Assembly: GCA_965223845.1 (NCBI GenBank) | Contig: CBDCXR010000004.1 | Span: 1,952,001 to 2,016,000, forward strand | From: Planctomycetota bacterium | GTDB lineage: Bacteria; Planctomycetota; UBA8108; SXIK01 | DNA: 64,000 nucleotides | Direction: 5' to 3' | In this document: piece after piece, positions 1-64,000 of the stretch | Position numbering within the stretch: the stretch's first letter is position 1 | Layout of the letters: each line of letters starts with the position of its first letter | Notes under the pieces: generated by a model | What the model was told of the DNA's origin: nothing | Databases searched by the model: none | What the model saw: the letters and a program-made list of their open reading frames with translations, nothing else | Translations under genes and position numbers: made by a program

Positions 1-120
1 GGAGCTAGGACGAGAGCACGCAAAGCGTTCAATGCGAAAGTGCTCGAATTCCTCGACAGCCAGGAGTTTTCTGCGTCCGTGGACAGCATGCCGGGTCGCG
101 AGGAGTCGGAGCGCCCATGA
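1..120 (+). CDS. 3' end of an unidentified island gene (truncated by the window edge), translationally coupled to the ABC ATPase
   Basis: Frame 1 is open from base 1 to TGA 118-120 (GARTRARKAFNAKVLEFLDSQEFSASVDSMPGREESERP*). The stop overlaps the next ATG (ATGA). Confidence 0.55.
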   Translation, partial: GARTRARKAFNAKVLEFLDSQEFSASVDSMPGREESERP

Positions 121-2621
121 CTCGGTACTTTCTGAGTCGTGTTCAGGTCGAAGGGTTTCGCGGGATCAACAACTCTGGCGCGCCCCTCGATCTCAAGTTG
201 AAACCCGACAGGATAAACTCTGTTTTTGCACCCAATGGGCTCGGAAAGAGTTCGGTCTTTGAAGCGCTCTGTTACTGCATACAGGGTACGATACCGAAAC
301 TTGCCAACCTGCCGAAGGGCGAAAAGCCTGACGATTACTATTGCAATCGATTCCATGACAGCGGTCAGGCGGTAGTCACGTTAACTCTGACTCCGACTGA
401 CGGATCAGAGGGCGTCGAGATCCGAGTCGAGCGTTCGTCCAAAGGGGCTCGATCCGTGACCAGTCCGAGCGGCTATGTCGATCCTGACGGTCTGCTCGAA
501 GAGCTTAACACTGAACTTGCCCTGTTGGACCATCGGACGTTCCTAAGGTTCGTGGAAGATACGCCCTTGAGGCGCGGGCGTGCACTCTCAGCCCTCCTCG
601 GGCTTGCTGCGATCTCTGAATTCCGTCAAGCCCTGGAGACCCTGGCTCATGCAGGCAACCTGAATGCGGACCTGGAGACGAGCGTTGTCAGAGAGCGACT
701 GGACGGGCTGAGCGACCAGGTTGGTGAGAACGAAAACGAGATCCGGTCGGCTTGCGAGTCGCTTCTCGGACCAGAAGCGGCGGGCACAATCGACGAAGAG
801 GATATCTCCAAACGCGCAGGGGATGCTCTGTCCAAGGTTGAGCTGTTGAAGGGGTTCTTTGAGTCTACGGCATTCCAAAATGTAGACTTCGAGAGCGTGA
901 AGGCGGCCATAAAGGACGAAGAAACCGGCGAAAAGCGTGCGAGACTTGCTGCCGTTATAGGCGCACAGAGCGATCTCAATCGCCTCGCGCCTGGAGAGGA
1001 AAGTAATGACGACCAACGGAAGCTCGTGCACCGGGTTGAGCAACGCATCGAAGCTTTACAGTCTACTTCGGGTCTTCTACTGCACGCGTTGTACGAGGCT
1101 CTTGACGCCGTATTCGCTTCGGATGAGTGGGACGACCCGACGAAGTGTCCCACCTGTGACTCTAGTCAGGAGCAACCTCTTGACGAGATAAACCGGGAAC
1201 GACTGAAAGAGTACGCGAAGGTTGTGGGTTTTGAGAGAGATATCCAGGAGCTGTGGACGACTTCCCAGTGGGTGAAGACGACCAAGAGGCTGGAAGAGTC
1301 GTCGCATCTAGGAATCGAGACGGATGCGCGAAAACTGACTCAGCTCGACAGTGTGTTTCGCAGCGGACAGCCGACAAGCGACGATGTCCAGAAGGCGATT
1401 GCGCAAGCCAAGCAAATCGAGGGCTTGCGCAAAAAAAAGGTACAGGAGTTTTCTGCCGAGAGGGCTCGACTGGAAGGAGAGTTGCCGCCTTCGTTGGTGC
1501 AGTTGACCCAGCAAGTGCAGTGTGCGCAGGCACTTCAGCACTCGCTTCGTGTACGCAAGAAGAACGCTGAAATCGCAGAAAAGCTCAAAGAAAGACTACA
1601 CGCTCGCGATCGATGGGCGACGTTCGTAGAGCGGGCAAAGCAAACGTTCTCCGATGCTGAAGTTCGCTTGTCAACTGCGATGACCTCGAAGATCGAGAAG
1701 CAGTACAGGGAGTTCTACGGGCAGATCACCTGCAATCCCGATGTGGAACCGTGTCTGCGGAAGGCGACCGGCTCCGAGGAACTTCATTTACGTCTTGCCA
1801 AATTCTACGGACTCGAAGACTTGTCGGCAGCCACGCTGTTGTCTGAGAGCTATCGAAACGCCCTCGCCCTGGCGATTTACCTGAGTGCCGCTTTGAGGGT
1901 TTCATCCCCGGCTCGATTCATGGTTCTGGATGACGTGACATCCAGCTTCGATGCTGGTCACCAGTGGTACCTGATGGAACTGCTGCGGACCGCAGTCGGT
2001 CTTCCTGGCAATAAGGACGGACCCCAGATTGTGCTGCTGAGTCATGATGGCTTGCTGGAAAAATATTTTGACACGATGTCTAGCGAGGCAGATTGGCACC
2101 ATCAGAAGCTACAGGGGCTGCCGCCGATTGGCTCCGTATCCAGCCACGCTCAGGGGGAGAATCGCCTCCGAGAGAGTGCGACCCGGTTTCTCGACGCTGG
2201 GCAGATTGCGCAGGGGGAACCGTTGGTAAGACAGTACCTGGAGTATCGGCTTCTCGAAGTGATACGTTCGCTGAGCATTCCTGTTCCTCTAGATTTTTCG
2301 ATACGCGACCAGAAGAAGATGGTCAGGAACTGCCTCGATGCGATTCGAGACAACGTATCGCTTCACGAGAAGGCGGGTGTCCTGATAATGGATGGAACAC
2401 AACTCGGCGATATGACCGCTGTGCATCTTCCGGCGCTAATCGCCAACTGGGTCAGCCACTATGCGACTGGAGTTGCGACGAGTGTTACGCCGTACACGTA
2501 CAAGGGTGCGCTGGACGCAGTGGATCACTTCTGCGAGTGCTTCAAGTACGATTGCATCTGCGGTGGAGCGCCTCAGCGAAAGTTTTACAAGAATCTGAGC
2601 GCTAAGCGATGTGGATGCTAA
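117..2621 (+). CDS. Rad50/SbcC/RloC-like ABC ATPase with zinc hook and C-terminal HEPN-like domain (candidate defence protein)
   Basis: EGFRG, Walker A APNGLGKSS, coiled coils around a CPTC hook, signature LSESY, Walker B MVLDDVTSSFD, H-loop LLSHD, and a ~160-aa extra tail with RQYLE and NWVSH. Confidence 0.85.
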   Translation: MTRYFLSRVQVEGFRGINNSGAPLDLKLKPDRINSVFAPNGLGKSSVFEALCYCIQGTIPKLANLPKGEKPDDYYCNRFHDSGQAVVTLTLTPTDGSEGVEIRVERSSKGARSVTSPSGYVDPDGLLEELNTELALLDHRTFLRFVEDTPLRRGRALSALLGLAAISEFRQALETLAHAGNLNADLETSVVRERLDGLSDQVGENENEIRSACESLLGPEAAGTIDEEDISKRAGDALSKVELLKGFFESTAFQNVDFESVKAAIKDEETGEKRARLAAVIGAQSDLNRLAPGEESNDDQRKLVHRVEQRIEALQSTSGLLLHALYEALDAVFASDEWDDPTKCPTCDSSQEQPLDEINRERLKEYAKVVGFERDIQELWTTSQWVKTTKRLEESSHLGIETDARKLTQLDSVFRSGQPTSDDVQKAIAQAKQIEGLRKKKVQEFSAERARLEGELPPSLVQLTQQVQCAQALQHSLRVRKKNAEIAEKLKERLHARDRWATFVERAKQTFSDAEVRLSTAMTSKIEKQYREFYGQITCNPDVEPCLRKATGSEELHLRLAKFYGLEDLSAATLLSESYRNALALAIYLSAALRVSSPARFMVLDDVTSSFDAGHQWYLMELLRTAVGLPGNKDGPQIVLLSHDGLLEKYFDTMSSEADWHHQKLQGLPPIGSVSSHAQGENRLRESATRFLDAGQIAQGEPLVRQYLEYRLLEVIRSLSIPVPLDFSIRDQKKMVRNCLDAIRDNVSLHEKAGVLIMDGTQLGDMTAVHLPALIANWVSHYATGVATSVTPYTYKGALDAVDHFCECFKYDCICGGAPQRKFYKNLSAKRCGC

Positions 2622-2792
2622 AACGACCCGGTTGTATGCAATCGTTCTCCGCGCGCCGTCGTTTCTTGTCCCAAGCCGATCGTCGAACCGGAGTAGGTCG
2701 ATACGAGATTTCCGTTGGTGAGGAAGGGGAGTCACTCAATCTAATGCAAAGAAACGCCGAAAACGGAAAAGGACATTCTTTCGTTTTCCGTC

Positions 2793-3557
2793 ATGACCTC
2801 ACAGGAAGCTCCTGATAATCCTGGCTCCCAACTCGCCGAACTTTTTGAGCAGTACACGAAGGAACGGTGGGAGCCGATCGCGCTTGACATGTGGTCCGAT
2901 ATCGTCCACAGCGCGTGGCACCTACTGGATATGTTGGAGGCCGTGCATAGCTCAGGAGCCGACTGTGGTTTCCTCGTAGAAGCTGCGCGCGGCTTGCTGC
3001 GGCACTTTAACTACCCTGGCGCACGACTTCATCTCGAACGTGTGCGGAGTTCTTTGGAGACGATCTTCGGAGCGGGCGCTTGTACCCACATCGTGAGCGG
3101 AAACGTAGACGCTTTCGAGCAATGTTACAAGCGATGGTACAACGAAGAGCGTGCTCAGCATGACGAGGCGCTGAAACATTTCACCGAGGGCGTCAAACTG
3201 GCGGACGAAAGACAGCGACTGGAAGATCAGAAGCGCAAGGACGCCCTCCAACAACTTCGGGATCAGGCTGGCTCGCGACTGCGAAACCTACGCACAGATC
3301 CGGTTCCTGGTGGTCCGCAGACTAATAGTCCCTGCCTTGAAAAGGGCTCCTCTAATTCGACAATGGATCGACGACCGAGGAAGAAGCGAGGGCGCCCCCC
3401 CACCTCGCTCGATAAGGACCGACGGATTGCCGAGGCGTGGGACACCGGGAGGTATCGCACCGAAGAGCAACTGGCAATCGAGTTGGGCTTGACGACCAAG
3501 GACGTGCACGACGCACGCGAGCGGGTTCGGAAGCGACGGAAAAATTCGTCGGAATAA
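2793..3557 (+). CDS. Hypothetical protein with AT-hook-like motif and C-terminal HTH
   Basis: 254-aa ORF. KKRGRPP motif, then TEEQLAIELGLTTKDVHDARERVRKRR (HTH pattern). Confidence 0.65.
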   Translation: MTSQEAPDNPGSQLAELFEQYTKERWEPIALDMWSDIVHSAWHLLDMLEAVHSSGADCGFLVEAARGLLRHFNYPGARLHLERVRSSLETIFGAGACTHIVSGNVDAFEQCYKRWYNEERAQHDEALKHFTEGVKLADERQRLEDQKRKDALQQLRDQAGSRLRNLRTDPVPGGPQTNSPCLEKGSSNSTMDRRPRKKRGRPPTSLDKDRRIAEAWDTGRYRTEEQLAIELGLTTKDVHDARERVRKRRKNSSE

Positions 3558-3783
3558 TCCTCCGCTGAATGTGTCAAGTCCCGTTTTGCGACTCTCTCTC
3601 TGTGCTAGCGTTCTGCAAGGTCTTCTGGTCCGTAGTGTTCGGCGGTCGGGTACCCGGAGGAAACTACGCCTGAATTATTCCGTTCCGAAGTAGCGGTGAG
3701 AATCGGTGGTGTCGAACGCAAGCCACCGGTCGTAAAGGCTCCGATCGCACTTTCGCAGCTACTTCACGGAGATATCCAATCCA

Positions 3784-4050
3784 ATGCAAGAGCCCCGCTT
3801 GGTCATCACTCAACTCGCCGAACAACCTTCCGACGCACTGCTGAATCTTCGAGCACTCGCGGACGCACTGTGCGTTTCGCCGCGAACGATCCGGCGAATG
3901 ATCAGCCGCTGCGAGATTCCGGCTGGGATCAAACTCGGCGGAAGAACGTTTTGGAAGGCTGGCAGAGTCCTCAAATACATCGACGAGCGAGCTGCGAGTG
4001 CTGCCCGAGAGTCGGAAAGTCTGTCCAGAAAGCTTGACGGACTGAAGTGA
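3784..4050 (+). CDS. Excisionase/AlpA-like HTH protein (recombination directionality factor candidate)
   Basis: 88 aa, LLNLRALADALCVSPRTIRRMISRCEIPAGIKLGGRTFW (HTH_17/AlpA pattern), directly upstream of the integrase. Confidence 0.8.
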   Translation: MQEPRLVITQLAEQPSDALLNLRALADALCVSPRTIRRMISRCEIPAGIKLGGRTFWKAGRVLKYIDERAASAARESESLSRKLDGLK

Positions 4051-4098
4051 GACCCCTCGCCAATATTTCGCGTCAACTTGACACTTGACACGTCTCAC
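4047..4098. promoter_or_regulatory. Putative regulatory sites upstream of the integrase
   Basis: Overlapping tandem ACTTGACAC (4076-4084, 4083-4091), palindrome GTCAACTTGAC (4072-4082) and flanking inverted GTGAGAC/GTCTCAC. An inverted ACTTGACAC also occurs at 3571-3579. Confidence 0.4.
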
Positions 4099-4162
4099 GG
4101 TCAGAAAGAGACGAACTCCAACCTGCTTCGAGTAGCATCCATCTGCGAAGGAGATCACCCCA

Positions 4163-5530
4163 ATGCCCTACCTGTACCGAACCACCGACAAGAACGGAAA
4201 ACCTCATCCCCGCTGGCGCTTTCAGTATCGCGACTGGCAAGGTCGAAAGCGCAAGGAAACCGGCACAACGTCAAGAGCAGAGACCGAGAGAATCGCCGCG
4301 AAGATCGAAGCGAAACACGCCGCGATCCGAAACGGACACCTTCCTCGCCCCAAGCCGAAAGACCGTCCGTTCGACGAAGCTTCCACCGCCTATTTCGCTT
4401 GGGGTGAGACCCAGGGAGGACGACACGGTAGACCGTGGGCTCCCGAACACACCCGCAAGAGAAGGAGTCAGCTTTCTTGGTGGAAAGAGCGCTTGGAGCT
4501 GCGGTACGTCTCCGATCTTGATGGTTCGCTCACCTCCGTGGAGGACGCCCTACACGACCTGATGGAAGGCGGCTCCGCCGGAAAGACGCTCTCGAACTAC
4601 GCTGAGACGATCGCTGCTTTCTGTGTCTGGTGCGTCGAAAGGCAACTCCTCTCAGAGAACCCTCTGGCAAACCTTGCACCGATCGACGCCACGCCAAAGG
4701 AGGGTCGCAGGGCTCTGACCCGCGAAGAGATCCAGCGCCTACTGGCGGTCGCTCCTCCGGCGCGTCGTCTGCTCTTGGAGGTCGCGTTTTGTACCGGTCT
4801 CAGGGCGAACGAGCTGCGTCAGCTTCAGGTTCAGCACCTCGACGTTGAACGGTCCGGGCTTCGCCTCGACGCGGCATGGACAAAAAACCGGAAGGAAGGG
4901 TTTCAGCCGCTATCCCGGAAGCTCGTGGAGCGACTTCGCGCAGAATCAGCCGACAAAGGGCCGGACGACCCGTTGCTCTACGTCCCCAGCCATCCAGCCC
5001 GCGAGCTGGACGTGGATCTCGCCAGAGCTGGCATCGAGAAGCGTACCACGGCCGGTAAGATCGATTTCCACGCCTGTCGGGTCGCCTACACGACGCTGGT
5101 GGTGAACGCCGGCGCAAACGTCAAGGAGGCGCAGTCGCTTCTTCGGCACTCGGACCCGCGAATCACCATGAAGACCTACGCCAGGACCCAGGACGTTCGG
5201 CTGGCCCGAGTGGCCGAGAGCGTCGGACGGATGGTCCTCGGCGGCGACGGCGAGACGGACGACATCACGGACGATGAAGGTCAGGGTGACCCTGATCCCG
5301 GTCAAGTCGGTGCCCCCATATTGCCCCCACAGCCTTTCTCGCCCCCCAACACAAAAGTCCCAACCGAATCTGCGGCTGGGACTTCCGTCGATCATGAATT
5401 GGTGGAGGCGGGGGGAATCGAACCCCCGTCCCGAGACTATTCCGCGCAGGCTTCTACAGGAATAGTCCTTCGTTTGAGTCTCGTCTCTCCGGCTCCGAAG
5501 GACAGGATCCGTCGAGACCAGCCTCGATAG
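4163..5530 (+). CDS. int: Tyrosine recombinase / phage-type integrase
   Basis: Arm-binding-like N-terminus (WRFQYRDWQGRKRKETG), TGLRANEL (Arg), TKN (Lys), HACR (HxxR), LLRHSDPRITMKTY (His, Tyr). Confidence 0.95.
   Translation: MPYLYRTTDKNGKPHPRWRFQYRDWQGRKRKETGTTSRAETERIAAKIEAKHAAIRNGHLPRPKPKDRPFDEASTAYFAWGETQGGRHGRPWAPEHTRKRRSQLSWWKERLELRYVSDLDGSLTSVEDALHDLMEGGSAGKTLSNYAETIAAFCVWCVERQLLSENPLANLAPIDATPKEGRRALTREEIQRLLAVAPPARRLLLEVAFCTGLRANELRQLQVQHLDVERSGLRLDAAWTKNRKEGFQPLSRKLVERLRAESADKGPDDPLLYVPSHPARELDVDLARAGIEKRTTAGKIDFHACRVAYTTLVVNAGANVKEAQSLLRHSDPRITMKTYARTQDVRLARVAESVGRMVLGGDGETDDITDDEGQGDPDPGQVGAPILPPQPFSPPNTKVPTESAAGTSVDHELVEAGGIEPPSRDYSAQASTGIVLRLSLVSPAPKDRIRRDQPR
5311..5329. repeat. 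Direct repeat, putative integrase arm-type binding sites
   Basis: TGCCCCCA-TAT-TGCCCCCA about 70 bp from the att core. A perfect inverted repeat TCAGGGT-G-ACCCTGA lies at 5281-5295. Confidence 0.55.
5353..5384 (-). terminator. Intrinsic terminator downstream of tmRNA
   Basis: Minus strand reads AAGTCCCAGCCG-CAGATT-CGGTTGGGACTT-TT: 12-bp stem with one G-U and a short U run, 15 nt after CCA. Confidence 0.7.
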
Positions 5531-5756
5531 GGTTTCGCGCCGTCGCCCCGAGGCCTGGCTCGGGCGCTATCCCTCTATGGGTGACCTTCGGTCCGGCTTC
5601 TCGAGGGAGCAGAAACCGGTGAAGGGGCTACTTAATTAAGCAGCCAGAGCGTAGTTGGAGTTGCCAACTAAGGTTTCCCAGGGGTTTTATGAGGCCTCCT
5701 GGAACCTCATCCTGCCACCTGCACTTCCTGAGTCCGGTCGAATCCAGATCGCCCCC
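5400..5756 (-). ncRNA. ssrA: tmRNA; tag (A)GNSNYALAA at 5636-5665
   Basis: 5' GGGGGCGATCTGGATTCGAC and 3' GACGGGGGTTCGATTCCCCCCGCCTCCACCA form an acceptor stem with G3-U plus a T-arm. Internal ORF GGC AAC TCC AAC TAC GCT CTG GCT GCT TAA. Length 357 nt. Confidence 0.97.
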
Positions 5757-5780
5757 GAGGAAGTCGGTCTGCGCTCTTTG

Positions 5781-5789
5781 AACATACCA
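5781..5789 (-). promoter_or_regulatory. Putative extended -10 promoter of ssrA
   Basis: TGGTATGTT (TGnTAnnnT) about 25 nt upstream of the mature 5' end. Confidence 0.4.
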
Positions 5790-5852
5790 GGATCGCCGCT
5801 CGGCGTCACTCTCGCTCGGGTTTGAATTCGGATGCCGGCGCTCGCGTGCTCT

Positions 5853-5902
5853 GATCTCGAGAATCGAATCCGATCGAGATCTCGAAGATCGAATCGGATC
5901 GA
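5853..5902. repeat. Imperfect 25-bp tandem duplication
   Basis: GATCTCGAGAATCGAATCCGATCGA / GATCTCGAAGATCGAATCGGATCGA (22/25 identical). Confidence 0.6.
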
Positions 5903-6398
5903 GAGGTAGTCCCTGGTTGAGGCAGCGGGCGTCATGCGGTCTTCTCGACGGCGATGCCGAAACAGTTTCGGTCGCCACGCTCGGTTCCGTGCGCGGACGT
6001 TTTCAGTTCCTTCGTCATCAGAAGCGCCAAAACGACGACGATGTTCTCCCGTCTGTAGACCGATCGATCTGCCGATCGACCCGCGTCCGCCGGCGGCGTA
6101 GATATGGCGACCGCGCGTAGGGTGCGACGGGAGCCGGGCGGCCCGGCCGGCTCCCGCCGATCCCGCCCCCGCCGACCCTCGATAAACCGCGTGGCTTCTC
6201 GAGCAGTCGAGCCTCGCACCCGCCGACCACTTCCCGGGCGGGCTTCGCGGGTCCTCCGAGGTCGGCGATTCGCCCGCTCGCGTAAGCCCGTCCGCCCGCA
6301 ACTCCTCGCCCGCCGCGGGGTTTCACTCGAAACAACCCGGACCGCGACCGCGGTCGTGACGGCCCGGGTGGATCGGTACGACCCATACACACGGAACC

Positions 6399-7286
6399 GT
6401 GATGAATCGAACGCTTCTCGGCGCTCTTCTAGGAGCCGTTCTCGTCGCTGCGCTGGGTTTGCTCGCGGTCGCGGGGGCGTCGCTCTCGTCGACCGAGCGT
6501 GACGCGGCTTCGGAAAACGCGGCCTACGAAATCTCCCAGCTCCGGGAAGAGGTCGACGCGCTTCGCGGCGCCATCGACGAACTGGCAGAAGTCGCCCGCG
6601 AATCTCAGACGTCGCAGCAGAATCTCCTCGATCGCCTCACGCCCGTCTCGACAGTCTCGGCGGCTACCGGCGCGACTCCGACGAGCTCGACCGCCATGAG
6701 CAAAGCCGACCTAAAGGAGTTTGTCGCGGTCATTCTCGACCAGCAACGCGAGCTGCGCGACGAAGCAAGGGAGGAGCAGCGCGACGAGTTTCGCCGCCGC
6801 ATCGAAGAACGTCAGCAAGAACTCGAGGCGATGAAAGAGGGTCCGTACGACCGCTTCAACCTCAAGGTCAACTCTCTCGGAAAAGTTCTCGGACTCGAGG
6901 AGAGTCAGAAGTCGGCATACTACGAACTCGCGCTCGCTTACAACGCCAAGCTCAAGGACAAAACGTCGGAAGTCTCCGCCGCGAATGAAGCGAGCGAGAC
7001 CGACTCCGATCGTTCCGGCGACGAGTCGCGCCGGGACCGCCGTCGCGGTCGTGACTCGTACCGCCGAGCGTCCGCGGAACTCCAAGAAGAGTTCGCCGCG
7101 GAAGTCGCCGAGATCCTCACCGAGGACCAACGCGCGTCGTTCGACGAGCTCTCTCGCGACGCACGCAGTTTCGCCAGCCGCGAGGCGGTCAGTTCCTCGA
7201 GCGGACGGCGTCGCAGTTTCGGTTTCAGTGGCCGCTCGTCTCGCGGCGGACCGGGTGGAGGACGCGGAGGCGGACGTCGGCGCTAG
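6399..7286 (+). CDS. Hypothetical membrane-anchored/exported coiled-coil protein
   Basis: N-terminal hydrophobic helix, coiled coils, ILTEDQ (LTxxQ-like) and an RG-rich tail. Host-like codon usage. Confidence 0.75.
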   Translation: MMNRTLLGALLGAVLVAALGLLAVAGASLSSTERDAASENAAYEISQLREEVDALRGAIDELAEVARESQTSQQNLLDRLTPVSTVSAATGATPTSSTAMSKADLKEFVAVILDQQRELRDEAREEQRDEFRRRIEERQQELEAMKEGPYDRFNLKVNSLGKVLGLEESQKSAYYELALAYNAKLKDKTSEVSAANEASETDSDRSGDESRRDRRRGRDSYRRASAELQEEFAAEVAEILTEDQRASFDELSRDARSFASREAVSSSSGRRRSFGFSGRSSRGGPGGGRGGGRRR

Positions 7287-7503
7287 CCCAGAGCGAATCC
7301 GTCGGCGGGCGCATTCGCCGGCCATTCGCGGCGACCCTCGGGAGCGCCGCCAGCGTCACGACCGACTCGCTCGTCGGGCTCGCCGGGCATCTCCGATCAC
7401 CGACTAAGGATCGTAGTCTTACAATCCGCGAGCGCGGTTCCGACCCCAGCCGGGGAACGAAACGGAGACGCTCTTCCGTCGACGATCGAGAGTGGCTCGA
7501 CGG

Positions 7504-8712
7504 TCAGTCCGCCGTCTCCACTCCGCGCGACTGCGCGAGTCCCGCCGCGAATTGCAGCAGATCGCTCTGCTCCCGCGACACCTCGAGGAGAGGCGCGAAA
7601 TCCCCCTTTGCCGAACACAGATCGCTCAACGACGGCGCGATCGTCGTCTGCGGACCGGTCCCAGAGAGGTACTTTCGGTACGCAGCGATCGCCTTCTCGT
7701 ACTGCCCGGTTCGGTATAGCAGGTAGACGAGAACCTCGCCGGGGAAGTGGCGCCCCTCTTCGTCGACGTCGTGGCGATCGGCGGCCTGAGTGAAGTAGCG
7801 AACGGCGCCGTCGACTCCTTCACCCGCGAGCGCGCGTAAGTAGATGCGGTAGTCGTTGTAGAAATCCTCGAACGGCGGCTGATCCGGATGCTGAAAGTCT
7901 CGACCGAGCCGTCGCCCATACTCCGTGAGCTGGATTCCCTTCTCGACGAGAGCGCGATCCTTCATCGTCGCCGCGACGCGAACGACGGCCATCAAGTGGC
8001 TGACGTCGACGTGGTAGCCCATCCCCTCGAAGAGCCACGAGTTCTGTTCGACCAACGTACGCAGATCCGCGTCCTCCGGCGGCGCGTCGACTTCGTCGTT
8101 CGCCTCGCTCGTCGCGAGCACGTCCGAGCGCACGTTCTCGCTGAGGTCAGCGTACAGTCGCTCGATGAGAAGACGACCACACGCTTCACGCACCTCACCC
8201 TGGTAGGGGAACTGGTGCTCGAACACGGTGATCGCCCTGCACACGCCGTACTCCGAGAGGACGAGCTCGTACCCCCGCGCCGGCGCGGCACCTTCTGTGA
8301 GCGCGATCCCGACGATCTCGTCGAGCTTCGTGAGCGCGTCCTCATCCTCGGTGTCTCCGGGCGGGGCCCAATCGGCGATCGCGTCCGCAATCGGCCGCTT
8401 CTCGTCGATCGCCCGGTAGTACGGCCACGCGCCCGCGATATCGCCGTCGGCGAGGAAAAGCGCGCCCACCTCTCGGCACACCTCGACGTAGTACTTCTCG
8501 ACCTCGTCCTGGAGCTCCTCCGGGAGATCGTTGATCGAGTCCGTGCCCTGGAGAGGAAGTCCGAGTTCGTGCCGCTTCTTCATCAGTCGCGCCTCGAAGA
8601 GCTGCGGATACTTCTTCTCTTCGCGCAGGAGCTCGACAAGCCGATCGAATGCCGCCGGCATACCCTCGGCTTGAGCGCAGGTTTCGAGAATCTGGAACGG
8701 ATCGTTGGTCAT
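7504..8712 (-). CDS. Hypothetical alpha-helical (TPR-like) protein
   Basis: Protein-like from MTNDPFQILE (ATG 8712). The longer ORF extension overlaps tctA out of frame. Confidence 0.75.
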   Translation of the reverse strand: MTNDPFQILETCAQAEGMPAAFDRLVELLREEKKYPQLFEARLMKKRHELGLPLQGTDSINDLPEELQDEVEKYYVEVCREVGALFLADGDIAGAWPYYRAIDEKRPIADAIADWAPPGDTEDEDALTKLDEIVGIALTEGAAPARGYELVLSEYGVCRAITVFEHQFPYQGEVREACGRLLIERLYADLSENVRSDVLATSEANDEVDAPPEDADLRTLVEQNSWLFEGMGYHVDVSHLMAVVRVAATMKDRALVEKGIQLTEYGRRLGRDFQHPDQPPFEDFYNDYRIYLRALAGEGVDGAVRYFTQAADRHDVDEEGRHFPGEVLVYLLYRTGQYEKAIAAYRKYLSGTGPQTTIAPSLSDLCSAKGDFAPLLEVSREQSDLLQFAAGLAQSRGVETAD

Positions 8713-8729
8713 GGGAAACACGCCATTCG

Positions 8730-10304
8730 TTAACGAGAACCTCGCGAGCGCCAGCGCGCGACGAGCGGCGGGAGCACCCAAATCAGAATACAGCTGACGC
8801 CGAGGACAAGCGCGATGGGGCGTTCCGGACTGAGTAGCGACAGCACGGAGCCCTGATTCTTGATCACGCTGCGAATGAAATACTCTTCCAGCTTCGCGCC
8901 GAGAATCAAGCCCAGAACGACGGGACCGAGCGGCACGCGGAACGCTTCGAGCGCGAACCCGAGCACCCCCATCGCGAGCATGATCCAAACGTCGAGAAGG
9001 TCGCTGTAGAGCGCGTACGCGCCGACCGTACAGAAAAGAAGAATCGCGGGAAGAAGGACTCGCCGCGGGATTCGGACGAGATGGCTCGCACCGCGAATCG
9101 CGAGGTAGCCGAGCGGCAGCAAAAGCAGATTCGCCGCGATGAACGTGAAGAAGACACTGTAGACGAGCTCGGGCTGGTCTTCGAAGATCTTCGGCCCCGG
9201 CTTGACGTTCTGCATGAGGAGGACACCGATCGCGATCGCCGTGACCGAATCCCCCGGGATCCCGAAGATGAGCGATGGCACCCAAGCGCCTCCGAGCGCC
9301 GCGTTGTTCGCCGCGCTCGCGTCGCTCAGCCCCTCGATCGACCCCTTCCCGTAGTCACCGGGATGACGAGACGTCTTCTTCGAGGCTGCCATCGACACCC
9401 ACGCGCCGATGTCGGCACCAGCTCCCGGAAGAACTCCGACGCCCGTCCCGATCACCATCGAACGGAGCGCGTGCCACTTCCGTCGAACGAAGAGAAGTGC
9501 GGCCGGAACGAGCATTCCGCGCCCCGCAGATTCGCGCAGAATCCGTTCGCCGCTCGACACGTCATCGGGATTCGAGTTCTCGTCGTCTTGGACGTCGGCT
9601 CGTTCACTTCCCGTCGCCACAACGTCGAAACCGCGAAGGAGATTCCGCAGCACTTCCGAAAGACCAAAGAGGCCGATCATCGCCGGAATGAAATGGACCC
9701 CGACGATGAGCGCGTCCGTCCCGAAGACGAAGCGCGGCGTTCCGTGCACGGGGCTCAGCCCGACGGTCGAGAGAAGCAGGCCGACGAGAAGCGCCAGCGC
9801 TCCCTTGAGGCGTGAACCCGACGCAACGATCCCCGCGCAACTGAGTCCGAGCGCGGCGAGCCAAAAGTACTCGACGCTCGTGAAGAAGAGCGCGAAGCGG
9901 GCGACGGCCGGTGCTGCGGCCATGAGGACGATCGCCCCGAAGATCCCTCCGACGACCGAAAAGAGGAGACTGACGCCGAGCGCCTGCCGCGGGTAACCGC
10001 GCCGAGTGAGCGCGTAGGCGTCCTCCGTGTAGGCCGAAGACGCCGGTGTTCCGGGGATGCGGAGGAGCGCGTTCGGGAGGTCACCCGCAAAGATCGCGCA
10101 GGCCTCGAGCGCGACGATCGCCGCGAGCGCAGAAACGGGATCGAGGTGATAGGTGATCGGGACGAGCAGCGCGACCGCCATGGTCGCGGTGAGCCCGGGA
10201 ATCGCCCCGATGACGACGCCGTACGTCGCCGCAAATAGGATCGCAAGGAGTGTCGCGGGGCTCGCGAAGACCGCGTAGAAGCTTCGTTCGAGGACCTCTA
10301 ACAT
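8730..10304 (-). CDS. tctA: Tripartite tricarboxylate transporter permease TctA
   Basis: GAIPGLTATMAVALL, LLRIPGTPAS, GVLPGAGA, FGIPGDSVTA and many TM helices. Confidence 0.95.
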   Translation of the reverse strand: MLEVLERSFYAVFASPATLLAILFAATYGVVIGAIPGLTATMAVALLVPITYHLDPVSALAAIVALEACAIFAGDLPNALLRIPGTPASSAYTEDAYALTRRGYPRQALGVSLLFSVVGGIFGAIVLMAAAPAVARFALFFTSVEYFWLAALGLSCAGIVASGSRLKGALALLVGLLLSTVGLSPVHGTPRFVFGTDALIVGVHFIPAMIGLFGLSEVLRNLLRGFDVVATGSERADVQDDENSNPDDVSSGERILRESAGRGMLVPAALLFVRRKWHALRSMVIGTGVGVLPGAGADIGAWVSMAASKKTSRHPGDYGKGSIEGLSDASAANNAALGGAWVPSLIFGIPGDSVTAIAIGVLLMQNVKPGPKIFEDQPELVYSVFFTFIAANLLLLPLGYLAIRGASHLVRIPRRVLLPAILLFCTVGAYALYSDLLDVWIMLAMGVLGFALEAFRVPLGPVVLGLILGAKLEEYFIRSVIKNQGSVLSLLSPERPIALVLGVSCILIWVLPPLVARWRSRGSR

Positions 10305-10314
10305 CGCGCGGAGC

Positions 10315-11784
10315 TCACCAGCCGAAAAGTCCGCGGGGAAGCGGAACCGCGAGGATTCCGCTGAATAGCTGGTAGACGCCGGCGACGAGAAGAAGGCTGA
10401 GCGGCACGGCGACGACGGCGCGAACGCCGTAGCGGAGTGAGAGATAGAGAACGAGCACCGACCCCGCGATCAAGAATCCAACTGGCGTCACGACTAGAAT
10501 AAAGACCGCGACCGCGATGAGTGTCTCGATCGCATGGACGAATCCCTTTCGTGTCACCGAAACGGACGATTCCGCTTCGGCCTCGACTCCGCGCAGCTTC
10601 TGAAGCGCGAGCCCGATGAGAACCAGCGCGAGACCCACTCCGATGACTCCGGGGAAAAAGAACGGACCGAACTGATCCGGCGCTGCGTCCGCGAATTGTT
10701 CCCGGAGGAGGACACCCATCTTCTCGTCGACGTCGGCGAGCTCGCGCACGAACGCCTCGCTGCTTCGAATCAGCATCGCCTCTCCCTGCTGATCCATGAA
10801 CTCGCGGAACGCGTCGCCGGCGACGATCCTCTCCATCGCGCCGAGGATCGTCAGGTACACGTCGTCGGGCGTCTCGGGCGGAAGCGCGAGCCCTCTCCAC
10901 CCGCCGAGCGTCCAGTCGAAACCCTGTTCCTTGAGCGTCGGGACATCCGGATAGTGGGGGAGTCGCTCCGCCGACATGACGCCGAGCGCCCGCACTTCTC
11001 CCGCCGCGAGAAGGGAACCCGCTTCGGGGAGACTGCAGGCGACGATCTGCAGGCCCTTCGTGAGAAGCTCCTGAAGCGAGGGCCCTGCCCCCTGGCTCGG
11101 CTCCCAGATCACGGAGTCCGCCTGGAGCCCCGCCGCCTTCAGCCATCCGGCGAGCGCGAGGTGCCAGATCCCGCCCTTCGCCGTTCCGGAAGCGACGAGC
11201 GTACCCGGACTCGCTCGCACCGCTTCCACGAGCTCCGCGAGCGTCGTCCACTCCGCATCCTTGTGAACGATGAGCGCGGCGGGGACGCTGTTCAGCATGA
11301 TCACCGGGCGGTAATCGCGGTACGTGAGCTCGGTGAGACCGCGGTGGTGGAGCATGTTGATCTCCACCGTGATCATCGTGAGCGTGTATCCGTCGGGATC
11401 GGCTCGCGCGCCGCGATCGTGCCCGGTCACTCCGGACCCGCCCGTCGCGTTGAGGACGTTTACCTGCTCGCCGAGCTCGTCCCCGAGAAGGTCCGCGACC
11501 TTTCGCGACATTCGGTCGGTCCCCCCTCCGACCGCCCACGGACAGACGAGGAGGAGTGGACGATTCGGGTACGTTTCGGACCGCTCGCAGGAGGGCGAAA
11601 CGATGCCGAGTGCGATCAACGCGAGCGCCGCTGCGGTCAGGCGAGACGAAGCGTGCCGCCTGCCACTCGCCGACCGAACGTTCGCGCGCTGCGAGATCTC
11701 AGTTGAGGAGACTTTCGCCGCCGTCGCCGTGAGACGCGTCGAGACACGCCCGATGGTGCCAACCGGCTTCGTTCCGCGTGACAC
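10315..11784 (-). CDS. tctC: TctC (Bug) substrate-binding protein fused to a TctB-like membrane domain
   Basis: YPNRPLLLVCPWAVGGGTD, ADPDGYTL, PDVPTLKEQG, then GPFFFP, four TM helices and LAVPLPRG (TctB). Start uncertain. Confidence 0.88.
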   Translation of the reverse strand: MSRGTKPVGTIGRVSTRLTATAAKVSSTEISQRANVRSASGRRHASSRLTAAALALIALGIVSPSCERSETYPNRPLLLVCPWAVGGGTDRMSRKVADLLGDELGEQVNVLNATGGSGVTGHDRGARADPDGYTLTMITVEINMLHHRGLTELTYRDYRPVIMLNSVPAALIVHKDAEWTTLAELVEAVRASPGTLVASGTAKGGIWHLALAGWLKAAGLQADSVIWEPSQGAGPSLQELLTKGLQIVACSLPEAGSLLAAGEVRALGVMSAERLPHYPDVPTLKEQGFDWTLGGWRGLALPPETPDDVYLTILGAMERIVAGDAFREFMDQQGEAMLIRSSEAFVRELADVDEKMGVLLREQFADAAPDQFGPFFFPGVIGVGLALVLIGLALQKLRGVEAEAESSVSVTRKGFVHAIETLIAVAVFILVVTPVGFLIAGSVLVLYLSLRYGVRAVVAVPLSLLLVAGVYQLFSGILAVPLPRGLFGW

Positions 11785-12367
11785 CTTGACCTGCCAGCAT
11801 CCCGGAGAGGAGGAGCTTTCCGCACGAGGAGCAACACTCGTTCACGTCGGGAAACTCGGGCGATTTCTGCTCGATGACGACAACCTGCGCCGCGATCGGT
11901 CCGGAGACTCCGCCGCGCGCCGCCGCTTCGAGAGGCGCTGCTTCGAGAGGAGCCGCCGCTCCCGAGCTCGAGCATTCGTCCGCGATCTCGCGCAGCTGAT
12001 CGATGAGGCTCGCCGCCCACGAACTCACCGCGTTGAATCCCTCCGAGCTCACGCCGGAGTGGCTTCGCCCCAACGGATCTTCGTCCATGTCCCCGGCGGT
12101 CTCGCCGTCACCGTCGTCGCCCTCGTGCGCGTCGAAGACGCGCCCGTCGAAGGCGGTGTCGGAATCCGCCCCCGCGAGCGCTTCGCGCAGCTTGCGCATA
12201 ATGTAGTGCTGCGACTCCTCTAGGCGATCGAGGCGGTCCGCAAGATCGTCGCTCTTAGGCACCCGCTTTCGGATCGATTCGATCTCGATCACCTGGCGGC
12301 GCACTTCCCGCTCGAAATCGTGTAGGCTCCAGACCATGTAAACCACCACTTTGGCTGGGGTATCCAC
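11699..12367 (-). CDS. Hypothetical protein with coiled coil and C-terminal LIM-like zinc finger
   Basis: Coiled-coil N-terminus and CSSC...WHHRAC motif. Upstream promoter-like sequence. Confidence 0.55.
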   Translation of the reverse strand: MDTPAKVVVYMVWSLHDFEREVRRQVIEIESIRKRVPKSDDLADRLDRLEESQHYIMRKLREALAGADSDTAFDGRVFDAHEGDDGDGETAGDMDEDPLGRSHSGVSSEGFNAVSSWAASLIDQLREIADECSSSGAAAPLEAAPLEAAARGGVSGPIAAQVVVIEQKSPEFPDVNECCSSCGKLLLSGMLAGQGVTRNEAGWHHRACLDASHGDGGESLLN

Positions 12368-12450
12368 GGAGGCGGGGACCGACTCGGCGCGTTGCGCGCG
12401 TGCGGTAGTTCCACCCTCCGCAGGTCTCTCACTTCTCCTTCTGCCGGCTC

Positions 12451-12481
12451 ATTGTAGGGGTGCGTTCTTGCGAGGCGCAAG
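12451..12481 (-). promoter_or_regulatory. Putative sigma70 promoter with palindrome over -35
   Basis: TTGCGC-N18-TACAAT, with CTTGCG-CCT-CGCAAG inverted repeat at 12467-12481. Confidence 0.45.
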
Positions 12482-12616
12482 CCTGGAGAGCGCGCTTCGG
12501 AGGGGCCGAAAAGAATCGCGACGTCGCGGGTCACGAGGGCTGATTCGGCCGCTCCCACCGCGCCCGCCCGCAACGTACAGAATCGGAACGCCGACGCAGC
12601 GGAGAAGCGGCGGATT

Positions 12617-13357
12617 CTATCCCGTCGCGCTCGGTTTGCCACGAAAAACAGGGCTTTCGGCGCCCGCGAGGGCGGCGCCGACCTCGTCGACACCGCCGAC
12701 GACCCAGTCTGCCTCGCGGAGTCGATCGCAGTCGACCGTGTGTCCGACCGCGACGCAGCGGAGCCCGGCCGACCGCGCCGCGGCGATGCCGGCGGGGGTG
12801 TCCTCGATGGCCAGGCACTGGCCGGGGTCTAGTCGCGCTCCCGAGTCCCGGGCGTGGAGATCGTAAGCTCTCGAATAGATCGCCGGATCCGGCTTCGACG
12901 CGAGGCCATCGTCCGCGCAGAGGACGAAGCGGAACGAATCGAGGAGCTCGAATCGCTCGAGCACGCGAACGATCTCCTCGCGCCGCGCCCCGCTCGCGAT
13001 CCCGATCGGATTCCGCCTCCGCGCGTGCTCCACGGTCTCGCGCGCTCCGGGGTAGAGCTCGACCGAATCGACGCGATCGAGGTAGCGGCGCTGTTTCTCA
13101 TCGATGAGTCGGGTCAGCTCCGCCGGGCTCAGGGGAGGACGACCGCCGAGCTCGAAGGCACGGCGAAAGCACTCGTGGTCGCTTCGCCCGAGGAACTCGC
13201 GATCGCACTCCTCGCGGCTGAACGAGAGCTCGACTCCGGCCAGCGTTTCGATGAACGTCGCGTGATGGAGATCCTCAGTGACCGCGATGACGCCGTCGAA
13301 ATCGAAGACGATCGCGTGCGGAGCCCACTCTCGCCCGAACGGCTGCTCAGGGGGCAT
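12617..13357 (-). CDS. HAD-family phosphatase (beta-PGM/CbbY-like)
   Basis: FDFDGV, IASG, KPDP, IEDTPAG motifs. Confidence 0.92.
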   Translation of the reverse strand: MPPEQPFGREWAPHAIVFDFDGVIAVTEDLHHATFIETLAGVELSFSREECDREFLGRSDHECFRRAFELGGRPPLSPAELTRLIDEKQRRYLDRVDSVELYPGARETVEHARRRNPIGIASGARREEIVRVLERFELLDSFRFVLCADDGLASKPDPAIYSRAYDLHARDSGARLDPGQCLAIEDTPAGIAAARSAGLRCVAVGHTVDCDRLREADWVVGGVDEVGAALAGAESPVFRGKPSATG

Positions 13358-14441
13358 TCTGCGTCCGCTCGACGAGGTCGCGAATGAGGCTCGCGCGGTA
13401 ACCCCAGTACCCCTCCGGATCCGCTTCGGCGACGGCCTTCAAGTCGGCGAGCGACTCGCCGGCCCGCCGCGCCTTCGCTAACGCAAGGGCGCGGAGAAAG
13501 AGCGCCTCGAGACGACCCTTTCCTTCGGCCCCGCGATCGAGATAACCGCCGAGGACCGTGATCGCTCTCTCGGGGTCCCGCCCGCGGATCTTGATCTCCG
13601 CGAGCGCCATCGCCGCACGGCGATACTCGGAGCTCGACGCGGGAGCTTCGTCGGCCGACGCGGCGGATACGAGCACTTTCTCGTACTCCTTCGCCGCCTC
13701 GTCGCCGCGGTGAATCGAGCGCAAGAGATCGGCAAAGTCGAGCCGTGCCGAGATCGACTCGGGGCTCTTCTCGAGACATGCGCGCAGGATCTTGGCTGCT
13801 TCATCCGTGTTCCCCGCGGCGAAGAGAGCGAGGGCGTAGGCCCGCTGCGCGTCGAGATCGTCCGGCCGACTCGAGGCTTCTTCCTTCAGCTTCTTGAGCG
13901 TGCTCGAAGCGCGCGCCGCCTTCTGCGCCTCGCTGAGAAAGGTGGGAGCGTCGCGAAAGCCCAGAATGCGATGGATCTCTTTTCCGGCCGGCGAGAGGAA
14001 GAGGAGCGTCGGATAGCCTTCGACGGCGTGCTTCTTTCTGAGCTCAGGATGCTCATCGGCGTCGATCTTGAGCGCGACGAAGAACTGCCCGACGAAGCGA
14101 ATCACGCGCTCGTCCGCGAACGTCTCACGATCGAGCTTCTTGCACGGTCCGCACCACGTCGTGAAGAAGTCGACGAGGATCGGCCGCTCGGTCTTCTTCG
14201 CGAGCGCGAGCGCGGCGTCGTAGTCTTTCTGCCACTCGATCTCGCCGAGCGCGAGCACGGGAGCTTCGGTCGCCGATTCCTTCTTCGCGGGTTCGGCCTC
14301 CGAAGACTTCGGCGCCGGGCGCGAGGAATCGTCCACGTCCCCGGCGCAGGTCGATTCGGGCGAAACGACGCCGAGCACGAAGCACGCCGCGAGGATGGCC
14401 GGAGTCGAGCGGCAGAAGAAGCGGTTCGAGAGGACGAGCAT
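13347..14441 (-). CDS. Exported thioredoxin-family protein with C-terminal TPRs
   Basis: Signal-like N-terminus, DFFTTWCGPCKKL, GYPT cis-Pro and TPR-like helices. ATG 14441 chosen. Confidence 0.88.
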   Translation of the reverse strand: MLVLSNRFFCRSTPAILAACFVLGVVSPESTCAGDVDDSSRPAPKSSEAEPAKKESATEAPVLALGEIEWQKDYDAALALAKKTERPILVDFFTTWCGPCKKLDRETFADERVIRFVGQFFVALKIDADEHPELRKKHAVEGYPTLLFLSPAGKEIHRILGFRDAPTFLSEAQKAARASSTLKKLKEEASSRPDDLDAQRAYALALFAAGNTDEAAKILRACLEKSPESISARLDFADLLRSIHRGDEAAKEYEKVLVSAASADEAPASSSEYRRAAMALAEIKIRGRDPERAITVLGGYLDRGAEGKGRLEALFLRALALAKARRAGESLADLKAVAEADPEGYWGYRASLIRDLVERTQNAP

Positions 14442-14527
14442 GTCGAAGACCTTTCGGATGACTCGAAGGAAGAGCCGCGACCGGGACCGGCTCGCCCTCG
14501 ATTGTAACCCGCGGCGCGGGCTACGCC

Positions 14528-16009
14528 TCACTCCTTGATGCACCGGGCTTCCGCCCACGCGACGTGGTCGCCGAAATCTAGGCCGTCCGAGCCGTAGCCG
14601 ACCTCGAGACGGAGGAGCTCGACGTCTCGAACGGGGAGAGCAATCTCGCGCGGCGGGTCGCGATCGGTCAACTCGCCCCGGAAGAGCTCTTTGCCGTCGG
14701 CGACGACCCGAAACTCAACTCTCTTGACGGGCTTCTCGTCCGTTCGCTGCGTCGCCGCGGCGGATGTCCGCCGCGCCGCTTTCCGTTCGTCGACGTATCC
14801 GATCGTCGCCGCAAACGTCGCGTAGCTCGCGCCGATGCGAAAATCGAGAGCCGAACGCGCGTGGACCCCGAGCCCCTTGCGAAAGCGACGGCCACCGAGA
14901 CGGAGCGGCCGACCGTCCGTCGCGACATCCTTTCGCCACGGAAACGCGGTCGCCTCGCCGATGAGCCCGGCTTCCTCGACACGCACCGGTTTCGCGTCGG
15001 AGAGGAAGAGAACGCGATCGCTGAAAAACCGCACGGAGCGAAGGCGGTCGAGGGGGAGAGTCTCGACGCGCTTCTCCGCGCCGCGAAACCGAAACGCGAG
15101 CGAGTGACGCCCGTCCGCGACGCGAGCCGCGACGATCACTCCCGGAAACTCGCCTCCCGATGCGAGCTCGAAGACCGCCGGAAAGCCGAGATCCTCCTCG
15201 CGCGTCGCCGCCGGGGCGAACATCACCGCGAACACCTTTCTGACCGCGATTCGGCGCGAACGACCGCGGTACTCGATCGTCAGGTGCGTCTCCGTCAGCG
15301 AGCGGAAGAGTCCCTCGATGCGGACGAGCTGTCCGCGCTGAAGAACGTAGACTCGGTCGGAACGTGCGGCATCGCCCGCAAGCGAGTCCGCGAGGTCGCG
15401 ACGAAAACGGTCGTCTCGACGCGACGGCGCTCCGAGTCGAACTCCGGCGACCACGTCGACCGGAACCCGCATTCGACTTCCTTCGACATCGACGGTCAGC
15501 GAACGCGAGTCCGATCTGAGCACGGCTCCCGGGAGGATCTCGCCCGTGCGGTAGACGATGGCGGGACCTCCGACCTGACCGACGTGCTCCCACTTCGCGG
15601 GCGCCCTCGCCGCCGCGCCGAACTCGATCGACGCGATCTCGTAGAGCGCGATATCGCGCGCGCCGGTCTCGCGTGTCGGCGTTTCACCCGCGCCGGGCTC
15701 CGAACCGGAAGCACGCGGCGGCGTTCCGAGCGCACCCGTCGCCCCCCGCTCGGACGGATCGTACGGCTGCCCGATCCGGACGCCATCCGCATCGAGCCGC
15801 TCGAGCGTGCCCGCGAGCTCGCCCCCGTCGTGAAAGCGCAAACGAATCTGCGGTGCGGTCCCGCGCGCGTCGTCCTCGGCGAGCGCGGGCGTCGAGCCGA
15901 ACGCAAGGACGAGGAGAGACGCGGCAGCCTGAACCCATCGCCGCGGCCGACGGCGAAAGAGGCGTCTCGCCGCTTCGTCGCTCCGCGATCCGCGCGCGGC
16001 GCCGTTCAA
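14528..16009 (-). CDS. Exported protein with C-terminal NPCBM/NEW2 carbohydrate-binding domain
   Basis: LRLGGRRFRKGLGVHARS...FAATIG...DHVAWAEAR. Probable TTG start overlaps the upstream stop (TTGA). Confidence 0.82.
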   Translation of the reverse strand: MNGAARGSRSDEAARRLFRRRPRRWVQAAASLLVLAFGSTPALAEDDARGTAPQIRLRFHDGGELAGTLERLDADGVRIGQPYDPSERGATGALGTPPRASGSEPGAGETPTRETGARDIALYEIASIEFGAAARAPAKWEHVGQVGGPAIVYRTGEILPGAVLRSDSRSLTVDVEGSRMRVPVDVVAGVRLGAPSRRDDRFRRDLADSLAGDAARSDRVYVLQRGQLVRIEGLFRSLTETHLTIEYRGRSRRIAVRKVFAVMFAPAATREEDLGFPAVFELASGGEFPGVIVAARVADGRHSLAFRFRGAEKRVETLPLDRLRSVRFFSDRVLFLSDAKPVRVEEAGLIGEATAFPWRKDVATDGRPLRLGGRRFRKGLGVHARSALDFRIGASYATFAATIGYVDERKAARRTSAAATQRTDEKPVKRVEFRVVADGKELFRGELTDRDPPREIALPVRDVELLRLEVGYGSDGLDFGDHVAWAEARCIKE

Positions 16010-17187
16010 CGTTCCGTGCGGCTGAGGTCCTCGAAATACTGCTCGAGCAGCCGCTGGTAACGCGGCGGGAGCTGACCGGAGTAGCTCTGCAGCGCCCGCG
16101 CGCCGTCTCGGTCGCGGAGCTGTCCCCAGATCGAGCCCGGGTCGCCGCGCGAAACGCCGTGAAGAAGGACCTTCCCCTCGGCGGTCACGAGCCGGGAGAC
16201 TCGCGCCGGACTGTTGCTCCGATTGCCGCCTGCGTTTCCTCCACGGCACGCGCCCTGGCAATTCGAGCCGCCGCAGCTCTTGCAGGCGTTCTTTTCGATC
16301 GCCTCCTGGAGCTCGATGAGCTTGTCGAGAGCAGCGAGGATCTTCGTCTCTTCCGCCTGGGTCGGATCGAGACCGGTCACCTCCTTCTCGAGGAGCCGCT
16401 CGACTCCGCCCATCCAGTTGCCGACCTTGCCGAGCGGCGCGCCCACCTGTTTCGAAAGCTCCTCGGCGCGCCCCTTGAGCTCCGCCTTGCGCGCGTCGGG
16501 CATGTGCTGGAAGTCGGTGAGTACGATCATCGTCTGGGTGAGTTCAAAGAGCGGTCGCCCGAGCGCGCCGAAACACTTCGCGATGAGCTCGCTCGCTTCG
16601 TAGTCGGGCACGAGGTAGAGGCGATGGTTCGCCACGATGCGTTCGCACTTCTCGACGATCCGGAGATACGCCTCCGCGCCGTTTCCCTCGGAGCGCTTCG
16701 CGGCCGTGAAGTCGAGCTGCACGCCGGCGAGCGCCGCGTAGGCGGTGAGGTAAGGGTCGTTCCCGCGCTCGATCTCGCGGGCTTTTTCTCGCGCCGCCGC
16801 GGGATCGCTTTCGAGGAGTTCGACGAGCTTGCGGTACTCGGGGTAAATCTCCTTGAGCGCGCCGGCGATGAAGTCGTCCCCGGAGTAGGCGAGATCCTCG
16901 TGCGCGCAGCACGTGGTTTCACCCTCGGCCGCGTGGGCCTCGTGCTCGATCGCTCTCAGCTCGTCGAGAGCGCGGCCGATCTCGTACTCGAGGACGAGCG
17001 CGCTGTATCGCGCCGGGTCGATGCGCGCGACCTTGACGACGTGCTGAATGAACCCTTCGATCTTCTCCTGCGGAGAGAGATGCGAGACGTCCTGCGCCGA
17101 GACGCGCTCGGCGACGAGCCCACTCGCGACGACGCCAATCACCACCGCTCCGAGCACTGCAGAACGATTCAGCGAGGAAAGGATCAT
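16006..17187 (-). CDS. Exported helical protein with Cys/Gly-rich segment
   Basis: RBS GGAGG/GAGGA, signal peptide, CKSCGGSNCQGAC and C-terminal PPRYQRLLEQYF. Confidence 0.8.
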   Translation of the reverse strand: MILSSLNRSAVLGAVVIGVVASGLVAERVSAQDVSHLSPQEKIEGFIQHVVKVARIDPARYSALVLEYEIGRALDELRAIEHEAHAAEGETTCCAHEDLAYSGDDFIAGALKEIYPEYRKLVELLESDPAAAREKAREIERGNDPYLTAYAALAGVQLDFTAAKRSEGNGAEAYLRIVEKCERIVANHRLYLVPDYEASELIAKCFGALGRPLFELTQTMIVLTDFQHMPDARKAELKGRAEELSKQVGAPLGKVGNWMGGVERLLEKEVTGLDPTQAEETKILAALDKLIELQEAIEKNACKSCGGSNCQGACRGGNAGGNRSNSPARVSRLVTAEGKVLLHGVSRGDPGSIWGQLRDRDGARALQSYSGQLPPRYQRLLEQYFEDLSRTER

Positions 17188-17299
17188 TCCTCAACCTCCA
17201 GGCCTGATCTCTTCGAGGCGCGTCACTCGGCTCGCGAAAGCGCGGTGGCTCTCAGCGTTCGCATTGACGCAAGTTCAGTCACGATCGGTCGTTCGAGTC

Positions 17300-17328
17300 A
17301 GTATGAGACCGCCCGAAGAGGCGGTCAA
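17300..17328 (-). promoter_or_regulatory. Internal sigma70-type promoter with palindromic spacer
   Basis: TTGACC-N17-CATACT. GACCGCC-N6-GGCGGTC overlaps -35 and the spacer. Confidence 0.55.
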
Positions 17329-17402
17329 AGAGATTCCTTCGGGTTACCGGGCCTCGACGGAGAAGTCGGCTCCGCCTCGATCCGGGCACGCGCCGCCGCC
17401 GC

Positions 17403-19703
17403 TCACTGGCCCACACTTCGCGCGACTTTCCGGAGGAGGTCACGCACCTGTCGCTGCTTCTTCGCGAGGGAATCCACCCGGAGCTTTTCTTCGGGGCCCA
17501 GCTCCTCCGGCCGCGAGCGATCGAACTCTCGCGTCCGCTCGTTCACCCGCTTCTGCAGCGCCCTCACCATTTTGAGCTCAGCGGATTTCGGGAGGAGCGG
17601 AGCGGCGCCGCTCTGCGACTCCCGCCCCGAGTTCGGATTCGGCGGGGGCGGCTCCTTCTGCGCGCGCTCGAGCGACGCGAGGATATCCTCGATGCTCGCC
17701 TCGATCTGCGACTGGACGTACTGCGTCCGCTGCCCGACGTCGATGCGCGAAAGTGCGCCCGACACCTCGTTCAGATCCGAGCGGATCTCTTCGACGATCT
17801 CGGGAAAGACGAGAGTCGTCCCGTCCTGCTGAAGGAGATCGACGACGTCCTCCGCGATGAGCGCGAGCTCCGATTCACGCTCGGCGAGCGACTCCGCGAC
17901 GAGACGATCTCGTCGCGCCATCGCCTCGAAGCGTTCGCGCTCGGACTCCGTGACGTCCTCCGCGCGGACCAGCTCCCGCGCCTGACTCTTCAGGTGGAGC
18001 GTCTTCGTGCCGGCGGAGATCTTCTTTTGCTCTTCGAGCATGCGCGTGAACTTCTCTTTCAAGTAAGCGAGAAGACGCTCGCGCAGCGCCTCTTGCAGGC
18101 GCTCGAGACTTTCTTCCATCTTCGCGCGCGCGTTTTGGAGCGAGTCGAGCGATTCACGCTGGCGCGACGAGGCCTCGCCGGCTTCACCGCGCCCGAGCTG
18201 TCCGGACGCCTGTCCCATGTTCTGCGCGGCGGACTCGACATCCTTCCGGCCGGGGACCCCTTCTTCCGACCCGATGAGAGGAAGCGGCTTCCGCATCTTC
18301 TCGGCCAGCGAGTCGGTGTCCTTCTTGATTTCGTCTTGCTCGTTCTTCAGGCGCGAGAACTCGCGCCGAGCGCGCAGCCGGTCGAGCTGGTCGCCGCTCG
18401 CGCCGTCCGCCTCCTCGAGCGCCTTGCGCGCTTCTGCCGCGCCGGCCTGGGCGGCCGCGGGATCTCCATCCGCGATCGCCTTCGCGGCGCGCTTCATCGC
18501 GCGAGCCGCGCGGTCGAGGGCGTCCCGATCGAGAACGCTCTCCGGCGCCGGCTCAGGGCGGGGAAGTTTACGGGTGAGCCCGCCGTCACCGGGCGGCGGT
18601 CGAGCTTCGTCGGGGTCTCCGCCCGCGCCGGGCTTGCCCGCTTCGCCGTCCGGCGGGGAGACCGCGGGCTCCGGCTCTCCCGGAGAAGCCTCGGACTCTC
18701 CCGGCGGCCCCGATTCTCCGGACTGACCCGGCTCTCCCGGTGGGCCCGATTCTCCCGGTGTTCCCGGCTGCCCCGATTCACCGGGCGGAGCTTGTTCCCC
18801 GGGCTGACCCGGTTTCCGAGGAGGAGCTTGCTCACCGGGCTGGCCCGGCTCTCCCGGTCGACTCGGCGGCCGGGCCGTGGCGTTACGTTCTACCTCTTCG
18901 GCTCGGTTCGCCTCCCGCGCGGCGTCGCGATCGCGGAGGGTCTCCGTCTCGCGCTGAATCCCCGTCTGCTCGCCGGCGAGGTTTCCGGCTCGTCGCGCGG
19001 CGATCGACTTCGCGGCATCGTCTCCACGCGTCGCGCGCTCGACACCTTTTTGCCGCTCGATCAGGTCGCGCAGCGTTTCCCGCTCGCTCCGGAGCGCCTT
19101 GCTCGACGCCCCCGCGACCTCGGCGTCGTCGCTCCGCAGCTTCGCGCGTGTCTCGTCTTGGATCACGCGGTCGACATCGCCGAGGAGCCCCTTCAAGCGC
19201 TTGATCTCGCGAAGAAGCTCGCGCGGGTCGATGTCTTCCTGAAGCAAGATCCGGAGGACTTCGTCGAGATCGATCGCGACTTCCTCCTGACTCTCGAGAG
19301 CTCGATCGAGCTTCTTCTCGTCGAGGTAGCGAAGGACGCGGTCCATCCCGTCGATGAGGAGTCGCTCTCTCGACTCGAGGAACGCACGCTGAAGCTTGGC
19401 CGCGTTGTAGGGTTCGGTCGCCTTGAGCTGCTCGGCGATGCGCGCCATCGCCTCCTCGAGACGGCGCATCTGCTCGCGCGCGTCGCGCTGCTTGATCGCG
19501 TCGAGGCTGTCGCGATCGACCCGCGCGCCATCCTGCGCGCGAAGCGACGTCGGGGCGCCGAGCCATCCGATCGAAGCCGTCGCGATGCTGATCGCGATCA
19601 TCACGCCCCGAAGTTGGATCCTTACGCCGCGACGCTCTCGCTGTGCCATTTCGGCCTCCGCGCTCGTTCGAGCTCTCGCCATTCGCTCCACGATCACCTT
19701 CAC
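17403..19703 (-). CDS. Exported long coiled-coil protein (DUF4175-like) with collagen-like Gly-X-Y segment
   Basis: GTG start in a GTGA overlap, hydrophobic signal, heptad-rich helices and PGE/PGQ repeats. Confidence 0.78.
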   Translation of the reverse strand: MKVIVERMARARTSAEAEMAQRERRGVRIQLRGVMIAISIATASIGWLGAPTSLRAQDGARVDRDSLDAIKQRDAREQMRRLEEAMARIAEQLKATEPYNAAKLQRAFLESRERLLIDGMDRVLRYLDEKKLDRALESQEEVAIDLDEVLRILLQEDIDPRELLREIKRLKGLLGDVDRVIQDETRAKLRSDDAEVAGASSKALRSERETLRDLIERQKGVERATRGDDAAKSIAARRAGNLAGEQTGIQRETETLRDRDAAREANRAEEVERNATARPPSRPGEPGQPGEQAPPRKPGQPGEQAPPGESGQPGTPGESGPPGEPGQSGESGPPGESEASPGEPEPAVSPPDGEAGKPGAGGDPDEARPPPGDGGLTRKLPRPEPAPESVLDRDALDRAARAMKRAAKAIADGDPAAAQAGAAEARKALEEADGASGDQLDRLRARREFSRLKNEQDEIKKDTDSLAEKMRKPLPLIGSEEGVPGRKDVESAAQNMGQASGQLGRGEAGEASSRQRESLDSLQNARAKMEESLERLQEALRERLLAYLKEKFTRMLEEQKKISAGTKTLHLKSQARELVRAEDVTESERERFEAMARRDRLVAESLAERESELALIAEDVVDLLQQDGTTLVFPEIVEEIRSDLNEVSGALSRIDVGQRTQYVQSQIEASIEDILASLERAQKEPPPPNPNSGRESQSGAAPLLPKSAELKMVRALQKRVNERTREFDRSRPEELGPEEKLRVDSLAKKQRQVRDLLRKVARSVGQ

Positions 19704-22084
19704 TGCTCTTCGGTCCGATTCGCGCCGCCCTCGCGCTCCGGCGGAACCGCACGTCCCGTATTGTCGCTCGTCTCCGCCGGTTCGCCAACGCCGTCCCCGG
19801 CATCCTCGTCCTCTTCGATCAGTTCGTCGTCCTCGAAGAACGAGTCGACGGTCGCCTCGTAGAGTCGCCGCGTCTCGGCCGTCGCCTCTTTGTGGATGCT
19901 GAGAATGGAGCGAAGCCGGTGAACGATCTCGGTGAATCCCTCCATCCGGCGCAGATTCCGGATGATCCGTTCGAGCTCCTCGATGACCGCGTCTACGCCT
20001 TGCGCCAGCTCCCATCCCGACTCGGCGCGCGCCGGGGCCGAACGCTCCTCGCGGACGCGCCGGAGGAGGGTGACCGTCTCGGGGAGCGCCTCCGCCGCGA
20101 GGGCGTCGAGGGGAGAGATGATCTGCGCCGCGAGACGCTCGCTGTCCTCCGCCTCCGCGATCCGATTGTTCTTCATTTCGTCGAGGATCTGACGAATCGC
20201 CCCCGCGATCGCTGCGAGCTGGCGCGAAAGTTGGCGCTGCGTCTTCGCGGCGGCGACGATCTCGTCGATCGCCGTTCCAGCGAGCTCTCCGTCGGCCCGC
20301 CACGTCGAATTGAGCGCCGAGTAAACTCGGTCACGGATCGTCTTTTCGAGCGTGAGTGCACGCTCGAGCGCGCGGCGCTGCTCGACCTCGCGACGGAGGA
20401 GCTCCTCACCGAGTCGCTCCGGAGTGACGACGAGAAAGGCTAGTCGCGAGCTCTCTCCGGTTTGCGCTCCGCGGATCGCGTTGTTGTCGACCGCCCGCAC
20501 CCGAAGATCGATGCGGATCCCCGGCTCGAACGCGTGGGGGAGTAGATCCCAGACGAGCACGTCCTCGAACTCGCGAGCGGGTGGGTCGAGCGGAGGAAAC
20601 GGCTCTTCTCCCCGTCGCGCCTCCGGTGAGTCCCCGCCCTCAGCAGCGGCTTCCGCGCTCGATTCGTCGGGCGGAGCAGAACTCGCGTCCTCGCTCGCCT
20701 CCGACTCCTCCCCGGCGATCTCGACGACTTCGAACGCGACGCTGAGCTGCGTCACGCGGTAGTCGTCCTCGGCGCGCACCTCGAGGGGAATCATCGCCGC
20801 GGGCGTCACGAGTCCGCTCACGCCTCGCGGCCTCGCTCGCACGCTCGGAGCGCGGTCCGGAAGCACGTGGACGAAGAAGCGGAACGGGCGTTCGGGGGGA
20901 ACACGCTCAGTATCCTCGAGGACGATCGACACGGCTCCGCCGCTCACCGGCTTGTACACGCCGCGGAACTCGTTCTCGTCACCGGCCGTCACGACGAGCG
21001 GAGCCGCTTCGTCCTCCGCCTCGAGACGCGCGGCGCGGAGCGGCTTGGATGCCCGTCCCCGAAGATGGATCGTCGTTCCTTCCGGCACGGAGACATCGCC
21101 CACGTCGTCCTCGATCGATTCCTCCGCGCGGTGCGTGTGCGGCGGGAACACGAGCTGAAGAGCGAGCTCTTCGACGCGCGGCCGCGCCAACGGTCGTACG
21201 GTGTGGACCGGCGAGCGGAAGTCGCCGCCCTCGAGCACGAAACGAAACTCCTCCAGCACCTGGTCGACCTCGAACACGAACATGCGGTCCGACTCGCGCG
21301 CGAGCGTGAGGCGACGCCGCTCCGAACCGAAGTCGAGACGAATGCGCACCCGGCGAGGGAGCTCGCCGTCGGCTCGAACTCGGAGGACGAGTGGATCGCC
21401 GCTCGGAACTCCGCGGGTGAACTCGGGGGGGGAGAAGCCCTCGGCGACGAGACGCGTACGGTACGGCCACTCGGCGGTCGCGCTGAGAAGAACCTGGCGC
21501 TCGAACCAGAGCGCGAGCGTCTCTCCGAGGGGGACCGCGAGTGCGAGCGCGAGCGCGAACGCCGCGCAACCGGCGGTGAGTGCGGCGACGACGCGCGGGG
21601 TGTCGATCACGCTCGAAACGTCGATCCGATGGATATCGCGCGCCGTGCGACGCGCCACCTCGCGTTTCATTTGGACGGCGAGGTCGTCGTCCACTCGGCT
21701 CTCTGCTCGAACGCGCGGGTCGCGCACGAAATCGAGACTGCTCCGCAGCGTGTCGAGTAAGTCGGGGTGGCGGCGTTCGACGAGATCGGCGAGGCGTTCC
21801 GGCCGGAGGGGCACTCGGCACGGCGAGATCAGCCAGCGCCAGACGAGCCAGGCGATCACTCCGAGATAGACGACGAGCGAGACCGCACGCACCGGAACGG
21901 GAAGGCGGAATACGCGGTCGACGACGAGCGACAGCGCGACGATGCCGAGCACCGACAGAAAGAGGAGCGACAATCCACGGACGATCACGTTCGCGCGGAT
22001 GAGGAACGCGAGGCGCCGGAGGGCGCCGTCGAGCTCGCGCGCGATCGGCGACGGAGCGGTCGTCTTCTCGTGGCGGTCGTTCAC
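19700..22084 (-). CDS. Membrane protein with Ig-like domains and coiled coil (DUF4175-like)
   Basis: Three N-terminal TM helices, DLVERRHPDLLDTLRSSLDF, PDRAPSV, AEDDY, RAVDNN. GTGA overlap. Confidence 0.82.
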   Translation of the reverse strand: MNDRHEKTTAPSPIARELDGALRRLAFLIRANVIVRGLSLLFLSVLGIVALSLVVDRVFRLPVPVRAVSLVVYLGVIAWLVWRWLISPCRVPLRPERLADLVERRHPDLLDTLRSSLDFVRDPRVRAESRVDDDLAVQMKREVARRTARDIHRIDVSSVIDTPRVVAALTAGCAAFALALALAVPLGETLALWFERQVLLSATAEWPYRTRLVAEGFSPPEFTRGVPSGDPLVLRVRADGELPRRVRIRLDFGSERRRLTLARESDRMFVFEVDQVLEEFRFVLEGGDFRSPVHTVRPLARPRVEELALQLVFPPHTHRAEESIEDDVGDVSVPEGTTIHLRGRASKPLRAARLEAEDEAAPLVVTAGDENEFRGVYKPVSGGAVSIVLEDTERVPPERPFRFFVHVLPDRAPSVRARPRGVSGLVTPAAMIPLEVRAEDDYRVTQLSVAFEVVEIAGEESEASEDASSAPPDESSAEAAAEGGDSPEARRGEEPFPPLDPPAREFEDVLVWDLLPHAFEPGIRIDLRVRAVDNNAIRGAQTGESSRLAFLVVTPERLGEELLRREVEQRRALERALTLEKTIRDRVYSALNSTWRADGELAGTAIDEIVAAAKTQRQLSRQLAAIAGAIRQILDEMKNNRIAEAEDSERLAAQIISPLDALAAEALPETVTLLRRVREERSAPARAESGWELAQGVDAVIEELERIIRNLRRMEGFTEIVHRLRSILSIHKEATAETRRLYEATVDSFFEDDELIEEDEDAGDGVGEPAETSDNTGRAVPPEREGGANRTEEQ

Positions 22085-24666
22085 AGCAGTCGATTCAACT
22101 TCCGAAGGATCCACTCGGCCGCGAGTAGAATGGCGAGAACGGTCATGCAGAACCAGTTGTCCCAGAGCGGGATCGGCTCCTCGGAGGCGACGACGACTTG
22201 CCGGCGATCCGGGATCCCATCGGGAATGCCGTCGATCGCGTCGATATCGACGTAGCGTCCACCCGTCGACTCTGCGAGCTCGCGCAGCGCCGCGTCGTCG
22301 AGTCGAGGGTCGAGGAACTCGAGTCGGGGGGCGTCGACTCGCACGCGCTTTGGTTCGCTCTCCGACCCGGCGCTGTACTCGATCGCATACTCGCCGATCG
22401 CGCTCGGATCAAACAAGCCTCGGAACCATCCGGGTGAGTTCGCGTCGGCGACGAGGTGGACATCCTCAGAGTCGCCGTCCGGCTCCGTGATCGTGAGCGC
22501 CGCGTCCTCCGCCTCGATCGGCTGGTAGTTCTCGTCGAGGAGATAGAGACCGAGCCGCCACGTCTCGCCGAGCTCGTAGGTATCGCGGTCCGTCTGCACG
22601 AGAGCTCGCTCGCGCCGGACGAGGCGCCCTTCCGTAAGGAAGCGAATCGACTGGATCCAGAACCGCTCGTAAATCTCCTCGGCGAGCGGACGCCACCGCC
22701 AGGTCGCATCGATCCCCGACCACAGGACTCGGCCGCCGCCGAAGTACTGCGTCGCCACGAGTGGTCGCGGATGGCCGTCACGCGCGAGGCTAGGATCGGG
22801 GTGGACGAAGAGCACCGTCGCTCCCGGCTTCGCGCGGCGCGCGGGGAACGACCAAAAGAACCCGGCGATCTCGGCCCAGCGCATCCGGTTTCGCTCGACC
22901 TGCGACGACAACCGCGTCGCGGCGTGGAGTGCTGCGTCGTCCGTAGGTACGAGAGACCATTCGCGCTCGTAGAAGTATCCCTGCTCGAGTTGATCGCGGA
23001 CATCGATCGATTCGACGAGTACGGGGAGCGCGTCGCGGAGTCCGGCCGCCGCGGGCGCGTCGAAAAACTCGATCGAGTACTTGTCGCCCGCGATGTACGC
23101 GAGTCCCCCGTGGTGCTCGGAAACGAACGATTCGAGGAGGGAGAGCATCGCCGGGGGCATCGCTCGCGGATCGACGTCCATGAGGACGACGACGTCGTAC
23201 TCGAAGAGATCCTTCGCCGTGTCGGGGAGCCGCTTGAGCTGAACGTCTCCCTCCTGCGGGTACTCGGGATCCGCGCTCATGAGCCACGCCGCGACGGTAA
23301 TGCGGGCATCGCGCTTGAAGAGATTCTTCAGGTATCGGTATTCGTAGCTCGGACCGCCGGCGACGAGAAGCACGCGCGACGCCTCCTCGACGACCTCGAG
23401 CTCGAACGCCCTTTCGTTGTCGTCCGCGAACGACTCCTCCGGATCGGGGTCGATGCGCGCGACGATGCGGTGGGGGCCGATCCCCTCCGGCGCGTGCTCG
23501 AAGTGAATCGTCAGCTCGCTCGCGTCTGCGGGAAGCTCGACGTCACGCGTCCCGATCGTGACGGGTGCCGCTTCGACGCCATCGGCCGATCGCGCCGTGT
23601 CGGTGAGCTCCACGCGAACCGTCTCGCCACCGTAACCGTGCTGCTCGAGACGGACGTCGATCGCGATCGGGTCGCCGACGAAGACGCGTTCGTTCGCGAC
23701 GATCGCGGCGAGTCGTAGATTCCGCGTCGGCGCCGGATCGCCGACCCCGACCGCGTAGACCGGGATGCGCTGGCTGCGGAGCAGTCCGGCCACGCCCTTC
23801 AGGTCTTCGCCCGCGGTGATCCGTCCGTCGGAGACGACGACGACCGCCGCGACCCGCGTGCCCGCCTCGGCTTCGACCGACGTTCGAATCGCACTCGCGA
23901 TGTCCGTCGTATCCCCGCGGAGCTCGAGGTCGATCGGTCCCTCCCAATCGGACGGTGACGCGCCGGACACGGAGGTGGAATCCGTCTCCGGATTCGCCGA
24001 GCTCGGCGGCTCCGCCCGGCGCGCGGGATCCGCGTCCGGCGGAGTCGAGGGCTTGGCCGCGGCGATCGGCCGCAGCGGCCCGGCAAAGCCGTAGACCTTC
24101 AGACGGTTCTTCTCGGCGAGGCGAGCGAGCACGCGCCAGCCGTCGTGGTCGAGCGCGCGCTCGACGATCTCGGCCCGGGTCATCCCGGTGACGGCGCTCG
24201 GCTCGAGCTCGAATCGCGTAGCGACGCGCTGCAGGATCGCGCCGCTACTCAGATAGCGATCGCGGATTCCGTGACTCCGCGATTCATCGACGAGGACGAT
24301 CGTCGTCGCGCGGACGTCCCGCGCCCGATCCACCTCGAGCACCGGGTAGGCGAGAACGAGGCCGAGGACGATGAGAAACCCGACCCGGAGCGAAGCCATG
24401 ACCGCGCGGCGGGGTCCCGGTACGTTCCCTTCGCGCCGATAGAGCCAAACGATGAACGCACCGCCGGCGAGGAGGAGGATCAAGGCGAGAAGCGCCCACG
24501 CACCTTCCGGCAGACGGGCGAAGCGAAAATGGGCGGTGCTCCCTTCGAGCGCGTCGGGATCGACCGAGAGAAGTCGAAGGATCCAGTCGGGCGGCGCCGA
24601 CGACGGAGCGGCCTGTGCGACCCAGGGCTCGATGATTCCCATGACTCCGCTCAGGTGGAGGCTCAT
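22081..24666 (-). CDS. VWA-domain membrane protein with Ig-like and glutamine-amidotransferase-like domains
   Basis: MIDAS DESRS...TDI...VSDG, VLLVAGGPSYEYRYL, FEYDVVVL, TWRWR, and C-terminal TM ending AEWILRK. ATGA overlap. Confidence 0.87.
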   Translation of the reverse strand: MSLHLSGVMGIIEPWVAQAAPSSAPPDWILRLLSVDPDALEGSTAHFRFARLPEGAWALLALILLLAGGAFIVWLYRREGNVPGPRRAVMASLRVGFLIVLGLVLAYPVLEVDRARDVRATTIVLVDESRSHGIRDRYLSSGAILQRVATRFELEPSAVTGMTRAEIVERALDHDGWRVLARLAEKNRLKVYGFAGPLRPIAAAKPSTPPDADPARRAEPPSSANPETDSTSVSGASPSDWEGPIDLELRGDTTDIASAIRTSVEAEAGTRVAAVVVVSDGRITAGEDLKGVAGLLRSQRIPVYAVGVGDPAPTRNLRLAAIVANERVFVGDPIAIDVRLEQHGYGGETVRVELTDTARSADGVEAAPVTIGTRDVELPADASELTIHFEHAPEGIGPHRIVARIDPDPEESFADDNERAFELEVVEEASRVLLVAGGPSYEYRYLKNLFKRDARITVAAWLMSADPEYPQEGDVQLKRLPDTAKDLFEYDVVVLMDVDPRAMPPAMLSLLESFVSEHHGGLAYIAGDKYSIEFFDAPAAAGLRDALPVLVESIDVRDQLEQGYFYEREWSLVPTDDAALHAATRLSSQVERNRMRWAEIAGFFWSFPARRAKPGATVLFVHPDPSLARDGHPRPLVATQYFGGGRVLWSGIDATWRWRPLAEEIYERFWIQSIRFLTEGRLVRRERALVQTDRDTYELGETWRLGLYLLDENYQPIEAEDAALTITEPDGDSEDVHLVADANSPGWFRGLFDPSAIGEYAIEYSAGSESEPKRVRVDAPRLEFLDPRLDDAALRELAESTGGRYVDIDAIDGIPDGIPDRRQVVVASEEPIPLWDNWFCMTVLAILLAAEWILRKLNRLL

Positions 24667-26996
24667 CGCACGCCTCCCTTCGCTCGGGGGGCGTTGCCCG
24701 AGGTCGAGTCGCGGTGGTGCGCGAACTTCCAGGCGAGGAAAGCCTCGACGAAGAGGACGAGTACGAGAAACGCGAGGAGAAGGTCTGCGATTTCGAATCG
24801 TCCGCGACCGACACTCGCGAGCGTCGAGGCTCCGGAGACGACCGAGAGATCTACGCCGGGGTAGAGACGCTCGAGGGCCTCGCTCGAAACCCGCGTGAGA
24901 TCGGACTCCTCCGCCGCGCGCGTCAAGGCGAAGACCCGCCACTCCTCTTCTCCCTCCTTTGTCCGGAGAGCGAAGGAGTAGTGTCCCGCTCGCGTTGTGC
25001 CCGGGACGACGAACTGGAACTCGCTCGCGCCCGGCGCGGCCGGTGAGGCGTTGAGCGTCCGTTCCGGCACCGCGGGATAACCGGGAGGTCGCACGCGGGC
25101 TTGGCGCTCATACCGCGCGATGTCGACTGGGATGGCAAGCGGAGCGCCGACTCTTCGTTCGGTCGTCACGACTCCCGTTCGCGCGAGCGTCGCGACGAGA
25201 TCCTGAACGAGAATGAGATAGGTGGGGCTGCGCGGCCAATCGCTCCACTCGAAATCCGCACTCGTCGCGGCGAGGATCACGCGCCCTTCGCCGAAGGCGT
25301 GCTCGACGATGGCAGGGCTTCCCCTCGGATCGCTGAACCTCGCGAGCACCTGAGCCGACACCGTCGGCTCGAGCGCGAAGTACGACATCACGTCGACGTG
25401 CTGGAACGCCTCTCCAACTTCACGCAGCGAGCGAAAGTAGGGATGACTCAAGTCCGGGGCGAAATGCACCGGATCCTGGGTCGCGTCGACGATCTCGCCG
25501 ACGCGAGCGGGCAGGAAGCGGGCGTCCGACTCGCGCTCGGACGATGCCTCCGCTTCGCTCGCGTTGGTTTCCCCGGCACTCGCGCCGCCTCCGAGAACGC
25601 GATTGTAGAGATCGCCATCGACCTGATCCCCGAGAAAGACGATCGCCGAGCCGCCGCCGCGGACGAACTCGTTCAGCCGGGCGAGAAAGTCCTCTGGTAG
25701 CGCGAACAGATTGCAGAGAAAGACACTCGTGTACTCGTCGAGTCGAACCTGCGAGAGACTCTCTTCGACGACGACGTCCGGGCGGACGCCGGAGGTCTCG
25801 TCGCCCGACGGAGCGAGGGCCATCTCGAGAACATCCGTCTCCCCCTCGAAGCGCTCGGACGACGGCTCGCCGCTCACCAAGAGGATCTTCACCGACTCGA
25901 CGACGTCGACAGCCACCGCGTACCGATCGTCGGTCGGAAGGGCGTCATCCGCTCCGCGGACCTCGACATCGACCGCGTGCGGACCGGCCTCACGGAAACG
26001 GATGAACACCGCCGCCGTGCGCGTCTCGCCGGGCTCGAGTGCGGCGAGCGCCGGCCCGTTCACGTCGGCCCAGCTCCACTCGTCCTCACGGACTTCCGCG
26101 TAGCGAAGCGCGAGCTGAAGTCCGCGTGCGGGCGCGTCGCCGAAGTTCCTCACGCTCACGGCGAACTCGGTCGGGACGCCGGCGACCGCGGGTCCGCGCT
26201 GCTCGACCCCTGTGAGGGCGACGTTGCCGCGAACCTCCTTTGCCACGTCGACGACGACGAGACGCGCAGGAGTCTCCTCGTCGGCCGAGAGCCGCGCGAG
26301 CGCCGCCGCCAGACGGGGGTCCGCTCCGCCGGCGCCATCCGTCCAGTCGGCGGCCCGCAGGTCGGAAAGTACGGTGACCGCGAGCGGCCGACTCAGCGCG
26401 TCTTCGACGCCGGCGCGATCCTCCGCGAGCGCCTCGAGCACGTCGGCGAGATGGAGGCGCGTATCGTTCGGGGAGAACGTCGCGAGGCGCCGCGCCAGGG
26501 CGGCGGAACCCTCGTCGTCGAGGGGCACTCGACGGACGAGCGGCGCACGCGGGGCCGACGAACGAAGCACGCTCGCACGATCGGAGCCGCCCTCGTCCAC
26601 GAGATGATCGAGTGCGCTCGCGAGCGCTTCCACCTCGCGCTCGAAGACCGTCCGGCCACCGATGGCGCACGTCGTAGAGAACGAGTCGTCGAGCACGAAG
26701 GTCTTCTCTTCCGAGCGAAACGCCGAGCCGAGCCACGAAAAGCTGCTGCCCGAGAGGATCGGCCGGGCGAGCGCGAATCCGAGAAGAGCCATCATCGCGA
26801 TGCGAAGCAGCAGCAAGATGAGCTGCTCGAGGCGGATGCGGCGTCGATTCCTCTTGAGCGCGCGAAGGAGGAACTCCATCGCGGCCCACTCGATCCGCCG
26901 CACGCGCCGGCGGTGGATGAGGTGGATGATGATCGGAATCGACACGAGGGCGAGCGTCGCCCAGGCGAGAGCGCTGTTCAGAAAAAACGAACCCAT
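24663..26996 (-). CDS. BatA N-terminal + VWA domain membrane protein
   Basis: IPIIIHLIHRRR..WAAMEFL..LLLLR..ALARP (BatA), DDSFS and LSDL, CARDB-like domain, C-terminal TM. Confidence 0.9.
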   Translation of the reverse strand: MGSFFLNSALAWATLALVSIPIIIHLIHRRRVRRIEWAAMEFLLRALKRNRRRIRLEQLILLLLRIAMMALLGFALARPILSGSSFSWLGSAFRSEEKTFVLDDSFSTTCAIGGRTVFEREVEALASALDHLVDEGGSDRASVLRSSAPRAPLVRRVPLDDEGSAALARRLATFSPNDTRLHLADVLEALAEDRAGVEDALSRPLAVTVLSDLRAADWTDGAGGADPRLAAALARLSADEETPARLVVVDVAKEVRGNVALTGVEQRGPAVAGVPTEFAVSVRNFGDAPARGLQLALRYAEVREDEWSWADVNGPALAALEPGETRTAAVFIRFREAGPHAVDVEVRGADDALPTDDRYAVAVDVVESVKILLVSGEPSSERFEGETDVLEMALAPSGDETSGVRPDVVVEESLSQVRLDEYTSVFLCNLFALPEDFLARLNEFVRGGGSAIVFLGDQVDGDLYNRVLGGGASAGETNASEAEASSERESDARFLPARVGEIVDATQDPVHFAPDLSHPYFRSLREVGEAFQHVDVMSYFALEPTVSAQVLARFSDPRGSPAIVEHAFGEGRVILAATSADFEWSDWPRSPTYLILVQDLVATLARTGVVTTERRVGAPLAIPVDIARYERQARVRPPGYPAVPERTLNASPAAPGASEFQFVVPGTTRAGHYSFALRTKEGEEEWRVFALTRAAEESDLTRVSSEALERLYPGVDLSVVSGASTLASVGRGRFEIADLLLAFLVLVLFVEAFLAWKFAHHRDSTSGNAPRAKGGVR

Positions 26997-27901
26997 TACC
27001 TCGCCCTCCGGCCGTGCCGATTCCGGGCGGCGAGAACGGAGATGATCGCGGCGTCGAGCGGCTCGCCGGTGTGCGTTCGGTGGTAATCGAGCCCGAGAGT
27101 CGCGCAGAGGCGCTCGACATCATCGAGGTAGCGCTCGAGCTCCTCGATGTAGGCATCGCGGAGCGCGCGCGGGTCGGTCACGACCTCCGGATAGTCCTCA
27201 AGCCCGTCGAAGAGCACGTTCCCTTCAAACGGAAACGAGAGCTCGGCCTCGTCGAGGACGTGGAAGACGACGAGGTCGTGGCCGCGGAGCTGAAAGGCCT
27301 GAAGGCCTCGCTCGAGATCGTCGATGGGTGCGAAAAGGTCGGAGATGATGACGACGAGGCCGCGGCGCGGCAGCGACTCGGCGAGCGCACTGAAGGTATC
27401 GCCGACCGACGTCTTTCGCGTCACCTCGGCGCCGTCCATGAGGTCGGCGAGGCGGAGGAGGATCGACGGATGCGTGCTCGGCGGCATGCGGTCGCGGATC
27501 TCTTCATCGAACAGCGTGACCCCGACGGCGTCATGTTGACGCTGAAGAAGATAGGCGATCGACGCGAGGAGCGTTCCGCCGTAGTCGTACTTCGTCATCG
27601 CCGACGAGCCGTAGCGCATCGATTCCGATGCATCGAGGAGAAGATGGCCGCGAAGATTCGTCTCCTCTTCGTACCGCTTGAGCACGAAGCGGTCGGCTCG
27701 ACCGAAAACCTTCCAATCGAGGTGGCGGATGTCGTCTCCCGGAACGTAGGGGCGATGATCGACGAACTCGACGGACTGACCGTGGTACGGGCTTTTGTGC
27801 ATGCCCGAGATCATTCCCTCGACGACCATCTTCGCCCGCAGCTCAAGGCTGCCGATCCGAGCGAGAACCTTAGGACTGTAGAACCTTTCGTAGCTGGCCA
27901 T
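26996..27901 (-). CDS. DUF58 domain protein
   Basis: [44 protein letters not shown]. Confidence 0.95.
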
Positions 27902-28928
27902 CCGGCAGGATCGCCCCTTCTTCGCTCGGAGTAGATTCGATCAGACGATCGATGACGACGTCGGGTGTAATCCCGCGCGCCTCGGCGTGGAAATTCGTAA
28001 GGATCCGATGGCGGAGCACGGGTCGTGCGACGGCCTGAATGTCCTCGACGGCGACGTGAAGCCTCCCGGAAAGGAGCGCCTTCGCCTTGGCGCCGACGAT
28101 GAGAAACTGGCACGCGCGAGGCCCGGCGCCCCACGCGACGTACTCGCGCACGAACTCAGGGAGCGAATCCTTCTCTTCGCCGTCGAGTCGCGTTTGTCGA
28201 ACGAGCTTCATCGCGTAGTGAACAATGGGATCGGCAACAGGGACGCGCCGAATCGTCTGCTGCAACTCGCGGATTTCGTCGGCGCCGAAGACCGGTGAAA
28301 CCTTGGTTTCGACGTCCTCGGTGGTCCGGCGGATCACGTCGAACTCTTCTCCCCACGACGGATAGCGCACGAAGATCTTGAACATGAAGCGATCCTGCTG
28401 CGCTTCGGGCAGAGGGTACGTGCCCTCCTGCTCGATCGGGTTCTGCGTCGCGAGCACGAAGAACGGATCGGGGAGCGCATGCTGCTCGCCGCCGACCGTT
28501 ACCTGACGCTCTTGCATGGCCTCGAGGAGCGCGGACTGGGTCTTCGGCGGAGTACGGTTGATCTCGTCGGCGAGGAGGACGTGGGCGAAGATCGGGCCGC
28601 GGAGAAAGCGGAAGCTCCGGGAGCCGGAGGCCTGATCCTCGTGAATGACCTCGGTCCCCGTGATGTCGGCGGGCATGAGGTCGGGCGTAAACTGAATGCG
28701 GCTGAACTCGAGATCGAGACAATCGGCGAGCGTCCGGATGAGGAGAGTCTTCGCGAGGCCCGGCACGCCCTCGAGGATGCAGTGACCCTTGGTGAAGATC
28801 GCGATCAGAAGCTGCTCGACGACCTCGTCCTGACCGACGATCACCTTGCCGATCTCTTCTTTGAGCGTTGAGAACTTCGAGCTCAGCCTGTCAACGGCCG
28901 AGAGATCGTTCTCCGGAGGGGGAGTCAT
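27870..28928 (-). CDS. moxR: MoxR-family AAA+ ATPase
   Basis: [62 protein letters not shown]. Confidence 0.97.
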
Positions 28929-29061
28929 GGTGTACCTCGCGAGTGGGGGAATCTTTCAGCGATACGAGGGGCGGGGAGCAGCGCGCGGGAACGAGTCCAC
29001 CGTCGGGCCGACACGTCGGAGCGTTTCGGTGCGCTCGCTGGCGCGATCTTCGGTGCGCTTG

Positions 29062-30114
29062 TCAGCGCTGGTAGATGGGGAGCCGCTGATAGGGTAGGGC
29101 CAAGATCACGACGGCGATCGACGTTCCGTAGACCGTGCCGACGCCGTCGCCCATCCAGCTGCCATCGGACGATTGCTTCGAGAGGAGCCAGCGGCTGATG
29201 TCTCGATAGTAGCGTGCCCACTCACGACCGCCGCGCTGGAACTTGGCCTGCGCGAGGTAGAAATGGGCGTAGAACGTGTGCCCCCACACGCCTCCGCCGC
29301 CGTGCGCGGTGATGGTTCGGTCGCAGTACGCTAACGCCTTAAGGGCGAGCGGGCTGTCGTAGGCGCCGGCGTTGTAGAGCGTGGCGACCGCCGCCGCCGT
29401 GATCGGCGGGCGCGATCCGCCGCCTCCCGAGAGCTGGTAGCGGATACCGCCGTCGGGATTCGCCGAGCGCTCGATGTAGCGAACGGCTCCGCGAACGACG
29501 GTTGGCTCGACGAAGATCCCCGCGTTCCGGCACGCGCGGAGACCCTGGATCTGCGTCACCGTCACCGATCCCTCGTCGCCATCGGAGCTCGGCGAGTAGA
29601 GCCAGCCGCCGGCTCGACTTTGACTCCGCTCGGTGATGCGAACTCCGCGAACGAGCACGTCGTGGATCGCCTGCTGTTTCCGCCGGTCCTCCTCCATGCC
29701 GTAGGCCTGCGCGAGAAAGAGGAGCGCGAATCCGTGGCCGTGAAGCGAGCGACCTTCCTCGCCTCGAGTCGCGATGAGACCGTTCGGCTGGGAGACGCGG
29801 AGGACGAAGTCGACGGACTTTCTCAGCGCGCGGCAGTGAGGACCGCGCGTCGGCGTGCTTCCCGTTACGAGGAGCGCCGTCCCGGCGAGCGCGGTCATCG
29901 CCGTCGGATATGAGCCCCAGCCACCCATATTGTTCCAGGACCCGTCGCGATTCTGCGTTCGCGTGAGGTACTGAGTTCCGCGCTCGATCGCCCGTTCGAT
30001 CTCGGGGGTGACGTGATCGGGCCGCTTCGGCTCGGCGCGTCCGGTGCTCGTCGCGGCAACGAGACCGATGAGGACCGCCGACAGGAGCCGCTCCACGCTT
30101 CGTTCAGTCCTCAT
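29062..30114 (-). CDS. Exported prenyltransferase/squalene-oxidase-repeat (alpha/alpha)6 barrel protein
   Basis: Signal peptide and QW-like repeats TQNRDGSW, QSRAGGWLY, KQSSDGSW. No DXDD motif. Confidence 0.9.
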   Translation of the reverse strand: MRTERSVERLLSAVLIGLVAATSTGRAEPKRPDHVTPEIERAIERGTQYLTRTQNRDGSWNNMGGWGSYPTAMTALAGTALLVTGSTPTRGPHCRALRKSVDFVLRVSQPNGLIATRGEEGRSLHGHGFALLFLAQAYGMEEDRRKQQAIHDVLVRGVRITERSQSRAGGWLYSPSSDGDEGSVTVTQIQGLRACRNAGIFVEPTVVRGAVRYIERSANPDGGIRYQLSGGGGSRPPITAAAVATLYNAGAYDSPLALKALAYCDRTITAHGGGGVWGHTFYAHFYLAQAKFQRGGREWARYYRDISRWLLSKQSSDGSWMGDGVGTVYGTSIAVVILALPYQRLPIYQR

Positions 30115-31468
30115 CCTCGTCCACCTTCACTTGCACTTCGACCGCGAACGTGCCCTTCACGGAGCCGCTCTTCAGCGAAACGCCGAGAAACAGCTTCCCG
30201 CTCCCACTCGCCGCGCCTTCGTACTCCGAGCCGACGAGAAACGGCTTCCCTTTGTCACCGATCTTCGCGACGAGAGCGCCGGCGGCGAACTTTTCGAGCT
30301 GATTGCCGGAAACGTTCGGCGTTCCTTCCGGCCCCGCGTTCTGGCCGTAGTTCGAGAGGTTGATCGTGCCCGAGGCGATGATCTTGAGCGGGGCTTCCGC
30401 CGCGACCTCGATCCCGGTGTCGATCCACTTCCCGTTCGCGGCGAATGCCTTCGATCCGCCGATCTTAAACGACTTGCGGAGGTACGGAGGCTCGCGGAAA
30501 ACGATGCTCATGATGTCGTCGCGGCTCAGCTTGAGCTCGCCGTACGAAGTCTTGATCCCGAATTCGCGGCGATCGACGCGCCCCAGCACCGTGAACCGGA
30601 GCGTCATGATTTCGTCCTCGTTGCCCCGGAGCGGAACGAGAAACGTGCGCTCGTCGTCCTCCTGCTCTTCGAGCTCCTCCTCGAGGTCGCCGACGAGCTT
30701 CTCGGCGCGCGTTTTCACCTCTTGGTCCTCCGACTTCGCGGCCTCGCGCAGAAGCTCGAGCGCGGGCAGACCGACCCGCGCGAGCTCCTCGCTCGCTTCT
30801 TCGCGGAGATCGTACTCGTCGCTGCCGAGCTGATCGACGAGCTCACGGATGCGTTCCTCCCGCTCGGGGTCGGGTCGCTCGCTGAAGCGGACGCGGACGA
30901 GCTCCTCGACCGGGATCGCGAGCACGCCGTAAACCGTGGTCACGGTGAGCTCACTCAGCTCGACGCGCCCCGCGATCCGAGTGCCGTCGCGCATGCGAAA
31001 CATCGGCGGGTCACGCTTCTTCTTCGCCTTGGCCGGTTGCTCTTCACCGTCCTTCGTCTTCGCCTCCGCCTCGCTCTTCTCTCCGGCACCGGAGAGCTGC
31101 GCGCTCACCGACTTCTCTACCGCAGCGACGGCGGCCGACACCTGCGCGGCCACCTTCGCCGCGGCAGCTTTCTTATCGTCGTCGGACTCTTTGCCGGCGT
31201 CTTTCTTCCCCTCGCCGTTCCCGGCGTCCTTCTCGGGCGCGGCCTTCTCCGCGTCGCCATCCTTGTTCTCGTTTCCCTCTGCCTCGTCGCCGTTCGCTTT
31301 CTCTTCAGCAGCCTCGGCGGCATCCGCGGCTTCGGCGGCGGCCTGCGCAAACGTCGAGCCCCGCTCCGTCGCCCATCCGGCGAGGAGCGCGAGAACGATG
31401 CCGAGTCCGATGCTTCGGCCCCGGCGTCCTATCTCGGTCCCATCGCGCGTCATGACTCGCTTCTCCAT
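30104..31468 (-). CDS. Exported protein with HEAT-like repeat and C-terminal PA-IL/LecA-like domain
   Basis: Signal peptide, charged linker, LVDQLGSDEYDLREEASEEL (HEAT), WIDTGIEV..IIASG..GALVAKIG..PFLVG..GKLFL. Confidence 0.75.
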   Translation of the reverse strand: MEKRVMTRDGTEIGRRGRSIGLGIVLALLAGWATERGSTFAQAAAEAADAAEAAEEKANGDEAEGNENKDGDAEKAAPEKDAGNGEGKKDAGKESDDDKKAAAAKVAAQVSAAVAAVEKSVSAQLSGAGEKSEAEAKTKDGEEQPAKAKKKRDPPMFRMRDGTRIAGRVELSELTVTTVYGVLAIPVEELVRVRFSERPDPEREERIRELVDQLGSDEYDLREEASEELARVGLPALELLREAAKSEDQEVKTRAEKLVGDLEEELEEQEDDERTFLVPLRGNEDEIMTLRFTVLGRVDRREFGIKTSYGELKLSRDDIMSIVFREPPYLRKSFKIGGSKAFAANGKWIDTGIEVAAEAPLKIIASGTINLSNYGQNAGPEGTPNVSGNQLEKFAAGALVAKIGDKGKPFLVGSEYEGAASGSGKLFLGVSLKSGSVKGTFAVEVQVKVDEDED

Positions 31469-31533
31469 TCGCTAGTTGATTCGTTCGATCGTCAGCGCTC
31501 GCGCTCACGAGAGCCGGCGGCCATCGACCGCCA

Positions 31534-34500
31534 CTATCCACTCGGCTCGTTCGAGCGGTCCGCTTCCGCCTCGTTCGACTCGTCGACGTCCTCGGGCGCT
31601 CGCTCGGCCGTCGCCGGCTCAAGTCGTCCGAATCCGTCTGCGTTTCCGAGCGCGAGTCCTCCGCGCTGAGCCGAGAGCCGCGGCGGGAGCTGGTGCCCCT
31701 TGCTCTTGATCTCGAGCTCGACAATGTTCTTCCAGTGCGGCTCGGCGTCCGCCTTCGGATCGACGCGAACGACTCGAGTGTACCACTTTCCTTCACCCTC
31801 TCCGGTGTTGAACGTAAGGAGGAATCGCCCAGAATCACGCTCGCGGACCGGCACTCCACCGTAGATGACCGCGCCCGGCTCGATCGTCTCGTTCCAGCGG
31901 ACTTCGTCCTCAGCGATGTGAATCAAACGGAGGCTCGCCCCAGCCACCGCGGCGGTTCTACGCGCGGAAGGCGTCGCCGGCCCGCCGAGACAGACGAGAG
32001 TGACCTCACTCGATCCGTTCGAACGGACGCCGTCGATGACGGACACCGTGCCGCCGAGATCGATCGTCCGCGTCACGCGTCCGGTGCGGAGAGAGCGGAG
32101 GCGCAGCTTGCCGTCGACTTCCGAGATCCACACGACTCCACCCTGGACGAAGAGCGGGCGGCCGACACTCGTACTCTTCCGCCAGAGCTCCGCGCCGGTC
32201 GCGGTCTCGATGCACGCGAGCCCCCGGCCTTCGAACACGCCGAAGAGCCCGCCCGCTCCTGCGACCGCGCGTTGCCCGGTTTGATTGCACACCGTCGACA
32301 CCGCCTCGGGCCGTCCGTTCGCCGACTCGGCGAGTTGAACCCGGTGAAGCGTGTACGGTGATCCCGTGAGCACCTCTGCAACCGCGCCCCTGCGGCGAAT
32401 CCCGCCGAGAGGCGTTCCGCCGAGCGAGATCTCCCAGCGGAGCTTGCCGCTTCGGCCGTCGAGCTGACGAAGCCGCGCGTCGGTGAGCCACACGAGGGGG
32501 TGAGTGTCGAGATCTACGGCGTCCGGGAACGCGTTCGAGCTCGTCGAGAGATGGAGACCGCCCCAGGTGTAGCTATTCGAGGAAAAACGAAGGAGTGCGT
32601 GCGAATAGTTGTGGACCCACCTCAGCCGAAGAGTCGACCAATCCGGCGCGGTCGACGTCTCCGCCGGCGCCGCGAAGCGAAAGCCGTAGAGACCGGCTGC
32701 GGTGAACAAGACGAGATAGTCGTCGCCCACGAAGACACTCGCCGGCTCTTCGAACTGAGCCGCGAGCTTCAGCTTCACCTCCGACACATCGGGATAGCCG
32801 GGGAGCTCGCGTTCGAATTCCACCGTCCCACCCGGGCCGTAAACGCGCATCCGCGTACCGCAGACGGCGAACAACGCTCGCACGCCTCGGCTTCGGGGCG
32901 TCTCGGGGGCGAGAAACCCCTCCTCCTTGTCAATCCAGAATCGCGGGCGATAGCGCTCGTCGCTCGGAAAGAACTCGACACTCTCGGCGTGCTCTCGGCG
33001 CGGAGCGCGCGCGCGGAACTCCTTCACCTTGCCGGCGACCTCGCCGGAGAGGTTCGGATAGGACTCCGCGAGAAACTCGAGCCGCGCCGCGGCGTCCTCC
33101 CAGGCACCCGCGCGGGCCGCGGCCCGAACGAGGAGCGCGACCACCTCGGCGCCGGCCGGAAGATGCGCGCTCGTGAGAGCTCGGCGCGAAAGCGATCTCG
33201 TCGACGCATCGGCGCGCCCCGAATTCTCCGCGAGCGCGCGATTCGCCGAATCGAACGAGCCCGCGAGCTCGGGCCAGCGACGGATGAAATCGCGGAGAAG
33301 CTCCGACGCGTAGACGGCGCAGTCGACGTCGAACCCTTCGGGAGACGTCGCGCGGGTTCGCCGCGAGCGGGACAGCTCACCGAGTGCGTCGATCACACGG
33401 GCGGCGTTCGCCGGCAGCGCCTCGGTCTCACCCTCGAGCAGCAGCGAAGCCTCGAGAAGCACGAGCGAACGTCGCGTGCCGGCCTCGAGGAGGTCGCTGT
33501 GCTCGCCGATCAACTCGGCGAGCGGGGTGGGATCTCCACCGAGTTTCGCCGCTTCGCGTGCAGTCGCGACGATCTCGCGCTCCACATCCTCGCGTAGCTT
33601 CGGCGTTCGCAGCTTCTTCCGCAGCTCGTAGTAGATCTCGAGCGCCTCGGGATAGCGCCGCTCGGCGCGAAGAAGAAGGGCCTCCTTCGAACGATCACTT
33701 CGCTGCGAATCCGCGACGCGCGTCCAGGACTCGTCCTGGGGACGAAGGGCGTGAACCGCGCCCGGGGTGCTGAGGATCACGCGGCCGCCGAGGGGCACCA
33801 GCGCCCACGCGCCCGAGTCCGGGAGACGCTTTTCGACCACGCGGATCGCGCGCGTTTCGCTCCCGTCCGTCGCGGAGAACGCAGCGATCTCGCCGTTTGC
33901 GAAGGGGAGGAGGACCTCTCCCTCGGTAAAACAGGGCATCCCGCGGAGGCGGCCGCGCTCTTCGTCCAGCGGCGGCGAGGACCAACGATCCTCGCCGTCG
34001 TCGACCGCGATCGCGAGGAGACGGTCGCCGAGCGCGAGGAAAACGTCTCCGACGACTCCCAGCGGGAAGGGCGTCCGTTCCGGTAGCGGACGATCCCAGA
34101 GAAGATCACCGCTCTCGAGATCGAGGGCGACGAGGTAGTCGCTGTCCGGAGCGGCGACGAGCACTCGGTCGCCGACGATGCTCGGGCGGCTGCTCGCGCG
34201 CGTCCCGCGAATGTGTCCACCGCGCACTCGAGATCGATAGCGCGTCTGCCAGCGGATCTCGCCGCTCGTCGCGTCCGCGCACGAGATCAGTCCATGACCG
34301 AATGAAGCGACGACGACGCTCCCGCGCGACGCCAAGCCCGGTCGCGGCACGACGGAAACGGGACGTGACCGAAGAGCGGTTTCGTGTAGCCGACGCACCC
34401 AAAGGAATCGGCCGCGCGGTGTCACGCCGACGAGACAAAAGCTCGATCGGCTTCGCGCGGGCGCGACGAGACCGGCTTCCGTCGGTACCGGTGGGCCGAG

Positions 34501-36150
34501 AAACGTGAGCTGACCGAGTCCGCTTCCGCGCGGCGAGCCCTCGAGCGACCAGCCGAGCTTACCGTTTCGCGCGCCGTAGGCGATGAGCGCATTCGGCGAA
34601 AACCGGTACCCGCCTCCGGTGTAGACGCCCATGGCGCGCCGGTCGATTCCGACGACGATCGCTTCGCCCGCCGACCCGGCCTCGGCCCCGCCGGAGGTGG
34701 ATCCTGCCGGAGCCCCGCCGCCGTCCTCTTCGAATCGGAAGAGCATGAGCGAAGGGTCTCCGGCGACAAACCCGCGGACGAGCGTCCCTACGGATTCGTT
34801 TCCGATCCAGCGGATCTTTCCGGTGCTCACCTCGAGCGCGACGATCGCGTCGGGAGCGTTTTCGGCGCCCCGAACGAAGACGAGGCCGTCCGCGCCGACG
34901 ACCGACGGGGGTGGCAGTGCCGTCTTCGCCGACCGCTGCGGGGGAAACGTCCACGCGACGTGGCTTCCGAGCGCGGACGGAGGTCCATCGATGCGAGCCG
35001 CTCGGCCGTCGAAAGAACCGTCCGGACTGAGCCACGCGTCGCGACCCGAGTCGAGCTCGGGCGAGCGACGAAACGCCCGCGAGGCCAACTCGACGAAGAG
35101 GGGATCCTGCCCGACATCGCGCCCGAGGACGCCGGCGCCGCGGACGAGGACGACATCGTCCCCGTACTGCTCCGCGAGCTCCGCGAGCGCGGCGGACGCA
35201 CGGGATCGGTTCCCCGCGAGAAGCTGGGCGGCCGCGAGCTGCGCGAGGATGTTCCGCCGCGGGGTGTCTTCGCCATCGAACGGAAGACGAAGCCGAGACT
35301 CGAACGCCGCGGCGGCGGCCGCGGGACGCCCGGCGTCGAGCTGTCTCAGTGCGAGCTCTTCCCAAGCGCGTCGACCCGACGGCGCGAGGGCGTGCCGCAG
35401 TGCGACCGAGCGAAGTCGCCGAACTCGCGTGTCGGGACCGAGGCGGTCGAGTTCGCGAAGCGCCGACGCTGCGGCCGGCTCATAGGTTCGGACGTACGCC
35501 GCGCGGACCTCCGCGTCGAGTCCGCTCAGCTCGTCGAGGATCGCCGTCTCGAGCGGACGGAACACGATCCCGTCGGCACTCGTGAGCACGTCGGCGAGGG
35601 TAAAGTCGGGATCGACCTCGCTGCCGTCCATAGAGGCCATCGGCTGCGGGGCGGGAAGATTGGGCGCCGCGCCGACCCCACCCGCCGGCTTCGCGGGGCG
35701 ATCGATCCGCCGGCTCGCACCTCCGGCGAGCGCTTCGCAGAGCTCGGCGTACGCATCGAATGCGCGCGTCCACTCGCGCCGTCGCGCGTGGTCTCGAGCC
35801 GTGCGGAGGACTCCGTCCGTCGACGAGTCGACAATCGGTTCCACATCGCCGCGAAACTCGCGCGGGACGCGCGACGCGTCGGGGGCGTCTTCGCTGCTCG
35901 CGTCCGCAGGAGCGTCTCCACCGCCGGTCGCGCTCTCGGCCACTTCATCGGCGAACGCGATCCGCGCTGGCGGGCCGACTCTCCCCGCCGTCGACACGAG
36001 ACCGATCGCGACCATGATGATCGCCTTGCGCCAACGACAGGTCTCGCGCGCGTTCGACGGATCGGGACTCGACAACGCTCGTCTCCTCGAGCAGCGCCAG
36101 TTTGCGGCGGCACCCCGCTGCGTCCGAGTGCCGGAAGACGTCGAATCCAC
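31534..36150 (-). CDS. Large PQQ-like beta-propeller repeat protein (BamB-like repeats) with TPR-like segments
   Basis: Repeated ALEVSTGKIRW, CADATSGEIRW, ALDLESGDLLW, LDGRSGKLRW, ETATGAELW. The start may be ATG 36015. Confidence 0.87.
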   Translation of the reverse strand: MDSTSSGTRTQRGAAANWRCSRRRALSSPDPSNARETCRWRKAIIMVAIGLVSTAGRVGPPARIAFADEVAESATGGGDAPADASSEDAPDASRVPREFRGDVEPIVDSSTDGVLRTARDHARRREWTRAFDAYAELCEALAGGASRRIDRPAKPAGGVGAAPNLPAPQPMASMDGSEVDPDFTLADVLTSADGIVFRPLETAILDELSGLDAEVRAAYVRTYEPAAASALRELDRLGPDTRVRRLRSVALRHALAPSGRRAWEELALRQLDAGRPAAAAAAFESRLRLPFDGEDTPRRNILAQLAAAQLLAGNRSRASAALAELAEQYGDDVVLVRGAGVLGRDVGQDPLFVELASRAFRRSPELDSGRDAWLSPDGSFDGRAARIDGPPSALGSHVAWTFPPQRSAKTALPPPSVVGADGLVFVRGAENAPDAIVALEVSTGKIRWIGNESVGTLVRGFVAGDPSLMLFRFEEDGGGAPAGSTSGGAEAGSAGEAIVVGIDRRAMGVYTGGGYRFSPNALIAYGARNGKLGWSLEGSPRGSGLGQLTFLGPPVPTEAGLVAPARSRSSFCLVGVTPRGRFLWVRRLHETALRSRPVSVVPRPGLASRGSVVVASFGHGLISCADATSGEIRWQTRYRSRVRGGHIRGTRASSRPSIVGDRVLVAAPDSDYLVALDLESGDLLWDRPLPERTPFPLGVVGDVFLALGDRLLAIAVDDGEDRWSSPPLDEERGRLRGMPCFTEGEVLLPFANGEIAAFSATDGSETRAIRVVEKRLPDSGAWALVPLGGRVILSTPGAVHALRPQDESWTRVADSQRSDRSKEALLLRAERRYPEALEIYYELRKKLRTPKLREDVEREIVATAREAAKLGGDPTPLAELIGEHSDLLEAGTRRSLVLLEASLLLEGETEALPANAARVIDALGELSRSRRTRATSPEGFDVDCAVYASELLRDFIRRWPELAGSFDSANRALAENSGRADASTRSLSRRALTSAHLPAGAEVVALLVRAAARAGAWEDAAARLEFLAESYPNLSGEVAGKVKEFRARAPRREHAESVEFFPSDERYRPRFWIDKEEGFLAPETPRSRGVRALFAVCGTRMRVYGPGGTVEFERELPGYPDVSEVKLKLAAQFEEPASVFVGDDYLVLFTAAGLYGFRFAAPAETSTAPDWSTLRLRWVHNYSHALLRFSSNSYTWGGLHLSTSSNAFPDAVDLDTHPLVWLTDARLRQLDGRSGKLRWEISLGGTPLGGIRRRGAVAEVLTGSPYTLHRVQLAESANGRPEAVSTVCNQTGQRAVAGAGGLFGVFEGRGLACIETATGAELWRKSTSVGRPLFVQGGVVWISEVDGKLRLRSLRTGRVTRTIDLGGTVSVIDGVRSNGSSEVTLVCLGGPATPSARRTAAVAGASLRLIHIAEDEVRWNETIEPGAVIYGGVPVRERDSGRFLLTFNTGEGEGKWYTRVVRVDPKADAEPHWKNIVELEIKSKGHQLPPRLSAQRGGLALGNADGFGRLEPATAERAPEDVDESNEAEADRSNEPSG

Positions 36151-36242
36151 CGTTCGGCACGCGTCTCTACGAGACCGTTATCGTACGCGTTCACGCCCGG
36201 AGCGCCACAAAATCGAGGCCCTTCGGCGAGCACCGCTCGATC

Positions 36243-36965
36243 TCAGTCGCCCAGCCACCCACCGAACGACATTTCGGGAACGAGATAGTGGAGTACCGCG
36301 CGCCCGAGGCAGACGACGAGCACGACGAGCGCCCCGATTCCGGGCCGTCGCCACTTTGCGGCCGTCGCGCTCGCGGTGTAGTGCTCCGAGAACCATCCGA
36401 ACACCGCCCCGCAGAGAAACCCGCCGAGGTGGGCGACGTGATCGATCGGGAGCGGAACGAGGACGAGCGCGATCATGAAGATCACCCAGCGACGAATGGC
36501 GGCGATCGCCTCGTAGTCGCGGTAGCGAAGCGCGCGCCCGAGCGACACTCCGACCATGCCGCAGAGCGCTCCCGACGCGCCGACGGAAAAGCCGCGCTGG
36601 ACGAAGAACGAAGCGACGCCAGCCGCGATCCCACACACGAGATACACGAGGAGAAACCGCCACGAGCTGAGGATGGACTCGCACTGGTGACCGACGCTGA
36701 AGAGGAACGCCATATTGAACGCGAGATGGATCAGCCCGCCGTGGAGGAACGCGTAGGAGACCGCCCGCCAGTACTCTCCGCTCTCGACGAAGGTCGGAGT
36801 CACGGCGCCGAGCTGGACGTAGACACCGCCGTGGAATCCGAAGAGCGGATTCGGTACCGAGCCCGTCCCCTTGACGTGCGCGATGAAACTCAGACCGAAG
36901 AACGCGACGTTGACGAGGAGGAGATAGGACGTCGCGGGAAAGAGCTCGTAAAACTTCCGTCGCAT
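36243..36965 (-). CDS. Rhomboid intramembrane serine protease
   Basis: EYWR, FLHGGLIHLAFN, catalytic GASG and AHLGG. Confidence 0.95.
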   Translation of the reverse strand: MRRKFYELFPATSYLLLVNVAFFGLSFIAHVKGTGSVPNPLFGFHGGVYVQLGAVTPTFVESGEYWRAVSYAFLHGGLIHLAFNMAFLFSVGHQCESILSSWRFLLVYLVCGIAAGVASFFVQRGFSVGASGALCGMVGVSLGRALRYRDYEAIAAIRRWVIFMIALVLVPLPIDHVAHLGGFLCGAVFGWFSEHYTASATAAKWRRPGIGALVVLVVCLGRAVLHYLVPEMSFGGWLGD

Positions 36966-37171
36966 TCACGCCCCCGGTGGATCGTCGCGTGCGCGTCGCG
37001 CCGGCTGTTCGGCGCGCTCCGTCCGCGCGGACGAGCGGCCTCCGTGGCGCCTCCCTCCCGCGGCGGCTGAATGATAGCGCGGACGAACACGAGTCTCCAG
37101 GTCGCCCCGGCGACGCCGAGTCGAGCCCCGCGCTGTTGACCGTGAGTGGCGCGCAAGCGATCCTGCGCGGC

Positions 37172-38272
37172 ATGAACGAACGCGACGAGTCCCGCGAGCT
37201 CGACGAAATCCTGCGAGGAGTGAGTCGCAGCATCTACCTCACGCTCAAGGTGGCGCCGAGAGCGATGCGCCCGGCGCTCGGTGTCGGCTATCTCTTTTGC
37301 CGCGCCGCGGACACGATCGCAGACACCCGTCTCATCCCTCGCGGCGCTCGACTCGATGCGCTCGCGCGCTTTCGCGAGCAGTTCAGTAGGCCGTCGATCG
37401 ACGTCGATGCCCTGCGAGCGATCGGCGAGAGAGTCGGCGCTCCGCAGGAAAACCCGGACGAGCGAGCACTGCTCCGCTCGCTCGTCCCGTGCTTCCGCGC
37501 GTACCTCCGGCTCTCGCCGGCCGATCGGGATCGTCTCGCCCGGCTCGTCTCCACGCTGACGAGTGGAATGGAGATGGATCTCCGGTTCTTTCCGCCGGAG
37601 GAGAGCGGAGTCGTCCGCGCTCTTCCCTCGGACGCAGCGCTCGATCTCTACACGTATCACGTCGCGGGCTGCGTGGGGGAGTTCTGGACCGAGCTCCAGC
37701 TCGCGCACCGGCCTTCGCTCGCGATGTGGAATCCATCGATCATGGCGGACCTCGGCGTCCGCTTCGGGAAGGGACTCCAGATGACGAATATCCTCCGCGA
37801 CCTTCCCGCCGATCTCGCGATCGGGAGATGCTACCTCCCCGAGCCGGCGCTCGAATCGGTGGGAGTGAGCGTCGACGATCTGGCCGCGCGCGCCGGGCTC
37901 GAGCGGCTGCGTCCCGTCGTCCTCGATCTCATCGCGCGCACTCTCGCGCTCTATCGCTCGGGCTGGGAGTACGTCACGGCGATACCTCGGCGGGAGGTGC
38001 GGCTCCGACTCGCGTGCGCGTGGCCGCTCCTCATCGGGCTCGAAACCTTCGCGAGGCTCGCCGCGAGCGAGGATCCCTACGCCCCAGGCGAGCACCACAA
38101 GATCTCCCGGACCGACGTCTACCGCATCATCCGCCAGTCGGCGGTCCGCGCAGCCTCGACTCGGAAGCTCTCTCGTCTCTACGACGAGCGCGAGGCGCGC
38201 GTTCTCGCCCACGTCGCCGGGCCCTACCGCGCGAACGGAATCGCCCTTCCCGCTGCAAGGTCGCCCAGATAA
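37172..38272 (+). CDS. Squalene/phytoene synthase family protein (SQS/FdfT-like)
   Basis: VSRSIY flap, YLFCRAADTIAD, YHVAGCVGEFW, GLQMTNILRDLPADLAIGRCYLP. Confidence 0.92.
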   Translation: MNERDESRELDEILRGVSRSIYLTLKVAPRAMRPALGVGYLFCRAADTIADTRLIPRGARLDALARFREQFSRPSIDVDALRAIGERVGAPQENPDERALLRSLVPCFRAYLRLSPADRDRLARLVSTLTSGMEMDLRFFPPEESGVVRALPSDAALDLYTYHVAGCVGEFWTELQLAHRPSLAMWNPSIMADLGVRFGKGLQMTNILRDLPADLAIGRCYLPEPALESVGVSVDDLAARAGLERLRPVVLDLIARTLALYRSGWEYVTAIPRREVRLRLACAWPLLIGLETFARLAASEDPYAPGEHHKISRTDVYRIIRQSAVRAASTRKLSRLYDEREARVLAHVAGPYRANGIALPAARSPR

Positions 38273-38462
38273 AATGGCGGTTCTGCCGCGGGAGCTGACC
38301 GAACATCGTCCTCGGCCTCGGTCGATCTACCGAGCTCGGCCGACCTCCAGAGGACGCCCGAGAACGACGCCGGCGGCCCGTGTCTCCCAGATTTCGAGCT
38401 CACCGCCTACCCGCCGCGACACCCGCGAACTCACTGCGACTCCCCCCGGAGGTAATTCGACG

Positions 38463-38891
38463 ATGCTCTCCAAGGTCGAACGGTTTTGGATCGCCTTCAT
38501 CCTGCGATTCGCGTTTGGTTTCTTCTTCCTTTTCGCGGCGCTCAACATCTTCGACCACGGGCCCGAGGCGTTCTCGCAGGCGCTCGCGAAGCCGTTCGAG
38601 TCGACGTGGCTCTGGAAGGTCGGCGGGGATGCGTTCATCGACAAGTTCCTGTACGGCATGCCGTTCGTGTTCGCGGCGCTCAGTGTTCCGATCTTGACGG
38701 GGATCTTCCTGAAGCCGGCGCTCCGTCTCGGCGCGCTGCTCTTCGTCTGCCTCGGCCTCGGGAAATACATCCAAAACGCGAACGAGCTCGCGACCACCGC
38801 GTCCGATTTCTCGTTCGCCCTGATGATTTGTCTCGGGCTCTACGCGCTGGGACGTTCGGAGGACGACTCGCCGAAGGAGCTCGGCGCCTGA
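38463..38891 (+). CDS. DoxX-family membrane protein
   Basis: RBS GGAGG, LRFAFGFFFLFAA and four TM helices. Upstream TTCCCG-N17-TAAAAT (38247-38275). Confidence 0.75.
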   Translation: MLSKVERFWIAFILRFAFGFFFLFAALNIFDHGPEAFSQALAKPFESTWLWKVGGDAFIDKFLYGMPFVFAALSVPILTGIFLKPALRLGALLFVCLGLGKYIQNANELATTASDFSFALMICLGLYALGRSEDDSPKELGA

Positions 38892-38921
38892 TCAGCTCGA
38901 GCGAGCCGAAGAGGAGTCGGC

Positions 38922-39947
38922 GTGAACGCGCTCCCCGCCCTCGAGACTTACGATGCGGACTCGGAGCTCTTTCGCTTTTCGTTCCCGGCGATGGGAACGG
39001 AGAACGTCTTCCTTCTCGGCGGCGCCGACGAGGCGACGCTCAAGGCGGCGGCGCAGGAGGGGTACTCGATCGTCGATCGTCTCGAGGAGAAGCTCTCGAA
39101 GTTTCTCCCCGAGAGTGACGTGTCACTGATCGCTCGCTCCGCGGCGGGAAGTCCGGTTCGGGTTGGAGACGATACCTTCCACGTCCTCGAGCTCGCGCGC
39201 GAAGCCTGGGAGCTGACGGGCGGAGTGTTCGACCCGACGGTCGCGCCGCTCCTCAAGGCCTGGGGTTTCATCGATCTCGAGGCGCGCGTGCCGGATGATG
39301 CGGAGATCGCTCGACTCCGCGAGTCGCGGGGCATGGATCGCGTCGTTCTCGATCGTGATGGCTCGACCGTGACGCTCGAACGACCGGGAATCGAGCTCGA
39401 TCTCGGCGGAATCGGGAAGGGGTACGCGGCGGACCGGGTCGTCGAGGAGATGCGCCGCCGGGGGGTCGGCTGCGGGGCGATCGTCCTCGGTCGTTCGACG
39501 ATCGTCGTCTGGGGCTGTCCGCCGGAAGGCGGCCGCTGGCGAGTGGTGATCGCGCACCCCGAGCGAAGGGACGACACGATTGCGACCCTCGACGTGACGC
39601 CGGGCGTGCTCTCTTCGTCGAGCGCGGCGGAGAGGCATCTCAAAAGCGGGGGGAAGACCTACGGTCACGTGCTCGACCCCCGCACGGGACGTCCGTCGGC
39701 AACGCCCGTTCGAAGCACGACTGTCTGGACGAACGCTGGCGTCCTCGGCGATGTCCTGTCGACGTCGCTCTTCATCCTCGGCGAGAGCGCGCTCGCGCCC
39801 GGCGGGTGTGCGGAAGCGCTCGCGCGCAAGTGGGCGAGCGAGCTTCGGGTGGGGGCGTTCCTCGTCACGGAATCGACGGAGAGCTGGGGCGGACTCGCGA
39901 CGTCGACTCGCTTCCTCGGGGCGCCGACCTTCGGCGTCACCGAATAG
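38922..39947 (+). CDS. apbE: FAD:protein FMN transferase ApbE (no signal peptide)
   Basis: AMGT, FDPTVAPL, LDLGGIGKGYAAD, YGHVLDPRTG, DVLST. Confidence 0.95.
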   Translation: MNALPALETYDADSELFRFSFPAMGTENVFLLGGADEATLKAAAQEGYSIVDRLEEKLSKFLPESDVSLIARSAAGSPVRVGDDTFHVLELAREAWELTGGVFDPTVAPLLKAWGFIDLEARVPDDAEIARLRESRGMDRVVLDRDGSTVTLERPGIELDLGGIGKGYAADRVVEEMRRRGVGCGAIVLGRSTIVVWGCPPEGGRWRVVIAHPERRDDTIATLDVTPGVLSSSSAAERHLKSGGKTYGHVLDPRTGRPSATPVRSTTVWTNAGVLGDVLSTSLFILGESALAPGGCAEALARKWASELRVGAFLVTESTESWGGLATSTRFLGAPTFGVTE

Positions 39948-40197
39948 AACCCGAAGGTCGACGGAGTCGAGCGCGGGCGCGACAATCATGCGTCTACGTT
40001 TTACCCGCGGCGTTCGGGCGGTAGAATCTGGTGCCATCTCCGGGCTAAACTGGTACTGGCAGAACGTCGGCGTGGGCGCTGCCGGAGTCGCGCGCCCGCC
40101 CCGCTCGAGAATTGAATTTCATCCCGCTCGGGCCGTCCCTCTTCCGAGCGCATCTCGCGCCCGCGAGCGAGTCGAGACGACCGCGGAAGGAGTCTTC

Positions 40198-41781
40198 ATG
40201 AGTGCAGAACACGACAACGACGACGTCTACGTGAGCGCGGACGACGGTGTCGACCGCCGCGAGTTCATCGGGAGCGCAGCGCTCACGACGGCCGGCGTGG
40301 TCGCGGCCGGAATCTCGGCGTTTCAGTTCTCACAGAAAGAGCCCCCGCCCGACACCTCGAAGCTCGTCGGCAACAAGGTACGCCTCGGCTTCATCGGCGT
40401 GGGCCGGCGGGGAGGAGCGCTTCTCCGGAGTGCGGTCCAGGTGCCCGGGAACGATGTCGTCGCGGTCTGCGATCTCCAGGAGGGGGCGCGAAACGCCGCG
40501 AAGCGGGACGTCGAGAAGGCGTACAAAGCCGGAAATCAGCTCGCCGATGTCCGGCTCTTCGAGGACTACCACGAGCTGCTCAAGGACGAGAATATCGAGG
40601 CGGTGTTCATCGCGACACCTCAGTACCTCCACGGGCCGATGGCGCTCGACGCGCTCGAGGCCGGAAAGCACGTCTACTGCGAGAAGGCACTCGCGCTCAC
40701 GATCGGTGAGAATCGGGCGATCCTGAACGCGGTGAAGAAGCGCGGCTCGCAGGTATTCCAGGTCGGCCACCAGCGCCACTACTCACCCCTCTATCGCAAG
40801 GTCGCCGAGCTCGTTCACGGTGACCGAATCGGTGACGTGGCGGCGATCCGCGCACAGTGGAATCGAAACGACCTCGTCCGCCGGCCGTGCGCCGATCCGG
40901 CGCTCGAGAAGATCGTCAACTGGCGTCTCTATTCGGAGCTGTCGGGCGGTCTCACGACCGAGTTCGCGAGCCATCAAATCGATGTCGCGAACTGGCTTCT
41001 CGGCACGCACCCGGACTCCGTGGCGGGATTCGGCGGAGTCGATTGGTACGAGGACGGACGGGACACCGAGGACAACGTCCACATCATCTTCAACTACAAG
41101 GTCCCGGTCGCGAAGCGAAACGCCTACGGGGAGCTCGTCTACAAGGACGGCGAGAACGGAACCGATCTCGAATACGAGATGGAGCCGGACGGCCGCGTGA
41201 AGCGGCGCGACGTGCGCTTCTCCTACATGTCGGTGATGCAGAACGCGCATCTCGGGCCGTCGGAGCTCATCCTCGGACAGTACGGAACGCTCGAAGTGTC
41301 GCTCCAGGGCGGAGAGTTCTTCAAAGAGAAGAAAGCGCGCATCGACAAGAATCGGCAGAAGGAAGGGACGAACCCGCGTCGCGCCCTGCAGAAGAAGGTG
41401 CTCGTCTCGGGGTCGACCGTCGATCCGACGACCGCGGGAATCCCGCGGAAGAAAGGCGATCCACTCAAGTCCGAGGTGCGCGAGGGGGAGCGCTGGGTCG
41501 ACTTCACCGGCAACGTCGCGGGCGCGTACGACAAGCACGAGACCATGCTCGCGATTCACGGCTTCCTCCAGAGCATTCGCACGGCGCGGACCGATCCCGC
41601 GAGCTACAGCTACGAGCAGGTGCCGGCGAACGTCGCGGTGGGCGTCTGGGGTGCGGTCCCCGCGCTGATGGCGAATATCGCGATGCGAGAGGGCCGCCTC
41701 GTCCACTGGAGCGAGTTCTTCCCCGAAGAGAAGGACGAGCCCTACTTCATGGATCGACGCGGACGGCTCCGGCAGGCATGA
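40198..41781 (+). CDS. Tat-exported Gfo/Idh/MocA oxidoreductase
   Basis: DRREFI twin-arginine motif, GFIGVGRRG, IATP, HVYCEKAL, QVGHQR, NWRLY, ASHQID. Confidence 0.93.
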   Translation: MSAEHDNDDVYVSADDGVDRREFIGSAALTTAGVVAAGISAFQFSQKEPPPDTSKLVGNKVRLGFIGVGRRGGALLRSAVQVPGNDVVAVCDLQEGARNAAKRDVEKAYKAGNQLADVRLFEDYHELLKDENIEAVFIATPQYLHGPMALDALEAGKHVYCEKALALTIGENRAILNAVKKRGSQVFQVGHQRHYSPLYRKVAELVHGDRIGDVAAIRAQWNRNDLVRRPCADPALEKIVNWRLYSELSGGLTTEFASHQIDVANWLLGTHPDSVAGFGGVDWYEDGRDTEDNVHIIFNYKVPVAKRNAYGELVYKDGENGTDLEYEMEPDGRVKRRDVRFSYMSVMQNAHLGPSELILGQYGTLEVSLQGGEFFKEKKARIDKNRQKEGTNPRRALQKKVLVSGSTVDPTTAGIPRKKGDPLKSEVREGERWVDFTGNVAGAYDKHETMLAIHGFLQSIRTARTDPASYSYEQVPANVAVGVWGAVPALMANIAMREGRLVHWSEFFPEEKDEPYFMDRRGRLRQA

Positions 41782-42164
41782 CGCGAACGCTCCGGCGACC
41801 GGAACCGACGAAGACACCGGTGAGCTCGTCCGCGCGTGCGGTCGTTTCGCGACGGGCGAGCGACGGGAACGGCGACGTCAGACGATTCGTCGGCTCTTCG
41901 AAAGGAAGCGACCCGCAGTGGCTCCCGGCGCTCCGCGTGAGAGGAGAACCGCGCGTGGAGCCGCGCTGAGAACGGACGCTCGAGATCGACGTCGCCGTCT
42001 CAGCCGACAGAGCCCCGGAGATCGTCGTGCGCGCCACAACGGGCGGGGTACCTTGATGAGCGAGCGTCCCGTTCCCGAGTCTTCTTCTTCGCGTCGCGCG
42101 ACGGATTTCTGTCCATACGCCGAACCCGCGCTCGGGCCTAAACGCTAGCCTATGAACTCGAGTC

Positions 42165-43310
42165 TTAACGACAGCTCTCGTTGAGTTCGCAACCGATTCC
42201 GTCCTCGGTGGTGGGGTCGACGCCGCAGTCGCTCACACCGGGCGAAGGAATGGGGCCCTGGCGGAGGAAGAGTGCGCCGAGCGACATGGTCGCGTCGGCG
42301 ATGTCGATCGCTCCGTCGTCGTTCGAGTCACAGGCGTCGCCGCAATCCGGCTCTTCCTCGTCGAGAAACAGAGACCTGAGCGTAAAGATCGGGTCCGAGA
42401 TGTCGACGTTGCCGTCGTCGTTGCAGTCACCGCGGCGGAAAGACTCCGCCGGAGAGGGTGTTCGACTCGCCACACGAAAACCGATGTACGCGCCGACGCC
42501 TCCGGTGAACCGGTCGTCGGGACGATTGCAGATCCGGATGAAGAACCAATTGCTTCCCCAGGCCGACCCACGCAAGCAGCGCCCGGTAAATCCGCCGGTA
42601 GAGATCGCTTCCGTCCACTCCCAGAGATTGCCCGTCTGGTCGAACGTACCGTAGTAGCTCGTCGAGTCGCGGTACGCACCGACCTCTGTGGTGCCGATGA
42701 GACCGGTATCCGCCGTATTCACGCTATTCGTGCCACCTGGAGGCGGCTCGAAGGTGGGAAAATCGTCGCTCTGGGTCGCGAAGCGCCAATAGCCGCCCGC
42801 TCCGTCTGCCAGGGTCGGGTCGTAAAAGGCTGCCTTGTACCATTCATTTTCGCTGGGGATGAAGTAGGTCGCGTTCGGCGCACGAGTCTCGGTCTCCCCG
42901 GCTTCTACGGCGTAGGTACCGCTTTCCGTCCCGCCCGCACCCTGTCCGTTTTCCAGCCAGTTCACGAAGCGCATGGCATCGGTGAACCGTGCGTGAGTCA
43001 CGGGATGTCTCTCGAACCCCGCCTTCACCGAGTAACGGAAGCTGCCGCTCGACCCGGTTCGCGTGATGCGCATGTCCGGGTGAAAGAGCTCGTGCGGGTC
43101 CTCCGAGGCGACCTTCCCCAAGAACTCCACGTACTGCTCATTCGTCACTTCGTGCTTGCTGATCCGGTATTCATAGTCGACGCGGCCGAAGGAATCGCTG
43201 TCGGGCTCGTTTCCTACGTCGCCCACCGTCGCCCAGTCGAACTCAACTTGGCCAAATGAAGAACCGCACTGGCACAGCAAGGCAAGCAGCATCAGTTTGC
43301 GCATGATCAC
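42165..43310 (-). CDS. Exported FGE/SUMF1-fold protein with C-terminal dockerin-like domain
   Basis: ISKHEVTNEQY, IPSENEWYKAA, DQTGNLWEW, IGFRVA, then FRRGDCNDDGNVDISD and DSNDDGAIDIAD loops. Confidence 0.9.
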   Translation of the reverse strand: MIMRKLMLLALLCQCGSSFGQVEFDWATVGDVGNEPDSDSFGRVDYEYRISKHEVTNEQYVEFLGKVASEDPHELFHPDMRITRTGSSGSFRYSVKAGFERHPVTHARFTDAMRFVNWLENGQGAGGTESGTYAVEAGETETRAPNATYFIPSENEWYKAAFYDPTLADGAGGYWRFATQSDDFPTFEPPPGGTNSVNTADTGLIGTTEVGAYRDSTSYYGTFDQTGNLWEWTEAISTGGFTGRCLRGSAWGSNWFFIRICNRPDDRFTGGVGAYIGFRVASRTPSPAESFRRGDCNDDGNVDISDPIFTLRSLFLDEEEPDCGDACDSNDDGAIDIADATMSLGALFLRQGPIPSPGVSDCGVDPTTEDGIGCELNESCR

Positions 43311-43604
43311 TCCCTTGATTCCGGACGCAGGGCCGTCCGCTACGCGATCGCCGATGAGCGACTCGCCGGCTCGAGAACGCGGCGTCGTTCCTGCACCTTG
43401 CCGCGTTGTGGTTTAGTCCACCGGCGAGAATCAATCCCAACGTGCGAATCTAGCGTTTCGAGATCCCCCCCGAGCGCGGCGGGCCGAAACGAGAGAGATC
43501 GATCGCCGGTCGAGCGCTACGCTGGAAGCTCGCTGATGTCGACACGACTCGTTCCCACCCGAGGATTTGGTGTTGGGAATGGGCATCCACGGTGGATTCT
43601 TCGT

Positions 43605-44147
43605 ATGGCAGAGAAGCGGAAGGAGTTCATCGCGCAGTTCGTTCGCTCCGAACGATCGCTTCGAGCCTTGCTGCTGGCTGCTACGGGAGACATGAATCTC
43701 GCCGAAGATCTGCTGCAGAACGTAGCAAGCGCGCTCTGGGAGAAGTGGCCGAAGTACGATCCCGAGCGTCCTTTTCGAAGGTGGGCTCTGGGAGTCGCGC
43801 GGATCGAGATTCTTCGTTGGCGTCGTTCCGCAGCTCGAAATCGGATCGTCTTCGACGATCGAATCCTCGATCAACTCGTCGACGCCGCAGACCGGACTGC
43901 GGAAGAGGCCGATCGGAGCCTCGCCCTGTTGGCGGAATGCCTTCTCGAAGTGAACGGGAACGCGAGAGAGGTGCTGAACTTGAAATACACGCTCGGGCTC
44001 CGGTCGCGTCAAATCGCGGAAAAGATCGGGAAGAGCGTTGGTGCCGTCGAGATGCTCCTTACGCGCACGCGTCGAGCGCTGCGCGACTGTATCCTGCGAA
44101 AACTGGCTAGCCCGGACGTTTCACCAGACTCTCCTGCGCCACCGTAA
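43605..44147 (+). CDS. ECF RNA polymerase sigma factor (Planctomycete/Verrucomicrobia type)
   Basis: AEDLLQNV..LWEKWPKYDPERPFRRWALGVAR and region 4 QIAEKIGKSVGAVEMLLTRTRRALRDC. Confidence 0.93.
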   Translation: MAEKRKEFIAQFVRSERSLRALLLAATGDMNLAEDLLQNVASALWEKWPKYDPERPFRRWALGVARIEILRWRRSAARNRIVFDDRILDQLVDAADRTAEEADRSLALLAECLLEVNGNAREVLNLKYTLGLRSRQIAEKIGKSVGAVEMLLTRTRRALRDCILRKLASPDVSPDSPAPP

Positions 44148-44300
44148 GACGCGAATTGAGCATCGGATGTGTCGCCGCCCCGATCCTCAATGTGCTAGAG
44201 CACACCTCCGGTCAGTACGGCGTCACCTCCTTGTCGATTCACGCCCTACGGCGGTTCGCCGCTTCGCTCCCCGAATCTGGTGAGAAGACTGGACTGAGCC

Positions 44301-45224
44301 ATGACGCACCCAAAGGCCGACCTGATTGCGAAGTATCTCTCCGGCGATGCCGATGCGGACGAGGTGCAGCAGCTCTACCGGGCGCTGTCGGACGACCCGT
44401 CGGCCGCCGAGGCATTGCTGTCGGATGCGTACCTCGATGTCCATCTTCGCGAGGCGTTGACCAGCCTCTCATTGGGTGTTGATCTCGCCGACGTCGGTCA
44501 ACCGAGTGCGGTTGCCAGGCGAGCTCGGACCCCGTGGGTGGCAGCCGCCGTGCTGTTGGTCGCCATCTCGGGTTGGAGCGTGGCGGCGTACGTCGCTAGC
44601 GAACTCAACCGAGCTCGTACGGACATCGCCGCGCTCAACAGCCGGATCGCCTCCCTCGAAACGGCTCGTCCACTCGTACCCGTCGTCCGTGGCGACGGGC
44701 CACGAGTCCACAGCATGCGCGGCTTGCTCATGGCCGCGCGACCGAATGCCGGCGGGGAACTCGAAACGCGCTTGCTGGAGGTTGGCGCGTCCGCGCCCCT
44801 CGAACAGAGGCTCTGGACTTGCCCCTGGGGTGCGACCGAGTTTCGATACGATGGCGGCGCGTCGGTGACGGTCGAACGCGACTCGGCGGTCCAATTCAAC
44901 GAGGCGCAGGGCCGACGACAACTGACGCTCGAGCGTGGGATCGTGCACGTGACGAATCTATCGAGCGCCGACCGACGCCCGACCGAAATCCGGTGCGCTC
45001 TCGCCACCGTTCGAGTGGTCCGTGGTCAAGTGGCGGTTCAGGTCGACGAGCAGAAGACGGCGGTGGAAGCCGCGGTCAACGAGGCTCAAGTCCACGTGGA
45101 GGAGAACGGCGTCGAACGTTCGTTCACGGTGCGGCGAGGTCAGTACCTATTCATATCGCCCGGGAAGACAACGAACGTGATGGAGGGCGTGCTGGAATTG
45201 GGACTCGACGCGCCGAGCGGCTAG
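44301..45224 (+). CDS. FecR-like anti-sigma factor
   Basis: Short N-terminal anti-sigma-like domain (LIAKYLSG), a single TM and a beta-rich FecR-like domain (LTLERG). Follows the ECF gene. Confidence 0.75.
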   Translation: MTHPKADLIAKYLSGDADADEVQQLYRALSDDPSAAEALLSDAYLDVHLREALTSLSLGVDLADVGQPSAVARRARTPWVAAAVLLVAISGWSVAAYVASELNRARTDIAALNSRIASLETARPLVPVVRGDGPRVHSMRGLLMAARPNAGGELETRLLEVGASAPLEQRLWTCPWGATEFRYDGGASVTVERDSAVQFNEAQGRRQLTLERGIVHVTNLSSADRRPTEIRCALATVRVVRGQVAVQVDEQKTAVEAAVNEAQVHVEENGVERSFTVRRGQYLFISPGKTTNVMEGVLELGLDAPSG

Positions 45225-45248
45225 CCCGGTCTTCTCATCCGAATCGGC

Positions 45249-45962
45249 TCACCCGTTCGCCGCCCTCGGCGTCTCCGGATCCTCGGGCGTGAGCCCGACG
45301 ACGATGTCCGCTTTCGCGGCGAGCTCGCCGATCTTCGAATCGGGAATGCGGGCGAAGTCGATCGTCACTGCCGCACGCGCCTCGTCGCTCGGTAGCCGCT
45401 TGTAGAGGAAATCCTCAGCGTTCTTCTTCTCGCCCTTCACGTAGAGCTGAGTCGTGAGGAGGCGGTGCTCGCCCTTCTTCACGATGAGGTGGATATGAGG
45501 CGTGCGCCCCGTATAGGCGACGGGCTTGATGGTGCGGAAGTAGTATTCGCCCTTTCGGCCGGTGAGAAAGCGGCCGAAGCCCTGGAAGTTCTTGTCGAGT
45601 TTCTCCCGCCCATCCGACTTCGAGTGCAGATAGACGCCGCTGTTGTCCGTCTGCCAGATCTCGACGACCGCACCTCGGACCGGCTCGCCCTTCAGATCGA
45701 GCACGCGGCCCGAAAGGTGCGTGATCGAACCGACGGCAGGGGTGATCGTGTCGTTGATGATGAGAAGGTCGTTGTCCGTATCGAGAGGCAGCTTGTCCGG
45801 ATAGAACGGACCTTCGGCGTCGCGCGGCGTGCGAACGATCTCCTCGGCGAACGCACCGGGAAGGTAAAGCCCGCCGCTTCCGAGGGCCGCGGTCCCGACC
45901 GCGAGCTGACCGAGAAACTTGCGGCGGCCGTACGCGCCGTCTGACCGGGACGAGTGATCCAT
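45249..45962 (-). CDS. Tat-exported intradiol ring-cleavage dioxygenase-like protein
   Basis: GRRKFL Tat motif, EGPFYP, EIWQTDNSGVY, RTIKPVAY, PHIH, TTQLY. Confidence 0.9.
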   Translation of the reverse strand: MDHSSRSDGAYGRRKFLGQLAVGTAALGSGGLYLPGAFAEEIVRTPRDAEGPFYPDKLPLDTDNDLLIINDTITPAVGSITHLSGRVLDLKGEPVRGAVVEIWQTDNSGVYLHSKSDGREKLDKNFQGFGRFLTGRKGEYYFRTIKPVAYTGRTPHIHLIVKKGEHRLLTTQLYVKGEKKNAEDFLYKRLPSDEARAAVTIDFARIPDSKIGELAAKADIVVGLTPEDPETPRAANG

Positions 45963-46120
45963 GACCGAATCCTTCTTCGAAAAGCCCTCTGCGGGATGGA
46001 CCGGAAGAGGAGCCCGGCGGACTCCAGCGACCGATCGCTTCCTACTCGAACCCTCGCTGCGCCGCTGAGTTTCGCGTCCGTTCGAGGTCGATGCACGGAC
46101 GCTCGATCGAACGGGGACGA

Positions 46121-47563
46121 TCAGAACGAGCGCTGGCGCCCTTCCGTGCCGTCGCCGGAAGTCTCGTCGTCTTCGGTCGCGTCGCCGTTCGACGACGGTT
46201 CAGGCGCAGGCTCCTCGCCCTCGGAGCCGTCCTCCTCCTCCGCCGGTTCGGCCGCCCCGTCGCCCTCCGGAGCGCCGTCGTCCGAAGCGCCTTCTTCGCC
46301 CGAGTCCGCGTCCTCGCTCGAGCCTTCGTCACCACCCTCCCCGGCCGAGTCCTCCGCGTCGTCGCCGTCCTTCGGGTCGGCTGTGGCACCCTCTCCGGGG
46401 TCCGCCGCTTCAGCCGGCTGCTCGACTGCAGGCTCGACCGAAGGGGACGTTTCCGCCCCGTCGTCCGAAGCGCCCTCCGTCGCTTTCTCGCCGTCGCTTG
46501 CGTCGCCTGCTTCTTCGGCTGAATCCGCCCCGGTCTCCCCGCCGGGCCCCTCGCCCGCATCGGCATCCGCGCCATCGCCCGGCGCGTCATTCGAACCGGA
46601 TTCGGTCTCTGCCGTCCCGAGCACGCTTTCTAGCACTAGATCGACTTGCCACGCCTCAAGGTAACCCGACGCGAAGTAGACGCAGCGCCCGCCCGCGACG
46701 ACGACGAGGCTCGGGAAGTAGAGATTGAACACGCTCCGCGTTTTCGACGCCGCAGTGAACGCGGCATGGCGCGCGGCGAGCGCATTCCGCACGGCGACGA
46801 AATCCGCGCGCCCGATGACGGAGTACGCCTCGACGCCCACCGCCTCGACGTATCGCTTGACGAAGGCATCGACTTCGGGCGACTCGGCGTCGTCCTCGTA
46901 GAAGACGGCTTTCGCGCTCAGGCCGGGTACATTCTTTGCCGCCTCGACGACTTGCGGCCACTGCTTCGCAAAGCCGTCGTGGTACGTGCGCGAGAGGACG
47001 AACGCGACCGCGTCCCCCTCGGCTAACGGCCCGAGGACCGGGATCTCGTCGTCGTAACGCTCATTCGCCTCTCGCTGCGCTTCCACCTTCTCGAGCAGAC
47101 TCGCCTTCTTGTCCGCCTGGATCTTCGTCTTCAGGTTCGCGACGAGCTGCTCGAACTGGACGCGCGTTTCATCCTCGGCGCGCAGGAACTGCAGCTGATC
47201 GGCGGTCTCGATGCCCTGGACGTTCTCGTAACCGAACTCGATCGCCTTCGCGAGACTGGTGATGACATCGGCAGCGTCCGCGCCGTTCTGCGCGGCGACG
47301 AGCGTCTGGTACCACTGCCCCATACGCTTCAGATTCGCGTGGTCGGCCTTCAGCCCGGCTTCGAGCGCGCCACGCGAGAGTTCGTCCAGCCGCTCCCATT
47401 GGTTCGTCTGCTGGAACCGGCCGAGCCGAATTTCGGTCCAGTTCACCGACCGGGGAAGCCCCTCGAAATCGACCGTCAGCGCTTGCGCACCGGCGCCGAC
47501 GAGCGGCAGAAACACAAAGAGGAGACCGAGAAGAGTGACCGGGAGACGGCGACGCGAAACCAT
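46121..47563 (-). CDS. Hypothetical exported protein with long acidic low-complexity tail
   Basis: Signal peptide, helical N-terminal region and ~120-aa D/E/G/A-rich C-terminus. Confidence 0.75.
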   Translation of the reverse strand: MVSRRRLPVTLLGLLFVFLPLVGAGAQALTVDFEGLPRSVNWTEIRLGRFQQTNQWERLDELSRGALEAGLKADHANLKRMGQWYQTLVAAQNGADAADVITSLAKAIEFGYENVQGIETADQLQFLRAEDETRVQFEQLVANLKTKIQADKKASLLEKVEAQREANERYDDEIPVLGPLAEGDAVAFVLSRTYHDGFAKQWPQVVEAAKNVPGLSAKAVFYEDDAESPEVDAFVKRYVEAVGVEAYSVIGRADFVAVRNALAARHAAFTAASKTRSVFNLYFPSLVVVAGGRCVYFASGYLEAWQVDLVLESVLGTAETESGSNDAPGDGADADAGEGPGGETGADSAEEAGDASDGEKATEGASDDGAETSPSVEPAVEQPAEAADPGEGATADPKDGDDAEDSAGEGGDEGSSEDADSGEEGASDDGAPEGDGAAEPAEEEDGSEGEEPAPEPSSNGDATEDDETSGDGTEGRQRSF

Positions 47564-47811
47564 GCAGGAATCCTCAAGCGGTGCAGCGCGGAGTCGCCGA
47601 TGGCGACGAGCGCGATCAGCGGGAAAAACTCGCGGTGGGGGCCTTCTTCATCCTTCGACGCGAGGGGCGCCCGACACGACGGGAATCGAGTGACTTCGCG
47701 GTCATTCGAGCGCGATGCGGGAGAGTATACACCCTCTCGAACTCCGCCGAAAACGGGAGCGCGGACAATCCCGAGCGGCAGCGTCGACCGGTCCGTCGGG
47801 AGCAAAGCAAC

Positions 47812-47879
47812 AGACTCATAAGTGTGCACTTGCAACTCAGAAAGACTACATAGAGTGCACATAGAACTCTTTGAGTGCA
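47812..47879. promoter_or_regulatory. Putative NtrC-type enhancer sites
   Basis: Three 17-bp sites ending GTGCA (AGACTCATAAGTGTGCA, AGACTACATAGAGTGCA, AGAACTCTTTGAGTGCA) in an AT-rich patch. They resemble TGCAC-N7-GTGCA. Confidence 0.5.
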
Positions 47880-47977
47880 TCCGGTCGCGTCAGATCCCAA
47901 CCGGCCGGCGCCTCGCTGAAATCACAACCCCTCTTGATTTATGCACTTAAGGATCCTCCCGCGAGTTTTTCGTCTCG

Positions 47978-47993
47978 CGGCACGCGCTTTGTA
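47978..47993 (+). promoter_or_regulatory. Putative sigma54 -24/-12 promoter of glnK-amt
   Basis: CGGCAC-GCGCT-TTGTA versus consensus TGGCAC-N5-TTGCW, ~105 bp upstream of glnK. Confidence 0.55.
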
Positions 47994-48098
47994 TTTGCGG
48001 CCCACCGACGTAAAGCGTCGGTTCCGCCCTCGACAGGGCGGCCTCGGGCCCGACGGCGCTTTCAAACCCGCACTCCCGACCGTAAGGACACTTCCCTC

Positions 48099-48446
48099 AT
48101 GAAGCTCGTTTCGGCCGTCGTTCGGCCAGCTCGCCTCGAACTTGTCAAGGAACGCCTCGCCGACAGCGGATTCCACGGAATGACCGTGACCGACGTCCAG
48201 GGTGCCGGTCGCCAGCGCGGCCACACCGAGGTGTATCGAGGCCACGAGTACCAGGTCGACCTCATTCAAAAGGTCAAGCTCGAGATCGCCGTCGCGGACG
48301 ACAGCGTCGACAAGGTGGTCGATCTCCTCGCGGAGGCGGCGCGGTCCGGCTCCGAAGGCAAGATCGGCGACGGCAAGGTCTTCGTCTATCCGCTCGAGGA
48401 CGCGGTCCGCATCCGGACCGGGGAACGCGGAGACCCCGCGATCTGA
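48099..48446 (+). CDS. glnK: P-II nitrogen regulator
   Basis: MKLVSAVVRP, GAGRQRG, YRGHEY (T-loop Tyr), GKIGDGKVF, RIRTGE. Directly precedes amt. Confidence 0.97.
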   Translation: MKLVSAVVRPARLELVKERLADSGFHGMTVTDVQGAGRQRGHTEVYRGHEYQVDLIQKVKLEIAVADDSVDKVVDLLAEAARSGSEGKIGDGKVFVYPLEDAVRIRTGERGDPAI

Positions 48447-48610
48447 TCCTCCGCGGCAACGATCCGACGGAATTCCCCGCTCGGCGACCGTCTCGTCGCG
48501 CACCCATCCCTCTCTTTCCCGTCCGGACCGGCGCGTCAGGACGTCGGTCCGGACACGACCCCGAGCGAACTACGCTCTCGCTTCCACTTTCGGAAAGGAA
48601 TCTAAGCCCG

Positions 48611-50044
48611 ATGAGATGGCGCACGACCGCACTCTCGCTCACTGGAGTAGCTCTCCTCTCGACGGGGCTCGCCGCCGAAGAGGCGACCCCCGCGGCGTAC
48701 ACGACCGAGTCACTCCTCGACGATACGAACGTCCTCTGGACGTGCCTTGCCGCGTTCCTCGTCATGTTCATGCAGGCCGGCTTCTCGCTTGTCGAAGCGG
48801 GCCTCACGCGTGCGAAGAACGTCTGCAACATCATCATGAAGAACCTGATGGACTTCTCCCTCGGGTCCCTCGCGTTCTGGGCCGTCGGCTTCGGCCTCAT
48901 GTTCGGCGCCTCCGGCGGCTACTTCGGATCGAGCGGGTTCTTCTTCGATCCTTCCGCGGAAGGCGGAACGCTCGATACCGGGAACTCAGAGAGCTTCAGT
49001 TGGGCGTTTCTCCTCTTTCAGACGGTGTTCTGCGCGACGGCCGCGACCATCGTGAGTGGAGCGATGGCCGAACGAACAAAGTTCTCGGCCTACCTCATCT
49101 ACTCCGTCTTGATCACCGCGATCGTCTATCCGATCTTCGGCAGTTGGGCGTGGGGCGGTCTCTACGCGGGCGGTGGCTGGCTCGAGAATCTCTCGACGCC
49201 GTTCTACGACTTCGCCGGATCGACCGTCGTCCACTCGGTCGGCGCCTGGGCGGCGCTCGCCGGAGCGATCGTGATCGGGCCGCGCATCGGCAAGTACAAG
49301 GACGGAAAGGCGCAGCCGATCCCCGGACACAATCTTCCTCTCGCCGCGCTCGGAGTCTTCATTCTCTGGCTCGGTTGGTTCGGGTTTAACCCGGGAAGCA
49401 CCACCGCGGTCAAAGAAGGGAGCTTCGCGTTCATCGCCGTGACGACGAATCTCGCGGCCGGCGCCGGCGCGGTCGGTGCCATGCTCTTCTCGTGGATTCT
49501 CTTCAAGAAGCCGGACACTTCGTTCGCGCTCAACGGCGCGCTGGCCGGCTTGGTCGCGATCACCGCGGGCTGCGATGCGATGAGTGCGCCGCTCGCCGCC
49601 CTCACGGGTTTCATCTCGGGCGGGATCGTGGTCTGTTCCGTTCTCTTCTTCGATCGCGTGCGCGTCGACGATCCGGTGGGAGCGATTTCCGTGCACGGAA
49701 TTTGCGGAGTCTGGGGCACGCTAGCGGTCGGACTCTTCGCCACCGCGAACGGACTGATCACAACCGGGGAGACGGGCCAAATCGTCGCCCAGCTCATCGG
49801 CGTGAGCGCAGCGTTCCTGTGGGCCTTCCCCGTCAGCTTCGGAATCTTCTTCCTGATCAAGAAGACGGTCGGCCTCCGCGTCTCCGCGGAAGAAGAGATC
49901 GCCGGACTCGATATCACCGAGCACGGCATGGAGGGTTACGGCCGCGACGGCATGAAGTCGCCGCTTCCCGAGCCCGCCGGCGCGCTCGGGACCGCGCCGG
50001 GCGGCGCGCTCCCGCGCGGGCAGCTCGGCGAAGCGTCGGCCTGA
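48611..50044 (+). CDS. amtB: Ammonium transporter
   Basis: FMQAGF, IVSGAMAER, DFAGSTVVH, GWFGFN, DDPVGAISVHG. Confidence 0.98.
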   Translation: MRWRTTALSLTGVALLSTGLAAEEATPAAYTTESLLDDTNVLWTCLAAFLVMFMQAGFSLVEAGLTRAKNVCNIIMKNLMDFSLGSLAFWAVGFGLMFGASGGYFGSSGFFFDPSAEGGTLDTGNSESFSWAFLLFQTVFCATAATIVSGAMAERTKFSAYLIYSVLITAIVYPIFGSWAWGGLYAGGGWLENLSTPFYDFAGSTVVHSVGAWAALAGAIVIGPRIGKYKDGKAQPIPGHNLPLAALGVFILWLGWFGFNPGSTTAVKEGSFAFIAVTTNLAAGAGAVGAMLFSWILFKKPDTSFALNGALAGLVAITAGCDAMSAPLAALTGFISGGIVVCSVLFFDRVRVDDPVGAISVHGICGVWGTLAVGLFATANGLITTGETGQIVAQLIGVSAAFLWAFPVSFGIFFLIKKTVGLRVSAEEEIAGLDITEHGMEGYGRDGMKSPLPEPAGALGTAPGGALPRGQLGEASA

Positions 50045-50072
50045 ATTTCTAGTCATTGTTTCTCTACGGGCT

Positions 50073-50113
50073 GAAGTCGGCCTCGCGAGCCTCGGTTCAG
50101 TGGGGCCGACTTC
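50073..50113 (+). terminator. Long hairpin after amt (terminator or stabilising stem)
   Basis: GAAGTCGGCC...GGCCGACTTC inverted repeat with extended inner pairing and a weak U tract. Confidence 0.45.
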
Positions 50114-50338
50114 TCTAATCGCGAAAAATACAAGCCACCGTTATCGGACCTTGGCTTGATCCGCTTGCTTCGCGACCGAACTAGACATACAGTTGCCGGC
50201 TTCTCGGCCCATCGAAGCGCGGGTGCTTCGGTGCACCTGGCGCGCGAGCACATCGCGCTCGCCGTCGGGACACTCTCGCGGGCTAAGTTGCCCGCGCCGC
50301 TCGGAGGCCGTCAACGCACTGCTAAGGGAGAAGATTGC

Positions 50339-51580
50339 ATGGTGCGTGGAAACCACGGGGGTCTGCTGTTGTGCGGGATTCTGGTTGGACTCGTCAGTTG
50401 GGCGAGTCCCGGTCAAGCTCAAACGGAGTCGCTCTTCGCCGGGATCGATGAGCTCTCCGCGTCGATGCTCGGGCAAACCGAAGAGCCCGAGGGGAGCTAC
50501 ATGAAGTTCCTTCGAGGGATCGAAGGGAGTGGGTACATCAACGTCGCCTACTCTTACAACTTCAACGACAGTGAGCGCGGTTCGAGCCCGGGACCCGAGA
50601 CGCCGGTCCGGATCTTCGACGTCTTCCACAACGAGTTCACGGTGCACAACGCGGCGCTCCGCCTCTCGAAGCCGGTCGACGAAGAGAACCCGGTCGGATT
50701 CTCCTTCATCGGCGCAGTCGGTAAGGACGGCGCGGTGACGCAGGATCCGAATATCGCGCTCGGAGGAAACGATCTCGATGTGCACGAGGCGAACATCAAG
50801 ATCCGCGCTCCCGACAGCTTAGCCGTGCTCGGCGGCACGACCTTCACGGTCGGTAAGTTCCTCACGTCCGCCGGTGCGGAAGTGATCGATGCTCCGGAGA
50901 ACACCATGTTCTCGCGGACACTGCTCTTCGGTCTCGCGATCCCGTTCGTGCATACGGGTGTGAAGGCGGACTTCAGCCTCATCAAGCAGGAAGAGAGTGA
51001 TGAGGATCTCCTCGCCGGTCAGCTCGGCGTCGCGAACGGCTGGGGAAATCACAATGTCGGCTCGGCCGGAAGCGGCGGTAACTTTCCGACGTGGCTCACG
51101 AGCGCGACCTTCACGCCGGGCGGCGATCTCGAGCCGTCGGTGACGTTGAACTACTTCGTGGGCGAGGTGACGGCTTCCGGCCGCTACCGCAACCTCATCG
51201 ACATCGTCGCGGGCCTTCAGCTCACCGAGGCGCTGTCGTTCTCCGGCAACTTCGACTGGACGAGCGACGAGGCCGGCTCGGCGACGGGCGGCTATTCGAA
51301 CCTGTGGGGATTCGCGGGGATCCTGAAGTATCAGGTCACGGACGAGGTTTACACCGCCGTCCGCCTCGAGCACGTCGACGACCACGATGGTTTCGCTTCC
51401 GGCTCGCCGACCCACGTCCGCATTTTCGACGTGACGGGGACGGTTGGCTGGATGCCGTACTCGAACCTGCTCCTTCGCGGCGAGGTTCGCGTCGACACCG
51501 CCGACGGCGGTGCACCGTACGAGAACGGGACCGAGCACACGCAGACGACCGTGTCCGTCGACGCCTCCTTCCTCTTCTGA
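50339..51580 (+). CDS. Outer-membrane beta-barrel porin (BBP2/OmpL-like)
   Basis: Signal peptide, GYINVAYSYNFN, GKFLTSAGAEVI, FSRTLLF..AIPFVHTG and terminal Phe. Confidence 0.85.
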   Translation: MVRGNHGGLLLCGILVGLVSWASPGQAQTESLFAGIDELSASMLGQTEEPEGSYMKFLRGIEGSGYINVAYSYNFNDSERGSSPGPETPVRIFDVFHNEFTVHNAALRLSKPVDEENPVGFSFIGAVGKDGAVTQDPNIALGGNDLDVHEANIKIRAPDSLAVLGGTTFTVGKFLTSAGAEVIDAPENTMFSRTLLFGLAIPFVHTGVKADFSLIKQEESDEDLLAGQLGVANGWGNHNVGSAGSGGNFPTWLTSATFTPGGDLEPSVTLNYFVGEVTASGRYRNLIDIVAGLQLTEALSFSGNFDWTSDEAGSATGGYSNLWGFAGILKYQVTDEVYTAVRLEHVDDHDGFASGSPTHVRIFDVTGTVGWMPYSNLLLRGEVRVDTADGGAPYENGTEHTQTTVSVDASFLF

Positions 51581-51612
51581 TTCGGGACTTTTCCGAATCC
51601 AGAGTCGGAGCA

Positions 51613-51665
51613 GAGCCCCTGGTCTCTCGAGGTTGACTCGCGAGACCAGGGGCTCGTTTTTTTTT
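51613..51665 (+). terminator. Intrinsic terminator
   Basis: GAGCCCCTGGTCTC...GAGACCAGGGGCTC 14-bp stem followed by a T9 run. Confidence 0.9.
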
Positions 51666-51697
51666 CGGTGGCCGCGCCGAGCTCCCGCCGTTTCGAG

Positions 51698-52447
51698 CTA
51701 ATGCTCCTCCCGGCGGCTTTCGCCGGCGATCCGCTCGAACGCGGTACGCATCCGCGCCTGCGCGTCTTTCAGCCCCTCGATGGTCGGCGATGCGGAGTCG
51801 CGTGCGTATGCGATGACCTCCTCCTCGGCACGGACGAGCTTCGCGCACCCGCGCGCGACCTCCCGCACGATCTCGTGCGGGATCGTCGTCACGCCATTGG
51901 CATCGGCGTGGAGAATGTCTCCCGGACGCACCTCGATTCCTCCGACGTGCACCGGCACGTGAACGTCGACGATGCGGCAGCACGCGTGCGAAGGCGAAAC
52001 GCCGGCGCTGAAGCACGGAAACTCGAGGCGCCCGACCTGCTCGAGATCTCGGGCGTAGCCCGACGTGACGAGACCCGCGCAGCCGAACGCCTTGTAAACG
52101 GTGCACATGACTTCCCCGAAGGTGGCGCCGAGCGGCGGATCGTCGAGATCGTGAAAGACGACGATCCTCGGCTCCGGGAGCTCCGTCGCGAACCGCTCGA
52201 CCTGCCCCGAAATCAGAGTGTACGCGTCGTCCGCGGCCGCGGGCTGCGCGCTGCGAAACGTCGCGGTCGTCGCGTAGCCGACGATCGGCGGCAAGTGGGG
52301 AAACCGCGCCTCGATGCGCCGATCCATGAAGCCGGTGTTTCGCGGGCGAATATCGAAGAGCTCGATGACATTGCAAACGGTCGGCGTGTCGAACTTGCGC
52401 AGCTCGGCGAAGATCTCGTCGTCGACGGGTTCGATGCGAAAGGTCAT
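51698..52447 (-). CDS. RraA-like / HMG aldolase family protein
   Basis: DTPTVCNVIE, FGEVM, GYARD, PGDILHADANGV. Confidence 0.9.
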   Translation of the reverse strand: MTFRIEPVDDEIFAELRKFDTPTVCNVIELFDIRPRNTGFMDRRIEARFPHLPPIVGYATTATFRSAQPAAADDAYTLISGQVERFATELPEPRIVVFHDLDDPPLGATFGEVMCTVYKAFGCAGLVTSGYARDLEQVGRLEFPCFSAGVSPSHACCRIVDVHVPVHVGGIEVRPGDILHADANGVTTIPHEIVREVARGCAKLVRAEEEVIAYARDSASPTIEGLKDAQARMRTAFERIAGESRREEH

Positions 52448-53274
52448 GTCCAGCCCTCTTCCGTTTGGATGTTCTCGATCAGATCCCGAGTGCGCCGGAT
52501 TCCCTCGGCCTCCGGGAGCTCCGTTCCCTCGTACTCGATGCCGATCGGACCGTCGTAACGCGCCGCGACGACGAGGCGCAACATCCGGCGGTAGTCGATC
52601 GTCGTCTCCTCGCCGTCACTCGAGAAGTCGAACGACTTCGCGCTCACGCCACCGGCGTACGGAAGCATACGCTCCACGGCAGAATACGGATCGGCGGTGG
52701 GAGTGAAGTTGCCGAAGTCGGGGAGCGTTCCGATTCTCTCGACGCCCACACGGCGAACGAGCTCGACGACGGCGTCCGTGTTCGCCGAGAGGCCACCGTG
52801 GTTCTCGACGAGGACACGAATGTCCGAGGGAGCAGCGTACTCGCCGAGCGCGGCGAAGCTCTCTGCGCATCGCTTGAGCACGTCCTCCACCTCTGTCGAC
52901 TGGAGTGGCGAGCGCCACGTGAGCGGGGAACCTCCGCCCGTGTTGACGCGTACGGCGCGGCAGCCGAGCTCAGCCGCGACGTCGAACCAGCGCCGGTGAT
53001 TCTCGATCGCCTTCCTCCGGAGCTTTGGCCGCCGGTGGCTCAAATCCCCGCAGTCATCCACCATGAGAAGGAAGATCTCGACGTCGAACTCTTCCGCCTG
53101 TCGCGCGAGCTCTCGGATCGACTGCGTCGTCGGCTTCCCGACGAGGGTATTCACGAGCTCGATCGTGGCGATGCCGAACTGCGTACGCGCGATCCGCGGG
53201 AGGTCACGACCGCGGCATTCCCCGAGCGCAATGCTGCGATGGAGCGACCAGTGGGCGAGACTGATTCGGTTCAC
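52444..53274 (-). CDS. Sugar phosphate isomerase/epimerase (AP2/xylose isomerase TIM barrel)
   Basis: LVENHGG, LPDFGNF, SAKS, IGIEYEG. ATGA coupling. Confidence 0.9.
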   Translation of the reverse strand: MNRISLAHWSLHRSIALGECRGRDLPRIARTQFGIATIELVNTLVGKPTTQSIRELARQAEEFDVEIFLLMVDDCGDLSHRRPKLRRKAIENHRRWFDVAAELGCRAVRVNTGGGSPLTWRSPLQSTEVEDVLKRCAESFAALGEYAAPSDIRVLVENHGGLSANTDAVVELVRRVGVERIGTLPDFGNFTPTADPYSAVERMLPYAGGVSAKSFDFSSDGEETTIDYRRMLRLVVAARYDGPIGIEYEGTELPEAEGIRRTRDLIENIQTEEGWT

Positions 53275-54353
53275 GCACTCTCCCCGTCCGGGTGAATCCA
53301 GGTGCCGTTCGAGTCGACGCGATAGCCACTCGCTTCGAGCGCGCGGTGAAAAGCCTCTCTCGACTTCGCGTGACCGTGGAGCGCCGCCTCCTCACCGATC
53401 CGCCGGCCTCGCTTCCCGGGGACTTCGAGGTGAATGGTCACGACCGGCGAGCGGAGGACATCTCGCACGCCGCGGACGAGAGCGAGTAGATCGATGCCCG
53501 ATGCGCTTCCTTGGTGTTCCGCGAAGTGCTCGGTCGCGAGGAACTCGGCATCGGTGTTTTTCAGGTGGAGTGCGTCGATCTCCGCTGGGAACGCTTCGAA
53601 CCACGCGCGGAAATCACGCTCGTCCGCATCCGGACACTCCGCCGCGCTGATTCCGTGTCCCGTGTCGTAGCAGAGCTGCACGGGAACGGTTGTCTTCTCG
53701 TTTGCGACGTGATCCGCTCGCAGCTCATCGAGCGTCGCGCGCGTCTCCGCGATCGTCGCGCAGCCTTCGCGCCGCGCCGCCGACATCTCGATTGCGAGGC
53801 TCTGGAGGCCGAGGCTGCGTGCGTCCCGCACCCAGCGTTTCCAGGTGCCGATCACGCGCTCGTAGGCGACGTCGAATTCGCCGGCGTCGGCCTCTTGCTC
53901 GCGATCGAGCGTGCAAAGCGCCGCGCCGCACCGTGGCGCTCCTTGCGCGGCCGCCTGCTCGAGGAGCGAGCGGCCCACGACGTACGCGCTCTCAGCGACG
54001 CCCGCGTCTCGCGATCCGATTGCGCCCGAGTCGCGGTACACGGTGAACACGCTCGTGATCTCGACGCCGACCTCGCCCGCCGCGCGACCGACACCGCGGT
54101 GATACTCGCGGTAGGCATCGGGATCGCGCACGAAGAACGTCGGCCCGAAATCGTTGTCCGCAACGCCCTCCACGAACTTGAATCCTAGCTCGCGCGCGAC
54201 TTCGAACGCGCGCCGCGGGCCGTAGACGTACTTCGCAAAATTGAGATTGACGCCGAAGCGGATGCGAGGGGGAGTTCTTCTCGAAGATCCTAAGACTTCG
54301 CTCGATGTCACCGGTTCACCCGTCGCCATCGGAGAGACCTGATTCATTCGCAC
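53271..54353 (-). CDS. Xylose-isomerase-like TIM-barrel protein
   Basis: NLNFA, LAIEMS, CYDTGH, LHLKNTD, LEV metal-ligand pattern. Start uncertain. Confidence 0.8.
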   Translation of the reverse strand: MRMNQVSPMATGEPVTSSEVLGSSRRTPPRIRFGVNLNFAKYVYGPRRAFEVARELGFKFVEGVADNDFGPTFFVRDPDAYREYHRGVGRAAGEVGVEITSVFTVYRDSGAIGSRDAGVAESAYVVGRSLLEQAAAQGAPRCGAALCTLDREQEADAGEFDVAYERVIGTWKRWVRDARSLGLQSLAIEMSAARREGCATIAETRATLDELRADHVANEKTTVPVQLCYDTGHGISAAECPDADERDFRAWFEAFPAEIDALHLKNTDAEFLATEHFAEHQGSASGIDLLALVRGVRDVLRSPVVTIHLEVPGKRGRRIGEEAALHGHAKSREAFHRALEASGYRVDSNGTWIHPDGESA

Positions 54354-54461
54354 CTCGGCGGACGGAGTACGTCACGCGATCTGGCCCCTCGACGAGTCGA
54401 GTTGCAACTCTTCACGGGCACTCGCACGCTCGAGAGGCCGGTTGGAGCCCTCAGCGATCCG

Positions 54462-55691
54462 TTAGAAGCTCGCCTTCACTCGTTCGATCGCCTCGACGAC
54501 TTGTTCCCGAACACCGAACGCGCTCAGGCGGAAGTATCCCTCGCCCGCGGGACCGAATCCCGAGCCCGGCGTGCCGACGACTCGCGCGCCCTCGAGGAGG
54601 CGGTCGAAGAACGCCCAAGAATCGAGTCCGCTCGGCGTCTTGAGCCAGATGTAGGGCGCGTTCACACCGCCGAACACCTCGATACCCGCTGCGCTGAGGC
54701 CCTCACGGATCAGGCGCGCGTTCTCCAGGTAGTAGTTGATCGTCGCGCGCACCTCCTCCCGGCCCGCCTCGCTGTACACCGCGGCGGCCGCGGCCTGTAC
54801 GGGATAGGACGCGCCATTGAACTTCGTCGACTGGCGGCGATTCCAAAGTGCGTGGAGCGAAGCGGTCTCTCCACTCGCCTCCACTCCGGAAAGCTCCTTC
54901 GGCACCACCGTGTACGCGCAGCGAACGCCGGTGAAGCCGGCGGTCTTCGAGAAGCTGCGGAACTCAATCGCGACTTCACGCGCCCCGTCGATCTCGTAGA
55001 TCGAATGCGGAATGTGCCCCTCCGAGATGAAGGCCTCGTAGGCAGCATCGAAGAGGAGCACCGCTCCGGCTCCACGAGCATAGTCGACCCACCGGGCGAG
55101 GTCGTCGCGCGTGGCGACCGCCCCGGTCGGATTGTTCGGAAAGCAAAGGTAGACGATGTCGACAGGATCCGCCGGCGGCTCGGGCAGGAATCCATTTTCC
55201 TCGAGACACGGCATGTACACGATGCCTTCGTAGCGTCCGGAGCTGTCCGCCGCGCCGGTTCGACCGGCCATCACGTTCGTGTCGACGTAAACGGGATAAA
55301 CGGGATCGGCGACCGCGAACGTCGCCTCGGGCGCGAAGATCTCTTGGATGTTTCCGCTGTCACACTTCGAGCCATCGGAGACGAACACTTCGTCCGGCGA
55401 CACGTCGACGCCGCGAGCTCGGTACTCGTGCTCGCAAATCGCCTCGCGCAGGAACGCGTAGCCCTGCTCGGGACCGTAGCCGCGAAAAGAGTCAGCCGCC
55501 GCCATCTCGTCGACTCCGCGGTGGAACGCCTCGACGATGGCTGGCGCGAGTGGACGTACGACGTCGCCGATCCCGAGACGGATCACGTCCGCGTCGGGAT
55601 GGGCATCGGTGAACTTCTTCACCCGCCGCGCGATTTCGGGAAAGAGGTATCCCGCAGCGAGCTTCCGGTAGTTGGAGTTGATCCTAGCCAT
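54462..55691 (-). CDS. dapL: LL-diaminopimelate aminotransferase
   Basis: [55 protein letters not shown]. Confidence 0.96.
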
Positions 55692-55870
55692 GACGTTCTG
55701 ATCTCGATCGGTGCGTTGCCATCGCATCACGCCACGCTCGCACGCGGCCAGTCGGCGATGGATGAAGCGAAGAAGGTACCACGATCGAGTGGCGCTGGGC
55801 AGACCCCCGGCGCGATTCGCGGCGCAGCTCGAGCGCGGCCGGCGGAGATTCGGGGCGGTTTCCGTCCGCC

Positions 55871-58633
55871 TCAGGCGTTCGCCGTCTCTTCGGCCGGCGT
55901 CGCGCCGGATGCCTTCGTTGCCGCCGCGTCTTTCGCCGCCGTTTTCTTCGTTGCACGCTTCTTCGTGCTCGATTTCTTTGCGGCTTTCTTCGTCGTCTTT
56001 TTCTTCGCGCCGCTCTTCTTCGCAGACGCTTTCTTCGTCGCGGCCTTCTTTTTCGCGGTCTTCTTCTTCGTCGTGGACTTTTTCTTCTTCTTCGACGGAC
56101 CCGCCGCTGCCCGCGCGCGGATCAGCTCGACGGCGGCATCGAGCGTCACCTCATCGGGATCGTCTCCCCGGGGAATCGACGCGTTGGTCGTGCCGTCCGT
56201 GACGTACGGCCCGTAGCGCCCGGCGAGAAGCTTGATCGGTTCGCCCGAATCGGGGTGCGCGCCCAGCTCGCGCAGCACCTTCGGCGTCCTCCGCCCGCCC
56301 TTCTTCTCCTGCTTGAAGAGGACGAGCGCCGCATCGACCGTCACCGAGAAAACCTCCTCGGGCTCGGCGAGACTGCGGGTGTCGGTTCCCCGCTTCACGT
56401 ACGGGCCGTAGCGGCCGTAGTCGACGAAGATCTCCTCTCCCGTCTCGGGGCAGGTTCCGATCGATCGCGGGAGCGAGAGGAGCGAGAGAGCCTGCTCGAG
56501 CGACACCTCCGCCGCAGACATGCCGGGAAGGAGCGACTTCATCTTCGGCTTCGAGCCGTCTTCGCCGTCGCCGAGCTGAACGTACGGACCGAACCTACCG
56601 GTCTTCACGAACACCGGCTGCCCGGATTCCGGATGCTCACCGAGCTGCTTCGGCCCCTGATCCTCGGCGAGGAGCTCGAGCGCACGCTCGAGCGAAAGCT
56701 CGTCGGGAGCGAGGTCGTCTGGAATCGACGCGCGATCGTCGCCGCACTCGAGATAGGGCCCGTAGCGACCGACTCGGATATTGACGTCGACGCCCTTCGG
56801 CCCCTTCCCCAGCGGCAAGGTACACGACTCGCGCGCGTCGATCTCCTGCTCGACGAGCGCCTTGAGCCCTTCGGCACTATCGCTCCCGAAGTAAAACGAC
56901 TTCAGGTAGGGGATGCGATCCTTGTCGCCGAGAGAGATCGCGTCGAGCTCGTCTTCGAGTCGCGCCGTGAACTCGACGTCGACGAGATCCGCAAAGTGCT
57001 TCTCCATGAGCTGAACCACCGCGAACGCGGTAAAGCTCGGCACGAGCGCATTGCTCTGCTTGCCAACGTAGTTCCGCTGGATGATGGTGTCGATGATCGA
57101 CGCGTAGGTACTCGGCCGGCCGATTCCGCGCGCTTCGAGCTCCTTGACGAGAGATGCCTCCGTGTAACGCGCGGGGGGCTGAGTGGTGTGACTTCTCGCT
57201 TCGAGCTTTTCGCACGCGAGCGCGTCGCCCTCCGAAACGTTCGGGAGAACGACCTCCTTGTCGGCGAGCTCGGCGTCGGGGTCGTCGGCGCCCTCGACGT
57301 ACGCGCGGAGGTACCCGGGAAAGTCGATCGTCTTCCCGCTCGCTTGAAACACCGCGTCGCCGCACTCGACCCGCACCGCGATGCGATGTCCGCGGGCGTC
57401 GGCCATCTGGCAAGCCATCGTGCGCTTCCAGATGAGCTCGTAGAGCTTGAGCTCGGTCGCGCTCACTTCCCGCGCGATGTCTTCCGGTCGGCGGAAATCA
57501 CCCGAAGGCCGAATCGCTTCGTGTGCCTCCTGCGCGTTTTTCACTTTGGTGCGGAACTGCCGCACATCCGGGGAGAGGAAATCCGAACCGTAGAGCTGTC
57601 CGATCAGACCGCGAACGCTCGTCACCGCTTCCTTCGCGAGCGAGGTCGAGTCTGTTCGCATATACGTAATGAAACCGTTCTCGTAGAGCCGCTGCGCCGC
57701 CTGCATCGTCTGCCGGGCGGAGTAGCGGAGCTTGCGGTTCGCTTCCTGCTGGAGGGTGCTCGTAGTAAAAGGAGCCGACGGCTTCGATGTGTACGGCTTC
57801 TTCTCGACCGACTCGACCTTCCAGTCGCCGCTCTCGAGCCGCCCGCGGAGCTCCTCGGCTCGCGGCTCGTCGAGAAGGACGACGCCGTCCGTCTTCTTCA
57901 GCTTGCCCGTGGCCGCATCGAAGTCCTTTCCCGACGCGATGCGATCGCCGCCGAGCGTGGCGAGCGTCGCTTCGAACTCGCGGCCGTCGCTCGCGGCGAA
58001 ATTCGCGCGCAGATCCCAGTACGAGCTTCGGACGAATCGCTGGCGCTCGCGCTCCCGTTCGACGACGAGACGCACGGCGACCGATTGCACTCGACCCGCC
58101 GAGAGACGCGGCTTGATCTTCCGCCAGAGAATCGGAGAAACCTCGTAGCCGTAGAGGCGGTCGAGGATGCGACGCGCCTCCTGCGCCTCGACGAGCCGAT
58201 CGTCGAGATCGCGCGGGCTCTCGAGTGCTTTCTCGATGGCTTCGCGCGTGATCTCGTGGAAGACGAGCCGCCGCTGCGGCACCTTCGGCTTCAACACCTG
58301 GAGGAGATGCCAGCTGATCGATTCCCCCTCGCGATCCTCGTCAGTCGCGAGGTAGAGGACCTCGGCCTCCTTGAGGAGAGCCTTCAGCCGCGTCACCTGC
58401 TTCTTCTTGTCGGCGGGGACGACGTAGACCGGCTCGAAGTCGTTCTCGACATCGATCCCGAGTCGCGCCCAAGGCTGCTCTTTGACCGCCGCCGGGATCT
58501 CCTTCGCCGAGTTCGGCAGGTCCCGGATGTGGCCGATACTCGCCTCGACGACGAAGTCGTCGGGAAGAAACGTCGACAGCGTTCTCGCCTTCGCGGGTGA
58601 CTCGACGATGACCAAGCTCTTGCTCTTACCCAC
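55871..58633 (-). CDS. topA: DNA topoisomerase I with Topo_C repeats and Lys-rich tail
   Basis: [45 protein letters not shown] and four GR(Y/F)GPY repeats. GTG start 58633. Confidence 0.98.
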
Positions 58634-58969
58634 CGTGCTCGCCTCTTCCGTGTGCTCGTTTCGGGTGTCCGTTTCGGCCTGGGCCCTGCGACCGCGCGTA
58701 CGCTCCGCCAGCCGCGGCTCCTCCCACGCGGTCCTCTCGGCTCTCGCCTCTTCCTCGCCCGCGTCACGCGAAAGCTTTAGCGGAGAGCGAGATTCGAGCG
58801 CGTCTCGGTATCGTCTCCCGGCGACCCTCGCACGCGCGAGCAACCGCCTAAGGCATGTCAAATAAACACTTTACGGCCTTGCTCGATGCGGCCCGGCCGC
58901 CTCTAGCTCTCCCTTCTTTGCCACACGCCCGCGGAGAAGGCAAGAGGACACCTCGCCCCCGCGCCCCTC

Positions 58970-61900
58970 TCAGCCCCCCTTCCCAGAGTCGAGCTCCGGA
59001 TCCCAGAAGAGGGGCAAATATCGGTAATAGACCTCGAGACTGAGGATCGCAAAGCACGTCGAGAGGAGCCGCCCTCCTCCCTCGGTCCACGAGTCGGTCG
59101 GGTCCCAGCTTCCCGCTTTCGGGCCTTCGCTGTGCTGCGTGCGTACGAGGTACTCCCTCGCTTGCTCGTTCCACCGCTCCCAGATCCACCCCTGGTACTG
59201 GTAGAGCCCGAGCGTCGAGTAGTAGACGAAGTAGAGATTGTTGAGCTGAGGATTGCGCGTGTTCTCGCTGTGGATGTACCGCGCCGCCTCCTCGATGTTT
59301 CGGTCCGTGCGGCTCGACCCGAGGAGCTGGCGAACGAACATTCCCTCCGCCACCATGGCGATGCGAGGCTCCTCGGGGTTCGAGTATCCGTAGATTCCCT
59401 GGTGCGTTCCGCCGGCGACCTCGACGTCGAGCCAATGACGCGCGCGCTCGAAGCTCGCCTCGGGGACGCGGTAGCCCGCGTTCTTGAGACTCGTAAGCGC
59501 CATCACTTGCCAGCCCGTAACCGACGTATCACCCCGAACCGGAGGTTGGGGGAGGTAACGCCACCCGCCGGTGGTGCGATTCTGCGCGCGGACGATGATC
59601 GTGCCGGCGTTTCGGAGTGGAACGCGCAGACGCTTATCGCGCGTGAGGATATAAGCCTCGCTGAGTGCGAGCGTCGCGATCCCGTGGTTGTAGAGGACGT
59701 ACTTCTGGTCGCGACCGGCGATGAGCCCGTCTTTCGTCTGCATGTCGAGCAGCCAGTCGATCGCGCGTTTGACGTGGTAGCGGTAGGGGCTCGACGTGTT
59801 GGCGTGCGTGTGGTTTTGCCCGAGAAAACAAAGGAGAGCGAGTCCCGTGATCGCGACATCGCAGCGCGTGTGGAATCCCGGGCTTCCGCAATCGGGGCAA
59901 GTCGCGAGGAACCCGTCGACATCCCAGCGGCCGTCGGGCGACTGGTTGCGCGCGAGCCACTCGAGACCGAGTCGGACCGCATTCTCCGATTCCGGTGTTC
60001 CGCCCATCGATCGGACGAGCTTCTTTCGACTCGGCTCGGACCGAACGCTGCGCAAGTCCGTTTTCTCGTTGGGATCGGACTCCGGCAGAACGACCGCGAC
60101 CGAGGGGGAGCTCGTCTTCGGGAGATCGACGCGCGCGACCTCGGTGGCGGCCGGTGGCGCCGGGCGAACGACGGCCTCCGCGACGAGCGACGAAGGCGCG
60201 CTCGACGAGCCGGCGGGCTCGCTGCCTTGCGCGGGAGACGCGGCGACGTGCGGCGTCGGCGATCGGTGCGACGACTGTGCGAGGCGCGCACGCGGGACCT
60301 CGAGCCCGAGGACGTCTCCGACCTCCGGCGCGCCCGCCGCGACGCGTCGCCCGGCTTCGCCGTCGGGGAGCCGCACGTCGGTCTCAAAGGGCGCGGGCGT
60401 AGGGCTCGCGTCGACCGTGGTGAGACTGCCCGGAGTCGGCGCCGACGCGAGTGGCGCCGGTGAGGCAGCGGTCACCGCGTTGAGCGCGTTCGCCGGCGCG
60501 ACCTCGGGAGCGGACGCTGGCGCCGGTGTCGACGCCGGTGACCCGCTGGCTCGCGAGCTCGTACTCGGGGACGAGTCGAGTCGCCTCTCCGCGCGCGTCG
60601 GCCGCGGGACGATCTCGCTCCTCGCCGCGCTCGCACGCGCAAGCTCGACCGGACTCGGCTCCGGAAGTCGGTCCGGGTCTGCCTTTGCCGTCGGCAGTCG
60701 GGACGCGACGTCGAGGGACGACTCGCGCAGCTCCGCGGCCGCGTCGGGCACGTCGGTCGGCGCCACTCCCGTCGGTGCTCTCACCCATTCGGACCGAACG
60801 GCCAGCGTCGCCGCGCTCGGCGGCGGCGGAGCGGGCGCCGGCGCGGGGAGCGGGCGAGCGATGGCTCGCGCCTCGACACGACGACTCGGCGCGGAGGGTT
60901 CGACGGACAGCTCGGGCTCCGGCTCGGTGACTCGCGCCGGAAGCGGCAGCTCGTCCCGGAAGAGAGGCTGCGCGGGAGCGACCCGCGCGAGCGGGGGGAG
61001 CGTCTCGGGCGGTTCGGGCACCTCCGCGCGGACTTGCGTGCGCGCCGCCCGTGTGACCGTCCGGGCGTGAACGATGGCCTGAGATGACTCGTGCGCGACG
61101 ACCGCGCCGACCGCGCCGGGTCGAGGCGTTTCCGACTCTACCTGAAGGCTCTTTGCGACGCCGGCCGGCGCGAGCTGCGGCTCGCTCGCCGGCTCGACCG
61201 GAACGGGACTCGGGAGCGACTCGACCGCGACCCGCTCGTGGCGCGCTAAGTCCTCGACGAGCTCCGTACGCGGCGCACTCACCGTCACCTCCGGGAGATT
61301 CGGCAGCGCGGCCGCCGTTGCTGCGACCGTGGCGACGCGCTCGAGCGCCGGAGTTTCGACGACGTGCGCGTCGACGGACGAGACGAGCGGCGTGGTCGGC
61401 AGCACGCGCTGAGTCGACGTCGGAGTCGAGAGCTCGGGCGCCGCGGACGGGTCGAGCTCTTCGGGGAGATCGAGATCGAAGCGCTGCGTCGCGAGCGTGA
61501 GCCGCGCCTGGAGGGTCTTCTCGATCGTGACCTCCGCGAGCGCGGCCTTCGGAGCAAGGGGCTCGAACTCGGTGCTGATTCGCCAGAAGTAGAACCCGTA
61601 GAGCATACCGACATGAAGAAAGACGGCGGCGAGCGCGCAGCGGAGAGAGAGACTGAGCGCCCAAAAGTGACGGTAGCGAAGAACCGCCCAAACCGCCCCG
61701 AGGAGAGCGACTCCTCCGATGACGAATCCGCCGATCCAGACCGCGTACTCCGTCGCGACCTCAAGTGGAACCGCATTCAGCGAAAGCTCCGGCGCGACCT
61801 CGTGCGAGCGACTCTCGAAGTAAGCCGACGCGCCCGTGTCCACGTTCGTCACGCGGTACGCGAGCGCAAAGCCCTCGAGGAATAGAACGGGATGGCTGTC

Positions 61901-62902
61901 GTCGAGCGAGGAGTTCACCGTCGGGCCGATACTCTCCGGTTCCCCGCATCGGATCCGCGTCGCCGAGCGTTCGTCGCCGCCGCTCACGCGGCTGCGACTG
62001 CGGTAGATGTCGAGTCCGCCCTTACCACCGGCGCGATTCGATGCGAAGTAGAGAAACGTTCCGCTCGGCGAGAACGAGGGAGTCGTTTCGTCGCTCTCCC
62101 GCGCGCTCGCGGAAATCGGCTCCGGATCGGACCACCCGCCGCGGAGTCGCCCCCCCGCGGGAGCGTAGACGACCGCGAGATTGTCGTCCGCGGCCGTCCA
62201 GTTCGCGATCGGAACGTCGTCCCACTCCTCGGGCGGCGAGAGGATGAAGGTCTCGGGACGGTTCGTCGCGAAGACGAGGAGCCGTCCGTTCGGGTGCGGC
62301 GCGGGGCCGTAGTCGTCGAAGGGCGAGTTGACGCGCGAGCCGAGATGGATCGGCTCCGACCACCCCGTCTCCGCACGGCGACTCGCGTAGAGATCGAAAC
62401 CTCCGAGCCCGCGCGGACGATCGCTCGCGAAGAAGAGGACGCTCCCGTCGCGAGTGAGAACGGGAGTCACCTCATCGTGCTCCGTGTGGATCGGTGCCGA
62501 GTCTCCTCCGAGAAGAGCGGGCTCGGTCCAGCCGTCGCGCGTGAGTGTCCGCTCGAAGAGATCGTAGTCACCGGCGTCGCTTCGGAGCGAAACGACGACC
62601 GACGTCTCGGACGTCGCGCCACCCGTTTCGTCGCCGGCGGTGATCTCGATCGCGGGCGGGATCTCACGCGGCGACGACCAGAGGACGCTTCGAATGTTCA
62701 GGCGATCCTTCGAGTCCCAGATCACGTCGCCGTCGCGGTAGATCCAGCGCACGAGGCCGGTGCGAAACCCGGCCCAGACCGCGACGAGTATCGTCGTCGC
62801 GACGACGGCCGCGATCCAGCCGCCGGCCGTCCACCACGATCGTGGCGAGGGGGGCGGCGATCCCGTAGACGCTCGCGACTCTCCTTGGATCTCGCGTCTC
62901 AT
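58970..62902 (-). CDS. Multidomain membrane protein: PD40/TolB-like propeller, TM hairpin with TonB-type His, Pro/Ala-rich linker, prenyltransferase-like (alpha/alpha)6 barrel
   Basis: LFFASDRPRGLGGFDLY and LYFASNRAGGKGGLDIY (PD40), AVFLHVG TM, ~500-aa P/A/S linker, WLARNQSPDGRW, AQNRTTGGWRY, KAGSW. Confidence 0.87.
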   Translation of the reverse strand: MRREIQGESRASTGSPPPSPRSWWTAGGWIAAVVATTILVAVWAGFRTGLVRWIYRDGDVIWDSKDRLNIRSVLWSSPREIPPAIEITAGDETGGATSETSVVVSLRSDAGDYDLFERTLTRDGWTEPALLGGDSAPIHTEHDEVTPVLTRDGSVLFFASDRPRGLGGFDLYASRRAETGWSEPIHLGSRVNSPFDDYGPAPHPNGRLLVFATNRPETFILSPPEEWDDVPIANWTAADDNLAVVYAPAGGRLRGGWSDPEPISASARESDETTPSFSPSGTFLYFASNRAGGKGGLDIYRSRSRVSGGDERSATRIRCGEPESIGPTVNSSLDDSHPVLFLEGFALAYRVTNVDTGASAYFESRSHEVAPELSLNAVPLEVATEYAVWIGGFVIGGVALLGAVWAVLRYRHFWALSLSLRCALAAVFLHVGMLYGFYFWRISTEFEPLAPKAALAEVTIEKTLQARLTLATQRFDLDLPEELDPSAAPELSTPTSTQRVLPTTPLVSSVDAHVVETPALERVATVAATAAALPNLPEVTVSAPRTELVEDLARHERVAVESLPSPVPVEPASEPQLAPAGVAKSLQVESETPRPGAVGAVVAHESSQAIVHARTVTRAARTQVRAEVPEPPETLPPLARVAPAQPLFRDELPLPARVTEPEPELSVEPSAPSRRVEARAIARPLPAPAPAPPPPSAATLAVRSEWVRAPTGVAPTDVPDAAAELRESSLDVASRLPTAKADPDRLPEPSPVELARASAARSEIVPRPTRAERRLDSSPSTSSRASGSPASTPAPASAPEVAPANALNAVTAASPAPLASAPTPGSLTTVDASPTPAPFETDVRLPDGEAGRRVAAGAPEVGDVLGLEVPRARLAQSSHRSPTPHVAASPAQGSEPAGSSSAPSSLVAEAVVRPAPPAATEVARVDLPKTSSPSVAVVLPESDPNEKTDLRSVRSEPSRKKLVRSMGGTPESENAVRLGLEWLARNQSPDGRWDVDGFLATCPDCGSPGFHTRCDVAITGLALLCFLGQNHTHANTSSPYRYHVKRAIDWLLDMQTKDGLIAGRDQKYVLYNHGIATLALSEAYILTRDKRLRVPLRNAGTIIVRAQNRTTGGWRYLPQPPVRGDTSVTGWQVMALTSLKNAGYRVPEASFERARHWLDVEVAGGTHQGIYGYSNPEEPRIAMVAEGMFVRQLLGSSRTDRNIEEAARYIHSENTRNPQLNNLYFVYYSTLGLYQYQGWIWERWNEQAREYLVRTQHSEGPKAGSWDPTDSWTEGGGRLLSTCFAILSLEVYYRYLPLFWDPELDSGKGG

Positions 62903-63312
62903 TCTTCTTGCGTGAACGCGAAGTTGGGCGTCTTGAACCCGATGCGCGTGCAGATCTCGAGCGTCTCGGCCATCGCGGTGACGCGGCCGCGCGTGTCCGT
63001 GCGGATGACGACCTCGCCGTCCGGCTTTTCCTCGTGGCGTGCTCGGACGATGCGCTCGAGCTCCGCGAGATCACGAACGCGACCGTCGACGATCTTCTGA
63101 CCATCGGCGTCGATGTTGATGACGAGGACGTCGTTCACGGTGCTGATCGGCATCGTTGAGCGCGTCTTCGCGAGTCGAATGCTCTCGTCGCGCTCTGCCT
63201 CGTGAAACCGGCTCGTCGCGATGAAGAAGACGACGAGGATGAACATCATGTCGATGAACGTCGTCAGGTTCGGCGCGCTATCGCCGCTCGCATCGGGGCG
63301 TCGGATTCTCAT
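62899..63312 (-). CDS. exbD: ExbD/TolR biopolymer transport protein
   Basis: PNLTTFIDMMFILVVFF with conserved TM Asp, and VVIRTD. Confidence 0.93.
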   Translation of the reverse strand: MRIRRPDASGDSAPNLTTFIDMMFILVVFFIATSRFHEAERDESIRLAKTRSTMPISTVNDVLVINIDADGQKIVDGRVRDLAELERIVRARHEEKPDGEVVIRTDTRGRVTAMAETLEICTRIGFKTPNFAFTQEE

Positions 63313-63350
63313 TGGCGTGTGCTCTCCACGCGTTTTCGATCAGCCGCTGG

Positions 63351-64000
63351 TCAAGAGTTCGCACCGGCGGCGAGATCGGTCCGACCGATTCTCTCCGTGT
63401 CGTCGTCGTCGGGAACGTCCTCGACACCGAGCGGCGCGCGAGGGGCCGTTACGGCGGAATCGTCGTCGAAGCAGCGGTCGAGGAAATGCGACGCCGCGGC
63501 GTCGAGCTCGTCCATCACGCGGTCGACTCGCCCCTGGAAAACGTGGTGGAGAAGCATGGAGGGAATCGCGACGGTGAGGCCAGCGGCGGTCGTTACGAGC
63601 GCGTGGTAGATTCCGTCCGCGAGCCGCTGTGCGCGCTCCGCCGTGCCCGCCTCACTCGCCTCGCCAAAACAGATGATGAGACCGAAGACGGTTCCGAGCA
63701 GTCCCAACAGCGGAGCGAGCGTCGCGACGACGGAAAACGCGCGCAGCCGTCGTTTGAGGAGGTCGAGCTCTCTCGCGCCGAACTCTTCGAGCGTCGTTTC
63801 GACCTCAGCCTCCCCGCGGCGGAGTCGCCGGAGGCCCTGGCGGAGCATCCGACCCACCGTGGTGTTCGACTCGCGACAAACTTCTTGCGCCGCGGTCGTA
63901 TCGGTCGCGAAACCGTCGTCGAAGCCGAGTTCGTCGACGACTCGGTCGACGAGCTCGATCCCGCCGATACGCGAGCGCCGGAGACTGATCCAGCGCTCGA
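63351..64000 (-). CDS. exbB: MotA/TolQ/ExbB proton channel (5' end outside window)
   Basis: APLLGLLGTVFG and GIYHALVTTAAGLTVAIP. The frame stays open to the window edge (ERWISLRRSR). Confidence 0.93.
   Translation of the reverse strand, partial: ERWISLRRSRIGGIELVDRVVDELGFDDGFATDTTAAQEVCRESNTTVGRMLRQGLRRLRRGEAEVETTLEEFGARELDLLKRRLRAFSVVATLAPLLGLLGTVFGLIICFGEASEAGTAERAQRLADGIYHALVTTAAGLTVAIPSMLLHHVFQGRVDRVMDELDAAASHFLDRCFDDDSAVTAPRAPLGVEDVPDDDDTERIGRTDLAAGANS

Follow-up and report, generated by a model that had tools for sequence, protein, structure and literature searches.

A conserved exbB-exbD-linked gene module in Planctomycetota encoding a predicted force transducer with a TolB-like propeller and an (alpha/alpha)6 toroid

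In this study, we examined a gene module at the end of a 64,000-nucleotide stretch of planctomycete DNA (hereafter, the window) and conclude that a TPR giant, ExbB, ExbD and a 1310-aa protein probably form a conserved four-gene envelope machine driven by the proton motive force. In the cytoplasmic membrane, ExbB and ExbD would constitute a TonB/Tol-type motor powered by protons, and the 1310-aa protein would be its force transducer, docking on the motor through the (S/A)-x3-H motif of its third transmembrane helix (TM3). An Ala/Pro-rich linker, some 500 residues long, would transmit motor action to the C-terminal toroid, a head that may bind some envelope component, and the TolB-like propeller of the same chain would be located in the periplasm, between TM1 and TM2 and near the membrane, with a putative binding role of its own.

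Motor genes and domain layout of the 1310-aa protein

The three genes of the module that fall in the window are listed in Table 1 together with the domains of the transducer. The window part of exbB matched Pfam MotA_ExbB (PF01618) with 100.7 bits against a cut-off of 22.9, and the longest exbB ORF, which extends past the window, encodes 335 aa (L002:351-1358; 98.9 bits) with hydrophobic segments at residues 53-74 (signal-like), 97-126 and 206-235. ExbD matched its Pfam family (PF02472) with 65.3 bits against a cut-off of 25.4 and has a single transmembrane segment (residues 12-37), in which Asp21 is intact and is invariant in 36/36 module ExbDs. The exbD stop codon overlaps the transducer ATG in the sequence ...GAAGAATGAGACGC..., and the transducer gene is considered real because its homologues reach E = 0. 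The gene immediately preceding exbB, already beyond the window, encodes an exported TPR protein of 1169 aa, which consists mainly of TPR_6 and TPR_16 repeats (Pfam). The same genome carries a second, paralogous TPR-exbB-exbD-PD40/hairpin/toroid module.

The domain order of the transducer is TM1, PD40 propeller, TM hairpin (TM2-TM3), a 505-aa linker and a C-terminal QW-repeat (alpha/alpha)6 toroid. Hydrophobic segments at residues 24-51, 386-410 and 413-440 agree with helices at 20-47, 380-409 and 418-445 in the AlphaFold model. The first 20 residues are positively charged (mean K+R 3.2 vs D+E 0.8 in 29 sequences), the TM2-TM3 loop is strongly positive (4.3 vs 0.6), and the stretch past TM3 is balanced (1.9 vs 2.1). 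From these charge means, the propeller, linker and toroid are placed outside the cytoplasm and are therefore predicted to be periplasmic. The linker is composed of A 18.3, P 15.7, V 10.3, S 10.1 and E 8.9 %, and the GC content reaches 0.73-0.76 across the stretch encoding it. This layout agrees with an earlier note on this DNA, which had described exbB and exbD followed, with ATGA coupling, by a 1310-aa gene for TM1, a PD40 propeller, a TM hairpin and about 500 aa of Pro/Ala/Ser linker; the note had named a cytoplasmic linker and barrel as a counter-argument, and hydropathy, model helices and charge distribution instead predict both to lie outside the cytoplasm.

Table 1 Features of the module within the window
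Feature	Position	Strand	Basis
exbB, 3' part (gene extends past window end)	63351..64000	-	Pfam MotA_ExbB (PF01618) match
exbD, 137 aa	62899..63312	-	Pfam ExbD match; transmembrane Asp21
Transducer gene P0001, 1310 aa	58970..62902	-	ORF; ATG overlaps exbD stop (ATGA)
TM1, ~residues 27-47, predicted N-in	62762..62824	-	Hydropathy; model helix 20-47; N-terminal charge
PD40 beta-propeller region, predicted periplasmic, ~residues 51-375	61778..62752	-	Pfam PD40; all-beta model; Foldseek
TM2, ~residues 380-409, predicted outside -> inside	61676..61765	-	Hydropathy, model, positive loop after
TM3, ~residues 413-441, TonB/TolA-like helix, A426-x3-H430	61580..61666	-	Hydropathy, model, His conservation
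Ala/Pro/Ser/Glu-rich linker, ~residues 445-949	60056..61570	-	Low-complexity composition
QW-repeat (alpha/alpha)6 toroid, ~residues 950-1305, CPDC...C insert near start	58988..60055	-	Model, VIA, Foldseek

The putative docking helix and its linkage to motor genes

TonB and TolA dock on their motors through a transmembrane helix that bears the motif S-x3-H as its signature. In the 1310-aa protein, the sequence AAVFLH of TM3 ends in His430, and its codon, calculated from the gene start at 62902, lies at 61613..61615, the same position as had been assigned earlier to the His of AVFLH in the second hairpin helix. The hairpin profile matched 204/258 relatives, giving 205 aligned rows, 201 of which have H in the His430 column, the rest being three gaps and one N. 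Four residues before the His, Ser was found in 172 rows and Ala in 30, the latter being the window protein and its closer relatives, in which Ala replaces the Ser of S-x3-H; the helix is thus of the TonB type, as A-x3-H here and as S-x3-H in 172/205 relatives. In a second alignment, H430 was invariant in 29/29 N-terminal regions from independent loci, so that conservation of the His among homologues, on which the transducer proposal had been made to depend, was found in both alignments. Other positions were also conserved relative to the His (Cys at -8 in 172/201, F/L at +7 in 162/201 and W at +10 in 146/201), and no conservation was found among the aligned relatives at +11, the last position of the S-H-L-S motif, which, like the Ala in place of Ser, counts against a docking role. 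The S-x3-H helix also occurs in two of the genome's three canonical TonB_C proteins (SIAAH and STVFH).

The association of this helix with the toroid extends beyond the propeller form. A [SA]x3H motif in a predicted TM segment ahead of the barrel was found in 61/74 toroid ORFs, compared with 15 on average and at most 23 when residues were shuffled within the TM segments, and 7 of the 13 ORFs lacking it before the barrel are double-barrel proteins with the His helix later. Among the best 150 toroid representatives, 107 carried the propeller and the His helix and 16 the His helix alone. These comparisons indicate that the toroid is habitually anchored by a His-bearing helix. From such comparative evidence we infer a contact between the helix and ExbB. 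A complex prediction with two ExbD periplasmic domains (residues 38-137) and transducer residues 436-500, a candidate 'motor box', scored 0.01 against a mark of 0.32, which is evidence neither way.

Gene order was examined in a sample of 79 loci, which included 36 toroid ORFs with the hairpin. An exbD gene lies upstream on the same strand in 32 of them; three of the four others are preceded by fewer than 400 nt of sequence and are hence uninformative, so the linkage holds in 32/33 informative loci, as the earlier note had expected of homologues. The connection is direct in 31 loci, with gaps of -220 to +152 nt, and runs via an intervening toroid ORF in L040, while the informative exception, L065, has hairpin and toroid with no exbD within 8 kb upstream. 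exbB was present at 30 of the 32 exbD-linked loci and the TPR giant at 28, the remaining loci running out of DNA. The exbD-transducer order spans several phyla, and the genes often overlap or are spaced by 4 nt. In a quick ExbB tree, for which the search was unfinished, the module ExbBs grouped together (30 plus those of L036, L057 and L062) and apart from the exbB-exbD-exbD(-exbD) type; the genome's own Ton ExbBs were on very long branches (3.4 and 4.3 changes per site), and the tree supports no conclusion on origins.

A canonical partner is absent from the site. In Pfam searches, no TonB_C, TonB_2 or TolA domain was found in the operon or nearby, which disposes of the canonical tonB or tolA just upstream that the earlier note had raised as a counter-argument. 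The transducer itself had no match to TonB_C (PF03544) or PF13103 at E <= 0.1, TolA domain III (PF06519) matched neither the transducer nor the genome (91.7 % complete), and TonB_2 had no genome match over its cut-off. The three canonical TonB_C genes are all at other sites; two adjoin a TonB-dependent receptor, of which the genome encodes five, and the third is separated from one by about 6 kb that include an exbBD pair.

Propeller, toroid and alternative readings

The propeller region matched PD40 in three stretches (Pfam, 63.9 bits; cut-off 20.9) and is all-beta in the structure model. Among the Foldseek matches shown, solved TolB structures took the top ranks, with a best E of 7.9e-11 and TM-scores of only 0.34-0.43. 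TolB_N (PF04052) had no match in the transducer or in the genome by Pfam profile search, and the propeller is tethered between two TM helices, unlike TolB, which is a free periplasmic protein. The PD40-propeller form is patchily distributed: it was found in at least about 30/301 sampled genomes of the phylum (23 near full-length matches and 7 split), a lower bound because no more than 5 candidates were scored in each genome.

These features allow the main reading to be narrowed, in a way we regard as possible but unlikely, to a Tol-Pal analogue compressed into four genes, with ExbB as TolQ, ExbD as TolR, the TolA helix and linker fused to the TolB propeller, and the TPR giant as CpoB. The proton motive force would then serve to keep the outer membrane and wall stable or to reshape them during growth or budding, and the toroid would replace TolA domain III or the Pal contact. 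Five of the six Tol-Pal components have counterparts, TolB structures lead the propeller matches shown, and TolB_N and TolA_C are absent from the genome. In addition, TPR_6 and TPR_16 of the TPR giant are the Pfam families by which CpoB was detected in PMC12204202 (methods), and both TPR giants of the genome have signal-like N-termini, that of the paralogue with a lipobox-like LVAGC. However, a Pal/OmpA-like gene is missing from the module and the TolB N-terminal domain from the protein, and both PD40 and TPR occur widely as periplasmic modules. The propeller form, with its roughly 30/301 genomes, is therefore not the phylum's general division or envelope system. The NCBIfam TolQ/TolR scores are undiscriminating between a Tol-like and an Exb-like motor, because every ExbB of the genome, including the Ton-linked ones, scores TolQ above ExbB; the Ton-linked ExbDs likewise score TolR above ExbD.

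The toroid was modelled with a pLDDT of 90.2 and a pTM of 0.92, and the QW-repeat (alpha/alpha)6 barrel recognised earlier from the letters is well supported. Its best VIA match was squalene-hopene cyclase 1gsz (Z 27.0, rmsd 2.9 over 286 residues), and glycoside hydrolases and epimerases of the same fold reached nearly as high values (Z 22-24). The Foldseek matches (best E 3.3e-6, TM-scores 0.54-0.62) mixed AprG, GH76, small cyclases and epimerases. In the PDB sequence comparison, the alignment to the cyclase was confined to QW-type stretches (E 6.7e-5), and the Pfam families SQHop_cyclase_C and SQHop_cyclase_N stayed below cut-off (22.3 vs 26.1 and 15.2 vs 26.2 bits). The CPDC...C insert described earlier is present in the window protein, in a region that was modelled less well (pLDDT ~68-70), and CxxC within the first 100 residues occurs in only 109/226 related barrel domains.

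DxDD is the catalytic motif of class II terpene cyclases. D.DD was not found in transducer residues 935-1310, and among related barrels DxDD occurs in 21/236, compared with [GNS]D[TM]S in 195/236, which is GDTS at residue 1124 here. The earlier wording of an 'enzyme-like' barrel is accordingly doubtful. As an enzyme candidate, the toroid was rejected: with no DxDD, cyclase sequence similarity confined to QW stretches and only modest Foldseek TM-scores to a mixture of proteins, no specific activity is assignable. The family is large, with 13,213 representative clusters at E <= 0.001, and was present in 87/101 sampled Planctomycetota genomes, usually in several copies. Existing annotation calls these proteins hypothetical or 'prenyltransferase/squalene oxidase repeat' only, and a protein atlas holds only generic 'squalene cyclase / prenyltransferase repeat' clusters. 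Passages of a hopanoid-transport preprint (PMC12324291) proved to have no bearing on the toroid family.

The toroid and the linker may alternatively be read as parts of an uptake or surface-fibre machine, in which the motor and linker would energise macromolecule or lipid transport across the wide planctomycete periplasm and the toroid would serve as a cargo- or gate-binding head, for example in polysaccharide uptake linked to pili and crateriform structures or in isoprenoid-lipid traffic. The family linker (median 491 aa, range 148-1203, n = 185) is far longer than the linkers of the genome's TonBs, whose open frames total 302-463 aa, as would suit a wide periplasm; among the solved relatives matched, (alpha/alpha)6 toroids have glycans or isoprenoids as ligands, and a passage of the 2025 review PMC12673574 states that the planctomycete macromolecule-uptake mechanism is unknown. 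However, the module has no conserved gene for an outer-membrane gate, a pilus or a transporter, the toroid lacks the catalytic motif of the cyclases and its ligand binding is hypothetical, and we consider this alternative improbable.

Equally hard to favour is the view that the protein is not a transducer and instead is a membrane-anchored periplasmic enzyme or receptor, with the His helix serving oligomerisation or signalling and the exbBD linkage reflecting co-regulation only: many members of the fold family are enzymes, a set of conserved residues, acidic and aromatic (E1082, D1125, W1131 and others), could make an active site, and 37/48 toroid ORFs without a hairpin-profile match have no exbD in the DNA covered (9 of the 37 being cut by contig ends), so that most toroid proteins own no motor, but the helix motif is the specific, nearly invariant S-x3-H of TonB/TolA, exbD precedes the transducer in nearly all informative loci across several phyla, and orphan TonB paralogues that share one motor are normal in canonical Ton systems.

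Relation to known systems

Overall, the force-transducer reading is the one we prefer. The core proposal of the earlier note, a proton-motive-force transducer in which TonB_C is replaced by the barrel and a TolB-like propeller is fused in cis, passed each comparison made for the His, the topology, the synteny and the lack of a canonical partner, while its coupling to the motor is something we infer only, and the roles suggested there, in lipid or envelope remodelling or in macromolecule uptake, are conjectural. If the coupling is confirmed, the module would offer a concrete, mutable machine for testing planctomycete envelope maintenance or uptake, and many 'squalene cyclase-like' annotations in PVC bacteria would turn into non-enzymatic heads of force transducers. 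A broader proposition, to which we give about as little credence as to the Tol-Pal analogue, is that S-x3-H toroid proteins are the main periplasmic force transducers of Planctomycetota and that the propeller form, with its own ExbBD and TPR giant, is a self-contained Tol-Pal replacement in which the proton motive force would be used, across the unusually wide periplasm of planctomycetes, to exert a pull on the outer membrane or to bring cargo to it. If it were true, unexplained planctomycete envelope dynamics or macromolecule uptake would become directly testable. The terms TonB, Tol-Pal, TolQ and ExbB have no occurrence in the 2025 review of the phylum (PMC12673574).

Compared with known systems, the module shares several features with each. 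With TonB systems it has in common the ExbB/ExbD motor, in which the ExbD helix holds the Asp, a helix of the S-x3-H kind that crosses the membrane from the inside outward, a periplasmic spacer rich in Pro and linkage to exbBD, whereas the transducer has no TonB_C, three TMs instead of one and an additional propeller, and the module has no TonB-dependent receptor. As in Tol-Pal, counterparts of TolQ, TolR, the TolA helix and spacer, the TolB propeller and a CpoB-type TPR protein can be recognised, but here a single chain combines the TolA-like with the TolB-like parts, TolA domain III, the TolB N-terminal domain and Pal are lacking, and the toroid has no Tol counterpart. With class II terpene cyclases and prenyltransferase beta subunits, the head shares the (alpha/alpha)6 toroid with QW repeats (best match Z 27.0); it differs from the class II cyclases as a single tethered periplasmic barrel, by prediction, with no DxDD and a Pfam score below cut-off.

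The closest relatives are the S-x3-H transducers with a vWA head that Williams-Jones et al. (2025, Mol Biol Evol; PMC12204202, section 8) described behind TPR-tolQ-tolR genes in PVC bacteria, and the claim of a 'fourth kind of Exb/Tol-type machine' was therefore overstated. We found no description of a PD40 or toroid transducer in full-text literature searches, and PD40, squalene and prenyltransferase do not occur in the main text of PMC12204202, whose supplements might list such loci. The window system is thus apparently an undescribed variant of the S-x3-H transducers with a non-TonB head. As far as that section describes the vWA proteins, both types have a His helix of the S-H-L-S type, a disordered Pro-rich linker and a non-TonB_C head, and both are encoded downstream of TPR and tolQ/tolR-like genes in PVC bacteria. 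On the same basis, they differ in the head, which is a QW-repeat (alpha/alpha)6 toroid here (by model and VIA, with no Pfam match to vWA in the transducer), in the single exbD compared with a pair of different tolR genes, and in the linker of about 500 aa compared with about 100. After vWA, the toroid would accordingly be the second head family carried by this docking helix, and a far larger one. Unlike in the vWA transducers as described there, the putative docking helix here is the third of three TMs and follows a predicted periplasmic, TolB-like PD40 propeller, which gives the protein a new architecture.

Putative docking helix and predicted topology of the 1310-aa protein

The 1310-aa protein encoded next to exbB and exbD (P0001) is most likely a force transducer of the TonB/TolA type that is served by its own ExbBD motor. 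In this protein, the toroid would stand where the usual TonB or TolA head would be, and a TolB-like propeller would be inserted ahead of the docking helix. Docking on the motor and force transmission are inferred from motif, topology and synteny.

First, the histidine of the third membrane helix (His430), singled out in the earlier note, is conserved. A hairpin profile iterated over 258 relatives matched 204 proteins, and the His430 column of the 205 aligned rows held H in 201, a gap in three and N in one, with S (172) or A (30) at position -4. F/L at +7 (162/201) and W at +10 (146/201) were also conserved, and +11 showed no conservation among 201 relatives. In an independent alignment translated from separate loci, H430 was invariant in 29/29 N-terminal regions. 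Cys422, at -8, is Cys in 172/201 relatives and has no known counterpart in the TonB/TolA motif. The S-x3-H helix is also present in two of the three canonical TonB_C proteins of the source genome, and the main text of PMC12204202 describes it as the signature by which TonB and TolA bind their motors. About 20-25 residues past the docking helix there is a strand-like motif, EVTIEK in P0001 (~455-462) and xIQVAL or TRVAL in alignments of relatives, which resembles the "motor box" of TonB/TolA in the same text; in TonBs of the source genome, VVTVRL and LAVRVVV are similarly placed.

Second, the proposed order of TM1, PD40 propeller, TM hairpin, Pro/Ala/Ser linker and QW barrel was confirmed by Pfam, hydropathy and structural models. 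Hydropathy placed TM segments at 24-51, 386-410 and 413-440, and an AlphaFold model of residues 1-470 (29 sequences, pLDDT 77.9) showed helices at 20-47, 380-409 and 418-445, and an all-beta region (51-375) between the first two of them. Pfam detected PD40 in three stretches (63.9 bits), and the top Foldseek ranks shown for 51-375 were solved TolB structures (best E 7.9e-11, with TM-scores of only 0.34-0.43). The linker has 505 aa (A 18, P 16, V 10, S 10 and E 9 %), and the high GC of its coding stretch (0.73-0.76, flanks about 0.64-0.67) agrees with this Ala/Pro-rich composition. Over 29 sequences, mean K+R and D+E counts were 3.2 and 0.8 in the 20 residues before TM1, 4.3 and 0.6 in the TM2-TM3 loop, and 1.9 and 2.1 in the 20 residues after TM3. 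Under the positive-inside rule, this pattern predicts a cytoplasmic N-terminus and hairpin loop and a periplasmic propeller, linker and head, as the earlier note's model presupposed.

The motor module and its genomic setting

Six-frame ORFs of 79 loci from a one-genome-per-species scan were searched with hairpin, toroid, ExbB, ExbD and TPR-giant profiles. Same-strand exbD was found upstream of 32/36 hairpin-bearing toroid ORFs, directly in 31 of the 32 (gap -220 to +152 nt) and via an intervening toroid ORF in L040, which bears out the expected synteny. Of these 32 loci, 30 contain exbB and 28 the TPR giant; in the rest, the available DNA ends too soon. Three of the four ORFs lacking exbD had less than 400 nt of upstream DNA; the fourth locus (L065) encodes hairpin and toroid with no motor in 8 kb upstream. 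Asp21 of ExbD was invariant (36/36). Going by record titles, the loci belong to Phycisphaerae, Planctomycetia, Verrucomicrobia, Victivallales and Sumerlaeia, apart from a few bins that carry other labels and may be mis-binned.

In the window (G000:C4:1952001-2016000), the exbD stop and the ATG of the 1310-aa gene overlap as ATGA, and topA lies downstream. In the 18 kb past the window end, the longest ORF completes exbB at 335 aa and shares 4 nt with the end of the gene for a TPR protein of 1169 aa, rich in TPR_6 and TPR_16 (Pfam); no TonB or TolA domain was found by Pfam in the ORFs of these 18 kb. A second complete module in the source genome, with a propeller region 33 % identical to that of the window, lies between bipA and an M61 peptidase gene, which bounds the conserved unit at four genes. 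The 706-, 491- and 304-aa ORFs upstream of the window's TPR giant are missing from this paralogous module. The N-termini of both TPR giants are hydrophobic and signal-like, with a lipobox-like LVAGC in the paralogue and no Cys there in the window's copy. In a quick, unfinished ExbB tree, the paralogue ExbB was not sister to the window's.

Features of the motor modules and related loci in the source genome (G000)
Feature	Location	Strand	Remarks
exbB, 3' part	window 63351..>64000	-	Pfam MotA_ExbB 100.7 bits, exceeds cut-off
exbD	window 62899..63312	-	Pfam ExbD 65.3 bits, exceeds cut-off
P0001 gene, 1310-aa ORF	window 58970..62902	-	PD40 in Pfam
Cys422 codon	window 61637-61639
EVTIEK motif	window about 61517-61540
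High-GC linker-coding stretch	window 60000-61500
TPR giant, window's module	L002 (past window end) 1355-4864		signal-like N-terminus
706-aa ORF	L002 4998-7118	-	upstream of TPR giant; Pfam: none
491-aa ORF	L002 6913-8388	-	upstream of TPR giant; weak Laminin_G_3
304-aa ORF	L002 8619-9533	-	upstream of TPR giant; YfiO-like TPR
TPR giant, 1180 aa	L006 (G000:C4:1458001-1474000) 2148-5690	+	paralogous module
exbB	L006 5687-6523	+	paralogous module
exbD	L006 6520-6942	+	paralogous module
PD40/hairpin/toroid protein, 1301 aa	L006 6982-10887	+	paralogous module
Toroid match, 612-aa open frame	G000:C4:1087731-1088792	-
1003-aa protein	L007 (G000:C4:2738001-2750000) 8492-11503	-	motor cluster; Pfam: none
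TPR protein	L007 7440-8495	-	motor cluster
exbB	L007 6609-7415	-	motor cluster
Two differing exbD	L007 6059-6574, 5380-5976	-	motor cluster
906-aa protein	L007 2525-5245	-	motor cluster; TPR + STN + Secretin

The source genome also has three TonB_C genes, six ExbD matches and five TonB-dependent receptors, so the toroid modules are additional to ordinary Ton systems. An exbD lies no more than about 1 kb from each of two TonB_C genes; two of the receptors sit next to a TonB gene, and another is some 6 kb away from the third TonB. These TonB_C genes lie at other sites, and no canonical tonB or tolA precedes the 1310-aa gene in its operon. TolB_N, TolA_C and above-cut-off TonB_2 were absent from this 91.7 % complete genome, and NCBIfam scores do not settle whether the motor is Tol-like or Exb-like. 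At least five toroid matches occur in the genome, only two within motor modules; none of the six exbD sites lies anywhere near the 612-aa frame. A further cluster places an ExbBD motor beside a secretin, to our knowledge an unusual arrangement.

The toroid head and variation in the family

The head was modelled as an (alpha/alpha)6 toroid (residues 935-1310, 37 sequences, pLDDT 90.2, pTM 0.92). Squalene-hopene cyclase 1gsz ranked first in VIA-align (Z 27.0, rmsd 2.9 over 286), followed by the single-barrel cyclase 8paj (26.3), drimenyl diphosphate synthase (25.2) and oxidosqualene cyclase (24.5), with epimerases and GH76 enzymes below the cyclases (Z 22-24). The "enzyme-like" character given to the barrel in the earlier note is doubtful: sequence likeness to squalene-hopene cyclase is restricted to QW stretches, the Pfam scores for SQHop_cyclase_C (22.3 bits) and SQHop_cyclase_N (15.2 bits) fall short of the cut-off, and DxDD, the class II cyclase motif, is absent from the P0001 head and found in only 21/236 related barrels. 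[GNS]D[TM]S is retained in 195/236 related barrels, and the CxxC insert occurs in 109/226. The head is probably a binding module, not a cyclase.

The toroid search returned 13,213 representative clusters (E <= 0.001); among the best 150, 107 had propeller and His helix, 16 the His helix alone and 27 neither, several of these being short. In the 79 loci, [SA]x3H occurred in a predicted TM ahead of the barrel in 61/74 toroid ORFs uncut by a contig end, compared with a mean of 15 (maximum 23) when residues were shuffled within TM segments; in seven of the 13 ORFs missing it, which encode double-barrel proteins, the His helix comes later. Upstream exbD (4 to 1855 nt) was found for 11/48 toroid ORFs without a hairpin-profile match, and none in the available DNA for the other 37, nine of them truncated at a contig end. 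The toroid occurs in 87/101 sampled Planctomycetota genomes (E <= 1e-30), often in several copies. With five candidates scored per genome, the propeller-plus-hairpin form was found in about 30/301 sampled genomes (23 by a single near full-length match, seven split), which is a lower bound.

In double-module relatives of 1500-1950 aa (P0016, P0019; L024, L025, L026, L038, L055, L058), a propeller and a toroid come first, followed by a second propeller, the His hairpin, the linker and a second toroid. The heads of propeller/hairpin/linker proteins appear to be swappable. P0083, P0085, P0090 and P0064 keep propeller, His hairpin and linker with a different tail, in which a domain of CarboxypepD_reg type (from precomputed Pfam matches of P0083 and P0064) is joined by an unassigned domain with conserved HHLGND...DDFEFVN; P0064 has toroid and this tail together.

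Comparison with known transducers

Our literature searches found no description of a toroid/PD40 transducer family. PD40, squalene and prenyltransferase are absent from the main text of PMC12204202, and TonB, Tol-Pal, TolQ and ExbB have 0 occurrences in a 2025 review of Planctomycetota. The "fourth kind of Exb/Tol-type machine" of the earlier note cannot be maintained, since vWA transducers, which combine an S-H-L-S helix, a linker about 100 residues long and a vWA head in a TPR-motor context, are already described in the main text of PMC12204202. The P0001 family has the design logic and TPR-motor context in common with them, but is set apart by its head, the length of its linker, its number of TM helices and the propeller fused to it. 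We therefore regard it as an apparently undescribed variant of this published transducer kind.
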